In this document: positions 1 through 64,000 of the stretch, piece after piece
How positions within the stretch are numbered: the first letter of the stretch is position 1
How the letters are laid out: every line of letters starts with the position of its first letter
Assembly: GCA_965198005.1 (NCBI GenBank)
Contig: CBDAOI010000004.1
Location: 2,126,763-2,190,762 of the forward strand
Reading direction: 5' to 3'
Source: Spirochaetia bacterium
GTDB lineage: Bacteria; Spirochaetota; Spirochaetia; SZUA-6; Bin103
Length of the DNA stretch: 64,000 bases
The notes under the pieces: generated by a model
What the model was told of the DNA's origin: nothing
What the model saw: the letters and a program-made list of their open reading frames with translations, nothing else
Database searches by the model: none
Program-made: the position numbers and the translations under genes

Positions 1-467
1 GCGGCACGTTGGGCGAGGAGCTGCTCGACGAAGCGGACCAGCTCCTGACCCGCTTCCCGCAGCGCTACGCCGCGCAACGCGCCCTGTACGTCCGGGCCCA
101 GTACTGGTTCGAGCTCGAGCGCTGGCAGGAGGCGGCGGACGACTGGCTGCGACTGGCTGACACCTGGCCGGCCAGCTATCTGGCGCCGCTCAGCGTGTTC
201 AACGCCGCAGTGGCCGCCGAAGAGGAGAACGAACCGGCCAGATCACGGGCGCGCCTGCACCGGTTGGTAACGGAGTGGGGCGATGACGTGCTGGTGCCCC
301 GCGCGCTGTTCTCCATCGGCCGAATCGAGGAGTCGCTGGCAGACCATACGGCCGCGAAAGCGGCCTACGACCGCCTGACCGATGAGCATCCCGGCAGCGG
401 CTGGGCCACCGCGGCGCGCAACCGCCTCATTGCCCTGCAGGTCGAGGGCCGGCTCACCGCCGAGTAG
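1..467 (+). CDS. TPR-like repeat protein, C-terminal fragment (open at the 5' window edge)
   Basis: The ORF has no upstream stop before the window edge and strong GC3 bias. It contains helical-repeat motifs of the form W..A...Y..L. Confidence 0.45.
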   Translation, partial: GTLGEELLDEADQLLTRFPQRYAAQRALYVRAQYWFELERWQEAADDWLRLADTWPASYLAPLSVFNAAVAAEEENEPARSRARLHRLVTEWGDDVLVPRALFSIGRIEESLADHTAAKAAYDRLTDEHPGSGWATAARNRLIALQVEGRLTAE

Positions 468-485
468 GCGGCGGGCACACCGGCG

Positions 486-1154
486 GTGAGCCCCCCCTGG
501 CGCTGGCTGCCCTGGCTCGCCGCCACCGCGCTGGTGGCTGCCTGCGGCCTGCCGGACGCACGTCCCGTGCTCGCTCTGCCGGTGCGCCCGCTGGCCGAGG
601 ACAATCGCGACCGGTTCACCTTCGCTGTGCCGCCGGACCCGAATCCGGTTGAGTTTCAGGGCTACGTCGTGTTCTACCGCCTGTTCGACGATGAACAGGA
701 GCGACTCAATCTGAGGCCGTCCCAACTGTGCCGGCCCGACTTCTTTCTCCTCGGAAGTGCGGATCACAGACCGGATGACGACGCCCAATGTCCACCCCTG
801 GGTACCGTGCTGCCGCTCATTCCCGAGCCGGCCGCCGCGGTCGAGCGCGTGGTGCTGGACTTCAGCGACCTCGAACAGCCGGTCGCGAGGCTCGAGCCAG
901 GCGCCGGGGAAAACGACGAGATCGCGCTGCGCCGTGACGTCGTCCGCGACGACCGGTTCGCCGCGTTCACCGACTGCGAGTTCGCGGCCGACCCGGATCT
1001 GGCGCTGCTCGACCCAGGCTCCGGCTGTCCGGGCCGCGCTGCCGGAGACCGCGTTCGGATACAACTCTACGTCATGTCCTACGGAGTCACCGAGTCCGGC
1101 GGGCCGCTGTGGAGCGAAGCCGCGCTGTCGCTGGGCAGCATCACGTTGCCCTGA
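486..1154 (+). CDS. putative lipoprotein (hypothetical)
   Basis: GTG start, then a signal peptide with an LVAAC lipobox. GC3 bias is strong. The antisense ORF 243..1226 is judged spurious. Confidence 0.5.
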   Translation: MSPPWRWLPWLAATALVAACGLPDARPVLALPVRPLAEDNRDRFTFAVPPDPNPVEFQGYVVFYRLFDDEQERLNLRPSQLCRPDFFLLGSADHRPDDDAQCPPLGTVLPLIPEPAAAVERVVLDFSDLEQPVARLEPGAGENDEIALRRDVVRDDRFAAFTDCEFAADPDLALLDPGSGCPGRAAGDRVRIQLYVMSYGVTESGGPLWSEAALSLGSITLP

Positions 1155-1157
1155 CCC

Positions 1158-1433
1158 ATGTTCCAGTACGTCGACGTCGGCCTGACCTACATTACCGTCG
1201 GCCTGGCCGCCGCGGTGGTTGCCCACTTCGGCCTGCGGCAGCGGGTGCCGGGCGATTTCTGGGGAGCGTTGATCCTCGGTCTGATCGGCGCCGCGGCGGG
1301 CGGTCTGCTCGACCAGGTTCTGGCCGACCTCATCCGGCGCCTGTCCAACTTCAACTCGGTGAATCTGTTCGCGGCCGGTTTCGTTGCGCTGCTGCTGATC
1401 TGGTTATTCTCCCGGCTCAACGATCCGCGCTGA
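1158..1433 (+). CDS. GlsB/YeaQ/YmgE family stress-response membrane protein
   Basis: 91 aa with two TM segments and the GxxGAxxGG motifs typical of the transglycosylase-associated protein family. Confidence 0.7.
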   Translation: MFQYVDVGLTYITVGLAAAVVAHFGLRQRVPGDFWGALILGLIGAAAGGLLDQVLADLIRRLSNFNSVNLFAAGFVALLLIWLFSRLNDPR

Positions 1434-1458
1434 CCCGGCCCCGGCCCCGTGCGCCGCC

Positions 1459-1926
1459 TCAGCGAGCGCTCGCTCCGGTTGCGCGCACCCAGGCGAGCGC
1501 ATACGAGACGTGCAGGGTAGCCCGAAACAAAGCCGAAAACTGATCGCGCACCACCCCATGTTCGTCGAGCAGGTAGGTCACGCGCCCCGGAACCAGCGGG
1601 GAGACCGCGGTCGTCGCCCCGTACCGCCGCCGCAGCGCTCCGCCCGGGTCGCTCAAGATCGGAAACGGCAGCGCGTGCGCCGCGGCGAACCGCCGATGCG
1701 ATGCCACCGAGTCGCTGCTGATACCCACGACCTGCGCCCCGGCGGCCAGAAAATCGGCGTACGCGTCGCGCAACCCGCACGCCTGCGCCGTACAGCCCGG
1801 CATACCGTCGCGCGGATAAAAGAACAGCACGACTTTCCGGCCGCGAAGACTGCTCAGCCGCAACGGCTCTCCCGTGGCGCCGGGCAGTGTGAAGTCAGGC
1901 GCCTGGTCACCGATCGTTACCTTCAC
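1459..1926 (-). CDS. bcp: thiol peroxidase / peroxiredoxin Bcp
   Basis: DxAPDFTL...G..V.L.FYP.D.TPGCT motif with the peroxidatic Cys in a PGCT context; 155 aa. Confidence 0.85.
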   Translation of the reverse strand: MKVTIGDQAPDFTLPGATGEPLRLSSLRGRKVVLFFYPRDGMPGCTAQACGLRDAYADFLAAGAQVVGISSDSVASHRRFAAAHALPFPILSDPGGALRRRYGATTAVSPLVPGRVTYLLDEHGVVRDQFSALFRATLHVSYALAWVRATGASAR

Positions 1927-2071
1927 GACAGGCTCATCCTAACGCAGGGAACGCGCCCGTTCCACCCGCCATCCGACTTCCGATAATGTATATTCTGTCT
2001 ACTCGCGGACGCGCCCCCCGAATGAAGGGGAAGCTGGCCGCAGCCGCGCACGAGTGGTACTCTTTTCGACC

Positions 2072-3004
2072 ATGAACCGAATTGAACGCATGCGAACCAT
2101 GCTCCGGGGCCAACGGCCCGACCGGGTACCCGCCGGGTTCTGGCTGCATTTTCCGGCGGAGCAGGCCGCCGGCGCGGCCATGGCGCAGGCGCACGTCGAC
2201 TACTACCGGGCGACCGGCACCGATCTGCTCAAGGTGATGAACGACAATTACTACCAACCGGCCGGGATCGACCGGGTCAGCTCGCCCTCCGACTGGCGCA
2301 AGCTGGAGCCGGCGCCGCTGTCGGCGCGGCCGTTTCAGGCCCAGCTCGAGGGGTTGCGGATCCTGGTGGATCAGCTCGGTGACGAGGTGCTGATGGCGAC
2401 CACGATTTTCAACCCGTACGCCACCGGCAATCACGTCAGTGACCGGAGCGTAACCGAACACCTGCGCGTCGACCCCGAGGCGGTGTCGTTCGGGCTGGCG
2501 ACGATCGCGGCCAGCCTGGCCGAGTTTGCGCGCGCCTGCATCGCTGCCGGGGTCGCTGGCATCTACTTCTCCGCGCAGGGCGGCGACGGCGATCGTTTCA
2601 CCCCGGAACAGCGGGCCAAGTACCTCAGGCCGCACGACCTGGTGGTGCTGGAGGCCGCCACCGCGGCCGGTGCCACCTGCAACGTGCTGCATATCTGCGG
2701 CCGGGGCTTGCGACTCGACGAGTATCGGGAGTACCCGGGACACGTGGTCAACTGGGCTCCGCAGAACGACAATCCCAGTCTGGGTGCGGGCCGCGAGCTG
2801 TTCCAGCGGCCCATCATCGGCGGGGTCGACGAGCGCGGCGCCATCGTCAACGGCCCGCGCGCGGCGCTCACGGATGAGGTGCAGGCGGCGATCACGGACA
2901 TGGGCGGCGCCGGCTTCATGGTCGGAGGCGGCTGCACGGTGCCCAGCGATACCCCCCTGGAGCATCTCGTGTGGGCCCGGGAGGCGGCCGCGGACGCTTC
3001 CTGA
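2072..3004 (+). CDS. uroporphyrinogen decarboxylase (URO-D) family protein
   Basis: The N-terminus reads ERM..ML.G...DRVP..FW, as in the URO-D/MtaA-like family. Length is about 310 aa. Start chosen at the ATG at 2072 rather than the ORF's first ATG at 2054. Confidence 0.7.
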   Translation: MNRIERMRTMLRGQRPDRVPAGFWLHFPAEQAAGAAMAQAHVDYYRATGTDLLKVMNDNYYQPAGIDRVSSPSDWRKLEPAPLSARPFQAQLEGLRILVDQLGDEVLMATTIFNPYATGNHVSDRSVTEHLRVDPEAVSFGLATIAASLAEFARACIAAGVAGIYFSAQGGDGDRFTPEQRAKYLRPHDLVVLEAATAAGATCNVLHICGRGLRLDEYREYPGHVVNWAPQNDNPSLGAGRELFQRPIIGGVDERGAIVNGPRAALTDEVQAAITDMGGAGFMVGGGCTVPSDTPLEHLVWAREAAADAS

Positions 3005-3016
3005 AGAGGCCCCCCG

Positions 3017-4030
3017 CTACGGGTACCTGGCGCGGAACTCCCCTACCCGGGCGCGGGCGTTCACGTCCAGAGCGCTGCGCTCGCCCCGCTTGAGCAGTTG
3101 GTATCCGAAGCCCGCGATCATCGCGGCGTTGTCCGTGCACAGCGGCAGACTGGGAAATACGCAGCGCACCGCCTCCTCCTGCTGCAGGCGCTGCCGCAGG
3201 TAGGTGTTGGCGGCCACGCCGCCGGCGGCCACGATGCAGTCCAGGCCGGTCGACCGGCAGGCCAGCAGCGCCTTGTCGACCACGATGTCGATCGCGGTCT
3301 GTTGGAAGGCCGCGGCGATGTTGGCGCGCGTCTCCGCGTAGGCGCGATCGCGGAACTGTTCGCGCTGATGAATCACCGCCGTCTTCAAGCCCGAGTACGA
3401 GACGTCGAACCGATGGTTTCCCTTGTGCAGCGACGGCCGCGGAAACCGATAGGCGGCCGCGCTGCCCTGGGCGGCGAGTCGTTGAATTGCCACGCCGCCC
3501 GGATAGCCGATGGCGAAGTGCTTGGCGACCTTGTCGAACGCCTCCCCGCAGGCGTCGTCGATGGTCGCTCCCATGACCTCGATCCGATCGCAATCATCGA
3601 CCCGCGCGATCAAGGTGTGCCCGCCGGACAACAGCAGCGCGACGTACGGGTACCGCAGCTCGGTCTCCAGGTGCGGAGCGTAGATGTGCGCGAGGACGTG
3701 ATCGACCGCGATCATCGGCAGCTCGCAGGCCAGTGCCAGTCCCTTCGCATAGCTCAGCCCCACCAGCAGAGAGCCGATCAGGCCGGGTCGGGCGGTTACG
3801 GCGATAGCGTCAATGTTGCCGAGTGAGCACTCGGCTTCCTGCAGAGCCCGCGCCACCACCCGATCGATCCATTCGATATGCTTGCGGCTGGCGATTTCCG
3901 GCACCACGCCGGAATAACGCCGGTGCTCCTCGGTCTGCGAGTAGACGACGTTGCTGAGAATCTCGAGGCCGTTGCGCACTACCGCGGCGGCACACTCGTC
4001 ACACGATGTTTCGATGCCTAGAACGGTCAC
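3017..4030 (-). CDS. tsaD: tRNA N6-adenosine threonylcarbamoyltransferase TsaD
   Basis: MTVLGIETSCDE at the start, plus a GGHT metal-binding motif and AGGVAAN in the Kae1/YgjD fold. Confidence 0.92.
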   Translation of the reverse strand: MTVLGIETSCDECAAAVVRNGLEILSNVVYSQTEEHRRYSGVVPEIASRKHIEWIDRVVARALQEAECSLGNIDAIAVTARPGLIGSLLVGLSYAKGLALACELPMIAVDHVLAHIYAPHLETELRYPYVALLLSGGHTLIARVDDCDRIEVMGATIDDACGEAFDKVAKHFAIGYPGGVAIQRLAAQGSAAAYRFPRPSLHKGNHRFDVSYSGLKTAVIHQREQFRDRAYAETRANIAAAFQQTAIDIVVDKALLACRSTGLDCIVAAGGVAANTYLRQRLQQEEAVRCVFPSLPLCTDNAAMIAGFGYQLLKRGERSALDVNARARVGEFRARYP

Positions 4031-4049
4031 GAGAACTCGGAGGTCGCGA

Positions 4050-5066
4050 TCAGTAGGTGTCCACGGCCGCGGTTTCCACCGAAGGAACCATCAGCTCCGT
4101 TACGGACACCAACTCGTACCCCTTATTCTGCAGCGCGGGATAGATCTCGGCAAGCGCTTCCACCACCGCCGGTACCGAGGAGTGGCCGATCAACACCGCA
4201 TGCCCCTGCTCGCGCGCAACCTCAAGGCCGTAGCGCAGTGCCGCCCGGATTGCCGCCGGATCACGGTCGTGATCCAGGAACACGTCGCGCTGCATGAACG
4301 GGACCTCGTACTTGGCGGCATAGTCGGACGCCACGCTGCCGGCCGTGGTGCGGCTGTCGACGAAGAACATGCCCTTTTCCGCCAGATACGCCATCACGAT
4401 GTCCATGGTGCGGGCGTCCGCCGTAACTGCCGAACCCATGTGATTGTTGGCGCCCGCGGCGCCCGGCGTCGAGGCGAAGTTGCGGTCCAGAATGCGGCGG
4501 ATCTCGGCCTTCGACAACTCGGTGGAGATGGTTCCGGGGCCGGGATAGAGGCCGCTGTCGGCGGCCATCGGCAGGTGCAGAATCACGTCGTGACCGTGGG
4601 CGCGCGCCAGCTCCACGGCCCGCGCCGAATGCGGCAGTTGCGGCAATACCGCGAACGTCAACTTGCCGGGGAATTCGAGGAACGGTCGGAGTTCCTGCAG
4701 GTTGTTGCCGGCGTCGTCGATCAACAACACCAGACGGGCGCTCCCCGTGGCGGCCGGAATCGGTGCGCGGGCGGCAGCATGGGTCTCGGTGTCGCGGCGG
4801 CGACCGGCGCCGGCCGCCGCCGCGGCGTCCCGCCGCGCCCGCCGTTCCGCCTCCACGGCGACCAGCATGGACAGCATCTGGTCGAATGGGTCCATCCCCG
4901 CGGCAGCCCCCGACCCCCCGATGGTGACCTGGGGCGGACGCCACACCAGGAGGATCACCAGCGCCCCCGTCAGGACCCCGATTACCGCAACCAGGCTCAG
5001 GACTTTGCCGACGTGAGCCCGTACCTGCTTGCCGATGGACCGCATCAATCGCTTGGGAACGCGCAA
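4050..5066 (-). CDS. divergent polysaccharide deacetylase family protein (YibQ-like)
   Basis: An N-terminal TM anchor followed by LLIDDAGN....HLPME and NNHMGS motifs typical of the YibQ / divergent polysaccharide deacetylase family. Confidence 0.75.
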   Translation of the reverse strand: MRVPKRLMRSIGKQVRAHVGKVLSLVAVIGVLTGALVILLVWRPPQVTIGGSGAAAGMDPFDQMLSMLVAVEAERRARRDAAAAAGAGRRRDTETHAAARAPIPAATGSARLVLLIDDAGNNLQELRPFLEFPGKLTFAVLPQLPHSARAVELARAHGHDVILHLPMAADSGLYPGPGTISTELSKAEIRRILDRNFASTPGAAGANNHMGSAVTADARTMDIVMAYLAEKGMFFVDSRTTAGSVASDYAAKYEVPFMQRDVFLDHDRDPAAIRAALRYGLEVAREQGHAVLIGHSSVPAVVEALAEIYPALQNKGYELVSVTELMVPSVETAAVDTY

Positions 5067-5182
5067 CTCTCTCCCCCACCCCGATTGTCGGTTACGCCGC
5101 CGGACGGCTCAACCCCCGTGGCCGCCGGCGCCGGCCGCCGCCCGCTTTGACCGGAGCCGGGCACCTCCGGCACAGTAGGTCC

Positions 5183-5929
5183 ATGTGCGGCCGGTACGCG
5201 TTGTATGCCGAACCCGAGGAGTTGATCGAAGCGCTTGGCATCGCGCGGGACGCCGCTACGCCGCACCTGCAGCCGCGCTACAATATAGCGCCGACCCAGG
5301 ACGTGCCGGTGGTCCTTTTCGAGCGTGGAATGCGCCGGTTGCGCGTGGTGCGCTGGGGGCTGGTGCCGGCGCAGTGGTCGGCTCCCGACGAGCGCCGCCC
5401 TCCATTGATCAATGCCCGCGCCGAGACCATCGCCGCACGGCCGGTATTCCGATCGGCGTTTGCCCGTACGCGCTGCATCGTTCCGGCCAGCGGCTACTTC
5501 GAGTGGTGCACCGAAGGACGCGTGCGGCAGCCCTACTACTTCACGCTGCGCTCCGGGGCTCCGCTGGCACTCGCGGGCGTCTACGACCTGTGGCAGAGGG
5601 GTGACCTGCCGCCGGTCGTCAGTTGCGCAATCGTTACCGTGCCGCCCAATCCGTTGAATGCGCGGCTGCACGACCGCATGCCCGCGGTGCTCGGCGCCTG
5701 CGATCCTGGCGATGCCATTCGACTGTGGCTCGACCCCGCTACGCCGCGCGCTCGGTTGGCGGACCTGCTGCGGCCGTTCGCCGGCGCAGCGATGGTCATG
5801 CACTCGGTCACGCCGCGCATGAACCACTACGCCTACGACGAGCCAGGCGCCGTGGCACCGCTCTCCCCCACCCCGCGGGCGCACGCCGCAACCGACGCCC
5901 CTCAAACCGAGTTCAAGTTTTCCGGATGA
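5183..5929 (+). CDS. SOS response-associated peptidase (SRAP/YedK/HMCES family)
   Basis: Starts MCGRY with the catalytic Cys2. Also carries YNIAPTQ and P....NAR.ET motifs. Length 248 aa. Confidence 0.85.
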   Translation: MCGRYALYAEPEELIEALGIARDAATPHLQPRYNIAPTQDVPVVLFERGMRRLRVVRWGLVPAQWSAPDERRPPLINARAETIAARPVFRSAFARTRCIVPASGYFEWCTEGRVRQPYYFTLRSGAPLALAGVYDLWQRGDLPPVVSCAIVTVPPNPLNARLHDRMPAVLGACDPGDAIRLWLDPATPRARLADLLRPFAGAAMVMHSVTPRMNHYAYDEPGAVAPLSPTPRAHAATDAPQTEFKFSG

Positions 5930-6021
5930 GACCGATGAGACCGATGAGATTGCGCGCGCAACAACCGCCAGTGCATGGTAGGGTGGCAAACGTGGACCTC
6001 CGAACTCCGGCCTTTACCGCG

Positions 6022-7437
6022 ATGTTCCGGGAGTACGACCTGCGCGGCCGCGTGTCCGACGCGGAGCTCAACCCCGATTCGGTGCGCGCCATCGCCAATG
6101 CATTCGGCCGACTGCTCGAACGCCGCGGCATCGACTCGGCGGTCGTGGGCCACGACCTCCGCCCGGCGTCGCCGGCCTTCAAGGACGCGGCGGTCGCCGG
6201 GTTGCGGGCGGCGGGCCGCCACGTGGTGGACGTCGGACTGACCATCAGTCCGGCCCTCTACTTCAGCCAGCACCATCTGCAGGTGCCCGGCGGCCTGATG
6301 GTCACCGCCAGTCACAATCCCAGCGAGTGGAGCGGGATGAAGCTCGCGCACGGCTATTCCCGGACCCTGGGCCCGGCCGAGATGCGGGAACTGCACGCGC
6401 TGGTACGCGCCGGAGAGCAGAGTGCCGGGGCCGGCCGGTATACCGTGACCGACACCCGTGCCCCCTACCTCGAGCGGGTCGCCGCCGGGACCCGGCTCGA
6501 GCGTCCCCTGCGGGTTGCCGTGGACTGCGGCAACGGCGGCGCCGGCGTGTTCGCGTACGAACTCCTGCAGCGCCTCGGCTGTCTGACCTTTCAACTCCAT
6601 TGCGACCCCGATGACAGCTATCCGCACTACTTTCCCAATCCGTCCGATCTGAAGGCGCGCCGGCGGCTCAGGCAGATCGTGACCCATCCCTACATCCGGG
6701 CCGACGTCGGGCTGGCGTTCGACGGCGACGGTGATCGCATCGGGGTGATCGACGAAGCCGGCGCCGACGTCTGGAGTGACCGGGTCCTTATTCTGCTGGC
6801 ACGCCGGCTGCTGGACGCGCAACCGGGCGCGGCCATCGTCTACGACGTCAAGTGTACGCGCGGCCTGGAGGAAGAGATCCGCGGTCGCGGCGGCACGCCG
6901 GTGATGTGCAAGACGGGACACTCGCACGTCAAGGCGAAGCTGCAGGAGATCGGCGCCGCGCTCGCCGGGGAGCGGAGCGGCCACATTTTTTTCCGCGCCG
7001 GCTACTACGGCTTCGACGACGCGCTGTACGCCGGCGTCCGCCTGCTGGAGGTGCTGGCGGCATCCGCGGGCTCCCTGTCGGAACTGGTGGCCACCACCCC
7101 CCGGTACGTGACGTCGCCCGAGATCGCCGCGCCCTGCCCGGACGACCGGAAGTACGGCGTGGTCGATGCGCTGGTGGCCGAATTCAAGCGCGAGTTCGGC
7201 GCCGCCGTGAACGACGTCAACGGCGCGCGCGTGGAGTTCGGCGACGGTTGGGGCCTGGTGCGCGCCTCCTCCAACCTGCCGGAGCTGGTGCTGATCTTCG
7301 AGGCCGGGAGTGAAGCGCGCGTGCGTGAAATCCACGCGCTGTTCCGCGCCCGCCTGGCCGCCTACCCCGAGATCGACCCGCACTGGCGCAATGATCCCTA
7401 CGTCGACGATCGGTCCATCGGCCGCGGCCGGCGCTGA
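6022..7437 (+). CDS. phosphomannomutase/phosphoglucomutase (alpha-D-phosphohexomutase)
   Basis: Active-site TASHNP, a metal-binding D.DGDR loop and a GE.SGH sugar-binding loop. Start placed at MFREYDLRG. In-frame alternative ATGs lie at 5926-5944 inside a tandem GAGACCGAT repeat that overlaps the SRAP stop. Confidence 0.85.
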   Translation: MFREYDLRGRVSDAELNPDSVRAIANAFGRLLERRGIDSAVVGHDLRPASPAFKDAAVAGLRAAGRHVVDVGLTISPALYFSQHHLQVPGGLMVTASHNPSEWSGMKLAHGYSRTLGPAEMRELHALVRAGEQSAGAGRYTVTDTRAPYLERVAAGTRLERPLRVAVDCGNGGAGVFAYELLQRLGCLTFQLHCDPDDSYPHYFPNPSDLKARRRLRQIVTHPYIRADVGLAFDGDGDRIGVIDEAGADVWSDRVLILLARRLLDAQPGAAIVYDVKCTRGLEEEIRGRGGTPVMCKTGHSHVKAKLQEIGAALAGERSGHIFFRAGYYGFDDALYAGVRLLEVLAASAGSLSELVATTPRYVTSPEIAAPCPDDRKYGVVDALVAEFKREFGAAVNDVNGARVEFGDGWGLVRASSNLPELVLIFEAGSEARVREIHALFRARLAAYPEIDPHWRNDPYVDDRSIGRGRR

Positions 7438-7462
7438 CCGCCCCTGGTGATGTCTCCGGTCA

Positions 7463-7535
7463 AGCCAGAAAGGGGATTCGAACCCCTGACCTGTTCATTA
7501 CGAGTGAACCGCTCTGCCAACTGAGCTATTCTGGC
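7463..7535 (-). tRNA. tRNA-Thr (anticodon CGU)
   Basis: Cloverleaf folded by hand: 7-bp acceptor stem GCCAGAA/UUCUGGC, D-arm GCUC-AGUUGGCA-GAGC, anticodon loop CUCGUAA, T-arm AGGGG-UUCGAAU-CCCCU. CCA is not encoded. Confidence 0.85.
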
Positions 7536-7590
7536 ACGTCCCCATTCTGCCGCGTTTGCGGCTGACAATCAATACCCCGCCGCGGCGGCG

Positions 7591-8265
7591 TCAGTCTTCG
7601 CTGGCCGGCGCGGCCAATCCATCCAGCAGCAACCCGGTGAACGCGTCCGCGAGTCGGTCGCCGGCAGCCAGCAGCGCCTGCATCTGGGTATCTCCCATCT
7701 GGGCGAGCAGGTCGATCCCGAGACTGATGGCGTACACCAGGCGGGCCACCACCGGCAGGTCCACCGGGCGGACCACCCCGGCCTCGACTCCGGCCTGCAG
7801 ACCGCGTTCCGCCTTGGCGACCCCCGGACGGATCAGGTGGCCATATACGTACTCCGTCAGCTCGGCGTCCGCCAGCACCGCGGACAGCAGCGCGGTCAAG
7901 GTTTGCCGCTGTGGCCGCCCGGTGCGGACCCGGGCACTGATCACGTGCCGATAGCGGCTGCGCAGGTCTTCGCCCGCGGCGCCCGGCGGCGCACCGGCAG
8001 CGCGAATCTCTTCGATCACCCGCTGCAGAACGCCCAGAAACAGATCGCGCTTGCTGTCGAAATGATGGTACAGCGCCCCTTCCGACAGTTTCGCGGCGGC
8101 CGCGATCGTCTTGGTCGTGGCCTGCTCGTAGCCGCGCTCGGTAAATACCCGCGTGGCTGCCCGAATGATGTGCTCGCGCCGACCTCTCCCGGCGCGCCGA
8201 CTTTCCGGTTTCGGTTCGGGCGCGGCCTGACGGCCCGTCTCCGATGGCTCTCGCTGCAACGCCAT
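7591..8265 (-). CDS. TetR/AcrR family transcriptional regulator
   Basis: N-terminal HTH with the signature I..AA..VF.ERGY..TT...IA.AA..S.GALYHHF. Start chosen at MALQREP (8265); the longer ORF start at 8403 is considered an over-extension. Confidence 0.8.
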   Translation of the reverse strand: MALQREPSETGRQAAPEPKPESRRAGRGRREHIIRAATRVFTERGYEQATTKTIAAAAKLSEGALYHHFDSKRDLFLGVLQRVIEEIRAAGAPPGAAGEDLRSRYRHVISARVRTGRPQRQTLTALLSAVLADAELTEYVYGHLIRPGVAKAERGLQAGVEAGVVRPVDLPVVARLVYAISLGIDLLAQMGDTQMQALLAAGDRLADAFTGLLLDGLAAPASED

Positions 8266-8392
8266 GTCAGTCTCCCCTCCCCAAGGTAGTGAGTGCTTGC
8301 TCCTAGCGCTAATGTACTGAGTAGTCCGCGTGCGCGTCCACCGGTGTGCGCCGGATGCGCCGCAGCCGCCGTAGCGGTACACTGCCAGCATC

Positions 8393-9952
8393 ATGCTGCC
8401 CAACCCGTCGTGGATCGGGTCCGCACTGAGCGATCTGCTGGTCGGAGATCCTGACCGCCACCGGCGTCCGGACTATCGGCAGGCGTTTTTCCTGGCACTG
8501 GCCAAGGTGCTTGGCGCAGCGGCCTGGGTCGACGCGCCGATCAATCAGAATGAAGTGAACGTGATCAAGACGCTGCTGCACGACCTTTCTCCACGCCTGA
8601 CGGCCCGCGAGCTGCAGCGGGTCGCGCGGTACCTCGAGGAGTCGGTCCCCGATGAACACTTTCGGGAGCTGGTGTCTCAGCTCGGCCGGTTCACGCGGCG
8701 CCGGGCGCGCCTGCGGTTTGCCGTGACCCGGCTGCTGGCGCTGCTGGCCGCGGACGGCACGCCGAACCAGCCGGAGCAGGAACTGTTCGAGCGGACCTGC
8801 GCGATTCTGGGCTGGAGTGGTGGTGATGGTGGTGGCGATGAGGAGCCGCCGGCGGCGAGCGCCCCGGGCCGCTCGCACCGGGTGCGGACGGGACTGCAGT
8901 TGGGCCGTCTCACCGGGCAGCCGGACGATGCTGCGCCACGGAGCCTGCTCGACCGGGTACGCACGGCCACCTGGGAGCGGCTGCAGGCGGGCGGCGGACA
9001 CGAGACTCCACCTGACAAACTGTACGTCCTGGCGGCGACGGTGGCGTTTCTGCGCGGCGCCCGCGTCGGGAACGTCGGCGAAGACGCGGAGCTGGTTGGC
9101 TTTACCGCAGCGGTGTCGGCGGTGCCCGACGACGTGGCGGAAGCAGCCCTTGCTGCGGCCCGGCAGTTCCCGGCGGCACCGGCCGAGCTGCCGGCGTTGG
9201 CCGCGGAGCTGCAGCGGCGCACGGATGCCACCGAGCTTGGTTCACTGGCGCAACTGTTGAACGCCATGGCCGACGGCGAGGCGGCACTGCGCCGGCTGCG
9301 TCAACTTGCCAGCCCCGCTGACCGCATGGCGGCCACCATTGACCACCTGGTGTACGGCGTGCCCGAACTGGAGGCCGGCGTCGCGTTGCTGCGCGAACAA
9401 TTCGGAGTGTCCGCCGTCTACGGGGGCCGGCATGAAGGACGCGGCACGCACAACGCGCTGCTCGGATTGGGCGGCGATGCATATTTGGAGGTGATCGCGC
9501 CGGACCCTTCCCAGCCGTCGAACCCGGGGGGCCGGAGGTTTCTCCTGGAAGACCTGGATCGGCCGCGTCTGATCACGTTCGCCGTCAGAGTTCGCGGCCT
9601 CGAGCAGCGGCGCGCACGCGCTGTCAGCCGCGGCTACGATCCGGGACCGGTGACTGCCATGAGTCGGCGGCGGCCGGACGGCGCGCTGTTGCGCTGGCAA
9701 CTGTGCCGCGCCCCGGAACCGCCGTTTGGAGGGGTCGTGCCGTTTCTGATCGATTGGGGAGCCACGCCCAGTCCCGCACACTCTGCGCCGGCCGGCTGCC
9801 GCCTGGACCGACTGCAGGTCGCTCATCCCGATCCGGACCGGGTCCGTCAGGTGCTGCACGCCATCGACGTAACGATTCCGGCTGAGCGCGGCCCGGCGCC
9901 CGCGCTGCATGCCGAGTTGCAAACCCCAAGAGGACGTGTCATGCTCCGTTAG
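8393..9952 (+). CDS. fusion protein: TerB-like N-terminal domain + C-terminal glyoxalase-like (VOC) domain
   Basis: Residues about 30-150 resemble a tellurite-resistance TerB / DjlA N-terminal domain. Residues about 300-440 carry GGRHEGRGTHNALLGLGGDAYLEVIAPDP, which matches the glyoxalase-like domain family. An Ala/Pro/Asp-rich linker sits between them. Confidence 0.55.
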   Translation: MLPNPSWIGSALSDLLVGDPDRHRRPDYRQAFFLALAKVLGAAAWVDAPINQNEVNVIKTLLHDLSPRLTARELQRVARYLEESVPDEHFRELVSQLGRFTRRRARLRFAVTRLLALLAADGTPNQPEQELFERTCAILGWSGGDGGGDEEPPAASAPGRSHRVRTGLQLGRLTGQPDDAAPRSLLDRVRTATWERLQAGGGHETPPDKLYVLAATVAFLRGARVGNVGEDAELVGFTAAVSAVPDDVAEAALAAARQFPAAPAELPALAAELQRRTDATELGSLAQLLNAMADGEAALRRLRQLASPADRMAATIDHLVYGVPELEAGVALLREQFGVSAVYGGRHEGRGTHNALLGLGGDAYLEVIAPDPSQPSNPGGRRFLLEDLDRPRLITFAVRVRGLEQRRARAVSRGYDPGPVTAMSRRRPDGALLRWQLCRAPEPPFGGVVPFLIDWGATPSPAHSAPAGCRLDRLQVAHPDPDRVRQVLHAIDVTIPAERGPAPALHAELQTPRGRVMLR

Positions 9953-10024
9953 GTAAGCGCCGGAACCGATAAAGACTGCCGTGAAAATTTTGCTGTTGCT
10001 ATACAAACTGTCCTGTGTTAACCT

Positions 10025-10067
10025 ATTGCAATAACCTGTACGTTCACCATATCGTGGGAGTGAACGT
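10025..10067. promoter_or_regulatory. candidate operator region: perfect palindrome TATTGCAATA plus inverted repeat ACGTTCAC-N12-GTGAACGT
   Basis: Read directly in a low-GC (about 45%) intergenic stretch upstream of a small gene that has an AAGGAG Shine-Dalgarno. A TATACA -10-like hexamer lies at 10000. Confidence 0.4.
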
Positions 10068-10090
10068 CGACTACTGTTTAAGGAGTTTCC

Positions 10091-10348
10091 ATGCCACGTT
10101 TTACGACTCGTCTCGTCAAGGAAGTCCAGGAACCGACGGTCACCGACAGCCTGGTCCAGAAGTACGGCGCCTATATCTCGCGCATCGACGGGAATTCCGT
10201 CGGCGTCTTGAAGTTTCGGGAGTCGGAAGACATCACGCTGGCGCGAGAAGCCCTGCGGCTTGCTGCAGAAAAGCAGGGCAAGGATCTCATTATTCGCCGT
10301 CCCCGCGGCGTTGACGGCGTGCTTGAGTTCCGATTGCGCAACCGCTAG
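10091..10348 (+). CDS. small hypothetical protein (85 aa), orphan
   Basis: AAGGAG sits 6 nt upstream of the ATG. The ORF is about 58% GC versus about 70% in its flanks. A strong downstream hairpin follows. No family recognised. Confidence 0.5.
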   Translation: MPRFTTRLVKEVQEPTVTDSLVQKYGAYISRIDGNSVGVLKFRESEDITLAREALRLAAEKQGKDLIIRRPRGVDGVLEFRLRNR

Positions 10349-10377
10349 GTCCGAGTACGCTCGCACAATCGAACCAA

Positions 10378-10425
10378 CCACCAGACAGCCCGCGCACCGT
10401 CCCGGCGTGCGGGCTGTCTGGTGGG
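10378..10425 (+). terminator. GC-rich hairpin (terminator-like, no U-tract)
   Basis: CCAGACAGCCCGC..GCAC-loop-GTGC-GGGCTGTCTGG gives a stem of about 16-20 bp immediately after the small ORF. Confidence 0.4.
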
Positions 10426-10452
10426 TCGGTGTAGTCTGCCTGCTGGGCACGG

Positions 10453-11148
10453 ATGATTTCGATCAGCAATGTCACCAAGGTGTATCGTAGCGGCACCACC
10501 GAGGTCGCCGCTTTGCGCGGCGTCAGCCTGGAGGTGGAGCGCGGCGAATTCCTCGCTATCGCCGGACCGTCCGGTTCCGGCAAGTCCACGCTGCTCAACC
10601 TGATCGGCTGTCTGGACGTCGCTACCGGCGGCGACGTGCTGATTGACGGCCAGGCGGTAGCGGGCCTGAGCCGCAAGCAGCTCGCGCTGTTCCGGCGCCA
10701 CCATCTCGGATTCGTGTTCCAGTCGTTCAACCTGATCCCCGTCCTCACCGCCTACGAAAACGTCTCCTTCGCGCTCGCGCTGACCACCCGAGACGCCAAG
10801 GAGGTGCGCTCGCGCAGCCTGCAAATGCTCAAGCAGGTCGGCTTGCAGGACATGACCGACCGCCGGCCCGGTGAGCTCTCCGGCGGCCAGCAGCAACGGG
10901 TGGCGATCGCGCGGGCGCTGGTCAAGGAGCCGCAGATCGTGCTCGCGGACGAGCCCACCGCCAACGTCGATTCCGAGACCGGCGAGGGGCTGCTGGAACT
11001 GATGCGCCGGCTCAACCGGCAGCGCGGCTCCACCTTCATCTTCTCCACCCACGATGCCATGGTGATGGACTATGCCGACCGCTTGGTGCGGTTGCAGGAC
11101 GGCCGCGTCTCCGGCGACGAGCGCCGCACGGCCGCGGCCGGGAGCTGA
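10453..11148 (+). CDS. ABC transporter ATP-binding protein (LolD/MacB/FtsE-like)
   Basis: Walker A GPSGSGKST, Q-loop, signature LSGGQQQRVAIARAL, Walker B ILADEPT and an H-loop. Confidence 0.9.
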   Translation: MISISNVTKVYRSGTTEVAALRGVSLEVERGEFLAIAGPSGSGKSTLLNLIGCLDVATGGDVLIDGQAVAGLSRKQLALFRRHHLGFVFQSFNLIPVLTAYENVSFALALTTRDAKEVRSRSLQMLKQVGLQDMTDRRPGELSGGQQQRVAIARALVKEPQIVLADEPTANVDSETGEGLLELMRRLNRQRGSTFIFSTHDAMVMDYADRLVRLQDGRVSGDERRTAAAGS

Positions 11149-11153
11149 GCGCC

Positions 11154-12497
11154 GTGGCCTCGACCTCGTCCGCCGCCGTGACCGCGGTGCCGCACGGCCC
11201 ACGCTCCGCCTCCGCCGGCGGCCATGACCTGAAGTTTCTGCTCCGGCTGGCCTGGAAAAACCTCAGCCGCCACCGCCGCCGCACCGTCATCACCGCCGGC
11301 GCCCTGGCGGTGAGCGTCGCCATGTTCATCTTCATGGACTCGATGCTGCGCGGCATCGACACCGAATCGCAGCGCAACCTGGTGTGGTACGAGACCGGCA
11401 CCGGCCGCATCGTCAGCTCGGATCAGTACCGCGACCTGCGGCGGCCCCGGCTGCGACACGAGATCGTCGACTACCGCCCGCTGAGCGCGTGGTTGAACGA
11501 GCGCGGCGTGGCCAACGCCCCGCGCATCACCTTCACCGGCGAGCTGTTCTTCGGCGAGGGCGCGCTGCCGGTGCGGCTGGTCGGTATCGATCCGGCCAGC
11601 GACCCGCAGGTGTTCCGGCTGCCCGAAGCCCTGCTGCCCGGCAGCGAGTTCCTTGCGGCCGGCGTCCCGGGACTGCTGCTGGGCGCCTGGATGGCCGAGG
11701 ATCTGGGGATCGCCGCCGGCGACTTCGTGGAGGTGCGTACCCGCACCCGCCACGGCGCGGTGCAGACGCTGGAGCTGGAAGTGGTGGGCATCCTGCTCAG
11801 CCCCAACCCGACCATCAACCGGGGTGTGGGGTTTCTGCCGCTCGACGTGGTCCAGTACGACCTCGACCTGGCGGGCGTTACCGAGGTGGTCCTCGGCGCG
11901 TTGCGCACGTCCATGGGACGCCGCATCGCGGTGCCGTCCGGCGCGGTCCTGAAGCGCGAGATCGAACGTCTGAACGCCGACCTGGCAGGTGCGATGCCCG
12001 GCGTCACCGCGGCCGGATGGCACCAACTGGCGCCCGATTACCTGGCCATAGTCGAGTCCAAGCAGTCGAGCAACGGGCTGCTGCTGTTCCTGATCTTCCT
12101 GATCGCGGCGGTGGGCATCTCCAACACCATGCTGATCGCGGTGTATGAACGGTTCCGCGAGTTCGGGATGATGCGCGCCCTGGGCATGGACGACGCCGCG
12201 GTCCGCGCCACCATGGTGTTCGAGGCCGGTGCGATCGGCCTGATCGGAGCGCTGGCGGGACTGGTGGTGGGCGCCGCCGCCACCTGGTGGCTGGTCAACT
12301 GGGGCCTCGACCTGAGCGGGCTGTACGGCAACGTCAACATCGGCTACCGGGTGACCGGCATCTTCCGCGGCGCCTGGAACCCGGGCATCATGCTCACCGC
12401 AGTGATCTTCGGGGTGGTCGCGAGCATGCTGATCGCCCTGCTGCCGGCGCGCCGGGCGCTCAAGCTCGACGTGGCGCAGTGCCTGCGCTACGAGTAG
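11154..12497 (+). CDS. ABC transporter permease, FtsX/MacB-type (LolC/E-like), copy 1
   Basis: N-terminal TM, a large periplasmic domain and a C-terminal FtsX 3-TM bundle. About 75% identical to the permease at 13850..15121. Confidence 0.85.
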   Translation: MASTSSAAVTAVPHGPRSASAGGHDLKFLLRLAWKNLSRHRRRTVITAGALAVSVAMFIFMDSMLRGIDTESQRNLVWYETGTGRIVSSDQYRDLRRPRLRHEIVDYRPLSAWLNERGVANAPRITFTGELFFGEGALPVRLVGIDPASDPQVFRLPEALLPGSEFLAAGVPGLLLGAWMAEDLGIAAGDFVEVRTRTRHGAVQTLELEVVGILLSPNPTINRGVGFLPLDVVQYDLDLAGVTEVVLGALRTSMGRRIAVPSGAVLKREIERLNADLAGAMPGVTAAGWHQLAPDYLAIVESKQSSNGLLLFLIFLIAAVGISNTMLIAVYERFREFGMMRALGMDDAAVRATMVFEAGAIGLIGALAGLVVGAAATWWLVNWGLDLSGLYGNVNIGYRVTGIFRGAWNPGIMLTAVIFGVVASMLIALLPARRALKLDVAQCLRYE

Positions 12498-12532
12498 CGG
12501 TGGCGCTACGAGTAGCGGTGGCGCTACGAGTG
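12484..12532 (+). repeat. 18-bp tandem repeat x2.7 (GCGCTACGAGTAGCGGTG) spanning the stop codon of permease copy 1
   Basis: Read directly. Each unit contains an in-frame stop (TAG, TAG, TGA) preceded by RYE codons. Confidence 0.75.
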
Positions 12533-12546
12533 ACCGGGAGCGGGGC

Positions 12547-13845
12547 GTGAAGCTGTGGCGCATCGCCGTGCGCAACGTGGCGCGCAACAAGCGCCGCTCG
12601 CTGCTGTCCGGCTCCGCCATCACCGTGGCGACGCTGTCCGTGGTGCTGCTGTTCTCGGTGCTCGGCGGCATGCTCGGCGATCTGGTGGCCACCACGCTGA
12701 CCTACGACAGCGGGCACGCCCGCGTGCGCCATGCCGAGTACGGCCGCTACGAGACCCTCAACCCGGTGCACCTGGCCGTGACCGACGCCGGCAGCGTGGT
12801 AGAACGGCTGCAGGAGCTGCCGGAAGTGACCGGCGTGCTGCCGCGGGTGCGCTTCGCCGGCGCCATCTATCGCGAAGACCGCAACCACGGCGCCTTCGGC
12901 CTGGGCCTCGACTTCGCCCGCGAGATCGAGGTGGCGCGCGACCGGCTGCCGCAGATGAGCGGCGCCGCCGCCGGCAGCGCCACCCTGGAGCAGTTCGCCC
13001 GCGCCTGGCAGCTCGAGGTGCACGGCGGCAGCCTGCCACGCGCCGGCGAGCGCGAGCTGCTGATCAGTGCGGCGCTGGCCGAGGAGCTGGGACTGGCGGC
13101 GGGCGACAAGCTGACGATCCTCACCCGCACCGCGCTGCTGAGCACCCAGGCCTGGACCTTCACGGTGAGCGGCGTGGTCGGCTTTCCGATCGGCGGCATG
13201 CGCGGCCTGCTGCTGGCGCCGCTGGACACGGTGCAGCGCTTCCTCAAGTTGACCGCGGCCGACGCGGTCACCGAGATCCTGCTCTACACCGGCAGCGAGG
13301 AGGAGGTGCCGGCGCTCACCGAAGCGTTGGCATCCGCGCTGCCGGAGCGCGATCCGGGGCTTGCCGTGCAGGCGTGGACCGACACCAACCCGATGTTCTC
13401 GATGCTCCAGGTCGCCAGCCGGATCTACGACGTCATCGGGCTGTTCTTCTTCCTGCTGGCCACCACGGTGATCGTCAACACCACAATGATGGTAGTATTC
13501 GAACGCATGAAGGAGATCGGCACCATCGCCGCGCTGGGGATGACCGGCAACCAGATTACGCGCCTGTTCTTCCTGGAAGCACTGTTCATCGGCATGGGCG
13601 CGGCGCTGCTTGGGGTGGCGCTGGGCTGCGCCATCGTGCTGCCGCTGTCGCAGGTGGGGATCGACTACAGCGCCGCCATGGAAGGCGTGGAGCTCAACAT
13701 GTCGGACGTGTTGTTCCCCCGGCTCAGCGTGCGCTCCACCGTGCTGGTATTCCTGTACTCCATTGCGGTGACCGCGGCGGCTTCCTACTGGCCGGCGCGC
13801 AAGGCGGCCCGGCTGCAGCCGGTGGTGGCGTTGCGCGCCGCCTGA
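12547..13845 (+). CDS. ABC transporter permease, FtsX/MacB-type, copy 2 (divergent)
   Basis: GTG start. Same FtsX topology, but the periplasmic domain differs from copies 1 and 3. Confidence 0.8.
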   Translation: MKLWRIAVRNVARNKRRSLLSGSAITVATLSVVLLFSVLGGMLGDLVATTLTYDSGHARVRHAEYGRYETLNPVHLAVTDAGSVVERLQELPEVTGVLPRVRFAGAIYREDRNHGAFGLGLDFAREIEVARDRLPQMSGAAAGSATLEQFARAWQLEVHGGSLPRAGERELLISAALAEELGLAAGDKLTILTRTALLSTQAWTFTVSGVVGFPIGGMRGLLLAPLDTVQRFLKLTAADAVTEILLYTGSEEEVPALTEALASALPERDPGLAVQAWTDTNPMFSMLQVASRIYDVIGLFFFLLATTVIVNTTMMVVFERMKEIGTIAALGMTGNQITRLFFLEALFIGMGAALLGVALGCAIVLPLSQVGIDYSAAMEGVELNMSDVLFPRLSVRSTVLVFLYSIAVTAAASYWPARKAARLQPVVALRAA

Positions 13846-13849
13846 GTCG

Positions 13850-15121
13850 ATGACCGCGACGCTGTTCCGGCTGGCCGTGCGCAATCTCGGCCGCCACCGC
13901 CGCCGCACGTTGATAACCGCCGCGGCGCTGGCGGCCGGGATCGCGCTGTTCATCTTCATGGATTCGATGCTGCGCGGGATGGACTCCGAGTCGCAGCGCA
14001 ACCTGGTGTGGTACGAGACCGGCTCCGGCCGCATCGTCGGCCGCGCGCAGCACGCCGAGCTGGAGCGGCCGGCCCTGAAACACGAGATCGTCGAGTATCG
14101 GCCGCTGCTCGCCGCGCTGGCGGAGCGCGGAGTGGCCGCGGCCCCCCGCATCCGTTTCACCGGCGAGCTGTTCTTCGGCGAGGGCTCGCTGCCGGTGCGC
14201 CTGGTGGGCATCGACCCGGCGCTCGATCCCGAGGTGTTCCGGCTGCCCGGAAGCGTGCTGCCCGGAGGTGGGTACCTTGAGAGCGGCGTTCCGGGGCTGC
14301 TGCTCGGCGCCTGGATGGCCGAGGACCTGCAGATCGCCGTGGGCGACTTCGTCGAGGTGCGGACCCGTACCCGCCATGGCGCGGTGCAGACCCTGGAGCT
14401 GGAGCTGGTGGGCATCCTGCGCAGCCCGAACCCCACCATCAACCGGGGAGTGGGCTTCCTGCCCCTCGACGTCGCCCAGCTCGACCTCGACCTGGAGGGG
14501 GTAACGGAAATCTCTCTCGGCGCGCTGCGCACCCGGCTCGGACGTCCCGTCCCGGTGCCGGTGGGGGCGACCCTGGAACGCGAGGTTCAGCGCCTGAACG
14601 AGGACCTGGCAACCGCCTTCCCGGGCGTGGTGGCGGTGGGCTGGACCGAGCTGGCGCGGGACTACCTGGCGGTGTTGGAGACGGACAGCGCGGGCACCAG
14701 CATCATGCTGCTCCTGGTGTTTCTGATCGCCGCGGTGGGCGTGTCCAACACCATGCTGATCGCGGTGTACGAACGGATCCGTGAGTTCGGGACGATGCGT
14801 GCGCTGGGCATGGACGACGGTGCGATTCGCGCCACGATGGTGCTGGAGGCGGGAGCGATCGGTCTGCTGGGGTCGCTGGCGGGGGTGGCAGTGGGCGCCG
14901 TCGCAACCTGGTGGCTGGTGAACTGGGGCATCGACATGAGCGGAATGTACGGCGACGTAAGCGTCGGCTACCGGGTGACCGGGATCTTCCGCGGTGCCTG
15001 GAATCCGGGGACCATGGTGGCGGCGGTGATCTTCGGGATTGCGGCCAGCATGGCGATCGCGCTGCTGCCGGCGCGCCGGGCGCTCAAGCTCGACGTCGCG
15101 CAGTGTCTGCGCCACGAGTAG
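13850..15121 (+). CDS. ABC transporter permease, FtsX/MacB-type, copy 3 (paralog of copy 1)
   Basis: The N-terminus LAVRNLGRHRRRTLITAAALA...FIFMDSMLRGMDSESQRNLVWYETGSGRIV and the C-terminus ARRALKLDVAQCLRHE closely parallel copy 1. Confidence 0.85.
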   Translation: MTATLFRLAVRNLGRHRRRTLITAAALAAGIALFIFMDSMLRGMDSESQRNLVWYETGSGRIVGRAQHAELERPALKHEIVEYRPLLAALAERGVAAAPRIRFTGELFFGEGSLPVRLVGIDPALDPEVFRLPGSVLPGGGYLESGVPGLLLGAWMAEDLQIAVGDFVEVRTRTRHGAVQTLELELVGILRSPNPTINRGVGFLPLDVAQLDLDLEGVTEISLGALRTRLGRPVPVPVGATLEREVQRLNEDLATAFPGVVAVGWTELARDYLAVLETDSAGTSIMLLLVFLIAAVGVSNTMLIAVYERIREFGTMRALGMDDGAIRATMVLEAGAIGLLGSLAGVAVGAVATWWLVNWGIDMSGMYGDVSVGYRVTGIFRGAWNPGTMVAAVIFGIAASMAIALLPARRALKLDVAQCLRHE

Positions 15122-15177
15122 CGGCCAGGTTGGACGGCCCGCGACCGGATCGAGTACCTTTCCGGAGGGGGTGGTTG

Positions 15178-15933
15178 ATGATGAAGACTCGGCGATGCGC
15201 GCGCGGCGGAATGCTGCTGTCGCTGGTGTTTCTGACCGGCGCCGTACCGCTCGGCGCTCTGACCGGAGCGGAGGTGATCCAGCAGATGGAGCGCAATGAG
15301 CGCCATTCCTCGGTGCACTCCACCGGCGCGCTGGAGATCAGCGACCGGTTCGGAACCCGCACCAAGACCTTCATCTCGACCGCGGTGGGCGACGACCGCT
15401 CATTGCTGGAGTTCACCAACCCGGAGGAAGCGGGACAGAAGATCCTGCGCCTGGACGACGATCTCTATCTCTACTTTCCGGAGGCGGAAGAGGTGATCCA
15501 TCTGCAGGGCGCGGCACTGCGCGAGAACGTCCTCGGGTCCGACTTCTCGTACGAGGACATGACCGGAGAGGGCAGCCTGCTGGAAGACTACCAGGTGGAA
15601 CTGGAGGGCACCGAGCCGATCGACGGTCACGACTGTTACCGGCTGCGGCTCACCGCCACCCGGCGCGACGTGGTGTATCCGATCCAGGTGGTGTGGATCG
15701 ACGCCGAGCGGTTCGTCACGCGCCGCGTGGAGCAGTTTTCCCGGCGCGGCCGGCCGCTCAAGCAGATGACGATCTCCGACTACCGCGAAGTGGGCGACAA
15801 GCTGATTCCGGTGCGGCTGGAGATGTCGGATCTGATGAAGAAGGACTCGCGCACGATGTTCCTGATCGAGACCATCGAGGTGGACATCGCGATCGACGAG
15901 AGTCTGTTCTCGCTGGAGGAGCTGACCTTTTGA
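15178..15933 (+). CDS. LolA-like outer-membrane lipoprotein-sorting protein family (putative)
   Basis: Signal peptide MMKTRRCARGGMLLSLVFLTGAVPLGA. Mature domain of about 220 aa with LolA-like (half-barrel) family features. It immediately follows the Lol-like ABC genes. Confidence 0.6.
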   Translation: MMKTRRCARGGMLLSLVFLTGAVPLGALTGAEVIQQMERNERHSSVHSTGALEISDRFGTRTKTFISTAVGDDRSLLEFTNPEEAGQKILRLDDDLYLYFPEAEEVIHLQGAALRENVLGSDFSYEDMTGEGSLLEDYQVELEGTEPIDGHDCYRLRLTATRRDVVYPIQVVWIDAERFVTRRVEQFSRRGRPLKQMTISDYREVGDKLIPVRLEMSDLMKKDSRTMFLIETIEVDIAIDESLFSLEELTF

Positions 15934-17075
15934 GCGCGCTGGCGGGCGGGCGGGCGGTGGCGGCGCTGCTGCTGGGCCTGCTGGCGGCGGCGTCCGCGAG
16001 CGCTGATCTGCGTACCGTCGTGACGGTGGAGGCGCGCCTGACCGGGCTGTCCGACCCGGGCGGCGTACCGCTGCTCGTCGGCGGCGGCAGCGCCCGCCTC
16101 GATCTGGCAGCGACCGGCAACCGCAACGTGCGCGGCCAGCTCAGCCTGAGCGCCGAGCTGCGGCGTACGGAGGACGCGGCCGGGGCGCCAGCCGCGGTCG
16201 AGGTGGAGCGCGCCTTTGTGCGCGCCCGGCTGCCCGGGTTCCGCCTCACCGCGGGCAAGACCCGTCTGGCCTGGGGCCGGGGCCGGTTGTTCAACGCCGG
16301 CGACATCCTGTTCGGGCAACGGCCGGCGTTCGCGGCCGGCGCCGGCGAGTTCCTCACGGCCGCCGACTGGCTGGTGGCCGCCTACGTGCCGTTGGGCCGG
16401 CTGTCGTTCCTGGAACTGGTCGCGTTGCCGCCGCTCGACCCGTTCACCATCGACCGCACCGACGCCGGCGGCCGCCTCCTGCTACGGCTGGGAGAGCTGA
16501 CCGTGGAGAGCGGCTACCTGTACGCAGCCGCGCGCGCGGCCGCGGCGCAGGCGCGGGAGCGGGAGCACCGCGGCTACCTCAGTCTGAAGGGAGCGGCCGC
16601 CGGCATCGACTGGCATCTGAGTGCCGGCACCGCGCTGCCCGCCACTCCCGGGGCCGATCTGCGCCGGGCGGCCGAGCAGCACCTGCTGCTCACCGGCGGC
16701 GGCCTCGGGTTCCTGGATCTCGGGCCGGAAGCCGGGGTCGTCATGCTGCTGCTCGAAGCGGGCGTACGGCCGTGGCGCGCGTGGCAGGACACCACTCCCC
16801 CGCCCTCCCCGACGCTCGACCACTACGGCGTGTACCTGTTTCCCGAAGTGGGCTACAGCCCCGCCGACGGCTTGAACCTGTCGCTGAGCGGCGTGCTGTC
16901 TCCGATCGACAGCTCGGGGGTCGCCGCCGCCGGCGCCTCCTGGAACATCCTGCAGGGACTGACCCTGGGGCTGTACACTTCGGTGACGTATGGCCACGCC
17001 GACGCCACCTTCGCCTGGGAGCGCCCGGGCGGACTGGCCGCTACCCTGCTCGCCCGCTACGTATTCGGCTCGTGA
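15930..17075 (+). CDS. secreted hypothetical protein (possible outer-membrane protein)
   Basis: The TTG start overlaps the upstream stop (TTTTGA). Signal peptide LSALAGGRAVAALLLGLLAAASASA. Gly/Ala-rich beta-type sequence ending YVFGS. Confidence 0.45.
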   Translation: MSALAGGRAVAALLLGLLAAASASADLRTVVTVEARLTGLSDPGGVPLLVGGGSARLDLAATGNRNVRGQLSLSAELRRTEDAAGAPAAVEVERAFVRARLPGFRLTAGKTRLAWGRGRLFNAGDILFGQRPAFAAGAGEFLTAADWLVAAYVPLGRLSFLELVALPPLDPFTIDRTDAGGRLLLRLGELTVESGYLYAAARAAAAQAREREHRGYLSLKGAAAGIDWHLSAGTALPATPGADLRRAAEQHLLLTGGGLGFLDLGPEAGVVMLLLEAGVRPWRAWQDTTPPPSPTLDHYGVYLFPEVGYSPADGLNLSLSGVLSPIDSSGVAAAGASWNILQGLTLGLYTSVTYGHADATFAWERPGGLAATLLARYVFGS

Positions 17076-17111
17076 TGAGACCGCCGCACGTGATCTCGGG
17101 TATACTGCGGC

Positions 17112-17429
17112 ATGCTGCACGTAATCGTCACCATGCACGTCAAGCCGGGCCGTCTCGAGGAATTCCTGGTGCTGGCGCGCGCACTCGGAAAGCTGGCCGA
17201 GGCCGAAGCAGGCTGCGTGCGTTACCAGTACACGGTTGACACCCCCTCGCCGCTCTCGATTCAGGATCCGGTAGACCCCCACCGGGTGACGCTGATCGAG
17301 CAATGGGAGTCCCCCGCGACGCTGGCCACGCATCTTCAGGCACCACACATGAAGCAGTACGGGCCGCCCATGAACGAACTGCGTACCGGCGGCCTCACCG
17401 CCCGCGTCACCCGCCCGATCGACTCCTGA
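17112..17429 (+). CDS. antibiotic biosynthesis monooxygenase (ABM) family protein / putative quinol monooxygenase
   Basis: 105 aa with the ABM ferredoxin-like signature: ...V.V.PG..EEF......L......E.GC..Y......P......E.W.S..A...H. Confidence 0.65.
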   Translation: MLHVIVTMHVKPGRLEEFLVLARALGKLAEAEAGCVRYQYTVDTPSPLSIQDPVDPHRVTLIEQWESPATLATHLQAPHMKQYGPPMNELRTGGLTARVTRPIDS

Positions 17430-17512
17430 GAGATTCGCCGGCCGCGCGCGCCCAACCCTCCGCCAGGGTACGACTGCGCCAACTGGCGGAACGCGTTGCC
17501 GGCGGCTATCTC

Positions 17513-17905
17513 ATGCTGCTCCGCGTGAGCGCCGTGGTGCTGATCGTGGCCGCGGCCGCGGCCGTGTGCGGGCTCATCATCGCCACGCCCTTGTGGCTGT
17601 TCGCGACTCGGGCCACCGCCTCTTACAACGTGTTCGTCGCGGTCGTCGCGGTCGCCGCGCTGGGCGGGACGCTGGCTGTGCGCCTGGCGCGCCGTACGCG
17701 CCAGGCGCACAGCGGCCGCCGCGCATTGGTTTCCGGAGCGCAGGTCCTGGCCCGCACGGTCGCGGCGATCGCAATTGCCTGCGCGCATCTGCTGGCCTTC
17801 ACCCGCTGGGGGTTGATCGCTGGACTGGTGGGCCTGCCGGTCACGCTCGGGGTGCTCGGGGTGCTCCTGTTCGGGGGCCGCCGTCCGCGCTCCGAGTCGT
17901 TCTGA
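17513..17905 (+). CDS. hypothetical membrane protein
   Basis: Four predicted TM helices with Ala/Leu/Val-rich segments. The function is not recognised. Confidence 0.35.
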   Translation: MLLRVSAVVLIVAAAAAVCGLIIATPLWLFATRATASYNVFVAVVAVAALGGTLAVRLARRTRQAHSGRRALVSGAQVLARTVAAIAIACAHLLAFTRWGLIAGLVGLPVTLGVLGVLLFGGRRPRSESF

Positions 17906-17924
17906 GAAATCTGAGAATACTGCT

Positions 17925-17955
17925 TGAACGCTTATCGGAATGTTCGGTATAATCG
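17925..17955 (+). promoter_or_regulatory. near-consensus sigma70-type promoter TTGAAC-N18-TATAAT
   Basis: Read directly in an intergenic region of reduced GC. There is no ORF with a Shine-Dalgarno downstream before the terminator. Confidence 0.45.
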
Positions 17956-17959
17956 CTGG

Positions 17960-18150
17960 TGACGAGCCGGAGGAGCGGTGGTGGTGCACTCGGCGGGTTC
18001 CGGGAAAGCCCACATCGTTGCTTCAGGTTTCGTCCATGCTGTCGATAATTAGGGTGTCGGTAACAGCTATAGTTCCCCTCCCAGTTTACTATACTGATGT
18101 GCCGGCACCCGAAAGGGTAGGTCGGTCCCGTCCCGGGGCCGACCTTTTTT
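17960..18150 (+). ncRNA. candidate small RNA or cis-regulatory leader (about 190 nt) ending in an intrinsic terminator, immediately upstream of PBP1A
   Basis: Promoter at 17925-17955. Terminator at 18120-18150: an 11-bp stem GGTCGGTCCCG/CGGGGCCGACC with a 3-nt loop and TTTTTTATT. Only a short poor-quality ORF lies between them. The RNA family could not be identified. Confidence 0.35.
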
Positions 18151-18190
18151 ATTGCCGCTGCCACCGGCTCGGGCGCCCGGCAGGAGCGCT

Positions 18191-20692
18191 GTGCGCGTGA
18201 CGCGTTCGCCGTGGCGGGTGGTGGTGTTCGCCGCCTGCACGCTCGCAGCCGCCGGGGTGGGCGCACTGCTCGGGCTTGCGCTCGCCACCACGTCCAACAT
18301 TCGCGGCCTCGACGAACCGGACCGGCCGGCGCTGCCGGCCCGGATTCTGGACCGGCACGGCCGGTTGATCACGGAGTTCTTTCGCGACGAAAAGCGGGAG
18401 ATCATTCGCATCGAGGAGATCCCGCCACACTTGGTCCACGCACTGCTGACCCGCGAAGACCGCCACTTCTTCCGGCATCGCGGGTTCCGGATTCCCGACA
18501 TCGTTCGCGCTGCCTGGCATCTGGCAACCGGCCAGTTTCGCTCCGGGGCCTCCACCATTACCCAACAACTGGCCGGTTCCCTGTATGCCGACCGTAGCGA
18601 ATTCTCGATTCGGCGCAAGCTGGTCGAGCTGTGGTGGGCCATTCAACTGGAGCGCTGGCTGACCAAGAACGAGATCCTGGAGCGCTATCTCAATCTGGTG
18701 TACTTCGGGAAAGGCACGCACGGCGTGGAGGCCGCTTCCCAGTTCTACTTCAAGCACTCGGCGCGCGAGGTGACCCTGGCCGAAAGCGCGATGCTGGTCA
18801 TCCAGCTCAACCGGCCCGGCGGAAACTCACCCATCAACTACCCGAACCGGGCCCGGCCACTGCAACTGGAGATTCTGAATCAGATGGTCGACCTGGGTTA
18901 CGCCACGCGCGAACGGGCGGAGCTGTCCTTTCAACAGTATTGGGACAGCTACGACTTCACGCGGTCGAACCAGGCCACGGCGTTTGTCGAACGTGAGGAC
19001 GCCGCTCCCTACTTCAGCGAGTACGTCCGCCAGCAGCTTGACGAGTTGCTGCTGGGGTCGATGGACGTCTACGAAGAGGGATTGATCGTGCACACCACGC
19101 TCGACCTGGACTACCAGCGGGCCGCCCGCGGCACCCTCGCCCGCCACCTGCGGCGCGTCAACGACACCCGTGCCGCTCAAGCCGGCAGCCGGCTCAGGAC
19201 CGCCGACCGCAGCTTTCTGCCGGTGCTCGACCTGCTGTCGCTCACCTTCAACGTCGAACAGATCCGTATCGCCGGCGTACGCGAACGCAAACAGGGTGTC
19301 GCCCGATTCGTCGATGGTATGGCGCCGACCCTCGACCTGCTCGGCATGATGCTGAACGCGGACGAACTGCGGTTCGTCTCTCAGGTCGCCTACCAGCGCG
19401 GCGAGCGGGACGCGCAGCGCACTCAGGTTGAGGCTGCGCTGGTGTCGCTCGATCCACGCACCGGCCACATCCTGGCCATGGTGGGTGGGAGCAAGTTCGA
19501 GACCGGCAACCAGTTCAACCGCGCCACCCAGGCGAAGCTGCAGCCGGGATCCGCCTTCAAGCCGTTGTACTACTCGGCAGCGATCAGTTCACGCCGCTTT
19601 ACGCCCGCGTCGATGATCCTCGACGCGCCGGTCGTGTTCCGCAACGACGACGGCACCAACTACATTCCCTTGAACTACAAGGGCGAGTGGCAGGGGCGCG
19701 TCCTGTTGCGCCGGGCGCTGGCGAAGTCAATGAACGTTCCGTCGCTCAAGGTGCTCGACGAGATCGGTTTCGACGCCGCGATCGACCGTGCCAGCCGCAT
19801 GCTCGGGATCACCGACCCGGAACAAGTCGAAGCCACGTTCCCGCGCAAGTACCCACTCGGGCTTGGCGTGATCGCCGTCTCGCCGCTGCAGATGGCGCGC
19901 GCCTACGCCACCTTCGCCAACCAGGGCAAGGCGGTGACCCCGCTGGCGATTCAGTACATTGCCGATCGCCACGGCCGGGTGCTGCTGGAGGTGGAAAAGG
20001 AACTGCGCGCGCGGCAGAAGCTGGATCAGGACGAGTTGAGAATCATGACCCCGCAGGTGGCCTATATCATGACCGACATTCTCCGGAGCACCGTGGAGTG
20101 GGGTACGCTGCGCTGGGCGCGTGAACAGGCGGGAGGCTTCGACACCGCCATCGCCGGCAAGACCGGGACCACGCAGAACTGGTCGGATGCCTGGACCGTC
20201 GGCTTCAATCCCCGGGTCGTCACCGCGCTCTGGATGGGGTTCGATGAACGCGGAGAGACGTTGGGATTGTCGCTCACCGGCGCCACCGCCACGGGGCCGG
20301 CGTGGGCGCAGTACATGAAGGCGATCCAGCCGCAGGGAAACCTGCGGTTCAGTCGCCCCGACACCGGCTTGATCGAAGTCACCGTGAACGCCCGTTCGGG
20401 CCTGCTGCCCGCGGGCACCCCCGGCGAGGAGATAATTACGGAACTGTTTCTGATCGGCACCGATCCCAAGGAGCGTGACGCCTTGGCGAGTCTCGAAACC
20501 GCCCGGCGGGAAACCGTCAAGCAGAACATTCGCAACGCGTTGCTCACGATCGATCTCGGCCCCGCGCCTCGAATCGAGCCCGTGGCGCTTCCGGCCGGGG
20601 TGGCGACGGCGCTCCCGTCAAGTGGTACATTGGACCAGGGAGCCGGCACCCCGGCACCGGCCCGGCCGGGGTCCAATCCCCTGATCGACTGA
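18191..20692 (+). CDS. mrcA: penicillin-binding protein 1A (class A PBP: glycosyltransferase + transpeptidase)
   Basis: GT51 motifs (EDRHFF.H.G, RKL.E) are present. Transpeptidase motifs are SAFK (active-site SxxK), SMN and KTGT. GTG start after AGGAG. Confidence 0.9.
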   Translation: MRVTRSPWRVVVFAACTLAAAGVGALLGLALATTSNIRGLDEPDRPALPARILDRHGRLITEFFRDEKREIIRIEEIPPHLVHALLTREDRHFFRHRGFRIPDIVRAAWHLATGQFRSGASTITQQLAGSLYADRSEFSIRRKLVELWWAIQLERWLTKNEILERYLNLVYFGKGTHGVEAASQFYFKHSAREVTLAESAMLVIQLNRPGGNSPINYPNRARPLQLEILNQMVDLGYATRERAELSFQQYWDSYDFTRSNQATAFVEREDAAPYFSEYVRQQLDELLLGSMDVYEEGLIVHTTLDLDYQRAARGTLARHLRRVNDTRAAQAGSRLRTADRSFLPVLDLLSLTFNVEQIRIAGVRERKQGVARFVDGMAPTLDLLGMMLNADELRFVSQVAYQRGERDAQRTQVEAALVSLDPRTGHILAMVGGSKFETGNQFNRATQAKLQPGSAFKPLYYSAAISSRRFTPASMILDAPVVFRNDDGTNYIPLNYKGEWQGRVLLRRALAKSMNVPSLKVLDEIGFDAAIDRASRMLGITDPEQVEATFPRKYPLGLGVIAVSPLQMARAYATFANQGKAVTPLAIQYIADRHGRVLLEVEKELRARQKLDQDELRIMTPQVAYIMTDILRSTVEWGTLRWAREQAGGFDTAIAGKTGTTQNWSDAWTVGFNPRVVTALWMGFDERGETLGLSLTGATATGPAWAQYMKAIQPQGNLRFSRPDTGLIEVTVNARSGLLPAGTPGEEIITELFLIGTDPKERDALASLETARRETVKQNIRNALLTIDLGPAPRIEPVALPAGVATALPSSGTLDQGAGTPAPARPGSNPLID

Positions 20693-20703
20693 TCGAGCAT
20701 CGT

Positions 20704-21102
20704 ATGGAACTGCGCTACACACACGATCATCAATGGGTCCGGCACGACGGGTCGGCGCCGGCCATGCCCATGCAAGTCACCGTGGGCCTGTCCGACTTCG
20801 CCCAACAGGAGTTGGGAGAGATCGCACATCTCGATCTGCCCCGGGTGGGCGCCCGGGTCGAACGCGGTCAGGTGGTGTGCGCAATCGAATCGCTGAAGTC
20901 GGCCAGCGAGCTGTATGCTCCGGCAACCGGCGTGGTAGTGGCTGCCAACCGGGATCTGACGACCGCCGCGGGGCGCACCCTGATCAATCGGGACCCGCTC
21001 GGGGCGGGCTGGATCTTCCGGCTCGAGCTGGCCGATCCCGCCGAGCTCGAGCAGCTGCTGTCGGCCCGCGACTACGCCCGCATGACGGCCTCCGAGCCGT
21101 AG
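20704..21102 (+). CDS. gcvH: glycine cleavage system protein H
   Basis: Lipoyl-lysine motif IESLKSASELYAP, WIF near the C-terminus, 132 aa. Confidence 0.85.
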   Translation: MELRYTHDHQWVRHDGSAPAMPMQVTVGLSDFAQQELGEIAHLDLPRVGARVERGQVVCAIESLKSASELYAPATGVVVAANRDLTTAAGRTLINRDPLGAGWIFRLELADPAELEQLLSARDYARMTASEP

Positions 21103-21111
21103 GCGCCGGCA

Positions 21112-21551
21112 TGAGCGGTCCCGTCCTGTCGGTCCCCATCGGCTCGATCGTGGTGGGTAAGCGCATCCGCATCGATCTCGGCGATCTGGCACCGCTCATG
21201 GACAGTCTGCGCACCCATGGCCAGCTCAGCCCGATTCTGCTTACCCATGATCTGGAGCTGATCGCCGGCCACCGCCGGCTGGAGTCGGCGCGCCGCCTCG
21301 GCTGGACCAGCATCGACGCGATCCTGATGGACGACGTGGGCGAGTTGCGGGCGCTCGAGCTCGAGATCGAAGAGAATCTGCAGCGGCGCCAGCTCAGCGA
21401 GGAGGAACTGGCCGCGGCGCTCATCCGCCTGGATGGACTGAAACGGGGAAGCTGGCCGCGGCGTGTGCTGCGCGGCCTTGGCGCGGTGTTCGGCCCGTGG
21501 CTCGAGGCCATGCGGCGCAGCCTGCGGCGGCTCCGGCGGCGGCGCGGCTGA
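21112..21551 (+). CDS. ParB-like nuclease domain protein (ParB/Srx N-terminal domain only)
   Basis: Motif I..HGQLSPIL and LIAGHRRLESARRLG (ParB box II GxRR). No HTH or dimerisation domain. Followed by an Arg-rich tail. Confidence 0.6.
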
Positions 21552-21567
21552 CCCGGTGCCGCGCCGG

Positions 21568-23274
21568 TCAGCGGCCGACACCGTGCAGGAGCTGCTCCCG
21601 CGTAACCGTCAACCAGAGCGGCCGCCCGTGCGGGCAATGCTGGAGGTCGATGGCGAACGAACGCCGCAGGATCTCGCGCGCGGCGCCTGCGTCCAGCACT
21701 TCGCCATCCTTGACCGCCAGCTTGCAGGCCACGTTCGCGAACGCCGCGCGTTGCAGGTCGGCAGTGACACCGCGCAGTCCCGCTACGTGGGCGGCCAGCC
21801 AGTCGGCCGGGAGCTGGTGCAACGGTTCCGCCAGGGCCACGATCCGCGCCGACCTCCCCTCCCCGGCCGCCGCTTCCACCACGATGCCGAGCTCCTCCAG
21901 CCGCGCGCAGGCCGCCTGCAGCGCCTCGACCTCGTCCTGGTTCAACTCCAACTCGATCGGCAGCAGCAGCCGTTGGATCGGAAACGCACGCCGGCACAGG
22001 TCCTCGTACAGGACCCGTTCGTGGGCCGCGTGCTGATCGACGAAGTACAGCTTCCCGCCGATCTCCACCAGCAGGAACACGCCCAGCGCCTGCCCGAGGT
22101 AGTGCAGGTCGTCACCGGCGGTCTCCGGCGGCTCGGCGGCGAACGCCGCCGGTACGGCGGGCGCACCCGATACGGCGGGCGCAGCCGCCGGTTCCGGCGC
22201 GGGGCGCGCGGGCGCGGCCGCCGGGGGCGGTGCACCCGCGGGCGCGGGGCTGAAGCTCGCGCGCGCCCCCGGGGCCGCCAGCGGCGACCGGTTCCCGAAC
22301 CGGGGAGTCAGCTCCTGCGCGACGCGCGCCACCGCCTGATGCAGCGGCGGCAGATGCCGAAACCGGACTTCGCGCTTGGCGGGATGGACGTTGAAGTCCA
22401 CCAGGTGGGGAACGATCTCCACGAACAGGCACGCGACCGGATGGCGGCCGCCCGGCACGATCCCGGCGTAGCCGTACTCGACCGCCTGCAGCAGCGCGTA
22501 CTCCTGGATCCGGCGCCGGTTGACGAACACCTGCAGCCGGGTGCGATCGCGGCCGGCCAGCTCGGGGCGGGCGCCGATGACCGTGATCGCGAAGTCGGCG
22601 AAGGTGCGTTCCGCGCTGGCCAGGTCACCGGGATCGACGCGGTTGCCCAGCGCGTCCGCTACCCGCTGCAGCGGCGTGGTGGCAGGCAACACCAGGCTCA
22701 CCGCGCCATCCGCCGCGAACCGAAAGGTCACCTGCGGATGGGCGAGAGCCTTCTCCAGCATTGCGCGCCGGCACATCGCGGTCTCGGCACCGGGACGACG
22801 CAGGAACCGCCGGCGCGCGGGCAGATCCGCGAACAACCGGGTCACCTGCACCCGCGTACCCGCGGCCGCGGGGACACTGCCGATCCGGCGCCGCGCACCG
22901 GCAGCCACCAGCCGCGACGCGTGCGCCGCATCCGCGCTGCGCGTGGTCAACTCCAGCCGCGCGCAGGCTGCAATGCTGGCCAGTGCCTCGCCGCGAAACC
23001 CCAGCGTGGTGAGGCGCTCCAGATCGTGCTCGGTGGAGATCTTGGAGGTGGCGTGGCGCAGGGCAACCCGCTCGAGGTCGGCGCGGGCGATGCCGTGCCC
23101 GTCGTCGCGGACCGCCACCAGCCCGAGCCCGCCCGACTCCACCTCCACCTCGATCCGACCGGCACCGGCGTCGAGCGCGTTGTCCAGCAGCTCGCGCACG
23201 ATCGAGTACGGCCGGTCGATGACCTCGCCGGCGGCTATTATCCCCGCAACCTGCTGGTCGAGGAGCCGAATCAC
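21568..23274 (-). CDS. mutL: DNA mismatch repair protein MutL
   Basis: GHKL ATPase N-terminus IAAGEVIDRP, ELLDNALDAGA and DDGHGI. The C-terminal dimerisation domain is present. Confidence 0.92.
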   Translation of the reverse strand: MIRLLDQQVAGIIAAGEVIDRPYSIVRELLDNALDAGAGRIEVEVESGGLGLVAVRDDGHGIARADLERVALRHATSKISTEHDLERLTTLGFRGEALASIAACARLELTTRSADAAHASRLVAAGARRRIGSVPAAAGTRVQVTRLFADLPARRRFLRRPGAETAMCRRAMLEKALAHPQVTFRFAADGAVSLVLPATTPLQRVADALGNRVDPGDLASAERTFADFAITVIGARPELAGRDRTRLQVFVNRRRIQEYALLQAVEYGYAGIVPGGRHPVACLFVEIVPHLVDFNVHPAKREVRFRHLPPLHQAVARVAQELTPRFGNRSPLAAPGARASFSPAPAGAPPPAAAPARPAPEPAAAPAVSGAPAVPAAFAAEPPETAGDDLHYLGQALGVFLLVEIGGKLYFVDQHAAHERVLYEDLCRRAFPIQRLLLPIELELNQDEVEALQAACARLEELGIVVEAAAGEGRSARIVALAEPLHQLPADWLAAHVAGLRGVTADLQRAAFANVACKLAVKDGEVLDAGAAREILRRSFAIDLQHCPHGRPLWLTVTREQLLHGVGR

Positions 23275-24635
23275 CAGAGCGTCACCATGCTCTCGATGCC
23301 GGAGCTGATCACGGGAGCGCCGTCCCCGTCCCTCAGCCGACTGTAGACGTAGGAGAGCACTACCGGACCGAACTGGTAGTTGACGCGCGCCCGGATGACG
23401 CTGGCGGTCTCGGCGATCATCAGGGCGCGCAGCCAGCCGCGACTGCGGGCGTTGGCGGGGTCGACGGTCTGGTCGTAGGTGAGGTCGAAGCTCAGGCCGC
23501 CGACGATGCCGGCGGGGAGGAACCCGCGGGCACGCAGGTGGGCGTACCCGCTGGCGGGACCCGGCTTCTCGGAGAGCTCGAACGGGCCGTCGAGGCTCAG
23601 GCTGACGCCGGCCCCGCTATCCAGGCGGATCCCCACCTGCGCCAGCCACCCCAGGTGGCCCAGCCGGTCCGGTTCGTCCTCCTTCTCCTCCTGCACCCGC
23701 AACGCCTCGTAGTTCCGCCGGCGCACGGTGTCGTAGGCGGGACCGAAGTAGCCGGGAATGAAGTTGTACGAGTGGTACCGGAGCTGGGCCCGCCAGTCGA
23801 ACCAGGCCACCTTGCCGTCCAGGCCGATCGCCCCGCCGGTCGGTATCTTGGCCCGGTTGCTCCCGTGGTGGCTCCCGTGGAGCTGCGCCCCGTCCAGGAG
23901 CGCGGCCACCGACACCGGCCCGGTGTAGAGCAGCGGCACCCGCAGGTCGATGCCGTAGCCCGCCACCCGCCCATCTTCCGCCGGCATGCGGTCGAACACG
24001 TAGGCCGCGCCGATCAGGATCTGCTGCAGGAACAGGCTGTCGCCGAGACTGAACGGACGGACGTACACCCGCGTGCCGATCAGGTCGAACGCGACGAGGT
24101 TGCCCACGAACAGTTGCGTGCCGAGGAACGGGACCCCCACCAGCTCGCCATCCAGACCCACCTCGCCGCCGAACACCCGGCGGCGCGCCAGGAACAGCGT
24201 GTTGGCGTAGTGGTCGACGATGAAGCCGTTGCCGAAGGTGACGCCCTCGATCGAGCCGAACTGGAGGTACAGCGGGGCGCCGCGCTCGGCCCAGCGCAGG
24301 TACACGATCTTGGTCAGGTAGACGTCCAGGAACCGGCGCTCAGGCGTGGGCACCCAATCCGCGCGGCGGATCTCCACACCCCCTTCCGTGAGAATGCGGA
24401 AGTGGAGATCGAGATCCAGGCCCAGCGCGAACGGGCCGACGCCGAAGTGCGGCAGCAGCGACAGCCGCTGGTAGGCGTGCTCGTCACTGAGAAAGAACTC
24501 GGTGCCCATGCCGAGACCGAGTCCGAACTCCAGGCGGGGCGCCAGCTCCTGGGCACCGGCCCGCGCCACGCCGGCGAGCGCCGCCAGCAGCGTCCAGAGG
24601 GCGATTGCGCTATACTTGCGCACGGTACGGCGCAT
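23271..24635 (-). CDS. hypothetical outer-membrane beta-barrel-type protein (signal peptide)
   Basis: Signal peptide MRRTVRKYSAIALWTLLAALAGVARA. Alternating Gly/aromatic-rich strands and a C-terminal ...MVTLW aromatic end. The stop overlaps the mutL start. Confidence 0.45.
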   Translation of the reverse strand: MRRTVRKYSAIALWTLLAALAGVARAGAQELAPRLEFGLGLGMGTEFFLSDEHAYQRLSLLPHFGVGPFALGLDLDLHFRILTEGGVEIRRADWVPTPERRFLDVYLTKIVYLRWAERGAPLYLQFGSIEGVTFGNGFIVDHYANTLFLARRRVFGGEVGLDGELVGVPFLGTQLFVGNLVAFDLIGTRVYVRPFSLGDSLFLQQILIGAAYVFDRMPAEDGRVAGYGIDLRVPLLYTGPVSVAALLDGAQLHGSHHGSNRAKIPTGGAIGLDGKVAWFDWRAQLRYHSYNFIPGYFGPAYDTVRRRNYEALRVQEEKEDEPDRLGHLGWLAQVGIRLDSGAGVSLSLDGPFELSEKPGPASGYAHLRARGFLPAGIVGGLSFDLTYDQTVDPANARSRGWLRALMIAETASVIRARVNYQFGPVVLSYVYSRLRDGDGAPVISSGIESMVTLW

Positions 24636-24645
24636 GGTGGTGTCG

Positions 24646-24921
24646 ATGCTGCATCTGGTGGTCGATCTGCCAGGCGTGGGGTCCCTGAAGGAGAAACGGC
24701 GCGCCCTGGGCTCGCTCAAGGACCGCATTCGCGGCAAGTTCAAGGTGTCCGTGGCCGAAGTCGGCGGCAACGACCTGTGGCACGTGGCCGAGATCGGCTG
24801 TGCGGTCGTGTCCAATTCACATACCCACGGCGAGACGGTGCTGCACAAGATCGTCGCCTTCGCCGAGCACAACCTTGCGTTTCCGATTCGCAGCGCCCAC
24901 GTGTTCTCCGAGCACTACTGA
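24646..24921 (+). CDS. DUF503 family protein (YlxP-like)
   Basis: About 90 aa with L.V.DLPGVGSLKEKRR....K, characteristic of DUF503. The start is uncertain; an alternative ATG at 24634 shares a CATG with the divergent gene's start. Confidence 0.55.
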   Translation: MLHLVVDLPGVGSLKEKRRALGSLKDRIRGKFKVSVAEVGGNDLWHVAEIGCAVVSNSHTHGETVLHKIVAFAEHNLAFPIRSAHVFSEHY

Positions 24922-25076
24922 CCGGACCGGCGGCGGCACTCCGGTCGTGCCGTCCCTGCGAGACCGGTTCGGCGTGGCGCACACCCGGCATTGAACCGTT
25001 CGCCGGTACCAGCGTCAAATACCCCGCCTGCTGCCCTGCTGCGCCCGGCGCCGTGCGAGCTTGCCGCCGGCGCCGG

Positions 25077-26378
25077 TCATCCGCGGCCACCGAGCAGCTC
25101 GCGGCCGAGCCCGGCCGCGGCGCGCAGCAGTCGCGGATCGCGCCGCGTGATCAACGCGATGGCGCGCAGCCGGCCGCGGAAACCGGACACCACCGCGCCC
25201 GTGAATACCGTCGCGGAATCGATCAGCGCGGCCGCCGGCCGTCCCGGTTCCGCGCCGGAGTGATCGACCACGGTCAGATCGACGTCGAACGTCACCGGTT
25301 CGGGCAGGTCGACGATCACCTCGGCCGCGTCCACGGCGCCGCCGGTGGCACGCGCCAGCTCGGCCGCCAGCCGCTGCTCCACCTCCAGGCGCGCGGCCGG
25401 CGTCTCGAGGGCGCGATGGGTAGGACAGTCGGGGTCGTAGGGCACCGCGTACGCCCGCCGCAGCAGGTCACGCCGAAACACCCGCTCCGCCAGATCGAAC
25501 GGCGCAACGCTGCGTTCCCTCAGCAGCCGGCGAAACCCCTCGTCGTCCAGCCCGTACAGTTCCCGGGGCTCAAGCCGCCCCGCGCGCAGCCCGAGCAGCA
25601 CTGCCTTCTTGATCATCGCCGTCGCCACCCGCACCGTCTTGTGCCAGTACACGGTACGGTACATCAGGTACCGCGAAAACAGGATGCTCTCCACCGCCGG
25701 CAGTCCATTGGCGGAGATCGCCATGCCGCCGGCGCGCAGGCACAACTCGCCCAGGACGAAGTCGGTATCCTGGATCCCGTACGGTACGCCACAGTAGTAG
25801 GCATCGCGGTTCAGATAGTCCAGCTTGTCCGGATCGAGCACCCCCGACAACATCGTGCGGAACCGTGCCACCTCGCTGCCGGCGGGAATCGGCCGGCTCT
25901 CATCGACGATTGCCGCCACCAGCGCGGGATCGACGCCCACGTCTTCACGGATGGTTCGCGCCGCGTCCCGATCGCCGAGTATCCACTCGGCTGTCAGTCG
26001 TTCATGAGCGCACACCTCGAGATCCTTCAACGAGTGCGCAAACGGATAGTGCCCGACGTCGTGTACCAACGCCGCGCACAGAAACGCAGCCGCTTCCTCG
26101 ACCGACGGGCGCCAGTCCGGAGTGGCGCGCAGTAGCTGAATGAGCATTCGGCGCGCGAGATGGAGCACGCCGAGGCTGTGGCTGAAGCGGGTGTGGGTGG
26201 CTCCCGGGTACACCAGGTAGGCCGGCCCCAGTTGCTTGATACCGCGCAACTGTTGGAACGCGGGCGTCCGAATCAGGCGCAGCAACGGCCGGGACACCTC
26301 GACGTGACGCCACAGGGGATCCCGGATCGGTTGATCGTATGCCTCCCGCGCGTACTCCAGTGCCGGTCTGCTCGCCAT
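25077..26378 (-). CDS. HD-domain dNTP triphosphohydrolase (SAMHD1/dGTPase-like)
   Basis: FQQLRGIKQLG..YLVYPGATHTRFSHSLGV and LVHDVGHYPFAHS closely parallel the SAMHD1/dGTPase HD motifs. Confidence 0.8.
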   Translation of the reverse strand: MASRPALEYAREAYDQPIRDPLWRHVEVSRPLLRLIRTPAFQQLRGIKQLGPAYLVYPGATHTRFSHSLGVLHLARRMLIQLLRATPDWRPSVEEAAAFLCAALVHDVGHYPFAHSLKDLEVCAHERLTAEWILGDRDAARTIREDVGVDPALVAAIVDESRPIPAGSEVARFRTMLSGVLDPDKLDYLNRDAYYCGVPYGIQDTDFVLGELCLRAGGMAISANGLPAVESILFSRYLMYRTVYWHKTVRVATAMIKKAVLLGLRAGRLEPRELYGLDDEGFRRLLRERSVAPFDLAERVFRRDLLRRAYAVPYDPDCPTHRALETPAARLEVEQRLAAELARATGGAVDAAEVIVDLPEPVTFDVDLTVVDHSGAEPGRPAAALIDSATVFTGAVVSGFRGRLRAIALITRRDPRLLRAAAGLGRELLGGRG

Positions 26379-26453
26379 CCGCGGCCGCCGCGCCTATTGT
26401 ACGGGGGCGCCGCCGATTTGACCAATGGGGACCGGCACGGCACCTTCTCAGTA

Positions 26454-27098
26454 ATGACGTCAGTAATGACCGTTTCCCGCGCGCACGGATGGTTCCTGGC
26501 CCTGGCAGTGCTCGCCGCCTGGGGCGCGGCGGGGTGCGCGCGCGGCGGCGACGACCCCGCCGCCGGCACGCAGGAGCCCGCGCCGCCCGCGTCCGAATCC
26601 GCGGCCGGCGACGGCGCCGGCGCGCTGCCGCGCGCCGCCCAGCCTGAAGCCACCTTTCTGCAGCACCGCAGTACCCGAACCATGCCGCATGACTTCAGCA
26701 TCGGCCGGCTGCACGATCGGCTGGCCGGTCGCGCCGCCGTAACCGAGACCGTGACGCGCTTCTTTGTCAGCCTGGCCGCCGGCACGATCGAGACCCGGCT
26801 CATCGCCGCCGATCGGCGCCGGAGCCTGACCGGTGCATTGCGGCCGCACCTGGCGGCCGGCCACCTTCCCCAAGCGCTCCGGATCGGCACGCTCGCGGTA
26901 GCGGGCGACACCGCGCATGCCGCTATTCGGCTGTTCGGCCAACCGGGCCGCGCCGCCGGCGAGGTCTACCTCGCCCGCACCGCGCAGGGATGGCGCATCG
27001 CAGACCTCCAGATCGACCTGCAGCAGCTCGGCGTGCCGTACGCCGCCGCCGAGAGAGAGTTTCGCCCGCGCCGCGACCGCTGGATTCTGGTGCGCTGA
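26454..27098 (+). CDS. putative lipoprotein (hypothetical)
   Basis: Signal peptide with an AAGC lipobox. The stop overlaps the next start (TGATG). Confidence 0.45.
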   Translation: MTSVMTVSRAHGWFLALAVLAAWGAAGCARGGDDPAAGTQEPAPPASESAAGDGAGALPRAAQPEATFLQHRSTRTMPHDFSIGRLHDRLAGRAAVTETVTRFFVSLAAGTIETRLIAADRRRSLTGALRPHLAAGHLPQALRIGTLAVAGDTAHAAIRLFGQPGRAAGEVYLARTAQGWRIADLQIDLQQLGVPYAAAEREFRPRRDRWILVR

Positions 27099-28696
27099 TG
27101 TCCATGGCGCTACGCGTGCGACTTGCCGCACTGCTGTTGGCCGGCACGGCACTCACCGCGGCCGCGCACGACAGCGGCGACTCGACGCTGACCACCGTGC
27201 AGCGGATCGACCGCATTGCGGAGGCCGCAGTGCAACTGGTGGCCGCCGCCGCCCCGGACGCCCCGGACGCAACCGTCCGCCTGCTGCCGTTTCTCACCGA
27301 CGCCGGTGAGCGCACGCGGTTCGGACACCGGCTCCGGAGCGTGGTGTATCTGCGGCTGCTGCGTCACTACCGGGAGACCTCGGTCACGGCCGCCGCCGCA
27401 ACGCCGGTAGCCGAGTCCACCGCCGCGGACGCGGCTGCCGCCTCGTCGGCAGCCGCCTTCGACCTGGAGATCGAGATCCAGCCGTTTCGGGCAGTGGTGC
27501 GCTTGCTGGTCAAGGTGATGCACGCGGGTGGTCTCCACAGCGGCGACTGGGTCGACCTGGACTACAGCCCCGAGCTGCGCGACCTGCTGGGCGATGCCGC
27601 GGCTGCCGCCGACCGGTCACCCGTCCCGGCAACCACGCGACCGGATCCGCTTCCCGGTTCGAACGGCGAGGACCCGTTCGAACCGGATGACGTCGCCGGA
27701 GCGGAGGTGGTAATCGACCCGGCCGCCGCGACCGCGTTTACGCGTTTCCTGACTCCGGGCGACCGCGACCGGTTCTCGTTCTATCTGGGTCAGCCGGCTA
27801 CGGTCGTGCTGGAGACGACCACCGAGCTCGATAGCCAGCTTCTGCTCTACGCAGACCGCGACAGCGTCCCGTTTTCGGTCAACGGCGACCGCACCGGTGG
27901 CGGCGGCTCGCGGCTGAGACAGGAGCTGGAGGCCGGCTGGTACGTAGCCGAGGTGGTCGGGTTCACCGATCAGGTCTCGGGCCCGTATCGGTTCCTGCTT
28001 ACCGTGGATCGCGGCGACCGGGACCGACCGGAGGCGCCGCCCGCCGACCCGCCCGGTCCCGATCCCGCGCCGCGCGCACCGCCCGCCACCATCACCGCCG
28101 GCGACACCCAGGAGCGGCACACCACCGCGGGCGAGGACTGGGTCGAGCTGCGGGTGCGGGAGCCCGGCTTCTACCTGCTGGAAGCGCGCTCGTACGGAGC
28201 ACCCGTGGATCTTTCTCTGCACAGTGACCTCGGTCAGCCGGAACTGGTTGCCGCGGCCACCGGGTTCTCAACCCGGATCCGCTCCGTCGCTCTGTTCGTG
28301 GGGCTGAGCACGATCTACGCCCGGACGGCGACCGGCACCGGAGAGGCGATCTACAGCCTCACGCTGAGCCGTGTCGACCCGCCGCGCAGATTTACCGACG
28401 GTGCTCCGCTCTCGGCGGAGCTGGAAGGCGGCGTAGCGTTCCATACCCTCCGCGTGTTTCGTCCCGGCAGCTACGCGCTCACGATCAACGGCAGTTCCGA
28501 CGCGGTCGCCGTCAGGGTGTTCGGCGTGCCCGACATGCACCCCCGACCGGAGCGCGCGCACCCGTCGGGCGCCGGCGTGCGCGAGTATCAACTGACGTCC
28601 GGCGACTATCTGGTAGAGCTGACCGGCGCGCGGCCCGGCGCGCGCGCCCGCGTGTGCTGGGCACCAGCCGCCGCCGCGGCACAGTGCCGCGCCTGA
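27098..28696 (+). CDS. secreted protein with three pre-peptidase C-terminal (PPC)-like repeats
   Basis: Signal peptide MSMALRVRLAALLLAGTALTAAA. Three repeats of the form GD.DRF.F.L........T..D..L.LY.D......G.....L.AG.Y..EV.G. match the PPC-domain pattern. Confidence 0.45.
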   Translation: MSMALRVRLAALLLAGTALTAAAHDSGDSTLTTVQRIDRIAEAAVQLVAAAAPDAPDATVRLLPFLTDAGERTRFGHRLRSVVYLRLLRHYRETSVTAAAATPVAESTAADAAAASSAAAFDLEIEIQPFRAVVRLLVKVMHAGGLHSGDWVDLDYSPELRDLLGDAAAAADRSPVPATTRPDPLPGSNGEDPFEPDDVAGAEVVIDPAAATAFTRFLTPGDRDRFSFYLGQPATVVLETTTELDSQLLLYADRDSVPFSVNGDRTGGGGSRLRQELEAGWYVAEVVGFTDQVSGPYRFLLTVDRGDRDRPEAPPADPPGPDPAPRAPPATITAGDTQERHTTAGEDWVELRVREPGFYLLEARSYGAPVDLSLHSDLGQPELVAAATGFSTRIRSVALFVGLSTIYARTATGTGEAIYSLTLSRVDPPRRFTDGAPLSAELEGGVAFHTLRVFRPGSYALTINGSSDAVAVRVFGVPDMHPRPERAHPSGAGVREYQLTSGDYLVELTGARPGARARVCWAPAAAAAQCRA

Positions 28697-28812
28697 CCCG
28701 GTGCAACCGGTACAAAACCGGATGCTTGACAAGTGGCGCCGTTCGACGTCACATTAGAGTTCGGCGGGAGCCTGGGGAACGACCTCACGACTACCGCTAC
28801 GGGGAGCGCTGG

Positions 28813-29130
28813 TTGAGATCTTATGAAGCCACGTTCGTGTTCCGCACGAACGAAGATGCGGTGGAACGCGGCAAACAGAGCGTCCGCAGCATTCTGCACA
28901 ACGTCGCCGCACGCACCGTGCGCGAGAACGACGTCGGGGAGCGTCAACTGGCGTACGTGATAGACCGGCAGGAGCGCGGCTTCTACACCTTCTATGAAAT
29001 CGAGAGCGCTCCCGAAAAGATCCGGGCGGTGAGGCAGGCGGTCGGGCTGGTGCCGGAAGTGCTGAAGTGCTTTATCGTCCGCGCGGAACAGAGCACCGGC
29101 AAGCGCAAGCCGAGGGAGTCGGAGACGTAA
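28813..29130 (+). CDS. rpsF: 30S ribosomal protein S6
   Basis: TTG start 6 nt after GGGGAG. Starts YEATFVFR and continues with S6 family features. Gene order is rpsF-ssb-rpsR. Confidence 0.8.
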   Translation: MRSYEATFVFRTNEDAVERGKQSVRSILHNVAARTVRENDVGERQLAYVIDRQERGFYTFYEIESAPEKIRAVRQAVGLVPEVLKCFIVRAEQSTGKRKPRESET

Positions 29131-29131
29131 C

Positions 29132-29572
29132 ATGGCGGACATCAATCACGTGGTCCTGGTCGGGCGCCTCACGCGCGACGCCGAGTTGAAGTACACCAAC
29201 TCGGGTCAGGCGGTTACCAACATTTCCGTGGCGATCAATCAGCGTCGCAAACGGGACGACCAGTGGGTGGAGGAGGGACACTTCTTCGACTGTGTCGTGT
29301 GGGGCAAGACCGCCGAGTCGTTGAGTTCCTATCTGGTAAAGGGCAAGCAGGTCGGGATCGAAGGGCACCTGCGTCAGAACCGGTGGGAGCAGGAGGGACG
29401 CACGCGCAGCAAGGTCGAGATCTTTACCACCAACATACAGTTGCTCGGGAGCCGTTCCGACAGCAGCACGGGGGCCGCCCCGCGCACCGATCGCGACGAC
29501 CAGGTTCCAGCAGCGCCGCCCTCGGACGGAATTCCCGCGAACGACGAGTTCGCCGACGACATTCCCTTCTGA
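29132..29572 (+). CDS. ssb: single-stranded DNA-binding protein
   Basis: [18 protein letters not shown]-fold start and the acidic C-terminal tail DDIPF. Confidence 0.92.
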
Positions 29573-29598
29573 ATACGATTTGTTGCAAGGATACTTTC

Positions 29599-30138
29599 AT
29601 GTCTGACACACCTTCCACGGCGGCTGCCGCGGCCGAGTCCGAAGCCGCGGCACCGGTTGCGCCGCCGGTCACCGAGGCCCCGCCTGTTGCCGGGGCCCAG
29701 CCTGCCGCCGAGGCCGCGCCTGCCGCGGGCGTGGCCGACGCTGCGAAAACGCCGGCCACGCCCTCCGAACCCCGGTCCGACAGCGCCGTCCAGGCCGCGC
29801 CGGAACGGGGTGCCGCGCCGTCACGGCCCCCCTACGGTGGCGCACCCATGCGCGACCGCCGCGAGGTCAACCTGGGCGATCGCCGCGACAGCCGCCCGCG
29901 GGGTCGCCCGGGACGGCCGTTCTACCGCAAGAAATACTGCAAGTTCTGCGCGCGCAGTACCGGACGTGCAGTGGTGATCGACTACAAGGACGTCGACACG
30001 ATCCGCCGCCTCATTACCGACCGCGGCAAGATTCTGCCCCGCCGGGTAACCGGCAACTGCGCCAAGTGCCAGCGCAAGCTATCGACCGCTATCAAACGCG
30101 CACGCGCCCTGGCGCTGCTTCCCTTCGCAGCGCAGTAG
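29599..30138 (+). CDS. rpsR: 30S ribosomal protein S18 with a ~95-aa Ala/Pro-rich N-terminal extension
   Basis: C-terminal core [10 protein letters not shown]...[55 protein letters not shown] Shine-Dalgarno before the ATG. Confidence 0.8.
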
Positions 30139-30169
30139 AGCGAGCAGTCCTGCTTGGAGAAACCGAGCG

Positions 30170-31177
30170 GTGGACGAGCGGGGCTTCCCCAACCGCGTCT
30201 GGATCGAGATCGGAGTAGTCGTAGCCGTTGCGCTGGGACTGCACGTGCTTACTCCCGGCCTGTCCTTGATCCCTCTTCAGATGCTCGTGGTGCGCCACGG
30301 CCGGCGGCCGTTCAGCTATGCGATGATCCTGCTGGTGCTGGCGGGCGCGCTGGTGGAACTGATGCTGCGCGGACAACCGGCGGCCGCGGATGACGCGTTG
30401 CTGCACGTGCGTTCCATCGGGTTGTTCCTCAACGTCGCATTGCTGGGCGGCCTGTGGCTGGTGAACGAGTTCCGGGTTCTGCCCTACCGCAATCTGTTGC
30501 GGATCCTGACCGCCACCGCGGTTGCGGGATTGCTCGCCGTACCGTTCTTCGGCAGGTTCGCCGACGACCCGGAATTCACGACCATGATGAGCCGCATACT
30601 GGCCGAGCACCCGTTGTTCGCGCAATCGAACCTGGAGCCCGGCGCGGGCGCGGAATTGGCCTCCGAGTCGATCGAGCAGCTCACCGCGCTGGCGGGCCGG
30701 ATGTTGCTGCGCATGGCCCTGCTGCTCTACATGCTGTACCTGATTGCCGGCTGGTGGCTGGGGTCGCTCTGGGGGGCACGCTCGCTGGGCATGCCGTCGC
30801 CGGTGGGACGCCTGCTTTCGTTCCGCGTCGAACCGTGGTTCATCTGGGCGGCGCTGGTGAGCGGCGCCGTCGTTCTCGCCGACCTCCTGCTGGGCGGAGC
30901 CGGTCCGCTGTCCTACGTCGGCTGGAACGTGCTGGCCATCTTCCTGTTTCTGTTCGGCCTGCAGGGCATCGGGGTGCTGCAATGGCTGTACCGGCGGTAC
31001 AACGTTCCGGCTCCGATGCGGGTGATGATCGGGGTCTCGCTGGCATTCATGGTGCTGAGCAACGTGTTCAGCCTGGTGCCGTTGCTCGGGCTGCCATTGC
31101 TGGGCATGTCCGAGACCTGGGTTGATTTCAAACGGCCGCGGCCCGGTGCCGGTGCCGCGGGCACTGGTCCGAACTGA
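30170..31177 (+). CDS. YybS-like integral membrane protein (DUF2232-type), hypothetical
   Basis: About 8 TM helices. Sits between rpsR and rplI, as Bacillus yybS does. Confidence 0.5.
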   Translation: MDERGFPNRVWIEIGVVVAVALGLHVLTPGLSLIPLQMLVVRHGRRPFSYAMILLVLAGALVELMLRGQPAAADDALLHVRSIGLFLNVALLGGLWLVNEFRVLPYRNLLRILTATAVAGLLAVPFFGRFADDPEFTTMMSRILAEHPLFAQSNLEPGAGAELASESIEQLTALAGRMLLRMALLLYMLYLIAGWWLGSLWGARSLGMPSPVGRLLSFRVEPWFIWAALVSGAVVLADLLLGGAGPLSYVGWNVLAIFLFLFGLQGIGVLQWLYRRYNVPAPMRVMIGVSLAFMVLSNVFSLVPLLGLPLLGMSETWVDFKRPRPGAGAAGTGPN

Positions 31178-31226
31178 GCGTCGGCGTTACAGTGAACGGG
31201 TCACACGGCGACCCGAGGAGGAAACG

Positions 31227-31679
31227 ATGAAGGTTATTCTACAGGCCGACGTCCCAGGAGTGGGCGAAGAGGGCGATATCTGCGACGTGGCGTCCGGTTA
31301 TGCCCGCAACTACCTGTTCCGGCAACAGGCTGCCGTGCCCTACTCCAGCCACGCCGTCACGCTGCTGGACCATCGCCGCGGGACGATCGAGCGCCGCAGG
31401 GAGGAGAAGCGGGCCGGGGCCGCCGGCCTGCGCGAACGGTTGGAGAACGAGGATCTGACCTTCCACATGACCGCCGGCACCAGCGGCAAGTTGTTCGGCT
31501 CGGTCACCAGCGTCGCGATTGCCGCCGAGCTGGAGAAACGGGGCTATTCGATCGACCGGAGACGGATCGAGGTGCCCGACCATTCGCTCAAGCTGGTCGG
31601 CGAGCACGAAGTGCGGGTGCGCCTCTACGAGAGTCAGGCCGCCACCTTGCGGGTGGTGATCGAACCCGACGCGCACTGA
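31227..31679 (+). CDS. rplI: 50S ribosomal protein L9
   Basis: MKVILQADVPGVGEEGDICDVASGYARNYLF. GAGGAGG Shine-Dalgarno. 150 aa. Confidence 0.9.
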   Translation: MKVILQADVPGVGEEGDICDVASGYARNYLFRQQAAVPYSSHAVTLLDHRRGTIERRREEKRAGAAGLRERLENEDLTFHMTAGTSGKLFGSVTSVAIAAELEKRGYSIDRRRIEVPDHSLKLVGEHEVRVRLYESQAATLRVVIEPDAH

Positions 31680-31689
31680 TGCCCGCCTG

Positions 31690-33051
31690 ATGGCCACGGC
31701 CGCACCGTCGGCGGCTGCCGGCCGCCGCGACCGGCAGCTTCGGGACGCCGTTCCGCCGCACAACCTCGACGCCGAGGTAGCCACCCTCGGCGCACTCCTG
31801 CTCGATTCGCAGGCGCTGGCCACCGTGTTGCGCTATCTCCGGGCCGACGACTTCTACCGGGCGAGCCATGGCAAGATCTACCAGGCGATCCTCGCACTGT
31901 TCGACCGCAACGAGGCGATCGACCTGATTACCCTCAGCGAAGAGCTGAACCGTGCGGGCGAACTTGAAGCCTGCGGCGGCAATGCCCGGATTCTGCAGCT
32001 CACCTCGGCGGTCCCTACCAGCGCCAACGTCGAGTACTACGCGCGCATCGTTCGGGCGTTGAGCATGCGCCGGGCGCTGCAGCGGATCTCGGCGGCGATC
32101 ATCGCCGATTCCCATGACGAGACGCTGGAAGTGCGCTACATCATCGAGGAAGCGGAACGGCGCATCTTCGATATAACCGATCGCCAGCACAGCGGCTCGT
32201 TCCGACCGGCGAAAGAGATCATCGCGCAGACGGTCGAGGCGATCGAACGCCTCTACCACGCCAGCGGCAGCTACACCGGCATCCCCAGCGGATTTCCGGA
32301 TCTCGACAGCCTCACCAGTGGCTTCCAGAACTCGGAGTTCATCATCATCGGGGCGCGCCCGTCGGTCGGCAAGACCGCGCTGGCGCTGACGATGGCCGCT
32401 CAGATTGCGGTTGAGCAGCAGCGTCCGGTCGGATTCTTCACCCTGGAAATGTCCGCCGTCGCCTTGATGCAGCGCCTGCTCGCCAGCGAAGCGCGCCTCG
32501 ACTCCAACCGGATCCGGTCGGGGCTCCTCAAGGCCTCCGACTTCCACAAGATCACCGAAGCGGCCGGCCGCATCTACGATGCCCCCTTGTACATCGAGGA
32601 CTCGCCCAACCTCAAGTTGCTCGATCTCCGCGCCCTGGCGCGGCGGATGAAGTCGAATCACGCGGTCGAGATCGTGTTCATCGACTATCTGACGCTGATC
32701 ACTTCCGAGCACCTCGAGCTGGCCCGCCACGAGCAGATCGCGGAAATCAGCCGTTCGCTCAAGGCCCTGGCGCGCGAGTTGGACCTGCCGGTGGTCGCGC
32801 TGTCTCAGGTGCGGCGCGAATCGGAAGGGAAACTGCCCAACTTGGCGGACCTGCGGGAGTCCGGATCGATCGAGCAGGATGCGGACGTGGTGATGTTCCT
32901 GCACCGTGAGCGCGGCACGGACGAGAATCTGAACGACGTGGAGACCGACCTGATCGTAGCCAAGCAACGGAACGGTCCGGTCGGCAAGGTCAACCTGGCG
33001 TTCATCCCCGAGTATACCAAGTTCGAATCGCTGTCGAATCGGACTCCGTGA
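31690..33051 (+). CDS. dnaB: replicative DNA helicase DnaB
   Basis: PPHNLDAEVATLGALLLD N-terminal motif, Walker A GARPSVGKTA, RecA-like core with a C-terminal arginine finger. Confidence 0.93.
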   Translation: MATAAPSAAAGRRDRQLRDAVPPHNLDAEVATLGALLLDSQALATVLRYLRADDFYRASHGKIYQAILALFDRNEAIDLITLSEELNRAGELEACGGNARILQLTSAVPTSANVEYYARIVRALSMRRALQRISAAIIADSHDETLEVRYIIEEAERRIFDITDRQHSGSFRPAKEIIAQTVEAIERLYHASGSYTGIPSGFPDLDSLTSGFQNSEFIIIGARPSVGKTALALTMAAQIAVEQQRPVGFFTLEMSAVALMQRLLASEARLDSNRIRSGLLKASDFHKITEAAGRIYDAPLYIEDSPNLKLLDLRALARRMKSNHAVEIVFIDYLTLITSEHLELARHEQIAEISRSLKALARELDLPVVALSQVRRESEGKLPNLADLRESGSIEQDADVVMFLHRERGTDENLNDVETDLIVAKQRNGPVGKVNLAFIPEYTKFESLSNRTP

Positions 33052-33061
33052 CGGCGCCGCC

Positions 33062-35146
33062 CTACTGCCCGTAGGGGGTGACGACGTAGCGGTCCGCGCC
33101 GCGCGATTGCGCCACCTCTCCGGGTGGCGAGACCGCCAGCCATTCGAGGTCCCGAAACAGGTAGAGGTTGAACAGCACGCTGCGCCGGGCCCGGTCCCAT
33201 ACGGTGAACGAGGCGTCGGCATTGACCGACACGAGCAGCGTATCGGTCACGGTGAGTTGCCGCGGCCGGTGGCCCGACTGCTCCAGGTCGAGGAGCGTGT
33301 TCCCGTCCCACGCCCGTACCGTGTCTTCGCCAAGCGAGGAGTAGACCTGCCGCCGATCCGGGGCCACGGCGAGAGCGGCGAACAGATCTTCTCCAGGGTA
33401 CGCGTCGATTACCCGTGAATGCGCGGCGTGGCGCCCGAAGTGCTGTTCCAGCACGGTCCGCCTACCCTCTTTCGCCACGCCCAGACTGACCAGCAGCCCG
33501 TTGTCGAGCAGGGCCAGGTCGTAGACCAGCAAGGAGGCCAGGGACAGAGGCAGTGTCTCTTCGGTGTCGGTGTCTACGTGCAGCAGCGGCGCCGCGAGAT
33601 TGGATGCGCTGCGCGCGGCGATAAGCCGATTCGCGCTGCCCACCACGGTGCGCGCTCCGGGCGCCCAGAACCGCTGCAGCGGCCGTACCGGCCGGCCGCG
33701 GTCGGCGGCGAGCACCGCGCGCAGCGAGTAGAGCCGGATGGTGCCCGCGCTGTCCAGCACCAGCAGGCGTTCGTCATCCATGACGCTCACCTGCCGCACC
33801 GGCGCCTCGAGCCCGGTCAGCCGGTAGCGAACCGCGCCGCTGCTCGGGTCGACCGTCGCCAGTGTGCCGGTCGCGCCCGCGCGCGGCCATATCAAAAAGG
33901 TCGCCCGGCGGGTGAACGGCGTCGTCCCGCCCGCCGCCGGCGGAATTGCGGTTACGCCCACCGGCGTCCCGAACGGATTGCGAATCACCTGCAGTCCGAG
34001 ACTGGCCGGCAGGCGGCTGTCCGACCGCGGACTCGACCTGAAACGCGCCAGTATCAGCCGATCGCCGGTTGCCGCAAGCACAACGTCGGGGCGCCCGGCA
34101 CGGCCCTCGACCGCCGCGAGTTGCACGCCCGTCAGCAATTCGTTCCGCAACACGCGCTCTGTGCCGCCGCGCGGGTACAGTTCGGCGATTCCCCCCTGAT
34201 CGGCGATGAACACCGACCGGTCCCCGTACGCGACCGCGGTCGCCGCTCCCTCCAAAGCGATCCCGCCGCTCACCCGGCGGCGCAGGCCCCGATCAATCTG
34301 CAGCCGGTCCGCCACGGTCTCGTCCCGGCTTCCGGTGCGCGCGGGGCGCAGCAGCGTGAGCTCCGAAATGCGCTCCGAAACGGCGAATCCGAGCGCATCG
34401 GGAACCGCGACCCGTCCCCGGACCCGGCCGGTAACGACGTCCACGACCACCAGATCGGGCCCGTCACGGGCAACCATGAAGGCCTTGTCGTGACTGATGG
34501 AAATCCGATCCAGCCCCGGCGGTGCCCCGACCTGCGCGCTCAACGCGCCGCTCCGAGCGTCCCGGTACTGAATCAGTCCGGTCGGCTTGTAGGTCATGAC
34601 GGTGCGCTCGTTGGTGGAGGTGGTCACGAACGACACGATACCGAATGGTTCCCAGGTGCGGCCTCGGACCTCCCCGGTCAACGGATCCAGGAACACGACG
34701 CTGTCGAACCTGGCCCGCGTGTACACCAGTGCCGTGCCGCGGCTGGTGAAGCCGAAGTGAAGCGGCTCCTCTTCCACCAGGCGGGCGAACAATCGCTGGC
34801 CCGTGCTCCAGTTCCACACGCCGATCGACCTGGCGCCGGACTGGGTCCCGCTGCCGGTGGTCACGACCGCGGCCAACAGCGGCCGCGCCGGATGCACGGC
34901 GATCCGGTCCACCGGGTTCATTCCCAGGCGCACCTGCCCGACAATGCTGCGCCGGGCGTGACTCCACACCCGCACCGAACCATCCTCGCCGGCGGAGAAC
35001 AACAATCGGCGGGCGGCGTCATACCGCAGTGCGGTCACCGCCCCGACGTGGCCGCTGTTGATCAGCACCGGCTGCGCCGTGGCGGCCGCGGCCGCGCTCG
35101 CCAGCAGCGCCGCGACGAGCACCGGAGCAAGGCGTTGGGGCATGAT
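33062..35146 (-). CDS. secreted beta-propeller (WD40/PQQ-like repeat) protein
   Basis: Signal peptide MPQRLAPVLVAALLASAAAAATA. Repeated motifs of about 40 aa include ...SGHVGAVTALRYD...FSAGEDGSVRVW. Start trimmed to 35146 to remove overlap with rseP. Confidence 0.55.
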   Translation of the reverse strand: MMPQRLAPVLVAALLASAAAAATAQPVLINSGHVGAVTALRYDAARRLLFSAGEDGSVRVWSHARRSIVGQVRLGMNPVDRIAVHPARPLLAAVVTTGSGTQSGARSIGVWNWSTGQRLFARLVEEEPLHFGFTSRGTALVYTRARFDSVVFLDPLTGEVRGRTWEPFGIVSFVTTSTNERTVMTYKPTGLIQYRDARSGALSAQVGAPPGLDRISISHDKAFMVARDGPDLVVVDVVTGRVRGRVAVPDALGFAVSERISELTLLRPARTGSRDETVADRLQIDRGLRRRVSGGIALEGAATAVAYGDRSVFIADQGGIAELYPRGGTERVLRNELLTGVQLAAVEGRAGRPDVVLAATGDRLILARFRSSPRSDSRLPASLGLQVIRNPFGTPVGVTAIPPAAGGTTPFTRRATFLIWPRAGATGTLATVDPSSGAVRYRLTGLEAPVRQVSVMDDERLLVLDSAGTIRLYSLRAVLAADRGRPVRPLQRFWAPGARTVVGSANRLIAARSASNLAAPLLHVDTDTEETLPLSLASLLVYDLALLDNGLLVSLGVAKEGRRTVLEQHFGRHAAHSRVIDAYPGEDLFAALAVAPDRRQVYSSLGEDTVRAWDGNTLLDLEQSGHRPRQLTVTDTLLVSVNADASFTVWDRARRSVLFNLYLFRDLEWLAVSPPGEVAQSRGADRYVVTPYGQ

Positions 35147-35160
35147 TCGCGCGGCCCCCG

Positions 35161-36525
35161 CTACCTGCCGACGAAGAACAGAATATCGCCGAAGGTCACG
35201 ACCAGGGCGAGGGTCAGCAACAACGAAAATCCCAGAACCTGAATCCGATACAGCAGCGCCGGCGGCAACTGTCGGCCACGGATCAGTTCGATCAAGTACA
35301 GCACGATATGGCCGCCGTCCAGCGCCGGCAAAGGCAGCAGGTTCATGACGCACAACACGATGCTGATCGCGCACAGCAAGCGGAAAAACTGCACCAGGCC
35401 GGTCCCGACGCCGCGCGCGAAGCCGTCCGAGGCGGCTCGACCCACGTCGTAGGTGATGCGGAGCGGCCCCGCCACGGTGGGAGCATCGCCGCCGCCGAAC
35501 AGCCGGGCCAGGGCATTCACGGTGGCGCCGATCAGGCGCCCGGTGTCCTGCCCCGCACGCGCGAGCGCCGCCGCCGGCGACAGCCGGGGAGTGCGCAGCC
35601 GCGGCACGACGAAGCCGAAGCCCGGGTCGCCCCCGGCCGGTGCCGGCTCCAGCGTCACGACCTGCCGTGCGCCGTCACGTTCGACCGCCACGGCCAGCGA
35701 CAACCCCTCCGCGCTCGGTCGGAAGTGCTCGAGGACGTCGATCGAGTGCCGGACCGGCGACCCGTTCACCGCCACGATCCGGTCACCGGTGCGCAACCCG
35801 TCCGCGGCCGCCGCACCTCCGAGGCGTACCTCGACCACCGGGTCGATCCACGGGTAGACCCAGATCCGTCCGGCGCCGGTCCGGGCGTCCAACTCCGGAG
35901 TGACGTCGGTCGCCAGCAGGGTACCGTCGCGCTCGACCATCAGCTTCAGGAGCCGTCCGGGAGCCGCTGCCACGCGCCGCCTGAGCTCCCGAAAGGTGAC
36001 GACTTCGTGGCCGTCGATGCTCACGATGCGGTCGCCGGAGCGCAGGCCGGCTGCAATTGCCGGAGTCTGCGCCGGCACCGCGTCCAACGTATGGTCGGCG
36101 GCCGACACGATCCTGGTACCGGGGCTGTCGATCCGGAACCCCGCCCACCAGATGACCGTCAGCACGAGCAGCGCGAACAGCAGATTGGCCAGCGGACCGG
36201 CGGCTATGATCAGAATTCGTTGCCACGCCGCGGCCGCGAAGAACGATCCCTGCTCGGGTCGATGCTCGCTATCGCCGAGCCGCCACTCGGAGCGCAGCGT
36301 GGCGTCGTTCTCGCCCTTCATCCGGCAATAGCCGCCGAGCGGGAACCATGAGATCTGGTAGCTGGTGCCGCGATAGTCGAAGCCGACCAGCCGCCGGCCC
36401 CACCCCAGCGAAAACACCTCGACCGTCACTCCGTTGGCCTTGGCGGCCAGAAAGTGCCCGCATTCGTGCACGAAAATCAGGATGCCGAGCCCGAGCGCTC
36501 CGAACAGAATGGTGGCCAACAACAC
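35161..36525 (-). CDS. rseP: RIP metalloprotease RseP (site-2 protease)
   Basis: HExxH site HECGHF, two PDZ domains, LDG motif in a C-terminal TM. Confidence 0.88.
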   Translation of the reverse strand: MLLATILFGALGLGILIFVHECGHFLAAKANGVTVEVFSLGWGRRLVGFDYRGTSYQISWFPLGGYCRMKGENDATLRSEWRLGDSEHRPEQGSFFAAAAWQRILIIAAGPLANLLFALLVLTVIWWAGFRIDSPGTRIVSAADHTLDAVPAQTPAIAAGLRSGDRIVSIDGHEVVTFRELRRRVAAAPGRLLKLMVERDGTLLATDVTPELDARTGAGRIWVYPWIDPVVEVRLGGAAAADGLRTGDRIVAVNGSPVRHSIDVLEHFRPSAEGLSLAVAVERDGARQVVTLEPAPAGGDPGFGFVVPRLRTPRLSPAAALARAGQDTGRLIGATVNALARLFGGGDAPTVAGPLRITYDVGRAASDGFARGVGTGLVQFFRLLCAISIVLCVMNLLPLPALDGGHIVLYLIELIRGRQLPPALLYRIQVLGFSLLLTLALVVTFGDILFFVGR

Positions 36526-36531
36526 TTCAGA

Positions 36532-37428
36532 TCACGTCCATTCGACTGACCGCATCCAGAAGAAGAACAACGGCGCGCACAGCAGCAGCGAGTCGATCGA
36601 ATCCAGCAACCCGCCGCGGCCCGGAATGATCTTCCCGGAGTCCTTGACCCGGGCCGCACGTTTGAGAGCGGACTCGATGAGGTCTCCCACCACGGCGCAC
36701 ACACCGATTGCAGCGCCTCCCACGGCTGCCTCTATGGTACCGAACCGCGGAGCTCCGGGAAACAGCCGGTGCGCCACGATCAGGGCCCCGACCGACGCCA
36801 TGATCCCGGCGGCAAAGCCGATCGCCGTCTTGGCAGGACTGACCGGCAGACCAATCGCCGTGCGTCCGCGGGCGAGCTTGCCCGCCACGTACGCGCTGGT
36901 GTCATTGGCAAACACCGCTACGAAAAACGTGAGCAACATCCAGCGCGGATCGCCGACCCCGACCAGCCGCACAATGTAGCCGATGAACAACCCGGGATAG
37001 CACCCGGCGAACAGCGTCGCACTGGCGTGCTCCAGCACCTGGGCCAACGTGCGACTGCGGTTGGCCCGCACCACCGCCACCACCAGGACCGAAACCACGA
37101 CCGCGGTCACCAGCACTCCCAGGGCGTTAGCGGGCAGCAGGTCCCAGTTCTCGAGATAGGCGACCACCGGGAATGCCCCGGCGCTGAGTCCCGCCAGCCA
37201 CCAGTCACCCGCGACTTTACGGTGGGCAAACAGCCCCGCCACCTCACGTGAACCGAGCACCGCCCCCACCACGGCGCAACTGCTGAACAACAGGTACCGG
37301 TAGCCGGGAACCAGGAAGATCAGCACGTAGAAGAACGGGATGGCGGCGACCAACAGCAGAAGTCGGATCCAGAAGCGGTCCGCCTGCGGAGGCGCCGGCA
37401 CGTCAACGTCGTTCACCGCCTGTCGCAT
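36532..37428 (-). CDS. cdsA: phosphatidate cytidylyltransferase
   Basis: CTP-transferase 1 family C-terminal signature: SALKRAARVKDSGKIIPGRGGLLDSIDSLLLCAPLFFF. Confidence 0.88.
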   Translation of the reverse strand: MRQAVNDVDVPAPPQADRFWIRLLLLVAAIPFFYVLIFLVPGYRYLLFSSCAVVGAVLGSREVAGLFAHRKVAGDWWLAGLSAGAFPVVAYLENWDLLPANALGVLVTAVVVSVLVVAVVRANRSRTLAQVLEHASATLFAGCYPGLFIGYIVRLVGVGDPRWMLLTFFVAVFANDTSAYVAGKLARGRTAIGLPVSPAKTAIGFAAGIMASVGALIVAHRLFPGAPRFGTIEAAVGGAAIGVCAVVGDLIESALKRAARVKDSGKIIPGRGGLLDSIDSLLLCAPLFFFWMRSVEWT

Positions 37429-37507
37429 TTCGACAGGCTCCTAACGCCCCGAAACCAGCCGCCTAGCGGCGCCGTCTTTCGCCTGTCGCATTTCGACAGG
37501 CTCCTAA
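37417..37507. repeat. 63-bp direct duplication of the cdsA translation-initiation region, each copy containing the hairpin CCTGTCG-N5-CGACAGG
   Basis: CGCCTGTCGCATTTCGACAGGCTCCTAA occurs at 37417-37444 and again at 37480-37507. On the minus strand the upstream copy gives AGGAG-N9-ATG and opens a 16-codon uORF. Confidence 0.65.
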
Positions 37508-38070
37508 ATCTCCATTATTTCCTGTTCTTTGGCGGCGAGCAGCGTGTTGATCTGCTCGATCCGTTCATTGGTAAGCGTCTGAATCCGGTCCACCCCGCGC
37601 TTGGCGTCGTCCTCGCTCAACCCCTCTTTCTTCTGCTGCTTGACACTCTCGTTCAGGTCCCGGCGGATGTTGCGCACCGCCACCCGCGCCTGTTCCGCGG
37701 CTGCCCGTGCCTGCCGGACAATCTCTTTGCGGCGCTCCTCGGTGAGCTGCGGGATACTGATGCGGATCACCTTGCCGTCGTTGTTCGGATTGAGCGAGAG
37801 GTCGGCCTTCTGGATGGCTCGCTCGATTCCGCCCAGCAGCGCGCGATCCCACGGCTGGATGATCACCAATCGAGCTTCGGGGATCGATATGGTCGCGGTC
37901 TGGTTCAGCGGCATCCGCTGCCCGTACGCTTCGACGCGAATCCGGTCGAACATCGCCGCACTGGCGCGTCCGGTTCGAATCGTCTTGAATTCGTCCGCCA
38001 ACGCGTCGATCGACTTCTGCATGCGCTGGCTGGCTGTGCTGGAGAAATCGGCCACGCTACTCTCCCTCAA
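37504..38070 (-). CDS. frr: ribosome recycling factor
   Basis: 188 aa, conserved RRF sequence throughout. The start overlaps the tsf stop. Confidence 0.93.
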   Translation of the reverse strand: MRESSVADFSSTASQRMQKSIDALADEFKTIRTGRASAAMFDRIRVEAYGQRMPLNQTATISIPEARLVIIQPWDRALLGGIERAIQKADLSLNPNNDGKVIRISIPQLTEERRKEIVRQARAAAEQARVAVRNIRRDLNESVKQQKKEGLSEDDAKRGVDRIQTLTNERIEQINTLLAAKEQEIMEI

Positions 38071-38918
38071 GCTTCGGCGTTCTCACCCACCCGGTAGTAT
38101 ACGAACTCGCGGATCGCCACGTCGGTGCCGAGCGACCGGCCAAGGTCCGCCACCACCTGCCTGACGCTACGCTTCTGCTCCTTCACGAACGGCTGTTCCA
38201 GCAAGCATACCTCCTGCAGGTGCTTGCGCAGCTTTCCCTTCACGATGCCGGCCACCACGTGCGCGGGCTTGTCCAATCCTTCCGCCTGCTTGCGAAAGAT
38301 CGCCTCATGCTCGGAGAGGTACCCGGCGTCCACCCGGTCGGGGCCCAGAAACGGCGGCGCGAACGCAGCGACGTGCAACGCGAGATCGAACGCCACCCGT
38401 CCGAGGCGTTCGTCCTGCGCCTTGGCAGCGTCCGCCGCGTTCAACTTGACCAGGACACCGATCGCGCCTTCGCCGTGGACGTAATCGGCAACATGGTCAC
38501 CCGGCTCCACCGCCAGGTAGCGGAAGCGGCGTACCTCGATGTTCTCCTTGATCTTGCCGATCGCCTCGGTCATCAGGCCCCGCATGTGCTCGGTGGGGGC
38601 GTCGGGACGGCTTTCGGCCACCGCGCTCACCAACCGCTCACCGAGCTCCACGAACTGCGAATTGCGCGCCACGAAGTCGGTTTCGGTGGACAACTCGAGG
38701 ATCGCGGCGGTGCCCGAACCATTGGCGAGCGAGAACACCCGCCCCTCGGTGGTGGCACGCCCGCTGCGCTTGGCGGCGGCGGCCAGGCCCATCTCCTTGA
38801 GCCGGCGCTCGGCCGCGGCGGAGTCTCCCCCCACCTCCACCAGGGCGCGCTTGCAGTCCATCATGCCCGCCCCGGTCTGTTCTCTGAGACGTTTTACGTC
38901 CTTCGCTGTAATTGCCAC
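38067..38918 (-). CDS. tsf: elongation factor Ts
   Basis: N-terminal UBA-like AITAKDVKRLREQTGAGMMDCKKAL, then a dimerisation domain. Confidence 0.93.
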   Translation of the reverse strand: MAITAKDVKRLREQTGAGMMDCKRALVEVGGDSAAAERRLKEMGLAAAAKRSGRATTEGRVFSLANGSGTAAILELSTETDFVARNSQFVELGERLVSAVAESRPDAPTEHMRGLMTEAIGKIKENIEVRRFRYLAVEPGDHVADYVHGEGAIGVLVKLNAADAAKAQDERLGRVAFDLALHVAAFAPPFLGPDRVDAGYLSEHEAIFRKQAEGLDKPAHVVAGIVKGKLRKHLQEVCLLEQPFVKEQKRSVRQVVADLGRSLGTDVAIREFVYYRVGENAEA

Positions 38919-38948
38919 GTACTGCTCCCGTTCACGTGCGACCAGGTT

Positions 38949-39947
38949 TCAGCGGCCGTCATACAGGGTATCTTCGTCGATCCCCGCCTTCTCGGTGACG
39001 GTCTCGGGTTCCGACTGAGCTTCTTTCCGCCCCTGCGCCTCCGGGTTGTAGTCGGAGTAGTCCCGGTCGGTGAAGCCTCCCGCGTCAGCCAAGCCCGCGT
39101 CGCCGCCCGCCGCAGTACCGGCCATCTCGCCCAGCGGGACCGTCTCCGTCTGCACGCTCGCCTCGCCGTACTCGTCGCCGTACTGGTCCTTGTCGATCAC
39201 CCGGTTGTAGTCGTATTCCTCGCTCCGGTCCTCATCCTGGAGAGTCTCGATGACTTCGAGACCAACCTCGTTCTCGGCCTCGACCACGGCGTTGGCTACG
39301 ATCTGCGTGAACAGATTGATGGCGCGAATCGCGTCGTCGTTACCCGGGATCGGCAGGTCGATCACGTTCGGATTGCAGTTGGTGTCGACGATGGCCACGA
39401 CCGGGATGTTCATCTTGTTGGCCTCGGCGATGGCGATCGCCTCCTTGCGCGTGTCGACCACGAACATGACGCCCGGCAGATCCTTCATCTCCTTGATGCC
39501 GCCGAGGTTGCGTTCCAGCCGGGCCTGCTCCTTCTGCATGCGCGAGATCTCTTTCTTGGTCATGTTCGCGAACGTACCGTCGACTTCCATCTTCTCGATT
39601 TTCTTCAATTTCAGCACCGACCGCTTGATCGTGGAGAAATTGGTGAGCATTCCCCCCAGCCACCGGCTGTTCACGTAATACATGCTGCAGCGCTTCGCTT
39701 CCCGTTCGATTGACTGCTGCGCCTGCTTCTTGGTGCCGACGAACAGCACGTGCTTGCCGGCGAGCACCGCCTGGCGTACCGCCTCGTACGCCTCCTTGAT
39801 GGCGGTGATGGTCTTCTGGAGATCGATGATGTGGATCCCGTTGCGCTCGGCGAAGATGTACCGCGCCATACGCGGATCCCAACGCTTGGTCTGATGCCCG
39901 AAGTGGACCCCGGACTCAAGCAGATTCTTCATGGTAACGACGGCCAA
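38949..39947 (-). CDS. rpsB: 30S ribosomal protein S2 with ~80-aa acidic C-terminal extension
   Basis: [19 protein letters not shown] near the N-terminus. The full S2 core is present. An Asp/Glu/Tyr-rich tail follows. Confidence 0.93.
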
Positions 39948-39994
39948 TTATTCCTCCCTGGCACCGCCATGGTCGCGTGCACGCCGCGGCGGTG

Positions 39995-40588
39995 CTACCG
40001 GAACCGGTAACCGGTCTGCGCCAACATACGATAAATCGTTTCCAGCGGCAACCCGACCACGTTGCTGTAGGAGCCGTGCACGCGCCGCACCAAAAGGCCG
40101 CCCCGGCCCTGAATGCGGTATCCGCCGGCCGCCCCGCGCCACTCGCCGGTGGCCAGATACCACTCCCGCTCGCACGGTGCAAGCGGCGCGAATTCCACCT
40201 CGGTACGCACCAGCCCGGTCACCGCCGCGCCGCCCGGCGGACACAGCGCCACCCCCGACAGCACCACGTGCGTGGTACCCGCCAGGCGGGCCAGGATGCG
40301 GGCCGCGGCGTCGCGGTCGGGCGGCTTGCCGACCAGCCGGCCGTCCAGCACGATCGCGGTGTCCGCGGCCACGATCCAGGCGGGGCGCCGGATGCGCCGC
40401 GCCACCGCGTCCGCCTTGCGCCGCGCCAGCTCCACCACCGCCTGGCGCGGCGGCAGCGCCGCGGCCGCCGCCTCGTCCAGGTCCGGCGGGACGACCTGGA
40501 CCGGCAGCGACACCGCCTCCAGCAGCCGCCGCCGCGGCGGCGACCGGGAGGCGAGCACGATGGTCGGCGAGAGTGGCGAGAGTGTCAT
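39995..40588 (-). CDS. maf: Maf-like nucleoside triphosphate pyrophosphatase
   Basis: IVLASRSPRRR.LL and D..V Maf family motifs. Start chosen at MTLSPLSP. Confidence 0.8.
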   Translation of the reverse strand: MTLSPLSPTIVLASRSPPRRRLLEAVSLPVQVVPPDLDEAAAAALPPRQAVVELARRKADAVARRIRRPAWIVAADTAIVLDGRLVGKPPDRDAAARILARLAGTTHVVLSGVALCPPGGAAVTGLVRTEVEFAPLAPCEREWYLATGEWRGAAGGYRIQGRGGLLVRRVHGSYSNVVGLPLETIYRMLAQTGYRFR

Positions 40589-40640
40589 CACTTGCACCTT
40601 CAACGGTGGATTCGTAGGATGAGAGTTACACAGAGGAGCC

Positions 40641-41606
40641 ATGAGTACCAGACCACAGATCTTCAACACCTATGCCAATCTCGAAGCGGACCTCGTGGCG
40701 CGGCTCGAGGCCGCCGGCGACGTGCGTCCGGTCGCTGCCGGCGCGCGCGCCGACGTGCTGCGTCAGCTCGCGCCGGCGCACGGCCTGTTCGGCCACGTAG
40801 CCGTGGACGCGGAGCTGCTCGACGCGGCCCCTGACCTGAAAGTCGTAGCCACCGTCAGCGTCGGCTACGACCGCATCGACGTGACCGCCGCCACCGCGCG
40901 CGGCGTGGCGGTGTGCAACACGCCCGGCGTGCTGACCGGAGCGGTGGCGGACGTGACCACGGTGCTGATCATCATGCTCGCCCGGCGCATCCTGGAGAAC
41001 GAGGCGTTCGCGCGCAGCGGCGCCTGGGGGCGGCGCGAGCGGCTGCCGGGGCTGGGCGTGGACATTGCCGGCAAGACCCTCGGGGTGGTCGGGTTCGGCC
41101 GTATCGGCCGTGAGGTCGCACGCCGCATGCAGGCGTTGGGGATGCGTCCGACCTGGTACGACATCTTCGATCAGCTTCCCGCGGGCGCGCCCGACGTGCC
41201 CTACCGGCCGCTGGACCAGTTGCTGCGCGAGTCGCACTTCGTGTCCGTTCACATGGACCTCAACGACAGCTCGCGCAAGCTGATCGGCGCCCGCGAACTG
41301 GGCCTGATGCGCGGCGACGCGTACCTGATCAACACCGCCCGTGGCGGCGCGGTGGATCAGGCGGCGCTCACCGACGCCCTGCGTAGCGGCAGCATTGCCG
41401 GCGCGGGGCTGGACGTGGTCGATCCGGAGCCCCCGGCCGAAGATGAACCGCTGGTCACCCTGCCCAACGCGATCGTCCTGCCGCACATGGCCAGCGCCAC
41501 GCACGAAACCCGCCGGGCGATGCGCGAGTTGGCGGTGGACAACGTGGTGGACGTGCTGGCGGGCAGACGGCCGCGGGCGATCGTCAATCCGGAAGTGCTG
41601 GAGTGA
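40641..41606 (+). CDS. D-isomer-specific 2-hydroxyacid dehydrogenase (glyoxylate/hydroxypyruvate reductase-like)
   Basis: NAD-binding G.GRIG motif and a catalytic R/E/H triad context (MPH...). Length 321 aa. Confidence 0.85.
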   Translation: MSTRPQIFNTYANLEADLVARLEAAGDVRPVAAGARADVLRQLAPAHGLFGHVAVDAELLDAAPDLKVVATVSVGYDRIDVTAATARGVAVCNTPGVLTGAVADVTTVLIIMLARRILENEAFARSGAWGRRERLPGLGVDIAGKTLGVVGFGRIGREVARRMQALGMRPTWYDIFDQLPAGAPDVPYRPLDQLLRESHFVSVHMDLNDSSRKLIGARELGLMRGDAYLINTARGGAVDQAALTDALRSGSIAGAGLDVVDPEPPAEDEPLVTLPNAIVLPHMASATHETRRAMRELAVDNVVDVLAGRRPRAIVNPEVLE

Positions 41607-41750
41607 CCGGCCGGCAACCCCGGCAACCGGCGTGCCTGGACCGGAAGCCGCATTTTCTGCAATACTCGGTCATGCACCGACACGCACCTGCACGCTGGCG
41701 GCGGCGCGCAGGTGTGGCGACCTGAAACGTGCGGCGAGGTAAACGCGACC

Positions 41751-41999
41751 ATGAACGATGTTGATCTGCAGAGCGAGCTGGAACGGCTGAGGGCCGAAAA
41801 TGCGGCGTTGAAGCGTCTCCGTACCGCCGGACTGACCTTGAAGGTAAGCGGCAAGGGCGCGTTGTCCGTCTACGGCCTCGGGCGGTTCCCGGTCACACTG
41901 TACCGGGAGCAATGGGAACGGCTGCTCAACATGACCGACGAGATCCGGAGCTTCATAAGCGAGCACGCCTCCGAGTTCAAGACCCTGGCGGACCGGTAG
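41751..41999 (+). CDS. small hypothetical protein (coiled-coil N-terminus)
   Basis: An ORF with GC3 bias in an otherwise empty 400-bp gap. No family recognised. Confidence 0.3.
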   Translation: MNDVDLQSELERLRAENAALKRLRTAGLTLKVSGKGALSVYGLGRFPVTLYREQWERLLNMTDEIRSFISEHASEFKTLADR

Positions 42000-42009
42000 C
42001 CGGGGGTCT

Positions 42010-42810
42010 TTACCCGGTTGCGCCGATCAACTCGCGCAGCTTGGCCCCGGCGTCGTTCCAGAACTGGCGCAACACGCCGTGGTCGCCGCCCAGGGAAAAG
42101 TGGCGGACGCCCAGGTCCAGGTACGCCTGCGCCTCGTCGGGATGGGAGATCTCCGCGCGCGGCGCCACGCCCAATGCGAGTGCGCGCTCGAACACCTTGT
42201 CGCGCGCCGCCGCCACCTCGGGATGCGTGCTCCGGCCGTAGCCGGCACTGCCGTACCCGGAGCTCATCGCGAAGTCGGTGCCGCCCCATTGCACCAGGTC
42301 GACGCCCGGCACCGCCAGGATTTCCTCCAGGTTCTCCAGCGTCGGCTGCTTTTCGATCATGATCGCCACCACCACGTCCCGAATCGCCTGCAGGTACTCC
42401 GGGCTGCCGACTCCGGTGAGGGCATTGCGACGTACGGCCGCACCGTACAGTCCGCCGTCCTCGGGTGTGTCGGGACGGGCGACGCGCAGGCAGGCACGTA
42501 CGTCGTCCGCCGAGCGGCAGTCGGTGAACAGCACCGATTCGAACCCGGCGCCGATGCCACGCTGCGCCAGGAACCACTGGTGGCTCTGATCGATCTTGAA
42601 CATCGACCCCATCCCGTGCAGCTCCGCGGCGCGGCAGAAGTTGTCCAGGTCGTGCATGTGGAAGGAACCATACTCGCCCACGAACTCGACGTAGTCGTAA
42701 TGCCCGGTTTGTCCCGCGATCTCGACCAGGGTCGGGTCGCACACGTACAACCGCGTGCCGACGGTAATCTGGCCGGAGTTCAGCTTCCGGCGCAGGGAAT
42801 TCGCTCTCAT
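42010..42810 (-). CDS. HpcH/HpaI aldolase family protein
   Basis: (beta/alpha)8 family features, including the G..D.EH.......L.......G.......IRI..... region. Length 266 aa. Confidence 0.75.
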   Translation of the reverse strand: MRANSLRRKLNSGQITVGTRLYVCDPTLVEIAGQTGHYDYVEFVGEYGSFHMHDLDNFCRAAELHGMGSMFKIDQSHQWFLAQRGIGAGFESVLFTDCRSADDVRACLRVARPDTPEDGGLYGAAVRRNALTGVGSPEYLQAIRDVVVAIMIEKQPTLENLEEILAVPGVDLVQWGGTDFAMSSGYGSAGYGRSTHPEVAAARDKVFERALALGVAPRAEISHPDEAQAYLDLGVRHFSLGGDHGVLRQFWNDAGAKLRELIGATG

Positions 42811-42903
42811 GAAATCTCCTCGTTGGGTCGTCAGGGATAGGACGTGACCGGTGGTAAGATAGCACGGTAGAGGGCTTGTGTGTGCGTGCCGCGGCGGCTC
42901 CGG

Positions 42904-43341
42904 TCAGTGGTGGTCGAACCGCATGCCGCGGCTGCGGCACTGAAATCCGAGCTTCTCGTAGAACGGGACGAGCTGCCGGTCGCAGTCCAGGATCGTCTTG
43001 TAGCAGCCTGCCGCCGCCGCCCTCTGCAGCAGGTAACCGACCAGCGCGCGGCCGATCCCCCGCCCCTGCCGGTCCGCCGCCACCGCCACGTCTTCGACGT
43101 GGCCGGCCGTGCCGCCGCCGTGAATGAACTTGTGCTCGATCAGCAGCGTCGCCGTCCCGACCACCCGGCCGTCGAGCTCCGCCACGGCCACCACGCAGTC
43201 GGGGTTGCGCTCCAGCCGCCGGAACACCGCGTGGGTCTGCTCCGGCTCGAGGCCGCTGGCCGGACGCAGCGCGTCCAGCGCCTGGAGGAACCCGTTTGCC
43301 AGATCGGCGGCCAGCAACGGCCGAATGATCACCCCGTCCAT
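42904..43341 (-). CDS. GNAT family N-acetyltransferase
   Basis: Acetyl-CoA-binding motif A: V.V....QG.GIG.AL. Start chosen at MDGVIIRPL. Confidence 0.75.
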   Translation of the reverse strand: MDGVIIRPLLAADLANGFLQALDALRPASGLEPEQTHAVFRRLERNPDCVVAVAELDGRVVGTATLLIEHKFIHGGGTAGHVEDVAVAADRQGRGIGRALVGYLLQRAAAAGCYKTILDCDRQLVPFYEKLGFQCRSRGMRFDHH

Positions 43342-43477
43342 GACCGCACCGTAGCGCGATTGCGTCCGACACGTCATGCGGGGTCATGCGCAGGTCATGC
43401 GCTATCCAGGCGGGCGCAATTGGGGCACTATCGGATAATGGCGGCTGACGCCGCGCACCCGGGACCCGTGCGCGTAC

Positions 43478-44752
43478 ATGACTGACCTGAGGCGGGCGCT
43501 GCGCCTGCTCCACCCCGACGTCCGCAAGTACCTGCTGGTCGCCGCCCTGATCGGCATCAGCTACATGGGCTTCCAGACCGTGCTGTTCAACCTGTTCCTG
43601 TTGCGGATGGGGTACGGGACCGACTTCATCGGGATCAGCAATGGCGGCATGGCGCTCGCGTTCGCGGTGTGCTCGCTGCCGGCCGGGGCGCTGGGTAACC
43701 GCTTTGGGCCGCGGCGGGTCACCATGGCCGGGGTATTCTGTCTGACCGTCGGCAGCATCCTGGTGGCGTTTGCCGGTCTGCTGCCGGGAACCGGGCGTGA
43801 TCTCTGGATCGTCGCGACGCGGGTTCTGGCCGGGATCGGATTCGCCCTGCACATGGTCAACGCCTTTCCCTATCTGGTGGCGGCGACCGGACCCGCCGAG
43901 CGCCCGCACGCGTTCGCGCTGCTGACGGCGATGCCGCCGATGGCCGGGTTCGCGGGCGCCATCGTCAGCGGTCTGTTGCCCGAATGGGTGGCCGGCATGC
44001 TCGGCCTGCCGCTGACCGACCCTACCCCGTTCGCCCTCCTGCTGGCGCTGTCCGGCGTGGTCCTGGTGCCGGGGATACTGGCGCAGATGAAGACGCAGGA
44101 GCGGCCGGTAGCGCGGCCGCCGCCCCGGACCCGGGCACGCGGCGGCGACGCGGCGCACGGCATCGTGCTGGTGATCTTGTTCCTCGGCCTGACCGCGCTG
44201 CTGCGCATGGCCGGCGAGAGCGCGGCGCGCAACTTCGTCAACGTGTACCTGGAGGTGGAGCTCGGCCAGACGCCGGCGCGCATCGGCCTGCTGGTGGCGT
44301 TCGGCCAGCTCGTCGCCGGACCGGCCGCACTGGCCGGACCGATGGTGGCGGCGCGCACCGGCAAGGTGGCGGCGATCACGGTCTCCACGCTGATCTCGGC
44401 GGTGGGCCTGGCGGCGATGGCGGTGATTCCCCACTGGGCGGTGGCGGGCCTGGGGTTCATCCTTGCGCTCGGCACCCGTTCGATGACCCAGTCGATGGCC
44501 AGCGTGCTGCACATGGAAATCGTGCCGGCGCACTGGCGCGGCGTGACCTCGGCGGTGGTGGCGATGTCGATGGGCACCGGCTTCACGTCAATGGCGTTCG
44601 CCGGCGGCTACCTGATCCCGGCGTTCGGATTCGGCGGCCTGTACGGTCTGGCCGCCGCCGTCGTGGCCTCCAGCGCGGCGGTGTTCTGGCTCTACTTCCG
44701 CGTCCCGCGCGGCGAGTACCGGGGCGGACCGGGGGCGCGGTCGCACGGCTGA
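43478..44752 (+). CDS. MFS transporter
   Basis: Twelve predicted TM segments. Typical MFS loop between TM2 and TM3: GALGNRFGPRRV. Confidence 0.8.
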   Translation: MTDLRRALRLLHPDVRKYLLVAALIGISYMGFQTVLFNLFLLRMGYGTDFIGISNGGMALAFAVCSLPAGALGNRFGPRRVTMAGVFCLTVGSILVAFAGLLPGTGRDLWIVATRVLAGIGFALHMVNAFPYLVAATGPAERPHAFALLTAMPPMAGFAGAIVSGLLPEWVAGMLGLPLTDPTPFALLLALSGVVLVPGILAQMKTQERPVARPPPRTRARGGDAAHGIVLVILFLGLTALLRMAGESAARNFVNVYLEVELGQTPARIGLLVAFGQLVAGPAALAGPMVAARTGKVAAITVSTLISAVGLAAMAVIPHWAVAGLGFILALGTRSMTQSMASVLHMEIVPAHWRGVTSAVVAMSMGTGFTSMAFAGGYLIPAFGFGGLYGLAAAVVASSAAVFWLYFRVPRGEYRGGPGARSHG

Positions 44753-44818
44753 CCGCACTGGCGGCCCGGCAGGGCGCGAACCGTGAAGTGAGCGCTCGCC
44801 CGCATGATCCGCCCGTCG

Positions 44819-44843
44819 GGGGGTCTTGACCGGGTCTTGACCG
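44819..44843. promoter_or_regulatory. tandem GGGTCTTGACC x2 (each unit a GGTC..GACC palindrome) upstream of ferritin
   Basis: Read directly. It overlaps a TTGACC -35-like box. AAGGAG Shine-Dalgarno and the ferritin ATG lie about 45 nt downstream. Confidence 0.4.
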
Positions 44844-44888
44844 CCCGCCGACCGCGCCGGTACCGTGTAGGCTAAGGAGCACCCGCAC

Positions 44889-45401
44889 ATGATCTCTGAG
44901 AACATCACCCACGCCCTGAACGACCAGATCACCAACGAGCTGAATTCCAGCTACATCTACCTGGCGATGTCCGCACACTTCTCGGCGCTCAATCTCAACG
45001 GCTTCGCCCACTGGTTTCGCATCCAGTACGAAGAGGAGCGCGGCCATGCGCTACGGATCTATGATCACGTCCTGGACCGGGGGGGAACGGTGAACCTCGC
45101 GGCCCTGGCGCAACCCTCCCTGGAGTGGGACTCTCCGCTGTCGGCGTTTACCGAGGCGCGCGACGAAGAGCGCCGCATCGCCGGCAGCATCGATGAATTG
45201 ATCGAGCTGGCGGTGGCCGCGAAGGATCACGCGACGCGCATCCTGCTGGACTGGTTCGTGAGCGAGCAGGTCGAGGAGGAGCGGATCACCACCGAGATCG
45301 TCGACCAGTTGCAGATGGTCGGCGACTCCCGGATCGGACTGTTCATGATCGACGAGCGCCTCAAGAGCCGGGTCCCGGACGAGGAGCCGCCGGGCGGCTG
45401 A
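44889..45401 (+). CDS. ftn: ferritin (non-heme, Ftn-like)
   Basis: LN.QI..EL.SSY.YL.MS..F, EE..HA and a four-helix ferroxidase E/H ligand pattern. Confidence 0.85.
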   Translation: MISENITHALNDQITNELNSSYIYLAMSAHFSALNLNGFAHWFRIQYEEERGHALRIYDHVLDRGGTVNLAALAQPSLEWDSPLSAFTEARDEERRIAGSIDELIELAVAAKDHATRILLDWFVSEQVEEERITTEIVDQLQMVGDSRIGLFMIDERLKSRVPDEEPPGG

Positions 45402-46527
45402 CCGGCGCGCCGGTCAGCGCCACGGTGACCGGCTGGCCGGTGTGGAATCGCCTGCAGGCGGGTACGTGCACCGTGAGTTCGCGCACGGCCGGCAGGTCGT
45501 CGTCCGCCGCGCCGGCTGAATCGTCGACCCTGACCCGCAGTTCGCGGAACTCACCCATGAACCGTTGCGCCTGAATCACGCCGCGCAGCCCGGGCGGGAG
45601 ATGGCCGTTCGCCGAGTCCCCGCCGCTGTCCGTCGCGGCCGCGACCAGCAGTTGTGCGGGCCGCACGGATACCGCCGGCCCGCCGTTCAGCCGGAACGGC
45701 ACGGCATTGGCCAGCCGGCCCAGCGCGCACCGCCACGCCGCACCCACCCGCCGTACCGCGAGCAGATTCGCCGCCCCCAGGTATTCGGCCACGAACGCGT
45801 TGGCGGGCGCGGAGTACAGGCTCTCCGCATCGCCCACCTGCTCGATCCGACCGCGATGCAGCAGCGCGATCCGGTCGGCGACGGTGAACGCTTCGTCGCG
45901 ATCGTGGGTCACGAACACCGCCGTGGTCCGGGTGGCGCGCAGCACTTCGCGCACCTCGTGCAACAGGTGCCCCTTGAGCACCGGATCGAGATTGTTGAAC
46001 GGCTCATCGAACAGCAGCAGCGCCGGCTGCGGTGCCAACGCACGCCCGATCGCGGCCCGTTGCGCCTGACCGCCTGATACCTCGTGCGGATAGCGGTCGC
46101 GCAGGTCGGTGATGCGCATCAACCCGAGCGTGTGCTCGGCCCGCTGTCGCCGCCGCGGCTCGGGCAGGCGCCGCAGGCCGAAGCTGACGTTCTGAAGAAT
46201 CGTGAGGTGCGGCAGCAGCGCGGTCTCCTGAAACACCACTCCCACCGCCCGGTCCTCCGGGGGAACGGACACGCGCCCGCCGGCGACCAGGGTTCCGCCC
46301 AGATGGATGGTGCCGGCGCCGGGCTGATCGAACCCCGCCACCAGCCGCAACAGGGTGGTCTTGCCGCTGCCGCTCTCGCCCAGCAGGGCCAATACCGCCC
46401 CGCGCTCCAGTGCCAGGGAGACGCCGGCCAGAGCCGGACGCGGATTGCCGGCGTACCGCTTGCCGACACCGCTCAACTGCAAGTAGGCCGGTTCCTGTGT
46501 CCCGCGGCCGCGCCCGCCGGTGACCAT
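45361..46527 (-). CDS. ABC transporter ATP-binding protein, Fe3+/polyamine importer type (FbpC/PotA-like) with C-terminal TOBE-like domain
   Basis: Walker A GESGSGKTT, signature VSGGQAQRAAIGRAL, Walker B LLFDEPF. The 3' end overlaps the convergent ferritin gene by 41 nt. Confidence 0.85.
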   Translation of the reverse strand: MVTGGRGRGTQEPAYLQLSGVGKRYAGNPRPALAGVSLALERGAVLALLGESGSGKTTLLRLVAGFDQPGAGTIHLGGTLVAGGRVSVPPEDRAVGVVFQETALLPHLTILQNVSFGLRRLPEPRRRQRAEHTLGLMRITDLRDRYPHEVSGGQAQRAAIGRALAPQPALLLFDEPFNNLDPVLKGHLLHEVREVLRATRTTAVFVTHDRDEAFTVADRIALLHRGRIEQVGDAESLYSAPANAFVAEYLGAANLLAVRRVGAAWRCALGRLANAVPFRLNGGPAVSVRPAQLLVAAATDSGGDSANGHLPPGLRGVIQAQRFMGEFRELRVRVDDSAGAADDDLPAVRELTVHVPACRRFHTGQPVTVALTGAPVSRPAAPRPGPGS

Positions 46528-46540
46528 ACGCCGGCGCCGG

Positions 46541-48283
46541 TTACGCCGCGGCCGCCGGCTCGGCCGTTCCCAGCCGCACCAACGCGTGCTGCCGCCGCGT
46601 GGTGGCGAGCCGCTGCAGCACGATCACCGGCAGCACGCCGATCGCCACGATCAACAATGCCAGCACCGCGGACTCGGCCACCATCTCGTTGCTCGCCAGC
46701 CGGAATACCCGCGTCGCCAGGGTCTCCAGATTGAACGGGCGCAGGATCATGGTCAGCGGCAATTCCTTGAGCATGTCCACCACCAGCAGCACCGCGGCGC
46801 TGATCAGGGCCGGCCGCAGGTTGGGGATCCCCACCCGCAGCAGGGCTTGGCGCGGGCGCAGGCCGGACGCGCGCGCCACCTCGTCGAAACGGGTCGTCAC
46901 GCGGCAGAAGCCGGAGTCGATGGTGTGGTAGCCCACGGCAAAGAAGCGCACCACGTAGGCCGCCAACAGCGCGGCCACGCCGCCGGTGATGATCAGTCCC
47001 GGCGACATTCCGAACAGCCAGCGGGCAGCCGCGATCAGGCGGTGATCGACCCACGTATAGGCGGTCGCGATGCCGACGGCGAGCACCGCGGCCGGAATCG
47101 CGTAGCCGACCGTGGCGAGCCGCGCCATCGACGAAACCCAGGGCCCGGACCGCAGGCGCGCCGCGTACGCCACCGTTACCGCCAGGACGATGATCATCAG
47201 CGCGGCGCCGGCGGCCAGACCGACGCTGGCGCCCAGCGCAGCGAGCGTCTGCGGGCGCAACAACTGCCCGGGGGCCGCCGCCGCCCACCAGAAGAGCTGC
47301 GCGACCGGCACCGCGAATCCCAGCAGCACCGGGGCGGCGCACGCCAGCGTGGCGCCGGCGGCCGCCCGCCCGCGCAGCCGTTGGCGCAGCAACGGCCGTT
47401 CCACCAGGCCGGGGGCGTGGTACCGGGCCCGGCGCCGCTGCCAGCACTCGCCGAAAACGATCAGTCCCACCACCAGCAGCAGCACCGCGGACAGGGCCAG
47501 CGCGGCCTGCACGTTGCCCAGCGCAAACCAGGCGCGAAAGATGCCGATGGTGAGGGTGTCCACCCCGAAGTAGTGCGCGGCACCGAACTCGCCCAGCGTC
47601 TCCATCGCGACCAGCATCACGCCGGCGACGATGGCCGGCCGCGCCAGCGGCAGCACCGCCCCGAAGAAGGTGCCGGTGGCCGAGTAGCCCGCGCCGCGCG
47701 CCAGCTCCAGCAACGCCGCGCTCTGGCGCGCGAACACCGCGCGCGCGGTGAGGTACACGTACGGGTAGACGGTGAACGCGAGCACGCAGCTCAACCCGAC
47801 CGGATTCTGGATATCCACGGTCGGGTAGGTTCCCGGAGCCAGCTTCAGGGTGTTGCGCAGGAACAACTGAACCGGTCCGGTGAAGTCGACCAGCCCCACG
47901 TACGCGAACGCCGCGATGTAGGTGGGCAGCGCCAGCGGCAGCACCAGCAGCCAGCTCAGCGCCGCACGCCCCGGGAACTGGAACGCGGTCGTCAGCCACG
48001 CCGTCGCCACGCCGATCAGCCCGGCCAGCGCGGCTACCACCACCACCAGCGTCACCGTGTTGAACAGGTAGCGCAGCAGCACCGTCTGCGCCAAGTGGCG
48101 GACTTCCTCGCCGCCCAGGGCAGTCACGTGCGCCGCCACCACCAGCAGGGGAACGCCGATCAGCCCGGCCAGGAGCGCCGGGCCGAACAACCACACGCGT
48201 GAACTGGCCCGCTGCGGGACCAGGCGCCGGGCCACGGAGCGCACTGCCGCGACGCCCGACACGGCCGAAAACGTTCTAATCAT
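46541..48283 (-). CDS. iron(III) ABC transporter permease (FbpB-like, duplicated BPD domain)
   Basis: Two tandem six-TM domains, each with an EAA-like loop. Length 580 aa. Confidence 0.85.
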   Translation of the reverse strand: MIRTFSAVSGVAAVRSVARRLVPQRASSRVWLFGPALLAGLIGVPLLVVAAHVTALGGEEVRHLAQTVLLRYLFNTVTLVVVVAALAGLIGVATAWLTTAFQFPGRAALSWLLVLPLALPTYIAAFAYVGLVDFTGPVQLFLRNTLKLAPGTYPTVDIQNPVGLSCVLAFTVYPYVYLTARAVFARQSAALLELARGAGYSATGTFFGAVLPLARPAIVAGVMLVAMETLGEFGAAHYFGVDTLTIGIFRAWFALGNVQAALALSAVLLLVVGLIVFGECWQRRRARYHAPGLVERPLLRQRLRGRAAAGATLACAAPVLLGFAVPVAQLFWWAAAAPGQLLRPQTLAALGASVGLAAGAALMIIVLAVTVAYAARLRSGPWVSSMARLATVGYAIPAAVLAVGIATAYTWVDHRLIAAARWLFGMSPGLIITGGVAALLAAYVVRFFAVGYHTIDSGFCRVTTRFDEVARASGLRPRQALLRVGIPNLRPALISAAVLLVVDMLKELPLTMILRPFNLETLATRVFRLASNEMVAESAVLALLIVAIGVLPVIVLQRLATTRRQHALVRLGTAEPAAAA

Positions 48284-48419
48284 CCGAATTCATCCAAATT
48301 CATCCGAATCCTGGTGAATAGTCATGAAGATGGATTAACTATGTCAAGTCCAATGAATAAGTCGAACGGATATTTATCGAATTTATCGAATTTATCGGCT
48401 GTTGGTGGCTCTCCCGGCC
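48284..48419. promoter_or_regulatory. AT-rich promoter/operator region with two sets of short tandem repeats upstream of the iron ABC operon
   Basis: CATCCGAATTCATCCAAATTCATCCGAAT at 48283-48312 and ATTTATCGAATTTATCGAATTTATCGG at 48380-48406 (coordinates approximate). The minus strand reads GATAAATTCGATAAATTCGATAAAT, which resembles Fur-box hexamers. Confidence 0.45.
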
Positions 48420-50150
48420 TCAGTAGCTGGTCAATGGGCTGGTAACGTCCTTGAACGACACGCGGAACGAGGTGACCACGTCGATCACCGTCGTGACCGT
48501 TGCCGGTAGCGCCGTGGCCAGAGCTTCCGCCAACTGGTCCGGTGTTTCGACCCGGATCCCGTTGCACCCCATCGACCGGGCGATCGCGGCGAAGTCCATC
48601 GGGGCGAAGTCGCTCGCGATGACCCGTTCGCTCTGGCCGTGCTTGACCCAGCCGAGCGCGCTGTTGTTCAGCACCACCACGGTAATCGGGATATCCTCGT
48701 CGCGCGAGGTCAGCAGGCCGTTCATACCCATCCCGAAGCCGCCGTCTCCGGTAACTGCGACCACCTGCCGCCCAGGATGGACCAACTTGGCAGCCATTGC
48801 CGCGGGCAGCGAGTAGCCCATCGCGCCGATGCCCGGCATGATCAGCGACCCCGCGCTCTTGGTGCGGAAGAAGTGGGTCATGAACAACCGGTTCTCGCCC
48901 GCGTCGCAGGTAATGAAGGCATCGTCGGCGATCGCCCGGTGGATTTCGGCGAACACCCGCTGCGGCAGGATCGGAAGCTCGTCCGATTCGTATTCCGGAT
49001 CGGCAAACAACCCGTCGGCGCGGCGGGTTTCGTCCGCCGCCGCCTGGCGGGTGGCGCGCACTGCGGCGGACGGCGCGCCCGCCCGCGTCACCGCCTCGGC
49101 AAGCTGCGCCAGCACCAGCGCGGCGTCCCCGACCACGCCCTGATCGCAGGGGAACGACCAGCCCACGTTCTTGGGCTCGACGTCGACCTGAACCAGCGTC
49201 TGCCGGCTGGGATCGAGCAGCGCAGGGTTCTCATTGGCGGTGTCGGCGGGACCGAGCCGGGTGCCGACCGCAAGCACCAGATCCGCGTTGCCGATCACGG
49301 TGTTCGCCGCCGTCTGCCCGAAGTTGCCGAACACGCCCAGCGCCAGCGGATGGGTCTCGGGAAACACCCCCTTGCCGGAAGCGGTGGTGGCCACCGGCGC
49401 GGCGAGCAGCTCCGCCAGGGCGGCGAGCTCGGCATACGCCTGACTGACACGCACGCCGTTGCCGGCGATCACGACCGGCCGCTGGGCGGCCGCCAGCAAG
49501 GACGCCGCCGCCTCGACCTGTCCCGGGTCGGCCTGGGTCTTCGCCGGCAGATAGGCGGCGGTCGGATAGAGCGCCGGCCGACTGTCCGGGCCGACCGTGC
49601 CGCCCAGGGCCGCGCTGTGATAGATCACCCCGACCGGGCCGCGTTCCCCGCTCAGCGCGTGCTTGATGGCGAGCTGGGTGACGTGCACCGCCTCGACCGG
49701 GGTATAGGCGACGGCAGTGTGCTTGGTGACGCCGTCCAGCGCCTTTCTGGTGTCGAACGAGCCGTAATCGCCGGTGCCGCCCTGGTAGGGAGAGTGCTGC
49801 GTGAACGGCGCCTGATCGGAGAGATCCGTCAGCAGCAGCATGGGTGAGCTGCCCATGTGCGCCTCCAGGGTGCCCAGCAGAGCGTTGGCCAGAATGAAGG
49901 CCCCCTGCCCTATCGCGACGCCCGGCTTGCCGGTCAGGCGGCCGTACACCTCGGCCATGACGCTGGCCAGCTGCTCATGCCGCACCAGCACCGCACGAAT
50001 CGACGACCGGTGATCGTACAGCGCATCATAGATGCTCCCGGTGTTGCCCCCGATGATCCCGAATACCATATCGATGCCGGCGCCCTGCAGCGCGCGCACG
50101 ATCCCCTCGACCGAACGAACCTCTTCCTGTAACAGCTTCTGTGTTGCCAC
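48420..50150 (-). CDS. thiamine pyrophosphate-dependent enzyme (acetolactate synthase large-subunit-like)
   Basis: N-terminal TPP PYR domain, central domain, C-terminal PP domain with GDG-N-N motif (VTGDGGFGMG...NN). Confidence 0.85.
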   Translation of the reverse strand: MATQKLLQEEVRSVEGIVRALQGAGIDMVFGIIGGNTGSIYDALYDHRSSIRAVLVRHEQLASVMAEVYGRLTGKPGVAIGQGAFILANALLGTLEAHMGSSPMLLLTDLSDQAPFTQHSPYQGGTGDYGSFDTRKALDGVTKHTAVAYTPVEAVHVTQLAIKHALSGERGPVGVIYHSAALGGTVGPDSRPALYPTAAYLPAKTQADPGQVEAAASLLAAAQRPVVIAGNGVRVSQAYAELAALAELLAAPVATTASGKGVFPETHPLALGVFGNFGQTAANTVIGNADLVLAVGTRLGPADTANENPALLDPSRQTLVQVDVEPKNVGWSFPCDQGVVGDAALVLAQLAEAVTRAGAPSAAVRATRQAAADETRRADGLFADPEYESDELPILPQRVFAEIHRAIADDAFITCDAGENRLFMTHFFRTKSAGSLIMPGIGAMGYSLPAAMAAKLVHPGRQVVAVTGDGGFGMGMNGLLTSRDEDIPITVVVLNNSALGWVKHGQSERVIASDFAPMDFAAIARSMGCNGIRVETPDQLAEALATALPATVTTVIDVVTSFRVSFKDVTSPLTSY

Positions 50151-50203
50151 CCTACCCTTCCTGTTGCGAATTATTGCGTCACGCTATATCAAATTGTCGA
50201 CTT

Positions 50204-50234
50204 GGTAAACCGGGTGGCTCCAGTATGGTTTACC
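50204..50234. promoter_or_regulatory. inverted repeat GGTAAACC-N15-GGTTTACC in the divergent promoter region
   Basis: Read directly in the reduced-GC spacer between the TPP-enzyme gene and the nuclease-helicase gene. A second inverted repeat CTATCG-N13-CGATAG lies at about 50236-50260. Confidence 0.35.
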
Positions 50235-50327
50235 TATCGATCCCGCAGCCGGCGATAGACTTCGAGACGCACTGCAACGCATAATGACAACCATGTCGTT
50301 CATGCTGCCCCCGCGTTCGTTGGCAAC

Positions 50328-53795
<3,468 letters not shown>

Positions 53796-53860
53796 GCCGC
53801 AAGCGACGTTCCGCCGCCCCCGCGGAAGAAAGGGGGAGCGGAGCCGTCGGAGAGGTGTAC

Positions 53861-54082
53861 GTGAGCGCAGAGCTGATCGGAATAATTGCCGCGCCGATCG
53901 TCCTCGGTACCGCCATGCTCGCGTCGATACGCAGCGTCCGCCACGACGTGCGCGGCGTCCGCGACGAGCTACGAGGCGAGATTCACGGCCTCCGCAACGA
54001 AATGAACTCCTTCCTATCCCATTTGCGTCGTTATTCTCCGCGCCAGATGGTCGAAGTCTTCATGGCACTTCTGTCGAATTGA
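53861..54082 (+). CDS. small hypothetical membrane-anchored protein (questionable)
   Basis: GTG start after GGAGAGG. It overlaps the 3' end of the convergent DUF4276 gene by 69 nt, so it may be spurious. Confidence 0.2.
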   Translation: MSAELIGIIAAPIVLGTAMLASIRSVRHDVRGVRDELRGEIHGLRNEMNSFLSHLRRYSPRQMVEVFMALLSN

Positions 54083-54580
54083 GGCTACTCTCCGAGAGGC
54101 CTCCTCTCCCAACGGACCACGTCCACGGCCCGGATCATTGGCCACACCCCGTTCTCGAGCAAGCACGGCAAAGTATCGCTCCTTCACGGATACTTCACTG
54201 CGGACGTCGGACCACCTCCAGTCGCTAGGGAGATCAAGACCGGCGAGGACCCAGGTTTCCAACTCCTCCCACGCATTTTCGGCAAGGAACCGTCGGGGCA
54301 GGTTACCGAACTCTTTTTCGATTTGGTCGAGACGCCGGCGCCGCGAAGCAACACCGTCCCGGTCAACGCACAGGATGAACAGATCGGTCATCCCATCATA
54401 CTGTTCGACGATTTCCGCCACCCGTTCTGACTTCAACGCCTCATCAACGCCTCCAAGCAACGGATCCGTGCACACCGTGACGGTCGCCCGCACACTCAGA
54501 GATCGGAACAACCGCTGGAAAAGAGGCCTGAGAATATACTGATCATTCCGAAAGTCCTCAGGAATAATGAGGACGTTCAT
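54014..54580 (-). CDS. DUF4276/RloB-like TOPRIM-fold protein (AbiLii/AriB-like partner of the adjacent ATPase)
   Basis: N-terminal IIPED (TOPRIM Glu), LFILCVDRDGV (DxD) and the E.W..LA motif typical of the RloB/DUF4276 family. The start overlaps the ATPase stop (ATGA). Lower GC than the genome. Confidence 0.6.
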   Translation of the reverse strand: MNVLIIPEDFRNDQYILRPLFQRLFRSLSVRATVTVCTDPLLGGVDEALKSERVAEIVEQYDGMTDLFILCVDRDGVASRRRRLDQIEKEFGNLPRRFLAENAWEELETWVLAGLDLPSDWRWSDVRSEVSVKERYFAVLARERGVANDPGRGRGPLGEEASRRVASIRQKCHEDFDHLARRITTQMG

Positions 54581-55851
54581 CTAGAGTTTTCTCCATCCTT
54601 GCTCAGGTCGAACAGGACCGCGTTCTCCATCCAGCCGGACCGGTGGAGCCGTCCCAGTCCCTGCGACCGGCGTAACTTGACGGCGTTGGGTAACTTCGAG
54701 ACCGGAAGTACCACGGCATCGTCGGTATCCGGACGCCGGCACACAACGGACGTGTTCTCGAACGTGTCGGTGCCCACCAGTTCGATCAGGTCGGGTGAAT
54801 GGGTAGTGGTAACCACCTGGTACTCGCCGTTTGAAGTCTGGCCTTCGATCAGGTCGATCAGTAACTGCTGACGTGACGGATGAATCCCGTTATCGATCTC
54901 TTCGAACACGTAGAGGCCGGCCGGATTGGTCCCGAGCAGGGCCGCCAGCATCGCGAGAAAGCGCAGCGTCCCATCCGATGCGGAATAGGCGGACACCCTG
55001 TTGCCGTTCCGTTCGCAAAAGACGAGCTGGACGTGCCCGGTAGTCGGATCGGTCGGAAACTCGAAGTCGTGCACGTCCATCGGCGTCAGGGCTCGGGTCC
55101 ATTCCGCCAGTGTGATCTTGCGCCGTTCGTCCGTGCAAATCTCTTTCAGTACGGTAGACAGATTCCCACCGCTATCGCCCAGTACGGTCTGGCCTGGAAA
55201 CGCGGGTTGCCTCATACTGTTTGGCGACAAATCCAAGAAACGCATGTCGGCAAGGATCTTCATGACCCGCTCCGCCCATATCTTATGGAGCCTTACAACA
55301 CGTTTGTGTTCTCCAATCTGTGCCAGCGCCGGCTGGTCCGACCGCACCGCGATTCGGTGGCCGTATTTTTTCTGCTCTCCGGTCTTTGCCATGCGAAGCA
55401 GGAGATGGTTTTCGTGATCCTGATCGTGAACCGGATCGTACTTTCCGGGATGGCTCGTGTAAATCGGAGATCCGGCTAATTTCAGTTGTTCCGCGATTAC
55501 CTTGAATGATCCGGATTCTGCTCTGTCCATCCGAACCACGATCACGTAGGTCACCGTACTGCCATTCAGGGCAAGTCTCAACGACAGAGTGAATTGGGAG
55601 TGGCCGAAGCGCACCAGTTCCCTGGCCGTGCCTCGAATCTGCTCCCACTCAACGTGACCGCCGGCCCCGTACTTACCGCCAATGATGTCGGCCAGAGTGT
55701 ACCCTCGCCCAATGCCGTGCAGGAATCTGAACGCGTCACGGAGGTTGCTCTTGCCGCTCGCGTTGGCGCCCACGATCACGGTGAACGGGCCCATGCGTAC
55801 CGTTGCGTCGGGAAAGTTTTTGAAGTTGATCAGACGAAGCGCAGTGATCAT
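54577..55851 (-). CDS. AAA family ATPase (ABC/SMC-like, AAA_15/21; AbiLi/AriA/OLD-ATPase-like)
   Basis: MITALRLINFKNF start, Walker A GANASGKSN, Walker B/D-loop LYVFEEIDNGIHP, H-loop TTHSP. GC is about 55-58%. Start set at ATG 55851, not the TTG at 55917 used by the ORF caller. A TATAAT lies at 55900-55905. Confidence 0.8.
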   Translation of the reverse strand: MITALRLINFKNFPDATVRMGPFTVIVGANASGKSNLRDAFRFLHGIGRGYTLADIIGGKYGAGGHVEWEQIRGTARELVRFGHSQFTLSLRLALNGSTVTYVIVVRMDRAESGSFKVIAEQLKLAGSPIYTSHPGKYDPVHDQDHENHLLLRMAKTGEQKKYGHRIAVRSDQPALAQIGEHKRVVRLHKIWAERVMKILADMRFLDLSPNSMRQPAFPGQTVLGDSGGNLSTVLKEICTDERRKITLAEWTRALTPMDVHDFEFPTDPTTGHVQLVFCERNGNRVSAYSASDGTLRFLAMLAALLGTNPAGLYVFEEIDNGIHPSRQQLLIDLIEGQTSNGEYQVVTTTHSPDLIELVGTDTFENTSVVCRRPDTDDAVVLPVSKLPNAVKLRRSQGLGRLHRSGWMENAVLFDLSKDGENSR

Positions 55852-55957
55852 GGGCGTCGGTGCGGGTGCGTCGGCGGCATACCGGAAGTCATGGCGCAGA
55901 TTATACCGTAAGGCCAACCAACTAGTCTGGCAACGGCACCGTCGAGGTGGACGGGCG

Positions 55958-57613
55958 TCAGCCTTCGGCTTTCCCCAGCAGCTTCGCCTCTTCCTTCTTG
56001 ATCTCGTCCATCAGCACGACCAGGTCGAGGACGTCATGGCTCGCTACGGTACCCAGGAACGCACCCGATTTCCGGTCGGTGACCGGGATCACGCCCAGCG
56101 AGTTGGCCGCCATCCGTTCCAGCACGTCGACGATATACTCGTCCGGCCAGGCCCACGGCAGGTTCAGCCGGAGCGCGTCGCGCAACGGCGTGGCCGCCCA
56201 TGAATCGTGGGGAATGGCGCGCAGCCGGGCCAGGGATACGACTCCCGCCACCTCGCCCTCGCTGACCACCACGTAGTCCTGCTGATCGGGCATCAGCCAG
56301 TCGTCCATGAAGCCCTGCACCGACAGGGACGCCTCCGGATAGGGCCGCGTCCGGTCCAGCACGCTGCTGACCTTGACGCCGTCGAGGGCGTAGCGGGCGT
56401 AGGACGGCGTGACCACCGGCGCCGGCACGGCTCGATCCGCCGTCCTGGCGCGCTTGACCGTGAAGTCGATCACAGGCGGCATCAACAGGATGTAGCCGAA
56501 CATGATCAGCACGAACAGAGAGAACACGTCCTGCGCAATCACGCCGCTCTCGAGCAGGACCAGCAGCAAGGCGATCTCGGCCACGCCCTTCGACATCAGC
56601 CCCGTTGCCAGCGTGAACGGCGCGTCCAGACGGGTCAGGTAGGTGCTCAGGAATGCGCCGACGAACTTTCCCGCCAGGGGGATCAGCACCAGCGCGACAA
56701 TCGTCGCGGCCGGAATGGAGGTGAACGACAGATCGAACTGCAGGCCCGCCGAGGCGAAGAACAGTGGCACGAACAGGCCCTCGGACGCGCTGCGCATGCC
56801 CGGGATGATGTCCCGCCGCACCCGCTGCGGCATGCCCGACAGGGCGATACCGAACAGCAGGGCGCCGATCGTGCCGTGCAGGCCGATCTTTTCGGCCCCT
56901 ACCACCACCAGAAACAGGCCGCCGATCAGCAGCCCGAACGAGAGTTCCGGCACGTTCAGCAGGCGCTGCAGGAACAGGATCACCGGCGGCAGCACCCGCG
57001 TCGACAGAATCCACATCACGATCACGAAGCCCGCGATCTGCAGCAACAGCACCGGCACGCCGATCAGGCTGAAGTCGTGATGCTCGCCGATGGTGAACCC
57101 CACCACCAGCAGCGCGGTCACCTCCGCAATGATCACGACCGTGAAGATCTTGAGCCCGATCGGCTCCTTGAGATGGCCGCCGTCGGCCAGCACCTTGGCC
57201 ACCAGACCGAGGCTGGACAGCGACAGGATGCCCGCCAGCGCCAACGCCTCCGTGAAGCCGAGGCCGAGCGCGAACTCAAGGCCCAGGGGATCCGAAGTCA
57301 CGATCATGGCGGTCAGCAGCGAGATGACCACCGACACGACGGCGGCCACGAAGTAGCGGCCGCGGATGGTGGCCATGAAGCCCGGCAGGTCGATCTCGTC
57401 AAGACCGATCAGAAAGAACAGCACGAAGATGCCGATGCCGAGAAACAACTGGATCTCGGTAGTCGGCTCGACGATGCCGAGGACCGGGCCGAGCACGACT
57501 CCGGTCACCGTATAGGCCAGGATCGAGCTGAGACCGAACCGGCTCAGCACTCCCTCGACCAGCTTGGCGACGACTATCAGCAGGCCGAGCGGAAGCAGGA
57601 CTTCCAGTAACAT
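55958..57613 (-). CDS. cation:proton antiporter (CPA family Na+/H+ exchanger) with C-terminal CBS domain pair
   Basis: About 11 TM helices of the Na_H_exchanger type, then tandem CBS domains with a terminal KKEEAKLL. Confidence 0.8.
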   Translation of the reverse strand: MLLEVLLPLGLLIVVAKLVEGVLSRFGLSSILAYTVTGVVLGPVLGIVEPTTEIQLFLGIGIFVLFFLIGLDEIDLPGFMATIRGRYFVAAVVSVVISLLTAMIVTSDPLGLEFALGLGFTEALALAGILSLSSLGLVAKVLADGGHLKEPIGLKIFTVVIIAEVTALLVVGFTIGEHHDFSLIGVPVLLLQIAGFVIVMWILSTRVLPPVILFLQRLLNVPELSFGLLIGGLFLVVVGAEKIGLHGTIGALLFGIALSGMPQRVRRDIIPGMRSASEGLFVPLFFASAGLQFDLSFTSIPAATIVALVLIPLAGKFVGAFLSTYLTRLDAPFTLATGLMSKGVAEIALLLVLLESGVIAQDVFSLFVLIMFGYILLMPPVIDFTVKRARTADRAVPAPVVTPSYARYALDGVKVSSVLDRTRPYPEASLSVQGFMDDWLMPDQQDYVVVSEGEVAGVVSLARLRAIPHDSWAATPLRDALRLNLPWAWPDEYIVDVLERMAANSLGVIPVTDRKSGAFLGTVASHDVLDLVVLMDEIKKEEAKLLGKAEG

Positions 57614-57647
57614 CGCGCCTTCACCATAGGATAAAGTGGACGGCGGG

Positions 57648-58559
57648 TCATGCAAAAGGACCCGGCGGCTCGAAGTCGGGCGGGAGCGGTGCCTCGAAGG
57701 TGGATGCGGTTGCCGCTGCGGGCAGCGTGACCGTCAGACGGCGGGCGTGCAGCAGCAGGCGCGGCGCCGTGCCGCGGGCGCGTCCCGCGTACAGCGGGTC
57801 GCCCAGGATCGGGTGGCCGAGCCAGCGCACGTGCACCCGGAGCTGGTGGGTGCGCCCGGTGACCGGGCGCAACGCGACCAGCGCCGCATCCGCCCGCCGC
57901 GCCAGCACGCGGTAGCGGGTAACGGCCGCCTTGCCCCGCGAGTCGGACACCCGGAAGCGCAGCGGATCACGCGGGTCGCGCTGCAGCCGGGTCGCAATCC
58001 GGCCGGTCGCCGGCAGCGGGTGGCCGGCGACCCACGCATGGTAGATCTTCCGTACCCGCCGCGCGCTGAACTGGGCTGCCAGGCACGCATGGGCGGCCGC
58101 GTGCCGGGCCACGATGATCACGCCGGAGGTGTCCTTGTCCAGTCGATGCACGATCCCGGGGCGCAGCGAGTCGGGAAACCGGTCGGCCAGCTCCGGATAC
58201 CGATACAGCAGGGCATTGACCAGAGTACCGCCGCGATTGCCGTCGCCCGGATGCACGACCATGCCGCTCGGCTTGTCCACGACCACGACGTTGCGGTCTT
58301 CGAACAGGATTCGCAGCGGGATCGGCGCCGGCTCGGCGTGACGCGGGCGCGGCGGCGTCAGCACCGCCTCCACCCGATCTCCGTTGCCCAACCGAGCACT
58401 CGGTTTTGCAGCGTGCCCGTTCACCCGCAAACCCGCGAGCCGCTGCCTCAGTTGACTGCGTGAAGCGATGTTCACCCGGTCACTCAGAAACCGGTCGGCG
58501 CGCAGTCCCGCACCGCCTTCATCCACGACCAACGAAATCTCGACCGGGGCGGAGTCCAT
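57648..58559 (-). CDS. RluA family pseudouridine synthase (RluD-like, S4 domain)
   Basis: Catalytic [14 protein letters not shown] motif and an N-terminal S4 RNA-binding region. Confidence 0.85.
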
Positions 58560-58565
58560 GCCGGC

Positions 58566-58985
58566 TCAGGGGGAGCGGGCCGCAGACCGGTCGTGGGACC
58601 TGCGTTCCTCGGCCGCCAGAATCTGGTCCACGATAGCGACGCCGAGCGCCACCCCGACGGCCGCCAATGCGATGCCCACCTTTTCCCCGGTGTCGTAGGG
58701 ATCCACGTCCCAACGGCGCACCAGCGGCACCCGGTCCGGGTCGAACCCCTCGCCTGCCCAGACCACGTAGTCGTACACCATCGCCGTAAACAGCAGGGCG
58801 ATCGGGAACACGCCTACGGATACGATCTCGGCCCGCCGCAGGTCGTGCAGGATGGGCGCGAATTCCGCCGGGTCGTACGGCTCAGGCTCGGGTGGCGACT
58901 GCTGGGCCGCCAGGTTCGGAGAAGCGCCGGCCAGCAGCGCGACCACGGCAATCACGCCCGCGCGCCGCCGGCACGGATCACGCAT
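58566..58985 (-). CDS. hypothetical membrane protein
   Basis: N-terminal signal/anchor plus two TM segments. No family recognised. Confidence 0.35.
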
Positions 58986-59736
58986 CCGGTGCACCCGCAG
59001 CCAGCGCCGGCGGCTGCTCACGCGGACCGAACAGCGCCGTGCCGAGCCGGATCAGGGTCGCTCCCTCCTCAATCGCCAACTCGTAGTCCGCGGACATGCC
59101 CATCGACAGCGTGTCGAAGCCGTCGCGTCCGGGCGCCAGCCGCTCGAACAGCCGGCGCAGTCGCTGGAAGCACCGGCGTACGGCGCGTGCGTCGTTGCTC
59201 CACACCGCCATGGTCATCAAACCGCGCACGCGAATCCGATCCAACTGCGCGATCGCGTCCATCGCCCGCTGCAATTCGGTCTCACTCGCAAACCCATGTT
59301 TCGCCGTCTCCCCGGAGGTGTTCAGTTCCAGCAGCAGGTCCATGCCGCGCCCGCCGGGCTCGTCGGGGTCGCTCGCATCTCGGTGGCGGAGCACCCGGTG
59401 CAGCGCCACGGCCGTCTCCACCTTGTCGATCGACTGTACCGTATGAAACAGCTCCGCCGCGCGCCGTGCCTTGTTGCGCTGCAGATGGCCGATCAGGTGG
59501 AGTTCGGCACCGGGCGGCACGGGGAACAACTTGGCGTCCGCTTCCTGTACCCGGTTCTCGCCGATCAGGCGCAGGCCGGCCTCAAGCGCGTCCTCCACCC
59601 GCGCGCGCGGCTGGGTCTTGGTCACCGCGAGAATGCGTATCTCAGCCGGATCCCGCCCGGCGCGCGCGGCCGCCGCGGCCACCCGCTCGCCGGTCAGCGC
59701 GAGCCGCTCTCGAAGCTGCTGCGACGCTCGTTCCAT
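58978..59736 (-). CDS. yggS: YggS family PLP-binding protein (PLP homeostasis)
   Basis: PLP-lysine motif ILAVTKTQP, then IGENRVQE and GHLQRNK. Length about 250 aa. Confidence 0.85.
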
Positions 59737-59855
59737 CGTTTCCGTCGGCACCCAGCTTCCACGGTAGCGCATTCGACCGGTTCTGGCGAGGCCGGTGCGG
59801 CTGCCGCCCGCGGGCGCGTTGCCAGCTCCCCAGTCCGCGCCATATATTGTCCGCG

Positions 59856-60752
59856 ATGGTGAACGGCGACAAGAAAACCGGTACCTGGACGGTGAAGGCC
59901 GGACTGGCCCAGATGCTCAAGGGCGGCGTGATCATGGACGTGGTGACCGCCGATCATGCGCGGATCGCCGAGGACGCGGGCGCCTGCGCGGTAATGGCGC
60001 TCGAGCGCGTACCGGCCGAAATCCGGGCGGCCGGCGGGGTGGCGCGCATGGCGGACCCCACCAAGATCGCCGAGATCCAGGACGCCGTCACGATCCCGGT
60101 CATGGCCAAGTGCCGGATCGGTCACTTCGTCGAGGCCCAGGTGCTGCAGGCGCTCGGCGTCGACTACATCGATGAATCGGAGGTGTTGACGCCGGCGGAC
60201 GAGGCCCACCACGTGTGGAAACACGAGTTCTCGGTGCCGTTCGTGTGCGGTTGCCGAGATCTGGGGGAAGCCCTGCGCCGCATCGCCGAGGGAGCGGCGA
60301 TGATCCGCACCAAGGGCGAAGCGGGAACCGGCAACGTGGTCGAAGCGGTCCGCCATGCGCGCGCGGTTCTGAGCGAGATGCGCCGCATCAAGACGTTGGG
60401 TGAGGATCAGTTGATGGCGGCCGCCAAGCAGCTCGACGCCCCGCTGGAGTTGATCCGCGGCGTCCATCGCGACGGCCGGCTGCCGGTCGTGAACTTCGCC
60501 GCGGGCGGCATCGCCACGCCGGCCGACGCCGCGCTCTTGATGCAGCTCGGAGTGGACGGCGTGTTCGTGGGCTCCGGCATCTTCAAGTCCGAGAACCCCG
60601 CGCGGATGGCGGATGCGATCGTGCGCGCCACCACCCATTACCAGCAGCCGGAGATAGTGGCGGAGGTGTCGCGCGGCCTCGGGGCCGCGATGCCGGGGAT
60701 CGACCTCAACGAGCTGCCCGCGGCCGAGCACCTGGCCATACGCGGCTGGTAG
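59856..60752 (+). CDS. pdxS: pyridoxal 5'-phosphate synthase lyase subunit PdxS
   Basis: KGGVIMDV and [18 protein letters not shown]. Near full-length identity to the PdxS/SNZ family. Confidence 0.93.
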
Positions 60753-60793
60753 CGCAACCACCGGCGCGCCCAACCGCGGCTGACGTTCGTCCG

Positions 60794-61393
60794 ATGTTGA
60801 TCGGCGTCCTGGCGCTACAAGGCGACGTGGCCGAGCACTGCGCCGCGCTGGCCGAGCTTGAGGTGCAGTCGTGCCCGGTGCGGCTGCCGGAGGAGCTGGA
60901 GCCGATCGACGCCCTGATCATCCCGGGCGGCGAGAGCACCACCATGGCGCGCTTGCTGGACCTGTACCGGTTACGAGCGCCGCTGCAGGCGCGCATCGCC
61001 GGCGGCATGCCTACCTGGGGAACCTGCGCCGGCATGGTGCTGCTGGCGCGCCGGCTCACCGACGCCCGGCCCGAACCGCTCGGAACAATCGACATGGTGG
61101 TCAGTCGCAACGCGTTCGGCCGACAGATCGACAGCTTCGAGAGTGAACTGGCGGTAGCGGAGATCGGCCCGGGGCCGCTGCACGCCGTGTTCATCCGGGC
61201 GCCGGTGGTGCATGCGGTGGGGCCGGAGGTCGCAGTGCTGGCCCGGCTCGCGGACGGCCGTGCGGTGGCGGTCCGGCAGGGTCCTCACCTGGCCACCGCG
61301 TTCCATCCCGAGCTGACCGCCGATCGCCGTCTCCATCACTACTTCCTGCGGATGGTGCGACCTGCGCGCGCCGCCGGGAGGCGTCTTTTATAA
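60794..61393 (+). CDS. pdxT: pyridoxal 5'-phosphate synthase glutaminase subunit PdxT
   Basis: Class I glutamine amidotransferase with GTCAG catalytic Cys and a FHPE His/Glu pair. Confidence 0.9.
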   Translation: MLIGVLALQGDVAEHCAALAELEVQSCPVRLPEELEPIDALIIPGGESTTMARLLDLYRLRAPLQARIAGGMPTWGTCAGMVLLARRLTDARPEPLGTIDMVVSRNAFGRQIDSFESELAVAEIGPGPLHAVFIRAPVVHAVGPEVAVLARLADGRAVAVRQGPHLATAFHPELTADRRLHHYFLRMVRPARAAGRRLL

Positions 61394-62430
61394 TGTCGCT
61401 TGAAGTCGCCATCGCGGTGGGCTTCGTAGCGCTGGTGGCGATCGAAACCGCCATCAGTTGGCGTCACGATCTCGGCTCCTACGAGTTCCGGGACACCACG
61501 GCCAACTTCCTCCTGGCGCTCGCCGACCTGCTCATGGCGGCCGCCATGAAGGGGTTGTTTCTGCTGCTGTTCGCGCTCCTGCACCGGTGGGCCCCGCTGG
61601 ACTTCGGCCACGCGTGGTACGGGTGGGTGCTGCTGATCGTGGTGAACGACTTCATCTACTACGCGTTCCACCGCCTGGCGCATCGCAGCCGCTTCATGTG
61701 GGCGTTCCACGTCACCCACCATTCGTCGCGGAAATACAATTTCTCGGTTGCGATCCGCCTCAACCTGTTCATCTTACCGCTCCACTTCCTGTTCATGCTG
61801 CCGCTGGCGCTCGTGGGGTTCCGGCCCGAGGCGATCCTGGTGGTCAACTCGATTGCCACGCTGTATCAGCTTTGGGTGCACACCGAGCTGGTCGGGAAGC
61901 TGGGCGTGCTCGACAAGGTCTTCAACACACCGTCCAATCATCGCGTCCACCACGGCTCCAACTCCTGCTACCTGGACCGCAACTACGGGGCCATGTTCAT
62001 CTTCTGGGACCGCCTGTTCGGCACCTACCAGCCGGAGGCGGAACGACCGGTCTACGGCCTCACGAATAACGTCGACACCTACAACCCGGTGACCCTCACG
62101 CTGCATGAGGTGCGGGCGATGATGCGCGACGTGGCCCGCCCCGGGCCATTGCGGCAGCGCCTGACGTACCTGTTCGGGCCGCCGGGATGGAAGCCGAAGC
62201 AGGCCGCGTCGCAGGCCGCGGCCCGCCGGTTCGGCACGCGTGCCGCCGGCGGCTCGAGGCGGCGTCCGGGAGCGGCCAGGCCGCCGCTGACCGGCCGCAG
62301 GCCGCTGCGACAGCGTCTGATCTACCGTCTCGCGGCTGCCGGCGGCGCACGCCCGGAGCGGACGCTGCAGTGGCTCCGCCTGCGCACTCGGCGGCTCCCG
62401 GACCCGGGCCGCCAGCACCACCGCGATTGA
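61393..62430 (+). CDS. sterol desaturase / fatty acid hydroxylase superfamily protein with Arg/Ala-rich C-terminal tail
   Basis: Histidine boxes HRLAH, HVTHHS and HRVHHG in a 4-TM context. The start overlaps the pdxT stop (TAATG). Confidence 0.75.
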   Translation: MSLEVAIAVGFVALVAIETAISWRHDLGSYEFRDTTANFLLALADLLMAAAMKGLFLLLFALLHRWAPLDFGHAWYGWVLLIVVNDFIYYAFHRLAHRSRFMWAFHVTHHSSRKYNFSVAIRLNLFILPLHFLFMLPLALVGFRPEAILVVNSIATLYQLWVHTELVGKLGVLDKVFNTPSNHRVHHGSNSCYLDRNYGAMFIFWDRLFGTYQPEAERPVYGLTNNVDTYNPVTLTLHEVRAMMRDVARPGPLRQRLTYLFGPPGWKPKQAASQAAARRFGTRAAGGSRRRPGAARPPLTGRRPLRQRLIYRLAAAGGARPERTLQWLRLRTRRLPDPGRQHHRD

Positions 62431-62458
62431 ACGCCCCCGGCGCGGCGGGCTGACGCCG

Positions 62459-63436
62459 ATGGCGCGCACCATGCTGGTTACCGGGGCGACCGGCCAGATC
62501 GGGCGGGCGCTGGTGCGGGCCCTGCTGGACGGCGGCGCCCGGGTGCGCTGTCTGGTGCGGGACCCCGAGCGGGCACGCGCCCTGCTGGGCAACGAGGTCG
62601 AGCTGGCGCGCGCGGACTTGACGGTGCCCGACTCGCTACCAGCCGCGGTGCGTGGCGTCGAGGCGGTCGCGCACCTGGCCGGCAAGGCCTCCTACTGGCC
62701 GGCGCTGGGCCCGGCGATGCGCGCGGTGCACGTGGCCGGCACCTCCCACCTGCTGGACGCCTGCGCCCGGAACGGAGTGCGCAGGCTGCTGTACACCAGC
62801 TCGATCGCCACCCTCGGCTGGGTGGCCGGCGACGGCGCCGGCGACGAGACCACGGCCTACAACTGGCACGGCCTGGGCATCGACTATTTCGACACCAAGT
62901 ACGAAGCGGAGCGCCGGGTGCTGGCCGAAGCGAGAATGGAGACGGTGGTGGTGAATCCGGGGCTGGTGTTCGGCGCCGGCGACAGCGCGGTGAACGGCCT
63001 GCGGCTGCTGCGCGAGATCGCCGCCGGCGTGCCCGGCTATCCTCCCGGCGCCACTACCGCGGCCGTGCTCGACGACGTGGTGGCGGGACACGTCGCGGCT
63101 CTGGAGCGCGGGCGCCCCGGCCAGCGTTACGTCCTGGGAGGGGCCCCGTTGTCGTTCGCGGAGCTGTTCGCGGCCATCGCCGCGGTGGTGGGCGTGGCGG
63201 CGCCACGCCGCCGGTTGGCGCCGGCAGCGCTGGCCGGCATGGCGCTGGTGTCGACCGGTCTCGGCTACCTGAGGCGCCGCGAACCGCGCGTCACCTTCCC
63301 CACCTACCGCATCCTGACCCGCAACCGGCGGTACAGCTCCGCCAAGGCGGTCGCGGAGCTGGGGTATCCGATCTCGCCGCTGGCGGCGGGGCTGCGTCAG
63401 TGCTGGGAGTGGGACCGTTCAAGGTATACCCAGTGA
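62459..63436 (+). CDS. NAD-dependent epimerase/dehydratase (extended SDR) family protein
   Basis: Rossmann-fold motif VTGATGQIGRALVRAL, YxxxK, 325 aa. Resembles dihydroflavonol-reductase-like / HpnA-like sugar epimerases. Confidence 0.8.
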   Translation: MARTMLVTGATGQIGRALVRALLDGGARVRCLVRDPERARALLGNEVELARADLTVPDSLPAAVRGVEAVAHLAGKASYWPALGPAMRAVHVAGTSHLLDACARNGVRRLLYTSSIATLGWVAGDGAGDETTAYNWHGLGIDYFDTKYEAERRVLAEARMETVVVNPGLVFGAGDSAVNGLRLLREIAAGVPGYPPGATTAAVLDDVVAGHVAALERGRPGQRYVLGGAPLSFAELFAAIAAVVGVAAPRRRLAPAALAGMALVSTGLGYLRRREPRVTFPTYRILTRNRRYSSAKAVAELGYPISPLAAGLRQCWEWDRSRYTQ

Positions 63437-63449
63437 GCGCTCGGTTTTA

Positions 63450-64000
63450 TTAGCCTGAGCCGCCGCCCGCGGCTACCTCGGCCAGCGCGGCATCGGCGAT
63501 GTCGATCGTGCGTTCGATGTCTTCCTCGGTGTGGGCGGCACTCAGAAACCAGTTGTGATAGGGATGCAGGTAGGCGCCGCGGCGGGTGGCCGCGGCACAG
63601 AATTGCTGAAACCGCATGAAGTCGTTCTCGGTGGCAAAGCGCACCTTGGGCATGCTCGGCAGTCCGGAAACGTGGAGCTGCTCACCATGGCGGGTCGCGA
63701 CCTGCTGCAGCCCTTCGACCAGCCGGGTGCCGCGCTCGTGCATGAGCGTCACTGCGCCGATCTCCTTCAACCGCTGCAGGCAGGCGAGCGCCGCCGCCAT
63801 CGGCCCCTGGTGCATCCAGAAGGTGCCGGTGGTGAACACCGCGCTGGCGGCCGGCAGCAGGCCGCCGATCCCCATGCAGACCGCGATCGGGTAGCCGTTG
63901 GCGATCGCCTTCGAGAAGCAGGTCAGGTCCGCCCGGAAGCCGAACGCGCTGTGCGAGCCGTCGAGCGACGCGCGGAACCCCACCCGCACGTCGTCGCTGA
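63450..64000 (-). CDS. class-III aminotransferase (GSA-aminomutase-like), C-terminal part (the 5' part lies beyond the window end)
   Basis: C-terminal domain motifs: FSKAIANGYPIA (PLP-Lys region) and the C-terminal helices. The ORF is open at the window edge. Confidence 0.7.
   Translation of the reverse strand, partial: SDDVRVGFRASLDGSHSAFGFRADLTCFSKAIANGYPIAVCMGIGGLLPAASAVFTTGTFWMHQGPMAAALACLQRLKEIGAVTLMHERGTRLVEGLQQVATRHGEQLHVSGLPSMPKVRFATENDFMRFQQFCAAATRRGAYLHPYHNWFLSAAHTEEDIERTIDIADAALAEVAAGGGSG

Follow-up and report, generated by a model that had tools for sequence, protein, structure and literature searches.

A small basic spirochaete protein of an undescribed family, related to the N-terminal part of some RES-Xre antitoxins

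The window analyzed here, a stretch of 64,000 nucleotides with an overall GC content of 68.3%, contains a small gene preceded by a GC-poor spacer and followed by a strong hairpin. The features of this region, numbered from the first nucleotide of the window, are as follows.

Ending before 9953: gene for a 519-aa TerB/Glyoxalase_3 protein (Pfam), the TerB-VOC gene of the preliminary description
9996-10024, forward strand: candidate sigma-70-type promoter, from a pairwise footprint against the orthologous locus L019
10024-10033, no strand: TATTGCAATA, a perfect palindrome of 10 bp that overlaps the candidate -10 element and transcription start
10040-10067, forward strand: 8-bp inverted repeat ACGTTCAC-N12-GTGAACGT, read as an RNA stem-loop of the 5' UTR
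10080-10085, forward strand: Shine-Dalgarno sequence AAGGAG, 5 nt 5' of the ATG at 10091, read from the sequence
10091-10348, forward strand: coding sequence of a small basic protein (85 aa, pI 10.1, free of Cys, His, and Trp) whose family is undescribed, based on 20 homologues and dN/dS
10373-10430, forward strand: very stable GC-rich hairpin with no U-tract, found by folding and read as a terminator or 3'-end stabilizer
10453-11148, forward strand: ABC ATPase gene (Pfam ABC_tran, 5.5e-36), given for context only, the first gene of an ABC/FtsX/FtsX(/FtsX)/TP_0789-like cluster

All of the elements listed in the preliminary description were present when the region was read and the motifs were located by script. 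The Shine-Dalgarno sequence was as described, but the 6 nt given there as its distance to the ATG was wrong. The spacer downstream of the TerB/Glyoxalase_3 gene (9953-10090, 138 bp) has a GC content of 44.2% and is the second lowest of the six 120-bp stretches in the 64 kb in which GC falls below 50%. With six such dips in the window, a drop in GC is by itself mainly a sign of an intergenic region of promoter type. The small ORF has a GC content of 59.3% and a GC3 of 0.72, compared to 0.79 to 0.93 for the adjoining genes; its GC1 and GC2 are also low, with an encoded protein that is rich in Lys, Glu, and Ile. It is separated from the ABC gene by 104 bp, and 25 nt lie between the end of the hairpin and the ABC ATG. 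Besides the 85-aa ORF, inspection of the ORFs in 9953-10452 revealed no credible small ORF. A search of 9800-10600 against Rfam with E values up to 10 returned sub-threshold chance matches only, and the sole match in the whole window at the gathering score was a tRNA-Thr at 7463-7535.

A search of 5.8 billion proteins yielded 20 homologues of the 85-aa protein, with identities of 61 to 100%. Nearly all are 83 to 87 aa in length, their alignment has 26 invariant columns, and the named sources are all Spirochaetia or Spirochaetaceae metagenome-assembled genomes (MAGs). Pairwise dN/dS over the 85 codons ranged from 0.09 to 0.35, with a median of 0.19. The preliminary description had treated a lack of coding-type conservation as grounds for dismissing the gene, and the dN/dS of about 0.1 to 0.2 seen here is that of a conserved coding sequence. 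By this measure, the 85-aa ORF is genuinely coding and subject to purifying selection. The family is small: an exhaustive profile search across 1.84 billion cluster representatives recovered 35 clusters only, a second profile search recovered 106 proteins, all unnamed or "hypothetical" except for one with a JGI label, and a metagenome scan added two further loci. The 85-aa protein had no match in Pfam, NCBIfam, PHROGs, or PADLOC, and searches of PDB sequences with two profiles gave only noise, in agreement with the initial impression that it matches no recognized family. Judged from these searches, the family is undescribed and rare, with about 100 sequences among 5.8 billion proteins and none of them annotated.

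Several isolated matches were considered and set aside. The JGI label, given to an identical protein, reads "predicted acylesterase/phospholipase RssA"; it is evidently wrong and was unsupported by any domain search. A Toprim_C_rpt match (E = 0.021) appeared in 1 of the 20 members only and was dropped. A Cas12f/Cas14c match to P0029 (6e-4) was absent from 92 family members, a set that does not include P0029, and is probably due to bias from a Lys-rich tail. Two apparent links to radical-SAM proteins, one a fusion in P0041 and the other a neighboring gene in L022-24, involved radical-SAM proteins that are unrelated to each other, which points to coincidence. The matches to two giant proteins, P0028 and P0044, were to cadherin, PPC, and RTX repeat proteins and were considered spurious.

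The surroundings of the gene were then compared among its relatives. In the stand-alone loci, the order of genes was constant, with Glyoxalase_3 followed by the small gene and then by ABC ATPase-FtsX-FtsX(-TP_0789-like); Glyoxalase_3 was often followed, before the small gene, by an MR_MLE gene on the opposite strand. This order was found in at least 10 distinct Spirochaetia genomes. In three lineages, the small protein was 86, 80, and 67% identical to the window copy, and the corresponding identities were 83, 90, and 78% for the ABC ATPase and 79, 86, and 73% for FtsX. The small gene had a lower GC content than its surroundings in every orthologue (57 to 64% versus a local GC of 66 to 69%). 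Because this deficit occurs in all of the orthologues and the divergence of the protein tracks that of its neighbors, low GC is best viewed as a property of the gene and not as the mark of a foreign origin. The gene order and sequence divergence indicate that the small gene is vertically inherited in marine or sponge-associated spirochaetes.

These comparisons bear directly on the proposal, made initially from base composition, that this is a recently acquired foreign or phage-derived gene. The contrast in composition is real, with GC contents of 59% for the gene and 44% for the spacer against 68% for the window, but the low GC1 and GC2 reflect the Lys/Glu/Ile-rich composition of the protein, the GC deficit is shared by all orthologues, and both the retained gene order and the divergence in step with the neighbors speak against recent arrival. 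In addition, no relatives of the small protein were detected by tblastn against 50,697 phage records and 72,556 plasmids or in IMG/VR, and PHROGs contained no match to the domain, with fused forms (P0133 and P0034) giving marginal matches only (E of 0.017 to 0.034). The sequence comparisons thus appear to have largely refuted a foreign origin, which we consider highly improbable.

The constant position upstream of the ABC genes raised a different explanation, in which the small protein assists or regulates the ABC/FtsX/TP_0789-like (LolCDE-like) transporter encoded next to it. The two would be co-transcribed, and read-through of the hairpin would set the ratio of the mRNAs, with more of the small gene than of the operon. 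Every stand-alone orthologue lies upstream of the cluster and on the same strand, and in the window the intergenic distance is only 104 bp, of which 25 nt lie past the hairpin, and no promoter is called in it. However, an opposite-strand ribonucleotide-reductase-like gene splits the small gene from the ABC cluster in L005-7 and L019, and the other orthologues have gaps of 200 to 430 bp. Unrelated genes adjoin the paralogues and distant homologues, and, as the genomes sharing this order are closely related, the order may be due to plain ancestry. We therefore regard a role in the transporter as rather unlikely.

For the elements upstream of the gene, the window was compared to L019, the nearest diverged orthologue, in which the protein is 86% identical and the noncoding DNA has diverged. 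The only blocks kept between the two were TTGCwA, TGTGTTA(A/G)C(C/T)T, the arms of the inverted repeat, and the Shine-Dalgarno/start region. The first two blocks correspond to a candidate -35 element (TTGCTA, 9996-10001) and, after a 17-nt spacer ending in TGT, as in an extended -10 element, a candidate -10 element (TAACCT, 10019-10024); the block TTGCwA-N17-(TGTGT)TARCYT is kept in L019 and the bases flanking it differ. A scan for consensus promoters did not call this candidate, which matches the consensus at 7 of 12 positions. On this footprint, 9996-10024 reads as a weak promoter with an extended -10 element, from which transcription would start near 10031. The more distant orthologues have a well-conserved promoter of the form TTGACT-N17-TATTGT and a leader of 170 to 190 nt. 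For this conserved leader of the sister clade, RNAalifold reached only -4 kcal/mol, and no shared structure was convincing. In every orthologue, (A/T)AGGAG(G) is found at the same distance from the start codon.

The palindrome and the inverted repeat had been taken as operators in the preliminary description, and the frequency of such elements by chance was estimated by dinucleotide shuffling of the spacer, repeated 2000 times. Of the shuffled spacers, 10.8% had a palindrome 10 bp or longer, so that the palindrome lacks significance. Inverted repeats whose arms were 8 bp or longer arose in 2.5%, making the repeat mildly unusual, and 0.25% had both. Within the 64-kb window, TATTGCAATA was found only once and the inverted repeat had no second copy. 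L019 has TAGGTCTATCG at the position aligned with the palindrome, which is not conserved there and is probably a chance occurrence or part of the promoter sequence. Both arms of the repeat, CGTTCAC(C) and GTGAACG(TCGA), recur unchanged in L019, with GTGAACGTCGA as the block of the second arm, and the loop between them there is 7 nt long and of different sequence, compared to 12 nt in the window. Neither element was found in the more distant orthologues, and the repeat is limited to the lineage of the window and L019. The initial expectation that the palindromes would be conserved at orthologous loci was therefore largely disappointed, the exception being the 8-bp repeat with its altered spacing.

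The stem-loop formed by the inverted repeat has predicted folding energies of -9 to -10 kcal/mol for the window and -10.8 kcal/mol (z = -4) for L019; the window 5' UTR as a whole was no more stable than its shuffles (z = +0.3 to +1.0), and the identity of the arms in the two loci means that there is no covariation. The 5-bp change in spacing amounts to about half a helical turn. Because the arms are kept while the loop goes from 12 to 7 nt, a change that would be hard for a dimeric DNA-binding protein to accommodate, an RNA stem-loop appears to fit these data better than the operator of a dimer does. A stem-loop close to the 5' end that leaves the Shine-Dalgarno sequence free is the arrangement of 5'-end-protecting stem-loops.

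The model first proposed for the locus was that of an autoregulated repressor module, in which the palindrome, the repeat, or both would be DNA operators that overlap the promoter and, when bound by the 85-aa protein or some other factor, keep the gene tightly repressed. Several observations are consistent with this model: the inverted repeat is rarer than expected by chance, its arms are kept in L019, the palindrome overlaps the candidate -10 element and transcription start, and, as described below, related domains occupy the DNA-binding position of antitoxins, which typically autoregulate. Conversely, the palindrome is at chance level and missing from L019, the spacing of the half-sites in the window and that in L019 differ by about half a helical turn, both motifs are absent from the other orthologues and from the rest of the window, and profile comparison by hhalign shows no relation of the protein to the Arc ribbon-helix-helix family. 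On balance, we think such a module improbable.

Downstream of the gene, the confirmed hairpin has an 18-bp stem (10378-10395 paired with 10407-10424) topped by a 3-bp apical stem and extended by 3 outer bp (10373-10375 with 10428-10430). It folds at -49 kcal/mol (z = -7.8), a stability reached by none of 200 shuffles, and is the longest short-range inverted repeat of the 64-kb window. The main stem begins at 10378, 30 nt past the stop codon that ends at 10348. As first described, there is no U-tract: no T-run follows the hairpin, and a terminator scan called no site, so that the structure departs in this respect from a canonical intrinsic terminator, which consists of a hairpin and a U-tract. 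The sequence of the hairpin is not conserved among the orthologues, yet a long hairpin or strongly structured region lies 3' of the stop codon in every one of them, and the distant homologue L022 has a textbook hairpin-plus-T terminator. The suggestion that the gene forms an autonomous unit is borne out by this comparison, as the same layout of an AT-rich upstream region, a strong Shine-Dalgarno sequence, a small ORF, and a 3' hairpin is present in every orthologue and in L022.

Hairpins without a U-tract that lie soon after stop codons are reported to be the prevailing "I-shaped" terminators of high-GC mycobacteria (PMC12288462). The window hairpin resembles these in being GC rich, in its position 30 nt past the stop codon, and in having no poly-U, but its stem is unusually long, the next gene follows 25 nt on, and the type is not established for Spirochaetia. 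From its structure and position, the hairpin is a putative terminator or 3'-end stabilizer. Because only 25 nt separate it from the ABC start codon, termination may be partial, and the hairpin could equally be an attenuator, a processing or stability element, or a part of the 5' UTR or leader of the ABC operon.

The protein itself was examined by modeling and by comparison to distant members of the family. Family members have pI values of 9.5 to 11.4 and no Cys or His. The N-terminal arm motif MPxF is almost invariant among them. The distant members are 25 to 40% identical and 110 to 150 aa long, with an extra helix and a Lys-rich C-terminal tail, and they keep the N-terminal MP(K/R/Q)F, the core, and a conserved (R/K)(R/K)xRG hairpin loop. 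The AF2 model has a pLDDT of 82 and was the same when built from 20- and 92-sequence alignments. It consists of a non-regular arm (residues 1 to 18), a helix (19 to 31), a strand (37 to 41), a second helix (48 to 62), and two further strands (66 to 69 and 77 to 82), and the protein is thus predicted to be a small, compact alpha/beta domain whose N-terminal arm is flexible and basic. Its structural neighbors were weak, all with scores below significance, and included SirA-like, R3H, Smr, and SpoVS domains, the C-terminal domain of mitochondrial IF3, and an "IF3-like" designed protein. We take these PDB neighbors (R3H, Smr, SirA/TusA, Alba/SpoVS, and IF3-C) to belong to one class of small two-layer alpha/beta folds in SCOP, whose members are often RNA or DNA binding. 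The window protein has no sequence similarity to the IF3-C-like fold class and differs from it in that the first strand is not predicted and is replaced by the flexible arm; inspection of the window protein by eye showed no Smr or R3H sequence motifs.

Two families with similar N termini were compared to the protein and rejected. The N-terminal motif MP(R/K/Q)F-x-x-R is similar to MPQFNLR, the strand through which Arc contacts DNA, and Pfam Arc gave marginal matches to 3 of the 20 members with E values of about 0.1 (0.097 or higher). However, the window family has a variable 10-residue linker after the motif and a three-strand core instead of the strand-helix-helix of Arc/Mnt, and the hhalign probability for an Arc/MetJ ribbon-helix-helix was 0.4%, with only the 7-residue MPxFxxR aligned. 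For the MIF/tautomerase family, which has a catalytic N-terminal Pro, the hhalign probability was 0.3%, and the N-terminal segment of the window family is polar, Lys/Arg rich, of variable length, and predicted to be a non-strand arm. The likeliest role of the protein would be the binding of nucleic acid; this is suggested by its charge, its loop motifs, and the position of the domain in larger proteins, not by homology.

That position was revealed by a paralogous clade, from the same kind of spirochaete, of proteins of about 188 to 232 aa in which residues 1 to 85 are 58 to 63% identical to the window protein. In the 198-aa fused proteins, the domain makes up the N-terminal 85 to 90 residues and is followed by a weak Xre-like helix-turn-helix (HTH) and a ParS-like C terminus. 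At L021, the fused gene is followed after 8 nt by a 182-aa RES ORF (Pfam RES, 3.8e-11, above the cutoff; NCBIfam Res_ParT_toxin, 4e-5). At L016, the same fused locus is frameshifted and its RES ORF is truncated, indicating decay. In the distant member P0034, the domain is joined directly to Xre_MbcA_ParS_C (3.1e-8). Because TIGR02293 matches P0034 only from profile position 49 onward, the domain appears to occupy the usual N-terminal place of the HTH there. Thus, two independent fusions, the 198-aa clade and P0034, tie the domain to the parts of Xre/ParS antitoxins. The N-terminal position in antitoxins is normally held by DNA-binding or dimerization domains. Use of the domain as an N-terminal antitoxin module, as suggested by these fusions, is the best functional hint available, but the HTH is still present in the 198-aa fusions, so the extra domain need not bind DNA.

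The window gene itself lacks the other parts of such a system. PF09722 and PF20432 had no match in the window protein or its 20 close homologues and were found only in the fused paralogues and P0034, and no toxin partner gene was found next to the small gene in the window or in the stand-alone orthologues. A RES gene directly downstream was found only after the L021 fused paralogue; in the window, that place is taken by the ABC ATPase gene. Compared to RES-Xre antitoxins such as that of MbcTA (PMC6436930), the likeness lies in the paralogues, which share about 61% identity with the window protein and make up the N-terminal part of an antitoxin with a RES ORF 8 nt on, and the difference is that the window protein has no HTH or toxin-binding domain, stands alone in a conserved chromosomal context, and has no adjacent toxin. 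Because it has neither a toxin-binding domain nor a toxin neighbor, we do not call the window gene an antitoxin. The early suggestion of a toxin- or antitoxin-like protein therefore held for the paralogous clade, which is fused to Xre antitoxins beside RES toxins, and failed for the window locus, where there is no partner.

A related explanation is that the gene is an orphan toxin-antitoxin remnant, that is, either a free N-terminal antitoxin module that buffers RES toxins encoded elsewhere or a decayed toxin-antitoxin locus. The fused clade with its neighboring RES toxins would fit such a history, as would the visible decay of L016, but no stand-alone locus has an adjacent toxin-like ORF, the 85-aa protein is missing Xre_MbcA_ParS_C, and strong purifying selection combined with a stable gene order is atypical of toxin-antitoxin debris. 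We judge this explanation to be decidedly unlikely.

Taken together, the above-described results somewhat favor an ordinary, vertically inherited monocistronic unit of a high-GC spirochaete that expresses a small basic nucleic-acid-binding protein and that consists of a promoter, a 5' stem-loop, a Shine-Dalgarno sequence, the gene, and a terminator without a U-tract. In such a unit, the weak extended -10 promoter at about 9996-10024 would give rise to an mRNA starting near 10031, and the stem-loop at 10040-10067 would sit about 8 to 10 nt into a 60-nt leader, leaving the Shine-Dalgarno sequence free. The stem-loop would most likely act as RNA, in 5'-end protection or the tuning of translation, and not as a protein operator. 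The strong Shine-Dalgarno sequence would then direct translation of the 85-aa protein, and the hairpin at 10373-10430 would end or stabilize the transcript and at least partly insulate it from the ABC/FtsX operon. The small basic protein would most likely bind nucleic acid, as a small regulator or an architectural protein. In the paralogous clade, the domain seems to have been taken up by Xre-type antitoxins of RES toxins as their N-terminal module. A more specific proposal, possible but less than likely, is that the 85-aa protein is a free-standing new nucleic-acid-binding domain, built of an alpha/beta core with an N-terminal MPxF arm and an RRPRG loop, that also serves as a DNA- or RNA-binding or sensing module of Xre-RES antitoxins and that works here as a lineage-specific regulator, for example of its own 5'-UTR stem-loop or of the LolCDE-like transporter.

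For the annotation of high-GC genomes, the locus illustrates that a low-GC small gene with palindromes is most often a promoter, a 5'-UTR hairpin, a terminator without a U-tract, and a conserved hypothetical protein; such a low-GC, palindrome-flanked layout is no evidence for horizontal transfer or operator control. The locus is of interest only as a source of an uncharacterized protein domain. The flanking elements are standard, and what is new is the rare, undescribed family and its apparent recruitment onto RES-Xre antitoxins. If its proposed function holds, the family would add a new small domain to the bacterial nucleic-acid-binding and antitoxin-associated modules, and the existence of one domain in two forms, free and fused to RES-Xre antitoxins, may show how antitoxins gain regulatory modules.

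The promoter TTGACT-N17-TATTGT was found to be well conserved 5' of the small gene in its sister-clade orthologues, which are stand-alone copies more distant from the window than L019, the nearest diverged orthologue. In these loci the promoter is followed by a leader of 170 to 190 nt that lies upstream of the small gene and contains conserved blocks.

L005:4740-5000, promoter and leader region, with equivalents in L011, L012, L013, L020, L017, L027, and L008

When the 9 available leader sequences were analyzed with RNAalifold, no convincing structure common to the sister-clade orthologues was obtained.

The gene preceding the small gene varies in its organization. Window positions 8393-9952 carry a single 519-aa ORF comprising both TerB and Glyoxalase_3, which are two separate genes in L019 (4095-5819); in relatives further off than L019, the Glyoxalase_3 gene occupies this position alone. 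Two JGI contigs of 4230 bp, L003 and L004, were 100% identical to the window over their first 750 to 900 nt, a part covering the spacer, the small gene, the hairpin, and the start of the ABC gene. Beyond this point they instead matched the L005-type genome, with 99 to 100% identity. This switch reflects either a chimera created during assembly or recombination involving two populations of spirochaetes found together in the same samples.

On its 3' side, the large hairpin that follows the small gene is separated from the ABC ATPase start codon by only 25 nt (10428-10452). The sole promoter-like string that we could read from the sequence nearby, TTGCGC-N16-TACGCT (10334-10361), extends across the 3' end of the small ORF; initiation from it would place the hairpin within the transporter operon's 5' UTR. 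The window also contains two more long, GC-rich inverted repeats, with 28-nt arms that are 82 to 86% complementary across the pair.

13879-13946, long GC-rich inverted repeat
17664-17724, long GC-rich inverted repeat

Approximately 35 nt separate the first from the stop codon of the FtsX ORF at 12547-13845, and the start of the following permease gene overlaps with it. Both may be the same kind of hairpin without a U-tract as the one 3' of the small gene.

Elsewhere in the window, the lowest GC content (33% over 120 bp) was measured at 48270-48400, within a gap separating long ORFs. Two short tandem arrays at this spot could be iteron-like or regulator-binding repeats. Apart from one tRNA, flanked by a phosphomannomutase-like ORF and a TetR gene, the window gave no match when scanned with Rfam and ARAGORN.

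48280-48309, tandem array, TCATCCGAAT x3
48372-48397, tandem array, ATTTATCGA x2.9
7463-7535, reverse strand, tRNA-Thr (CGT), Rfam / ARAGORN

Members of the small-gene family also occur in other contexts. One distant member lies immediately 3' of a radical-SAM gene (L022:4294-6339), and in another, the protein P0041, the family domain is joined to a radical-SAM domain. This association looks coincidental, because the two radical-SAM proteins showed no similarity when compared with each other. In a paralogous clade (loci L021:5001-6153 and L016:6001-6971), the small domain is joined to an Xre/ParS-like antitoxin in a 198-aa protein, and an ORF for a RES-domain toxin starts 8 nt 3' of the fusion gene. 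In L016 the fusion gene carries a frameshift and the RES ORF is cut short, so this toxin-antitoxin locus is in decay.

Follow-up and report, generated by a model that had tools for sequence, protein, structure and literature searches.

A spirochaetal ABC cassette with a duplicated FtsX-type permease, a LolA-like carrier and a predicted outer-membrane barrel

Described systems closest to the locus

The LolCDE-LolA(-LolB) pathway of E. coli and its LolF variants have one nucleotide-binding domain (NBD) gene, two paralogous permeases of the FtsX/MacB fold and a soluble periplasmic carrier of the LolA superfamily. In LolCDE, TM1 and TM2 line the substrate cavity. The LolC 'Hook' recruits the carrier, and the substrate is a triacylated lipoprotein. 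The operon described here lies in a 64,000-nucleotide stretch of Spirochaetia bacterium DNA (the window) and resembles this pathway in its NBD gene, permeases and carrier. However, the outer-membrane partner is the lipoprotein LolB in the Lol pathway and a predicted 18-stranded barrel here. LolCDE has two permease genes, whereas the cassette has three in some lineages, and its split into A- and B-type permeases is independent of the LolC/LolE split. No LolB has been identified in spirochaetes (PMC13078400, PMC11326224).

The Borrelia burgdorferi lp38 genes BBJ23-BBJ29, described computationally only, have been proposed to export a non-polar ligand (PMC13078400). These spirochaetal genes likewise join an ABC ATPase and a permease resembling MacB/LolE to a LolA-like protein in the periplasm and a barrel in the outer membrane. 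This system differs from the window cassette in having only one permease and in including TPR proteins and a barrel of the Omp85 type (BBJ25), neither of which the cassette has. No TPR-family match was present among the annotated cassette neighbours. BBJ28 did not match PF17131 at E≤0.01, and no similarity was found between the window barrel and BBJ25 or BBJ29.

MacAB-TolC is also a mechanotransmission-type ABC transporter with the FtsX four-TM fold and a MacB-type periplasmic core. It has a MacA adaptor and a TolC duct, but no MacA/HlyD-family adaptor or TolC-type duct is encoded in the operon or its flanks. In the cassette a polypeptide of its own carries the NBD, the permeases are heteromeric and the outer-membrane part is a predicted monomeric 18-stranded barrel. 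MacAB-TolC identity was thus ruled out. Among type VII relatives MacB shows the weakest likeness (NF007826, 15-25 bits against a cut-off of 966), and its match among solved structures is 4e-4, compared with 1e-8 to 1e-14 for the Lol type.

Modules that contain PF17131 or DUF1329 together with DUF1302 (Castellaniella AmeABCD, P. putida PP_0765/0766 and a Prevotella locus; PMC6394551) also have an inner-membrane exporter with, next to it, a LolA-superfamily protein of the periplasm and then an outer-membrane barrel. Their engine is an RND/MMPL pump, whereas that of the cassette is a type VII ABC transporter. In AmeABCD, an RND pump occurs with DUF1302 and DUF1329, and growth on monoterpenes requires ameB (PMC6394551). 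Both fatty ester uptake or catabolism and monoterpene tolerance have been connected with DUF1302/DUF1329 systems (bioRxiv 10.1101/2020.07.04.188060, PMC6394551), so the direction and role put forward differ between proposals. The three-tier logic of the cassette recurs elsewhere with PF17131: in Prevotella (MMPL-PF17131-DUF1302), in Burkholderia gladioli (ATPase-FtsX-PF17131-hypothetical) and in B. thailandensis (PF17131-ATPase-permease-hypothetical).

Gene content and family placement

Six intact ORFs lie on the + strand between positions 10453 and 17075 (Table 1), with the same boundaries as in an earlier sequence-only reading. That reading listed one ATPase, three FtsX-type permeases, a LolA-like protein and a 381-residue last product, with which the ORFs and Pfam scores agree. 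It also placed the last start in a TTTTGA overlap. TTTTGA does end the carrier gene, the barrel gene starts at the TTG within it, with GGAGGAG 7 nt before the start, and the barrel homologues have Met at the same position. The overlap of carrier stop and barrel start is 4 nt in the window and in two relatives (L003 and L006). The 18-nt repeat covers the final A1 codons together with the stop, and the same TAGCGG follows the A2 stop.

Table 1. Operon features, numbered from the first nucleotide of the window.
Feature	Position	Strand	Description
ABC ATPase	10453..11148	+	231 aa; separate NBD, LolD/DevA/MacB-NBD type
Permease A1 (permease 1)	11154..12497	+	447 aa, FtsX/MacB type; 28-residue cytoplasmic N-terminal extension
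Tandem repeat, 18 nt	12485..12531	+	perfect, 2.6 copies of GCGCTACGAGTAGCGGTG; TRF score 94, 100% matches
Permease B (permease 2)	12547..13845	+	432 aa, FtsX/MacB type; single-copy partner in every cassette
Permease A2 (permease 3)	13850..15121	+	423 aa; A1 paralog
Periplasmic carrier, LolA3/DUF1329 type	15178..15933	+	251 aa; PF17131, called LolA_like or TP_0789-like
Outer-membrane beta-barrel, predicted 18-stranded	15930..17075	+	381 aa; family without a Pfam model

The ATPase scores 124.6 bits with ABC_tran (Pfam). Its translation has intact Walker A (GPSGSGKST), signature (LSGGQQQR), Walker B (IVLADEPT) and H-loop (STHD) motifs, and thus provides the cognate NBD of a type VII (MacB/FtsX-fold) transporter. 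Of the NCBIfam models, LolD (TIGR02211, 232.8 bits, cut-off 307.75) and DevA (TIGR02982, 230.6 bits, cut-off 295.8) score highest, and no equivalog model reached its cut-off with the ATPase. A LolD equivalog is ruled out by TIGR02211 and by NF008639 (217.8 against 360). FtsEX is excluded by FtsE (TIGR02673, 213.7 against 264.85) and by the FtsX models (18-31 bits against 225-255), and a DevBCA-type glycolipid exporter by TIGR02982 and the absence of a DevB adaptor gene. Clear membership of a known family such as FtsEX or DevCA, which would have told against the sequence-only reading, was not found. Its statement that this is not a canonical LolCDE stands, every NCBIfam equivalog being far below cut-off, and the same holds for MacAB, DevABC and FtsEX.

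All three permeases have the C-terminal four-TM FtsX domain (PF02687; A1 75.7, B 58.5 and A2 74.4 bits, cut-off 25.5). The large periplasmic core between TM1 and TM2 (MacB_PCD, PF12704) scores 23.4, 39.4 and 30.5 bits, respectively, against a cut-off of 27; it is counted as present in A1, which is just under the cut-off but 75% identical to A2 over the full length. LolC/LolE equivalogs are ruled out by TIGR02212 (lolCE; B 110.5 bits over the full length, A1 65.9 and A2 60.4, cut-off 362.45) and by the LolE and LolC exception models (28-73 bits, cut-offs 439-540). Among solved structures, both types are by sequence nearest to Lol-type permeases, with LolF (1.3e-14) and LolC (1.5e-8) closest to B, and LolE (3.3e-13) and YtrF (1.3e-12) closest to A2. 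E. coli LolE outscores LolC with the profiles of both A and B; 1:1 orthology is therefore lacking, and no LolC equivalent can be named. B is 25-29% identical to the A copies (29% to A2, 25-26% to A1). The earlier view of heteromeric FtsX-type permeases with one ATPase is supported.

The carrier matches PF17131 (LolA_like) with 180 bits (cut-off 30, E 4.6e-53), and PF17131 is also the precomputed annotation of the identical protein. It has the extended open beta-barrel of solved PF17131 members, and the structure that matches it best, 4z48, carries a DUF1329 family annotation. The N-terminus (MMKTRRCARGGMLLSLVFLTGAVPLGA/LTGAEV) is a Sec signal peptide without a lipobox, as expected for a soluble periplasmic protein, and by pattern rather than SignalP a lipobox is absent in 52 of the 53 cassette carrier homologues. 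The periplasmic protein is thus LolA-like in superfamily fold, as first read, but it is not LolA proper: structural comparison assigns it to the LolA3/DUF1329 type. LolA3 of P. gingivalis (PGN0947, PDB 9tp6) binds LolB-PG only weakly (PMC13103446). Deletion of lolA3 in F. johnsoniae gives no gliding or type IX secretion (T9SS) phenotype (PMC11885536). The literature passages searched describe no ABC partner for either LolA3.

The last gene product, read earlier as a secreted Gly/Ala-rich protein, is instead predicted to be a monomeric 18-stranded outer-membrane beta-barrel. No Pfam model, DUF1302 included, reached its threshold with the barrel, and a search of 26 family members for DUF1302 gave no match at E≤1. 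The barrel and DUF1302 have a G(K/R)xxhxWG motif region in common, and the barrel shares G(K/R)xRhxWGxGxxF with the B. thailandensis hypothetical protein. Similarity to DUF1302 and the Burkholderia proteins is at motif level only (3-15 bits against a five-sequence database, hhalign probability 38%), as it is for the Prevotella DUF1302 protein (9 bits against a five-sequence database, hhalign not significant). The Wzi capsule-assembly family is ruled out (Pfam Caps_assemb_Wzi, 13.6 bits, cut-off 30.1). The 18-stranded barrels Wzi, OccD-OccK and AlgE have 8-14% sequence identity to the window barrel; their loci serve capsule, alginate or nutrient uptake, whereas the window barrel sits in an ABC/LolA-like cassette.

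Distribution of the cassette and history of permease A

We found 41 complete cassettes in Spirochaetota, commonly in the order ATPase-A-B-LolA-like-barrel. The hosts include Marispirochaeta, Oceanispirochaeta, Salinispira, Sphaerochaeta and Treponema sp., and one Marispirochaeta genome has two cassettes (L020 and L025). Type B is single in all 41, whereas type A is doubled in 8 and single in 33. Triple permeases, whose conservation the earlier reading proposed to check in related genomes, are therefore in the minority, and most cassettes have five genes. That B is always single, with A doubled or one A copy lost by lineage, suggests that B is obligate and A alternative.

A1 and A2 are identical at 316 of 419 positions (75%) without gaps and have the C-terminus ARRALKLDVAQCLR(Y/H)E in common, in line with the identity of about 75% and the matching C-termini noted before. 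The N-terminal extension of A1 is also present in a positional ortholog (L003_pA). The 255 nucleotide differences fall 79/49/127 on the three codon positions, both frames are open and dN/dS is 0.39; neither copy is a disabled pseudogene, an outcome that would have undermined the sequence-only reading. Its view of the duplication fared less well. A dS of 0.44 indicates long co-retention rather than a recent event, and each copy belongs to its own clade with 100% bootstrap. The A1 clade includes L012_4144 (88% identical) and L013, and the A2 clade L012_6726 (89% identical) and the L006 group. L012 is a second genome with both copies in the same order; of the single-copy relatives, L013 has only A1 and the L006 group only A2. 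Nor did the duplication capture the divergent permease in the middle: A and B form an ancestral pair that is conserved across Spirochaetota as a whole, and only A was duplicated. Clade I, clade II and Sphaerochaeta L040 each gained a second A on their own, which makes at least three independent events; B was never duplicated. The 18-nt repeat at the end of A1 is probably a junction scar of rearrangement. In a comparison with three A1 sequences, the divergence of A1 and A2 is mainly in TM1 and TM2, whose 69 residues hold 9 of the 17 fixed differences.

Proposed export route and its alternatives

On balance, the operon probably specifies a Lol-like route across the envelope, accessory in nature, that exports hydrophobic or lipid-anchored cargo with two alternative A·B pairs. 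A specialised lipid or lipoprotein export machine, as first suggested, remains the most reasonable reading. Gene content, folds, conservation and paralog history are observed; stoichiometry, direction of transport, hand-over steps and cargo class are what we infer. Two copies of the single ATPase would drive a heterodimer of one A-type and one B-type permease, forming a type VII 'mechanotransmission' ABC transporter. By analogy with LolCDE, the pair would extract cargo from the outer leaflet of the inner membrane and release it to the soluble LolA3/DUF1329-type carrier. The carrier would then hand it to the co-translated 18-stranded barrel, which may insert it into the outer membrane or pass it across. 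A1·B and A2·B would be alternative complexes with the ATPase, carrier and barrel in common. Gene presence and absence make this pairing the most likely; A1·A2 pairs or homodimers are possible instead.

We consider it very improbable that the extra permease is a redundant remnant of duplication without a role of its own, due to be lost, and that the functional unit is simply A·B. A single A is indeed usual (33 of 41 cassettes), either A1 or A2 has been lost in relatives, two ORFs now make up what was the first A of L016, and the dN/dS is fairly relaxed. However, A1 and A2 are intact with 88-89% orthologs in the same order in L012, the dS implies long co-retention, A alone was duplicated repeatedly, and the fixed differences cluster in TM1 and TM2. 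A divergent housekeeping Lol pathway, in which A and B are LolC/LolE, the ATPase LolD and PF17131 LolA, while the barrel replaces the missing LolB acceptor, is doubtful. It would fit the Lol-type nearest solved relatives of the permeases, the LolD and lolCE top NCBIfam models, the LolA-superfamily fold of the carrier and the lack of an identified spirochaetal LolB. Yet the equivalog scores fall far short (110, 66 and 60 against 362; 233 against 308), A and B profiles both favour LolE, and a species-representative scan resting on two peptide patterns found no member of the barrel family in Borrelia or T. pallidum. LolA3 does not pair with LolB, its binding being weak (PMC13103446), and its deletion leaves intact gliding and type IX secretion, phenotypes that need outer-membrane lipoproteins (PMC11885536). 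Because of these data, the two-cassette Marispirochaeta genome and the nearby GntR and TetR regulators, the system appears accessory rather than housekeeping.

The same regulators could point to an inducible system for efflux or detoxification of hydrophobic xenobiotics, of antimicrobial lipopeptides or of secondary metabolites made by the cell itself. The barrel would be its exit pore, and in function it would resemble MacAB-TolC or AmeABCD, the monoterpene pump. We regard this as possible but unlikely. In the window a TetR gene is found two genes upstream; in the L006 group and L048 one is directly next to the cassette. A GntR regulator is upstream in 19 distant loci. PF17131 partners with an MMPL/RND pump beside a PKS in Sulfitobacter and beside TetR in Haliovirga, the B. 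gladioli cassette is surrounded by fatty-acyl-AMP ligase, desaturase and PKS genes, and AmeABCD combines its RND pump with DUF1302 and DUF1329. Against this, the membrane-fusion adaptor and TolC-type duct are both missing, and a soluble carrier with a hydrophobic groove better suits hand-over of lipid-like cargo than a continuous conduit. Efflux and the favoured export route overlap in mechanism, differing mainly in cargo.

A speculative and rather improbable reading is that the cassette is a self-contained, LolB-independent route by which many free-living and symbiotic spirochaetes equip their outer membrane, within it or on its surface, with one particular class of lipoproteins or glycolipids. 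The barrel would then be the long-sought acceptor or flippase, and A the cargo-selecting subunit. If A does select the cargo, two A paralogs would mean two cargo classes, and lineages with both would export these through one carrier and one barrel.

Gene content and transporter family

Six co-directional genes occupy positions 10453–17075, as established by ORF listing and family scans. They encode an ABC ATPase, three FtsX/MacB-type permeases (A1, B and A2, in gene order), a PF17131 'LolA_like' protein (180 bits; here called the carrier) and a last protein without a Pfam or NCBIfam match. The genes are tightly packed, with intergenic distances of 5, 49, 4, 56 and −4 nt in order. The last gene starts at a TTG within the TTTTGA that closes the carrier gene; GGAGGAG precedes it, and its homologues start at the same position. 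Permeases A1 and A2 share 316 of 419 amino acids (75%, gap-free) and are 79.8% identical at the nucleotide level; B is 25–29% identical to either. The sequence-only reading had described this operon, with the start in the overlap, copies 1 and 3 about 75% identical and a LolA-like partner, and in these respects it is correct at the sequence level. Operon copies identical to that of the window are present on two ENA metagenome contigs.

The A1/B junction contains 2.6 perfect tandem copies of the 18-nt unit GCGCTACGAGTAGCGGTG, which span the last four codons and the stop of A1. The TAGCGG of this repeat also comes after the A2 stop. The repeat is probably a scar left by recombination or slippage. 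Between the stop of an 85-aa ORF and the ATPase ATG, the intergenic space is taken up by a hairpin of very high stability. The RNA of 10349–10452 has an MFE of −62.4 kcal/mol (z = −6.1) with a perfect core stem of 17 bp. The hairpin is without a T-tail, its core stem sequence is unique within the window, and it may act as a terminator for the gene upstream or hide the ribosome-binding site of the ATPase gene. A promoter and terminator scan of 9900–17600 gave nothing exceeding shuffled expectation.

The nearest solved-structure sequences (phmmer against the PDB) are LolF, LolC and LolE for permease B (1e-14 to 4e-8), and LolE, YtrF and LolF for permease A (3e-13 to 3e-10). MacB reaches only 4e-4. 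Every score against the curated NCBIfam equivalog models is well under its cut-off. The permeases score 110, 66 and 60 bits with lolCE (cut-off 362), and the ATPase scores 233 bits with LolD (308), 231 with DevA (296) and 214 with FtsE (265). No membrane-fusion adaptor or TolC-type protein was found in the operon or beside it. The system is a Lol-like branch of the type VII ABC transporters and is not LolCDE, MacAB, DevABC or FtsEX. The sequence-only interpretation is partly supported: its heteromeric permeases and its non-canonical Lol character hold. The alternative named there, clear membership in an FtsEX or DevCA-type family, is at odds with the FtsE and DevA scores. The phmmer results also hint at one-to-one orthology of A with LolE and of B with LolC. 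This pairing was rejected, because profiles built from 57 A and 47 B sequences both favour E. coli LolE over LolC; the A/B split is therefore independent of the LolC/LolE split.

The cassette in spirochaetes and the history of permease A

The barrel alignment was used to scan one genome per species and returned 54 loci, 54/54 in Spirochaetota. Neighbouring ORFs were classed by the window proteins, and 41 loci show a complete cassette. The order is ATPase-A-B-carrier-barrel in 27 of these, ATPase-B-A-carrier-barrel in six and ATPase-A-B-carrier-barrel-A in four; an additional A lies upstream of the ATPase in two. In this cross-genome comparison, the triple-permease order of the window (ATPase-A-B-A-carrier-barrel) is shared with one locus only, L012 (2/41). 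Cultured carriers of the cassette include Candidatus Marispirochaeta associata JC231 and Sphaerochaeta sp. PS 1, and Marispirochaeta has two cassettes in one genome. B is single in all 41 complete cassettes and A is doubled in eight. This makes the middle permease the ancestral partner; it is not a captured gene, contrary to the sequence-only reading. The cassette is a spirochaete-wide ABC/LolA3/barrel set whose barrel family is unannotated and in which one permease subunit was duplicated repeatedly.

The type A permeases were placed in a neighbour-joining tree (403 columns, 200 bootstraps). Clade A1 (100%) holds window permease 1, L012_4144 (88% identical) and the L013 copy. Clade A2 (100%) holds window permease 3, L012_6726 (89%), L007 and six B-A loci. 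Among single-A relatives, L013 kept A1 only and the B-A group kept A2 only. The window pair has a dS of 0.44 and a dN/dS of 0.39. The A1/A2 duplication is old relative to speciation, and both copies are under purifying selection. The 'recent' tandem duplication of the sequence-only reading is contradicted by the two fully supported clades and by dS. Copies 1 and 3, with open frames and this dN/dS, are not pseudogenes.

The duplication of A is recurrent. Clade II (L003, L014, L016 and L017; monophyly 95%) has its own extra A, located after the barrel (support 100%), and Sphaerochaeta L040 has a separate, independent A pair (100%). In L015, which also has two A copies, the relationship between them is only weakly resolved (pair support 52%). 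Gene conversion or concerted evolution may apply between clade II and clade I, the clade of the window, in place of independent duplication. For the within-genome similarity in clade I this explanation was rejected, given the reciprocal monophyly of A1 and A2 (100%). TM1 and TM2, 69 residues in all, hold nine of the 17 fixed A1/A2 differences. In LolCDE, these two helices form the lipoprotein cavity. The clustering may be taken as a weak hint, because the A1 sequences number just three.

In L016, the first A permease is broken into two overlapping ORFs, unlike the extra A after the barrel, which is intact. The split gene is either an incipient pseudogene or an assembly frameshift.

Outer-membrane barrel, carrier and kindred modules

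The last gene had been taken to encode a secreted Gly/Ala-rich protein. AlphaFold2 (26-sequence alignment) instead predicts an outer-membrane barrel, with a signal helix followed by 18 β-strands (pLDDT 78, pTM 0.72); MOMP and chitoporin are named beside this model. Half of the family members give sub-threshold Pfam matches to Caps_assemb_Wzi. The C-terminal residue is aromatic in homologues beyond the window's clade; the protein of the window itself terminates in YVFGS. Homologues retrieved with a word-index search number only 66, and the few with a named source are Spirochaetaceae or Spirochaetales MAGs. An exhaustive HMMER search over 1.84 billion cluster representatives found 348 members at E ≤ 1e-3. 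The family is real and mid-sized, and is without a Pfam or NCBIfam model.

The carrier is of the LolA3/DUF1329 type. Its N-terminus carries a type-I signal peptide without a lipobox, and the same holds for 52 of 53 cassette homologues. LolA3-PG is reported to bind LolB-PG only weakly and to have neither the arginine of LolA nor the leucine of LolB, and its function is taken to be separate (PMC13103446). Deletion of lolA3 in F. johnsoniae is reported to leave gliding and type IX secretion unaffected (PMC11885536). In T. pallidum, models by Hawley et al. (PMC8407342) assign TP0784–TP0786 to the Lpt machinery and make TP0790 an RND transporter like AcrB. By locus numbering only, TP0789 would adjoin TP0790.

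PF17131 genes recur beside inner-membrane exporters, often followed by an outer-membrane protein gene. The arrangements are MMPL-PF17131-DUF1302 in Prevotella, TetR-MMPL-PF17131 in Haliovirga, PKS-MMPL-PF17131 in Sulfitobacter, ATPase-FtsX-PF17131-hypothetical (475 aa) in B. gladioli and PF17131-ATPase-permease (832 aa)-hypothetical (380 aa) in B. thailandensis. The barrel family has an invariant motif, LTAGKTRLAWGRGRLFNAGD, for which hhalign gives an alignment to VRIGRQRIAWGTGRFFSPLD of the hypothetical protein from B. thailandensis (E 3e-4, probability 38%). In the same region, a 135-sequence barrel HMM gives 15 bits for B. thailandensis, 9 for Prevotella DUF1302 and 3 for B. gladioli (five-sequence database). 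These alignments are at most suggestive of a motif-level kinship with the three proteins. Published links for related DUF1302/DUF1329/RND sets are with monoterpene tolerance (PMC6394551) and, in other work, with growth on fatty esters (bioRxiv 10.1101/2020.07.04.188060). The occurrence of PF17131-then-barrel behind ABC and MMPL engines alike suggests a general periplasm-to-outer-membrane delivery module.

[quoted passage not shown] It consists of an ATPase, one MacB-like permease, a LolA-like protein, an Omp85-type barrel and TPR proteins (PMC13078400). Homology of the window barrel to BBJ25, the barrel of that cluster, or to BBJ29 was rejected (hhalign probability <1%). BBJ28, of the same cluster, has no Pfam match at E ≤ 0.01 and was rejected as a PF17131 member. 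A tblastn search of the window carrier against plasmids returned no Borrelia records.

Genomic neighbourhood and a proposed pathway

Distant loci (L019–L059) have a GntR-family gene upstream of the ATPase in 19 cases and an SPFH/Band_7 gene in 13, up to 3.5 kb away. Neither is present at the window locus; there, the regulator closest to the operon is of the TetR type and is encoded two genes upstream. In the L006 group and L048, a TetR gene sits immediately beside the cassette. Flanking genes (the 85-aa ORF, ABM, a 130-aa ORF, PBP1A and GcvH) were rejected as parts of the system, being syntenic in the near clade only. The regulator neighbours, this limited synteny and the two-cassette Marispirochaeta genome fit an accessory, regulated system.

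Other features of the window are listed in the table. The gene in L003 syntenic with the TerB/Glyoxalase_3 gene encodes a 220-aa Glyoxalase_3-only protein, and the gene in the window therefore resembles a fused or extended form. The low-GC block may be horizontally acquired, because its ATPase has a domain combination typical of OLD/AbiEii-like defence or mobile genes. The second ABC ATPase (39% identical to that of the operon) belongs to an ordinary binding-protein-dependent importer, unrelated to the operon.

Positions of the operon genes and of other features (window unless a locus is named)
Feature	Position	Strand	Description
ABC ATPase	from 10453	+	231 aa
Permease A1	11154–12497	+	447 aa
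Permease B	12547–13845	+	432 aa
Permease A2	13850–15121	+	423 aa
Carrier	15178–15933	+	251 aa
Barrel	15930–17075	+	381 aa
TetR gene	7591–8265	−	regulator
TerB/Glyoxalase_3 gene	8393–9952		519 aa; TerB N-terminal, Glyoxalase_3 C-terminal
85-aa ORF	10091–10348		no Pfam match; directly upstream of operon; position kept only in L001–L003, L012–L017
Hairpin	10363–10439		
Tandem repeat	12485–12531		
Second ABC ATPase	45361–48283	−	adjoins BPD_transp_1 permease
Low-GC block	54001–56000		GC 0.579 vs about 0.68 elsewhere
ATPase gene in low-GC block	54577–55917	−	446 aa; AAA_21/AAA_15/SMC_N
L016, first A permease	5324–6720		ORFs 5324–6103 and 5854–6720
L056, GntR/SPFH upstream neighbour	2653–3153		
L053, GntR/SPFH upstream neighbour	3757–4932		

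Taking LolCDE-LolA and further type VII transporters as the analogy, we lean slightly towards a scheme in which an ABC extractor would hand cargo to the LolA3-type carrier and the carrier to the outer-membrane barrel. The (ATPase)2·A·B complex would pull an amphiphilic or lipid-anchored cargo out of the periplasmic leaflet, and closure driven by ATP would force it into the soluble carrier. The 18-strand barrel would then receive the cargo and either insert it into the outer membrane or let it pass across. The window lineage would have two alternative extractors, A1·B and A2·B, with common downstream components. Candidate cargoes are a lipid, a glycolipid, a lipoprotein or a hydrophobic xenobiotic.

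The cassette touches the question of how lipids and lipoproteins are delivered to the outer membrane in spirochaetes, which are without an identified LolB. Crystal structures of LolA3/PF17131 proteins exist, and the cassette gives such a carrier a fixed genetic context. With the carrier set between a Lol-like ABC extractor and a dedicated barrel in dozens of spirochaete genomes, the cassette offers a three-step pathway that is concrete and testable. Variants that occur naturally with A1 only, A2 only or both are a ready comparison for which permease subunit picks the cargo.

Follow-up and report, generated by a model that had tools for sequence, protein, structure and literature searches.

What kind of element occupies the spacer ahead of the PBP1A gene in this spirochaete? 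The stretch of DNA analysed here (hereafter the window, 64 kb in its entirety) is attributed by the homologues of its PBP1A to an uncultured lineage of high-GC Spirochaetota, and a preliminary description had drawn attention to a spacer of reduced GC content immediately upstream of that gene. The dip is real, with GC values of 0.49-0.59 over positions 17850-18150 compared with 0.70-0.78 in the flanks. That description saw in the spacer a unit of ~190 nt, running from a sigma-70-like promoter to an intrinsic terminator without a credible open reading frame, and entertained two interpretations: an independent small RNA of 6S-like size, or a conditional attenuator or riboswitch controlling PBP1A. 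Much of the anatomy stands. The promoter, TTGAAC-N18-TATAAT, exists and matches consensus at 10/12 positions in a scan, although it had been placed 1-2 nt away from its true position. The terminator is likewise present, with the 3-nt loop ascribed to it, but its stem has 12 pairs (nine of them G-C, over 18119-18145) rather than 11, and its coordinates too needed a shift of 1-2 nt; the sequence following the stem is TTTTTTATT.

The absence of a credible reading frame is also borne out. An 86-aa mechanical ORF can be drawn over 17940-18200 but is not conserved, being broken by indels in close relatives, for example by a deletion of ~43 nt in locus L081. In addition, the conserved part of the region evolves by compensatory base-pair changes. 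A non-coding promoter-to-terminator unit is present and 'independent small RNA' was the right category for it. What the earlier account did not see is that only the 3' ~100 nt of the unit are conserved and that a sigma-28-type promoter box, overlooked at the time, lies with them. That a genuine, independent sRNA gene resides at the coordinates given for its core in Table 1 seems to us very highly probable. The PBP1A gene beyond it most likely starts with the GTG listed there, as judged from the 831-aa length of the identical database protein; this codon lies ~45 nt past the U-tract of the terminator and is preceded by a GGAG at 18183-18186.

Table 1. Features of the sRNA locus and its downstream neighbour, in window coordinates
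Feature	Position	Strand	Basis and remarks
P1, sigma-70-like promoter	17924..17953	+	TTGAAC (17924-17929), N18, TATAAT (17948-17953); consensus scan, conservation in the clade; probable
5' extension hairpin of the long isoform	17961..18034	+	MFE fold; lineage-specific, sequence not conserved
P2, predicted sigma-28 (FliA)-type promoter	18022..18048	+	TTCAG (18022-26), 14-nt spacer, -10 block GTCGATAA (18041-18048)
Core small RNA, ~98 nt	18054..18151	+	R2 cmsearch 64.3 bits, E = 4.5e-11; R1 40.3 bits; TSS predicted at 18054 +/- 2; 3' end in U-tract
SL1, long hairpin	18056..18106	+	Basal helix GUCGG / CCGRC, apical helix CUAUAG / CUAUAC... region; family alignment
CCCCUCCCA 9-mer, putative seed, anti-Shine-Dalgarno-like	18075..18083	+	In the 14-nt apical loop of SL1 (18074-18087)
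SL2, short hairpin of CCCG-AAA-GGGU type	18107..18118	+	4 pairs, all compensatory, 87% paired
SL3, intrinsic terminator	18119..18151	+	12-bp stem, 3-nt loop, U6; scan; 99.8% paired in family
PBP1A gene (transglycosylase + transpeptidase)	18197..20692	+	ORF list; P0001 100% identical, 831 aa; Pfam PF00912, PF00905; neighbour, outside the RNA

The comparison drew on 80 PBP1A loci taken from species genomes. Using blastn, only the 3' half of the ~190-nt unit (approximately 18040-18107) was seen to recur ahead of PBP1A, in many loci of spirochaetes, so that conservation upstream of PBP1A orthologues holds for the core, where it is accompanied by covariation. The aligned upstream regions share one design: a block of the form ...TTAA(A/G)...N...GCCGATAAT... 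precedes a GUCGG hairpin with the loop (U)CCCCUCCCA, after which come a short second hairpin and a GC-rich terminator hairpin with its T-run. When 25 sequences were folded individually the same three hairpins were obtained in each; SL2 is absent from the predicted folds of a few members. Folding energies are -87.9 kcal/mol for the RNA 17960-18152 (z = -4.9) and -45.6 kcal/mol for the core 18056-18152 (z = -6.3), and the MFE structure of the latter is the consensus structure of the family.

Plain MAFFT alignment followed by RNAalifold did not yield a good consensus, SL1 being variable in length. A covariance model, R1, was instead built from a five-sequence, hand-annotated seed and realigned with Infernal. 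Its search returned 30 matches, one per locus, among them 18054-18153 of the window, while the search with a second model, R2, returned 95 members among 100 sources, again with one copy per locus. As these alignments were fitted to the models the level of pairing is somewhat inflated, at 91.7% of cells for R1 (74.2% when shuffled) and 93.3% for the 93 distinct sequences of R2 (76.7% when shuffled, with 0/500 shuffles as high). Compensatory changes are seen in 23/25 pairs with R1 and in 24/25 with R2. Covariation scores of 0.53 and 0.485, respectively, fall to 0.04-0.07 and 0.036-0.059 when pairing partners are slid along the alignment, and these controls, along with the number of pair types, strongly argue for a real structure despite the model-fitted alignments. 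Hairpin by hairpin, the basal helix of SL1 is paired in 88.8% of cells and the apical helix in 97.2%, with compensatory changes in 15/15 pairs, and SL3 shows them in 5/6 modelled pairs and is always followed by the T-run. The alignment also contains 64 G.U cells and 11 A.C cells, an asymmetry to be expected of an RNA read from the + strand. Judged by these matches the family is widespread in Spirochaetia, being found in Treponema and in uncultured Spirochaetaceae/Spirochaetales, and it is represented in Treponema of the termite gut and rumen as well as in high-GC environmental Spirochaetota.

Could this nevertheless be a known RNA? It is not 6S-like: there is no 6S match to the element even at E <= 10, and, where 6S RNA is a rod of ~180 nt with a central bubble, the conserved unit has ~98 nt and forms three separate hairpins. 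Nor does the element belong, at gathering score, to any other family in a covariance search of Rfam, riboswitches included. At that score the whole window and nine member loci yielded only tRNA-Thr; the gene in the window, tRNA-Thr (CGU) at 7463-7535 on the minus strand, is the sole Rfam or ARAGORN match in the 64 kb. Relaxing the search of the element to E <= 10 produced only weak matches driven by its terminator or loop (ar14, SorX/SorY), and it matched no riboswitch or leader family in Rfam. The best near-match is ar14, through the C-rich loop and the terminator; it scores 21.4 bits, where the gathering score is 58.8, and neither 6C nor RsaE figures among the sub-threshold matches. By covariance score, then, the RNA is outside the 6C, RsaE and ar14 families. 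A blastn search against plasmids gave no match, and we found no description of the RNA in the literature on sRNAs of spirochaetes, Treponema in particular, and on sigma-28; neither Rfam 15 nor the literature searched contains a conserved sigma-28-dependent sRNA for the spirochaete phylum. It is a new RNA family of a known kind, the sigma-factor-controlled sRNA with a C-rich seed.

The sigma factor in question is suggested by the sequence immediately before the RNA. The sigma-28 (FliA/SigD) consensus is TAAA-N15-GCCGATAA. In an ungapped family logo aligned at the 5' end of the RNA, TTAA(A/G) occupies -33 to -29 and gCCGATAaT occupies -13 to -5, with ~0 bits at -23 to -14 in the spacer, so that the two blocks read TTAA(A/G)-N15-GCCGATAA. 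The CGATA positions carry 1.4-1.9 bits each, their C, G, A and A being invariant in 25 loci, and the -35 and -10 blocks are best spaced at 15 nt in 48 members, at 16 nt in 38 and at 14 nt in 14. For an independent test of the promoter, metagenome contigs were scanned with a 22-nt pattern from the SL1 apex, which is free of promoter bases, and members with enough upstream sequence were scored over the 12 positions of TAAA-N14-16-GCCGATAA. A score of at least 9/12 was attained by 98/100 members, whereas among 4449 control windows drawn from these loci the share was only 5.5%; five chance matches to the pattern scored 6-7 on this scale. In the window the -10 block matches GCCGATAA at 7/8 positions and the -35 block is weak (TCAG for TAAA, 2/4, with a 14-nt spacer). 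Its overall 9/12 is a score that 5.5% of the controls also reach, so that for the window itself the sigma-28 call depends on the box being positionally homologous to that of the family.

Two other readings of the CGATAAT block were considered and rejected. As a sigma-70 -10 box it is less apt than as part of a sigma-28 promoter, which the block and TTAA at N15 fit, and it cannot be the 5' arm of a hairpin (CCGA...UCGG) because the covariation partner of GUCGG is the CCGAC further downstream, the pair becoming ACCGG/CCGGU in L027 and L042, for instance. On the strength of the promoter sequences we consider it likely that sigma-28 drives the family, with a transcription start predicted, from the position of P2, at the foot of SL1.

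Several observations touching on this promoter class may be recorded here. A further GCCGATAA, at 48392-48399 on the minus strand of the window, was discarded as a sigma-28-type promoter since it is part of a tandem repeat. The minus-strand region 48290-48400 comprises two triple tandem repeats, TTCGATAAA x3 and GAATTYGGATG x3, upstream of an ABC-permease-like ORF (46541..48283, minus strand), and may be a regulator-binding array; the TTCGATAAA repeat contains the only other GYCGATAW match in the window. Using tblastn with approximate queries, a FliA-like sigma-factor ORF was tentatively identified in L039 (13421-14068, minus strand), ~5 kb away from its sRNA; the only other finds, equally tentative, were fragments resembling FliA in L112 and flagellin in L150 (7985-8359, minus strand).

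The sigma-70-like promoter P1 has a narrower distribution. It is the only such site within 16500-19500, where shuffled sequences average 0.3, and it is kept in 8/8 loci of the high-GC clade to which the window belongs (the window plus seven loci with PBP1A 60-85% identical to its own), in the form TTGAAC or TTGACC, N17-18, then TATAMT or TATGCT, with TATnnT invariant. From most other lineages it is absent; there the preceding gene runs up to the sRNA promoter, so that no space is left for it. Within the clade P1 is probably a real second promoter, giving a longer isoform of ~190 nt. The segment between P1 and P2 varies from ~22 to 110 nt among clade members and, by eye, only basal pairing of the 5' extension seems to be kept. 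The extension is not a conserved functional RNA.

The most conserved part of the RNA itself is its apical loop. CCCTCCC is found there in 25/25 loci and CCCTCCCA in 26/26, the sole variant encountered being UCCCUCCCA in L012, with U for C at position 1 of the 9-mer. This 9-mer is unpaired in all individual folds, and outside it the remaining RNA sequence covaries or drifts. Its complement, UGGGAGGGG, is a strong Shine-Dalgarno-like sequence. A scan of 2.5 Mb of spirochaete loci for stretches of 7 nt or more that are complementary to the loop and close to a start codon revealed no recurrent gene family.

Individual complementary sites do occur. In the window, a TetR-like ORF has GGGAGGGGA 7 nt ahead of its ATG (55720, minus strand), and an ORF starting with TTG has TGGGAGGGG 5 nt ahead of it (63135, plus strand); as we estimate that ~4 such 9-mers are expected by chance in a GC-rich 64-kb window, these are mere candidates. 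Elsewhere, reverse-strand matches to the 22-nt pattern turned out to be ribosome-binding sites of the form TGGGAGGGGAACTATG (L102 ~1802, L129 ~97, L154 ~1270, L194 ~1959, L116, L172 and L179). These belong to unrelated genes, several of them M23-peptidase-like, and have full complementarity to the sRNA loop and adjacent stem, which could be a chance convergence of stop codon, strong Shine-Dalgarno sequence and start codon.

The neighbours of the sRNA gene are of interest for what they reveal about its independence. In the 43 metagenome loci that extend at least 1.5 kb downstream, the next gene is PBP1A in 21 and a different gene in 22, examples being a PEGA/TM protein gene in termite-gut Treponema and genes on the opposite strand. 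In the spirochaete genomes the element stands directly upstream of PBP1A in 25 of the 42 loci with upstream sequence and, in one further locus (L019), 2.2 kb away with an MCP gene between the two; within 6 kb of PBP1A it was not found in 16 spirochaete PBP1A loci. A commoner neighbour than PBP1A is a gene for a PEGA-domain protein, which lies upstream in most lineages. An unrelated small membrane protein takes this place in the window's clade, where the RNA is still kept. The RNA is therefore retained while the genes on both sides change, and it possesses its own promoter and its own intrinsic terminator without a conserved ORF, as an sRNA gene should. Its conserved position beside the PEGA and PBP1A genes could nonetheless reflect a role in cis.

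Some further features of these neighbourhoods deserve mention. The TAA stop of the upstream PEGA gene lies inside the sRNA -35 block TTAA(A/G) in L127, L134, L152, L117 and L126, ~45-60 nt upstream of the loop, and in those loci the sRNA is a 3'-UTR-embedded unit with its own promoter, one that probably shares its terminator with the PEGA gene. Homologues of the upstream PEGA protein were sought and only unnamed metagenomic proteins matched, none of them from T. denticola or T. pallidum. Within the window's clade (14900-21600 of the window; L081, L082 and L204-L207) the order is TP_0789-like gene, unknown ~420-aa protein, ABM monooxygenase, (DHDPS), the small membrane protein, which has no Pfam match, then sRNA, PBP1A, GcvH and a ParB_N protein, with MutL following on the opposite strand.

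The interpretation we favour, to which we would assign a probability of about 0.6 on sequence grounds, is that of a trans-acting sRNA which belongs to the late-flagellar (FliA) regulon and pairs, through its C-rich loop, with ribosome-binding sites rich in G. FliA would transcribe the ~98-nt RNA from P2 as part of the late flagellar regulon, and the exposed anti-Shine-Dalgarno-like loop would pair in trans with G-rich ribosome-binding regions resembling its complement. Translation of the paired mRNAs would then be repressed, after the example of 6C, RsaE/RoxS and the cuckoo RNAs; action by pairing of loop to ribosome-binding site is itself a step that we put forward tentatively. In the window's clade P1 would add the longer isoform, and in its subclade read-through of the terminator would transcribe PBP1A.

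Against a trans-acting sRNA must be set the older idea of a leader acting in cis on PBP1A, with conditional termination of the riboswitch kind. It draws on the frequent adjacency of element and PBP1A described above and on the situation in the window's subclade (window, L081, L082, L083 and L204), where the 15-50 nt between terminator and PBP1A contain no promoter-like site and a GGAG precedes the gene. In most lineages, however, including the clade loci L205, L206 and L001, PBP1A has after the terminator a promoter of its own, TTGACA-N17-TAnnnT, and in about half of the metagenome loci, as well as in L019, what follows the RNA is not PBP1A at all. The sole plausible antiterminator pairing, between the 5' arm of SL1 and the 3' arm of the terminator, is paired in 70.7% of cells compared with 73.1% after shuffling (499/500 shuffles reach the observed value) and shows no covariation. 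The conserved single-stranded part is moreover a hairpin loop, unlike the multi-helix junction or pocket typical of aptamers, and no riboswitch or leader family matches. The varied downstream genes, the separate PBP1A promoters and the lack of antiterminator covariation argue against a riboswitch or attenuator, and we regard a cis-acting leader as improbable. One element of that idea survives: since the subclade has no recognisable promoter between terminator and PBP1A, its PBP1A may be transcribed by read-through from P1 and P2, and the transcription of PBP1A in this clade becomes a question in its own right. As a separate observation, the TTGACA-N17-TAnnnT promoter ends ~7 nt before the PBP1A ATG, with no Shine-Dalgarno sequence, in L003, L004, L005, L007, L041, L205, L206 and L001, which implies leaderless PBP1A mRNAs.

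Still more improbable is that the element is just the functionless 3' UTR and terminator of the gene before it. In most lineages the upstream gene, encoding a PEGA-domain protein, does stop just short of the element and lacks its own terminator, yet a plain terminator needs neither a covarying hairpin of 50 nt, nor an invariant 9-nt loop, nor a conserved promoter box, and the RNA persists in the window's clade behind the unrelated small membrane protein gene. An element functioning as DNA, such as a palindromic operator or a recombination site, we find hardly credible: hairpins are inverted repeats in DNA too, but the excess of G.U over A.C cells favours a + strand RNA, the T-run is on one strand only with the promoter upstream in the same orientation, and conservation resides in the loop, not in the arms. 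The main rival is a protein-binding or decoy RNA, in which the C-rich loop on its long stem would be recognised by a protein (for example a KH-domain protein, an anti-Shine-Dalgarno-binding factor or another flagellar post-transcriptional regulator) that is titrated or recruited. The 9 loop nt are nearly invariant among lineages in which PBP1A identity is no more than 43-60%, as one would expect of a single partner under strong conservation. In favour of this rival, too, the start-codon scans of spirochaete loci yielded no conserved mRNA target. CsrA binding requires a GGA motif, which the loop lacks. Furthermore, the loop complement is a plausible strong Shine-Dalgarno sequence and C-rich loops are documented as base-pairing seeds (PMC6486639). 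Overall we consider protein binding rather unlikely, although distinctly less so than the other alternatives.

If the trans-acting sRNA is as we propose, what might it be for? A bolder version would see in it a pan-Spirochaetia riboregulator tied to flagellar completion and, in lineages like the window's, coupled to PBP1A through terminator read-through. Export of FlgM would activate sigma-28, the loop would silence a set of mRNAs with G-rich ribosome-binding sites, and read-through would place PBP1A, and with it peptidoglycan synthesis, under the sigma-28 and sigma-70 promoters. We judge this unlikely as a whole; if true, it would link growth of the cell wall to assembly of the periplasmic flagella, which adjoin the peptidoglycan layer. 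Post-transcriptional control of motility in spirochaetes is known mainly through CsrA/FliW, and this RNA, present in single copy and with a 9-nt seed that does not vary, is a concrete, testable candidate for a regulator of the late flagellar programme. More immediately, the annotation upstream of PBP1A is corrected to an sRNA gene, predicted to have two tandem promoters, in place of a riboswitch, and the covariance model can be used at once for annotation.

Parallels to both halves of the proposal, the C-rich seed and the flagellar promoter, exist in other bacteria. RsaE/RoxS of Firmicutes and the alpha-proteobacterial CCUCCUCCC 'cuckoo' RNAs (alpha-r14/alpha-r35) are base-pairing sRNAs with C-rich loops. 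In 6C of Actinobacteria, C-rich loops bind G-rich sites in mRNA without a chaperone (PMC6486639). Like all of these, the spirochaete RNA exposes in a hairpin loop a C-rich motif that is the complement of G-rich or Shine-Dalgarno sequences, and has an intrinsic terminator after it. It has a single C-rich loop, where 6C has several, and its promoter is of a different class from theirs. For the promoter the closest comparison is from the same phylum: the mapped sigma-28 promoter of flaB2 in T. denticola, an organism that encodes FliA and FlgM, has TTAA at -35 and CCGATAA at -10 (PMC9481697). Both blocks are the same as in the sRNA family, although the flaB2 promoter is mapped and drives a flagellin mRNA whereas the sRNA promoter is predicted and would drive a non-coding RNA. 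Sigma-28-dependent sRNAs that tune flagellar synthesis have been described in E. coli (UhpU, MotR, FliX and FlgO; PMC10578931) and in C. jejuni (CJnc170; PMC11187230). These come from other phyla and share no homology of sequence or structure with the spirochaete RNA, for which sigma-28 control is deduced from promoter sequence. The late flagellar sigma factor would be common to them and to it, and the several that are embedded in UTRs have a similar placement, since in many spirochaete lineages the -35 block of the sRNA overlaps the stop codon of the gene upstream and so puts it in a 3' UTR.

Follow-up and report, generated by a model that had tools for sequence, protein, structure and literature searches.

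The operon described here comes closest to importers of the FutABC/FbpABC type (Hit, Sfu, Afu), with which it shares a fused two-domain permease and a PotA/CysA-type ATPase; it differs from them, however, in that neither it nor its counterparts in the clades at 70-82% amino acid identity carry a binding-protein gene. The fut genes are dispersed in Synechocystis too, and an unlinked binding protein is thus not unprecedented.

The promoter of the operon invites comparison with the Fur box. Fur binds arrays of GATAAT hexamers, and Fur-type hexamers are arranged with a 6-bp repeat period or as a dyad. Certain Fur homologues recognise direct repeats outside this canon: BosR of Borrelia binds TAAATTAAAT, in which the pentamers are contiguous with a 5-bp period, and the Fur protein of B. 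japonicum binds three TGCATC repeats (PMC3037356).

The locus lies in a 64-kb stretch of DNA, which we analysed as a whole and call the window. Like a Fur-controlled promoter, it has GAT..AAT units, AT-rich and reiterated, in the promoter of an iron-type uptake operon, and a dyad that also overlaps the -10 element and the predicted transcription start. Unlike Fur hexamers, however, the units are heptamers with an extra base, they form direct repeats every 9-10 bp whose match to the consensus is at chance, and their arrays flank the core promoter without overlapping it and are absent in a sister species. BosR, a spirochaetal Fur-family protein acting on direct TAAAT repeats, is a literature lead only: the lineage is labelled Spirochaetia and the units contain TAAAT, but here TAAAT recurs every 9 bp, and BosR activates rpoS and has no known control of an iron importer. 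The locus also recalls contingency loci, as short tandem repeats stand among promoter elements and across a start codon, where a change of copy number would alter spacing and reading frames; on the other hand, three copies of 9-10 bp units are far from typical hypermutable tracts, the copy numbers are the same in three consensus assemblies from different samples, and the last ATG stays in frame at any copy number.

Genomic Setting of the Spacer

The spacer occupies positions 48284-48419 (136 bp), between the stop codon of a gene for a TPP-dependent enzyme, which lies upstream of the island (48420-50150; Pfam; syntenic in the sister species), and the ATG of a permease gene, both on the minus strand. 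Its GC content is 41%, against 68% for the whole window, and sliding 100-nt windows across it drop to 36-44%, which makes it the AT-richest island of the 64 kb. An AT-rich spacer ahead of a permease and ATPase operon was what a first-pass annotation of the sequence had described, and this description holds. A terminator scan predicted no terminator between the TPP-enzyme gene and the island, so that the operon might be transcribed by read-through from upstream.

The operon encodes a fused, FutB-like permease of 580 aa with two BPD_transp_1 domains (46541-48283, minus strand; Pfam) and a FutC-like ABC ATPase of 388 aa (45361-46527, minus strand; Pfam ABC_tran, NCBIfam). Judged by its domains, this pair of two-domain permease and ABC ATPase is that of a FutABC/FbpABC importer. 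Homologues of the permease are named iron(III) transport system or iron ABC transporter permease by public sources, and none of the curated NCBIfam equivalog cut-offs was reached. At the other end of the operon, a ferritin gene (44889-45401, plus strand; Pfam Ferritin, 5e-39) faces the ATPase gene and converges on it, as had been annotated, the two ends overlapping by 41 bp. The annotated absence of a substrate-binding protein gene was likewise reproduced: a tblastn search with the FutA-like protein of a related locus (L002) as query gave no match anywhere in the 64-kb window or in the related locus L001, and neither the window nor any operon of the 70-82% clades yielded a cognate FbpA/FutA-type binding protein. 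The cognate binding protein may be encoded elsewhere in the genome. The permease N-terminus, MIRTF, was considered as a relic of the start of a deleted binding protein (MRRTF...), and this was rejected because it aligns with the permease N-termini of other clades and the sister protein reads MNRSL.

Relatives of the permease come from MAGs that carry the label Spirochaetia or Spirochaetaceae and have genomes of 4-8 Mb with about 70% GC; they fall into three clades. Close relatives were gathered by exact-protein look-ups; a scan of JGI metagenomes returned distant relatives only, at 40% identity or less. In the clade at 56-58% amino acid identity (L002-L011, L030), the operon consists of binding protein, permease and ATPase, and is divergent from a PNPOx/DUF2470 (HugZ-like) gene. 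The binding protein of this clade matches the solved structures of FutA1, FutA2 and FbpA at E=3e-106 to 1e-63, the best match being PDB 2pt1 (E=3e-106), with FutA1 and FutA2 at 3e-106 and 1e-94. The iron assignment is anchored in these operons because they carry a FutA-like Fe-binding protein; together with the HugZ/DUF2470-like neighbour, this protein bears out the earlier designation of the operon as an iron-type importer. In the clade at about 70% (L001, L026, L028, L029) the binding-protein gene is absent and ferritin usually adjoins the ATPase gene. It is absent, with ferritin adjoining, also in the sister species at 82% amino acid identity (L022, L023, L025, L027, L032, L033), in which the gene order matches that of the window throughout: TPP enzyme, spacer, permease, ATPase, ferritin and MFS gene. 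The ferritin adjacency is kept in five of the six species-level loci checked (L023, L025, L026, L027, L029).

The Promoter Core and Its Dyad

Read on the coding strand, the stop codon TGA of the TPP-enzyme gene is followed by 23 nt of GC-rich sequence and by GATAAATTC GATAAATTC GATAAAT; 24 nt with an inverted ATTCAT then lead to the -35 hexamer TTGACA, which is separated by a 17-nt spacer containing GTTAATC from a candidate -10, TGACTA. Beyond it come ATTCAC-CAGGATTCGG-ATGAAT and the array GGATGAATTT GGATGAATTC GGATGATTAG. All of these elements are on the minus strand. The -35 hexamer (48342-48347), as read from the sequence, is a perfect match to the consensus. It stands in mid-island and had gone unnoticed in the first-pass annotation. 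The inverted hexamer ATTCAT lies 11 nt before it (48353-48358) and reads ATTTAT in the sister species, as seen from the sequence and its alignment, while the GTTAATC motif inside the promoter spacer (48333-48339) emerged from comparison with relatives. The candidate -10 (48319-48324) is weak, at a spacing of 17 nt; a consensus promoter scan of this region of the window called no promoter, and we infer the -10 from position and conservation because the scan did not call it.

We compared 18 orthologous loci, from the clades at 56-58%, about 70%, 82% and 100% amino acid identity. TTGAC[AG] stands at the homologous place in 18 of 18, and all 18 promoters have in common, after this hexamer, a TAAT-containing motif 3-4 nt on, CTTNN and a -10-like hexamer at 17 nt. 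GTTAATC is unchanged in the sister species, and is represented by TTAATC in the 70% clade and by TAATTC in most of the 56-58% clade. The homologues of the -10 read TGAATA, TAAATA, GATACA, TATACA and TTCACT, some of them (TAAATA, TATACA) better than the TGACTA of the window. In the 56-58% clade, most loci have a GATTAAT box at a distance of exactly 31 nt upstream of the -35, which is the register of the third GATAAAT of the window; this match may be a coincidence, because the sister species is without the box.

A core of 61 nt, with the ATTCAT ahead of the -35 at one end and CGGATGAAT at the other, can be aligned gap-free with the sister species; its identity there is 79-85%, against 66-69% for third codon positions in the adjacent permease gene. 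The core is under constraint, since its identity exceeds that of the third codon positions, and by this comparison it is a conserved cis-regulatory element; the tandem arrays are excluded from it. Upstream of the core the sequence cannot be aligned to the sister species, the position of the 9-bp array included. An Rfam scan of 48100-48600 with E up to 10 gave chance hits only (E of at least 0.76), none of them in the spacer.

At its downstream end the core holds the dyad ATTCAC-CAGGATTCGG-ATGAAT (48298-48319, minus strand), a candidate operator identified by pattern search and comparison with the sister species, which reaches from the -10 and the predicted transcription start to the first ATG. 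The counterpart of this dyad in the sister species is ATTCATCCG/CGGATGAAT, an inverted repeat with two 9-nt arms that match perfectly and stand 4 nt apart; the left arm begins at the final base of the -10, and the right arm includes the start codon. L023 and close variants have ATTTATCCG in place of this sequence. The window retains ATTCAC-N10-ATGAAT at the spacing of the sister. In 413 kb of window and related loci, ATTCAY-N10-RTGAAT with up to one mismatch occurs solely at the orthologous site, and at spacings of 6-14 nt the dyad likewise has no occurrence beyond it.

RTRAAT hexamers are clustered around the dyad: there are 7 in 180 nt of the window against 0.6 expected, and 4-5 in the sister species against 0.2-0.4 expected, in counts of a motif that was defined after inspection of the data and in sequences that are related, not independent. 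Three of their positions (-11, +28 and +44, counted from the -35) are common to window and sister. In the window as a whole, 7 of the 28 RTRAAT hexamers fall in this one 150-nt stretch, and a density scan found no second cluster of GATRAAT or RTRAAT in the 64 kb. From its position and its retention in both species, we consider the dyad to be probably the operator.

Two Arrays of One Repeat

The upstream array consists of 2.9 copies of GATAAATTC (48372-48397, minus strand; TRF period 9, 100% matches), with GATAAAT heptamers at 48396-48390, 48387-48381 and 48378-48372, and its ATAAAT hexamers begin 48, 39 and 30 nt before the -35 hexamer. The downstream array, GGATGAATTT, GGATGAATTC, GGATGATTAG (48280-48309, minus strand), has a TRF period of 10, 3.0 copies and 90% matches. 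Both arrays are beyond chance: their 16-mers occurred zero times in 100 dinucleotide shuffles, and tandem runs with at least 15 matched positions number three in the real window and none in locally shuffled windows. The coding-strand sequence given earlier, GATAAATTCGATAAATTCGATAAAT, was found as stated. The accompanying description of two repeat families was right as to the reality of both arrays, which TRF recovers; it has to be amended in that CGAATTCATCCAAATT and CGAATTTATCGAATTT form one repeat family with 81% identity. Their units can be written CG(G)AT[G/A]AATT, which yields six copies of the single motif GAT[A/G]AAT in the same sense, three ahead of the -35 and another three beyond the -10. 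The duplicated units appear to carry the half-site of the conserved dyad, because both share the clustered RTRAAT and GAT[A/G]AAT hexamers. Nor does the 10-bp array lie wholly inside the spacer, where it had been placed, as it extends into the start codon (48283-48281). With up to three mismatches allowed, the only copies of the repeats in the window are the arrays themselves.

Identical 3+3 copies are present in three independent assemblies of the species from different samples (window, L018, L024), whose sole difference is one T/C SNP within the 10-bp array. The arrays are not an assembly artefact, since three independent assemblies agree on copy number. As to function, equal copy number in three assemblies is neutral, speaking neither for nor against it. 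In the sister species, the upstream array is missing from the alignment of L023, L025, L027, L032 and L033, and the downstream array corresponds to a gap of 20 columns in all sister sequences, i.e. to a 20-bp insertion in the window. Both arrays arose after the split from the sister species, because neither exists there. Plasmid-type replication iterons were also considered and are out, given the chromosomal context, the synteny across species and the lack of a Rep gene.

Short repeats are found in other spacers as well. The sister spacer has its own, unrelated ones (TTGCTGCA x2, GGTYACGCC x2 and GCCTGACA x2-3), 11-bp repeats occur in two other spacers of the window (43373-43402 and 44821-44843), and an approximate count puts 5 of the 21 perfect short tandem repeats in the non-coding part that makes up about 10% of the window. 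Since other spacers and the sister spacer carry such repeats, the duplication may be simple mutational noise in these genomes.

The downstream array triplicates the start-codon segment and creates three ATGs in three frames, of which only ATG#3 (48283) is in the frame of the permease. Sequence comparison indicates that ATG#3 is the real permease start: the first codons differ synonymously from those of the sister protein (e.g., Arg3 AGA/CGC, Ser6 TCG/TCC, Val8 GTG/GTA), which supports this start, and the public gene call begins the permease at ATG#3 too. A Shine-Dalgarno-like AGGA (48309-48312, minus strand) is read 5 nt before ATG#1 (48303), which opens a putative uORF1, ATG AAT TTG GAT GAA TTC GGA TGA (MNLDEFG*; 48280-48303, minus strand), whose stop overlaps the permease start as ATGA; the T/C SNP in L018 turns its Leu into Ser. 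From ATG#2 (48293) a second reading frame, uORF2, would run out of the permease frame (ATG AAT TCG GAT GAT TAG, MNSDD*; 48276-48293, minus strand). The predicted RNA structure of the window leader is non-significant (z = -0.2 and -0.7).

Comparison with Fur Boxes and Related Operators

The repeats had been described as Fur-box-like, and this likeness did not survive comparison with the consensus sequences quoted in PMC3037356. The best match to the 19-bp Fur consensus, GATAATGATAATCATTATC, is 12/19, a value reached by 17-23% of shuffles, and the best match to the 7-1-7 form, TGATAATnATTATCA, is 8/14 (p>0.9). A scan of the window with Fur/DtxR-type and other metalloregulator motifs remained at chance level throughout, for the Fur 19-mer and 7-1-7 forms, PerR, two forms of Zur and IdeR as well as for an MntR-like form, the Irr ICE and the RirA IRO; the Fur, PerR and Zur 7-1-7 forms and the IdeR consensus did not rise above chance in any of the 18 orthologous promoters. 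The geometry is also wrong. All six units are in direct orientation with periods of 9 and 10 bp, and are neither 6-bp hexamers nor a unit dyad, and the sole dyad, ATTCAY-N10-RTGAAT, differs in geometry from a Fur-type dyad. By consensus and by geometry, these repeats are not a canonical Fur box.

No tblastn match to E. coli Fur, B. subtilis PerR or M. tuberculosis IdeR was obtained in the window and 413 kb of related loci, a search over a small fraction of a 6-7 Mb genome. A similar motif was likewise missing upstream of other iron genes in the 64-kb window and 413 kb of related loci, which hold few such genes, and the motif is absent upstream of the ferritin and MFS genes. The proposal of an iron-responsive operator is therefore left standing in part: a conserved promoter of an iron-type importer and clustered half-site-like units are in its favour, but the arrays on which it had been based are absent from the sister species.

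Discussion

We propose that the spacer serves a FutBC-type importer as promoter, operator and leader, and that the arrays are recent duplications of an operator half-site, a reading to which we give about even chances. The 61-nt core would be its inherited and constrained part, with the -35, GTTAATC, the weak -10 and the inverted hexamers ATTCAY-N10-RTGAAT. This inverted pair would lie over the predicted transcription start and the ribosome-binding and start-codon segment, so that a repressor bound there would block RNA polymerase. The arrays would be young, species-specific slipped-strand duplications of one unit containing the half-site GAT[A/G]AAT, and not ancient iterons: the upstream one would add three copies 30-56 nt ahead of the -35, while the downstream insertion of 20 bp would triplicate the right half-site and the start codon, shifting the true start by 20 nt. 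ATG#1, with the best Shine-Dalgarno, would open a 7-codon uORF, and because the stop of uORF1 overlaps the true start, the permease is probably translated by termination-reinitiation. The likely net effect would be more sites, on both sides of the polymerase site, for one putative and probably metal-responsive regulator, and a damped translation. The more specific claim that an undescribed metal regulator reads GAT[A/G]AAT and that the futBC operator evolves by half-site duplication, with six copies allowing possible cooperativity or looping and with a uORF-coupled start, we consider decidedly unlikely.

The arrays could also have come from neutral replication slippage in an AT-rich spacer and have no regulatory role, so that the conserved core alone matters. 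The arrays are perfect or near perfect, hence young, and also species-specific, in keeping with slippage, as are the different short repeats of the sister spacer, the 11-bp repeats of other window spacers and the share of short repeats (5/21) in the roughly 10% of non-coding sequence. Pure neutrality would, however, make it a coincidence that the heptamer duplicated in both arrays also forms the conserved dyad; in three assemblies of separate samples the arrangement is fixed, and an insertion that places two out-of-frame ATGs before the start is unlikely to spare translation. We hold neutral slippage to be less likely than not. An iron-loaded Fur-family repressor that binds the GATAAAT and GGATGAAT repeats and shuts the importer off would suit an iron-type operon, and GAT[A/G]AAT is GATAAT with one extra base; moreover, the precedents for non-canonical direct repeats among Fur homologues (PMC3037356) gain in interest from the TAAAT within the units and from relatives labelled Spirochaetia. 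Such a repressor is nevertheless unlikely, given a best match of 12/19 that 17-23% of shuffles attain, 7-1-7 forms at chance in 18 of 18 promoters, a period of 9-10 bp and not 6 or 5, a sister species that keeps the promoter without the arrays, and neither a fur gene nor a second site in the window and 413 kb of related loci.

Control could also act on the RNA, with a hairpin hiding the start codon in the sister species and the window having swapped this hairpin for uORF-coupled translation. Sister leaders do fold into a 9-bp hairpin that includes the AUG (-9.4 and -11.6 kcal/mol; z -3.1 and -2.1), L023 retains the pairing through G-U wobble, and the end of uORF1 overlaps the true start as ATGA. 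Yet the beginning of the left arm falls within the -10 hexamer, and most of the arm precedes the predicted transcription start. RNA initiated at this promoter would be short of that part, so the hairpin would form only in read-through RNA; with a window leader devoid of significant structure (z -0.2, -0.7) and no Rfam match, this kind of control seems very improbable. The least credible of the readings, to our mind, is one in which AAATT/GAATT tracts every 9-10 bp bend the DNA, as a UP-like element, a curved element or a nucleoid-protein site that offsets the weak -10. AnTn tracts near the helical periodicity do lie on both sides of the promoter, the upstream array, 30-56 nt ahead of the -35, occupies a position from which UP elements and class I activators work, and the -10 is poor; but a 9-bp period is out of helical phase, and the sister species has a similar -10 and manages without arrays.

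The label "Fur box" is tempting for these repeats and is unsupported; it is corrected here. In other respects the spacer is an ordinary promoter region, and it leaves the understanding of iron uptake and gene regulation unchanged. If the half-site reading is true, it would provide a candidate operator for metal regulation (ATTCAY-N10-RTGAAT, half-site GATRAAT) in a soil lineage without cultured members. The locus would then be a natural experiment, in which two sister species have one promoter core, with or without duplicated half-sites and a triplicated start codon. One motif behind both arrays and the triplication of the start codon make the case a neat one, and the contrast with the sister would ease functional tests. 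And if an undescribed regulator does read these sites, the spacer would be a clean natural case of an operator and a leader remodelled by slippage.

Organization of the permease-ATPase operon and its junction with ferritin

The permease and ATPase genes form an operon without a substrate-binding protein gene (permease at 46541-48283 of the window), and this arrangement is kept across the clades at 70-100% amino acid identity (L001 and L022-L029), where a ferritin gene usually adjoins it. In the clade at 56-58% identity a FutA-like binding protein is retained, together with a divergent HugZ/DUF2470-like gene. The convergent ATPase and ferritin genes overlap by exactly 41 bp in the window (45361-45401), and the same overlap of exactly 41 bp is found in L026, a species of the 70% clade (6901-6941); there is no overlap between the two genes in L023, from the sister species, or in L029, from the 70% clade.

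A conserved leader in the 70% clade

Located 3' of the promoter in the members of the 70% clade is a common, conserved leader, CATTACGCTTGCGAATGTAGGTGAAT, some 45 nt long (L001 5715-5760, L026 3900-3945, L028 3755-3800 and L029 3925-3965). It carries a Shine-Dalgarno-like AGGTGA, and no start codon is conserved in it among these four loci. In L026 and L029, the uORF ends overlap the annotated start.

Short tandem repeats and a lower-GC stretch elsewhere in the window

Upstream of ferritin, GGGTCTTGACC is repeated 2.1 times (44821-44843), which amounts to a tandemly duplicated -35-like TTGACC box, and the MFS-ferritin spacer of the sister species holds three copies of GGCCAGGTT (L023, around 7630-7660). 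One more promoter-near short tandem repeat, GTCATGCGCAG in 2.8 copies, was observed at 43373-43402, in the spacer that separates the MFS transporter gene from a divergently oriented acetyltransferase-like gene. The longest perfect short tandem repeat of the window, an 18-bp unit in 2.6 copies (GCGCTACGAGTAGCGGTG), lies at a gene junction (12485-12531). A lower-GC stretch at approximately 53800-57700 (L018 1485-4244) looks defence-like, judging from its two ATPase genes of the AAA_15/AAA_21 type and one gene that is HSDR_N-like; adjoining it is a gene for a 1155-aa UvrD-type helicase, the N-terminal part of which matches TIGR00375/MJ0043_C.

Repeats in the TPP-permease spacer

Within this spacer the assemblies of the species differ at a single position, a T/C SNP that falls in the 10-bp array (window 48294 versus position 9987 of L018, another assembly of the species), by which units 1 and 2 of the array become identical in L018 and codon 3 of uORF1, the ORF from the first ATG, changes from Leu to Ser. 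The corresponding spacer of the sister species (L023 3875-3937, L025 1811-1875, L027 2361-2462) has short repeats of its own, namely two copies each of GGTYACGCC and TTGCTGCA, ATTGCTGCAGCC-type units spaced by about 18 bp, and two copies of GCCTGACA followed by the -35 element GCTTGACA. Since these repeats are the sister species' own, different duplications build up in each lineage within the same spacer.
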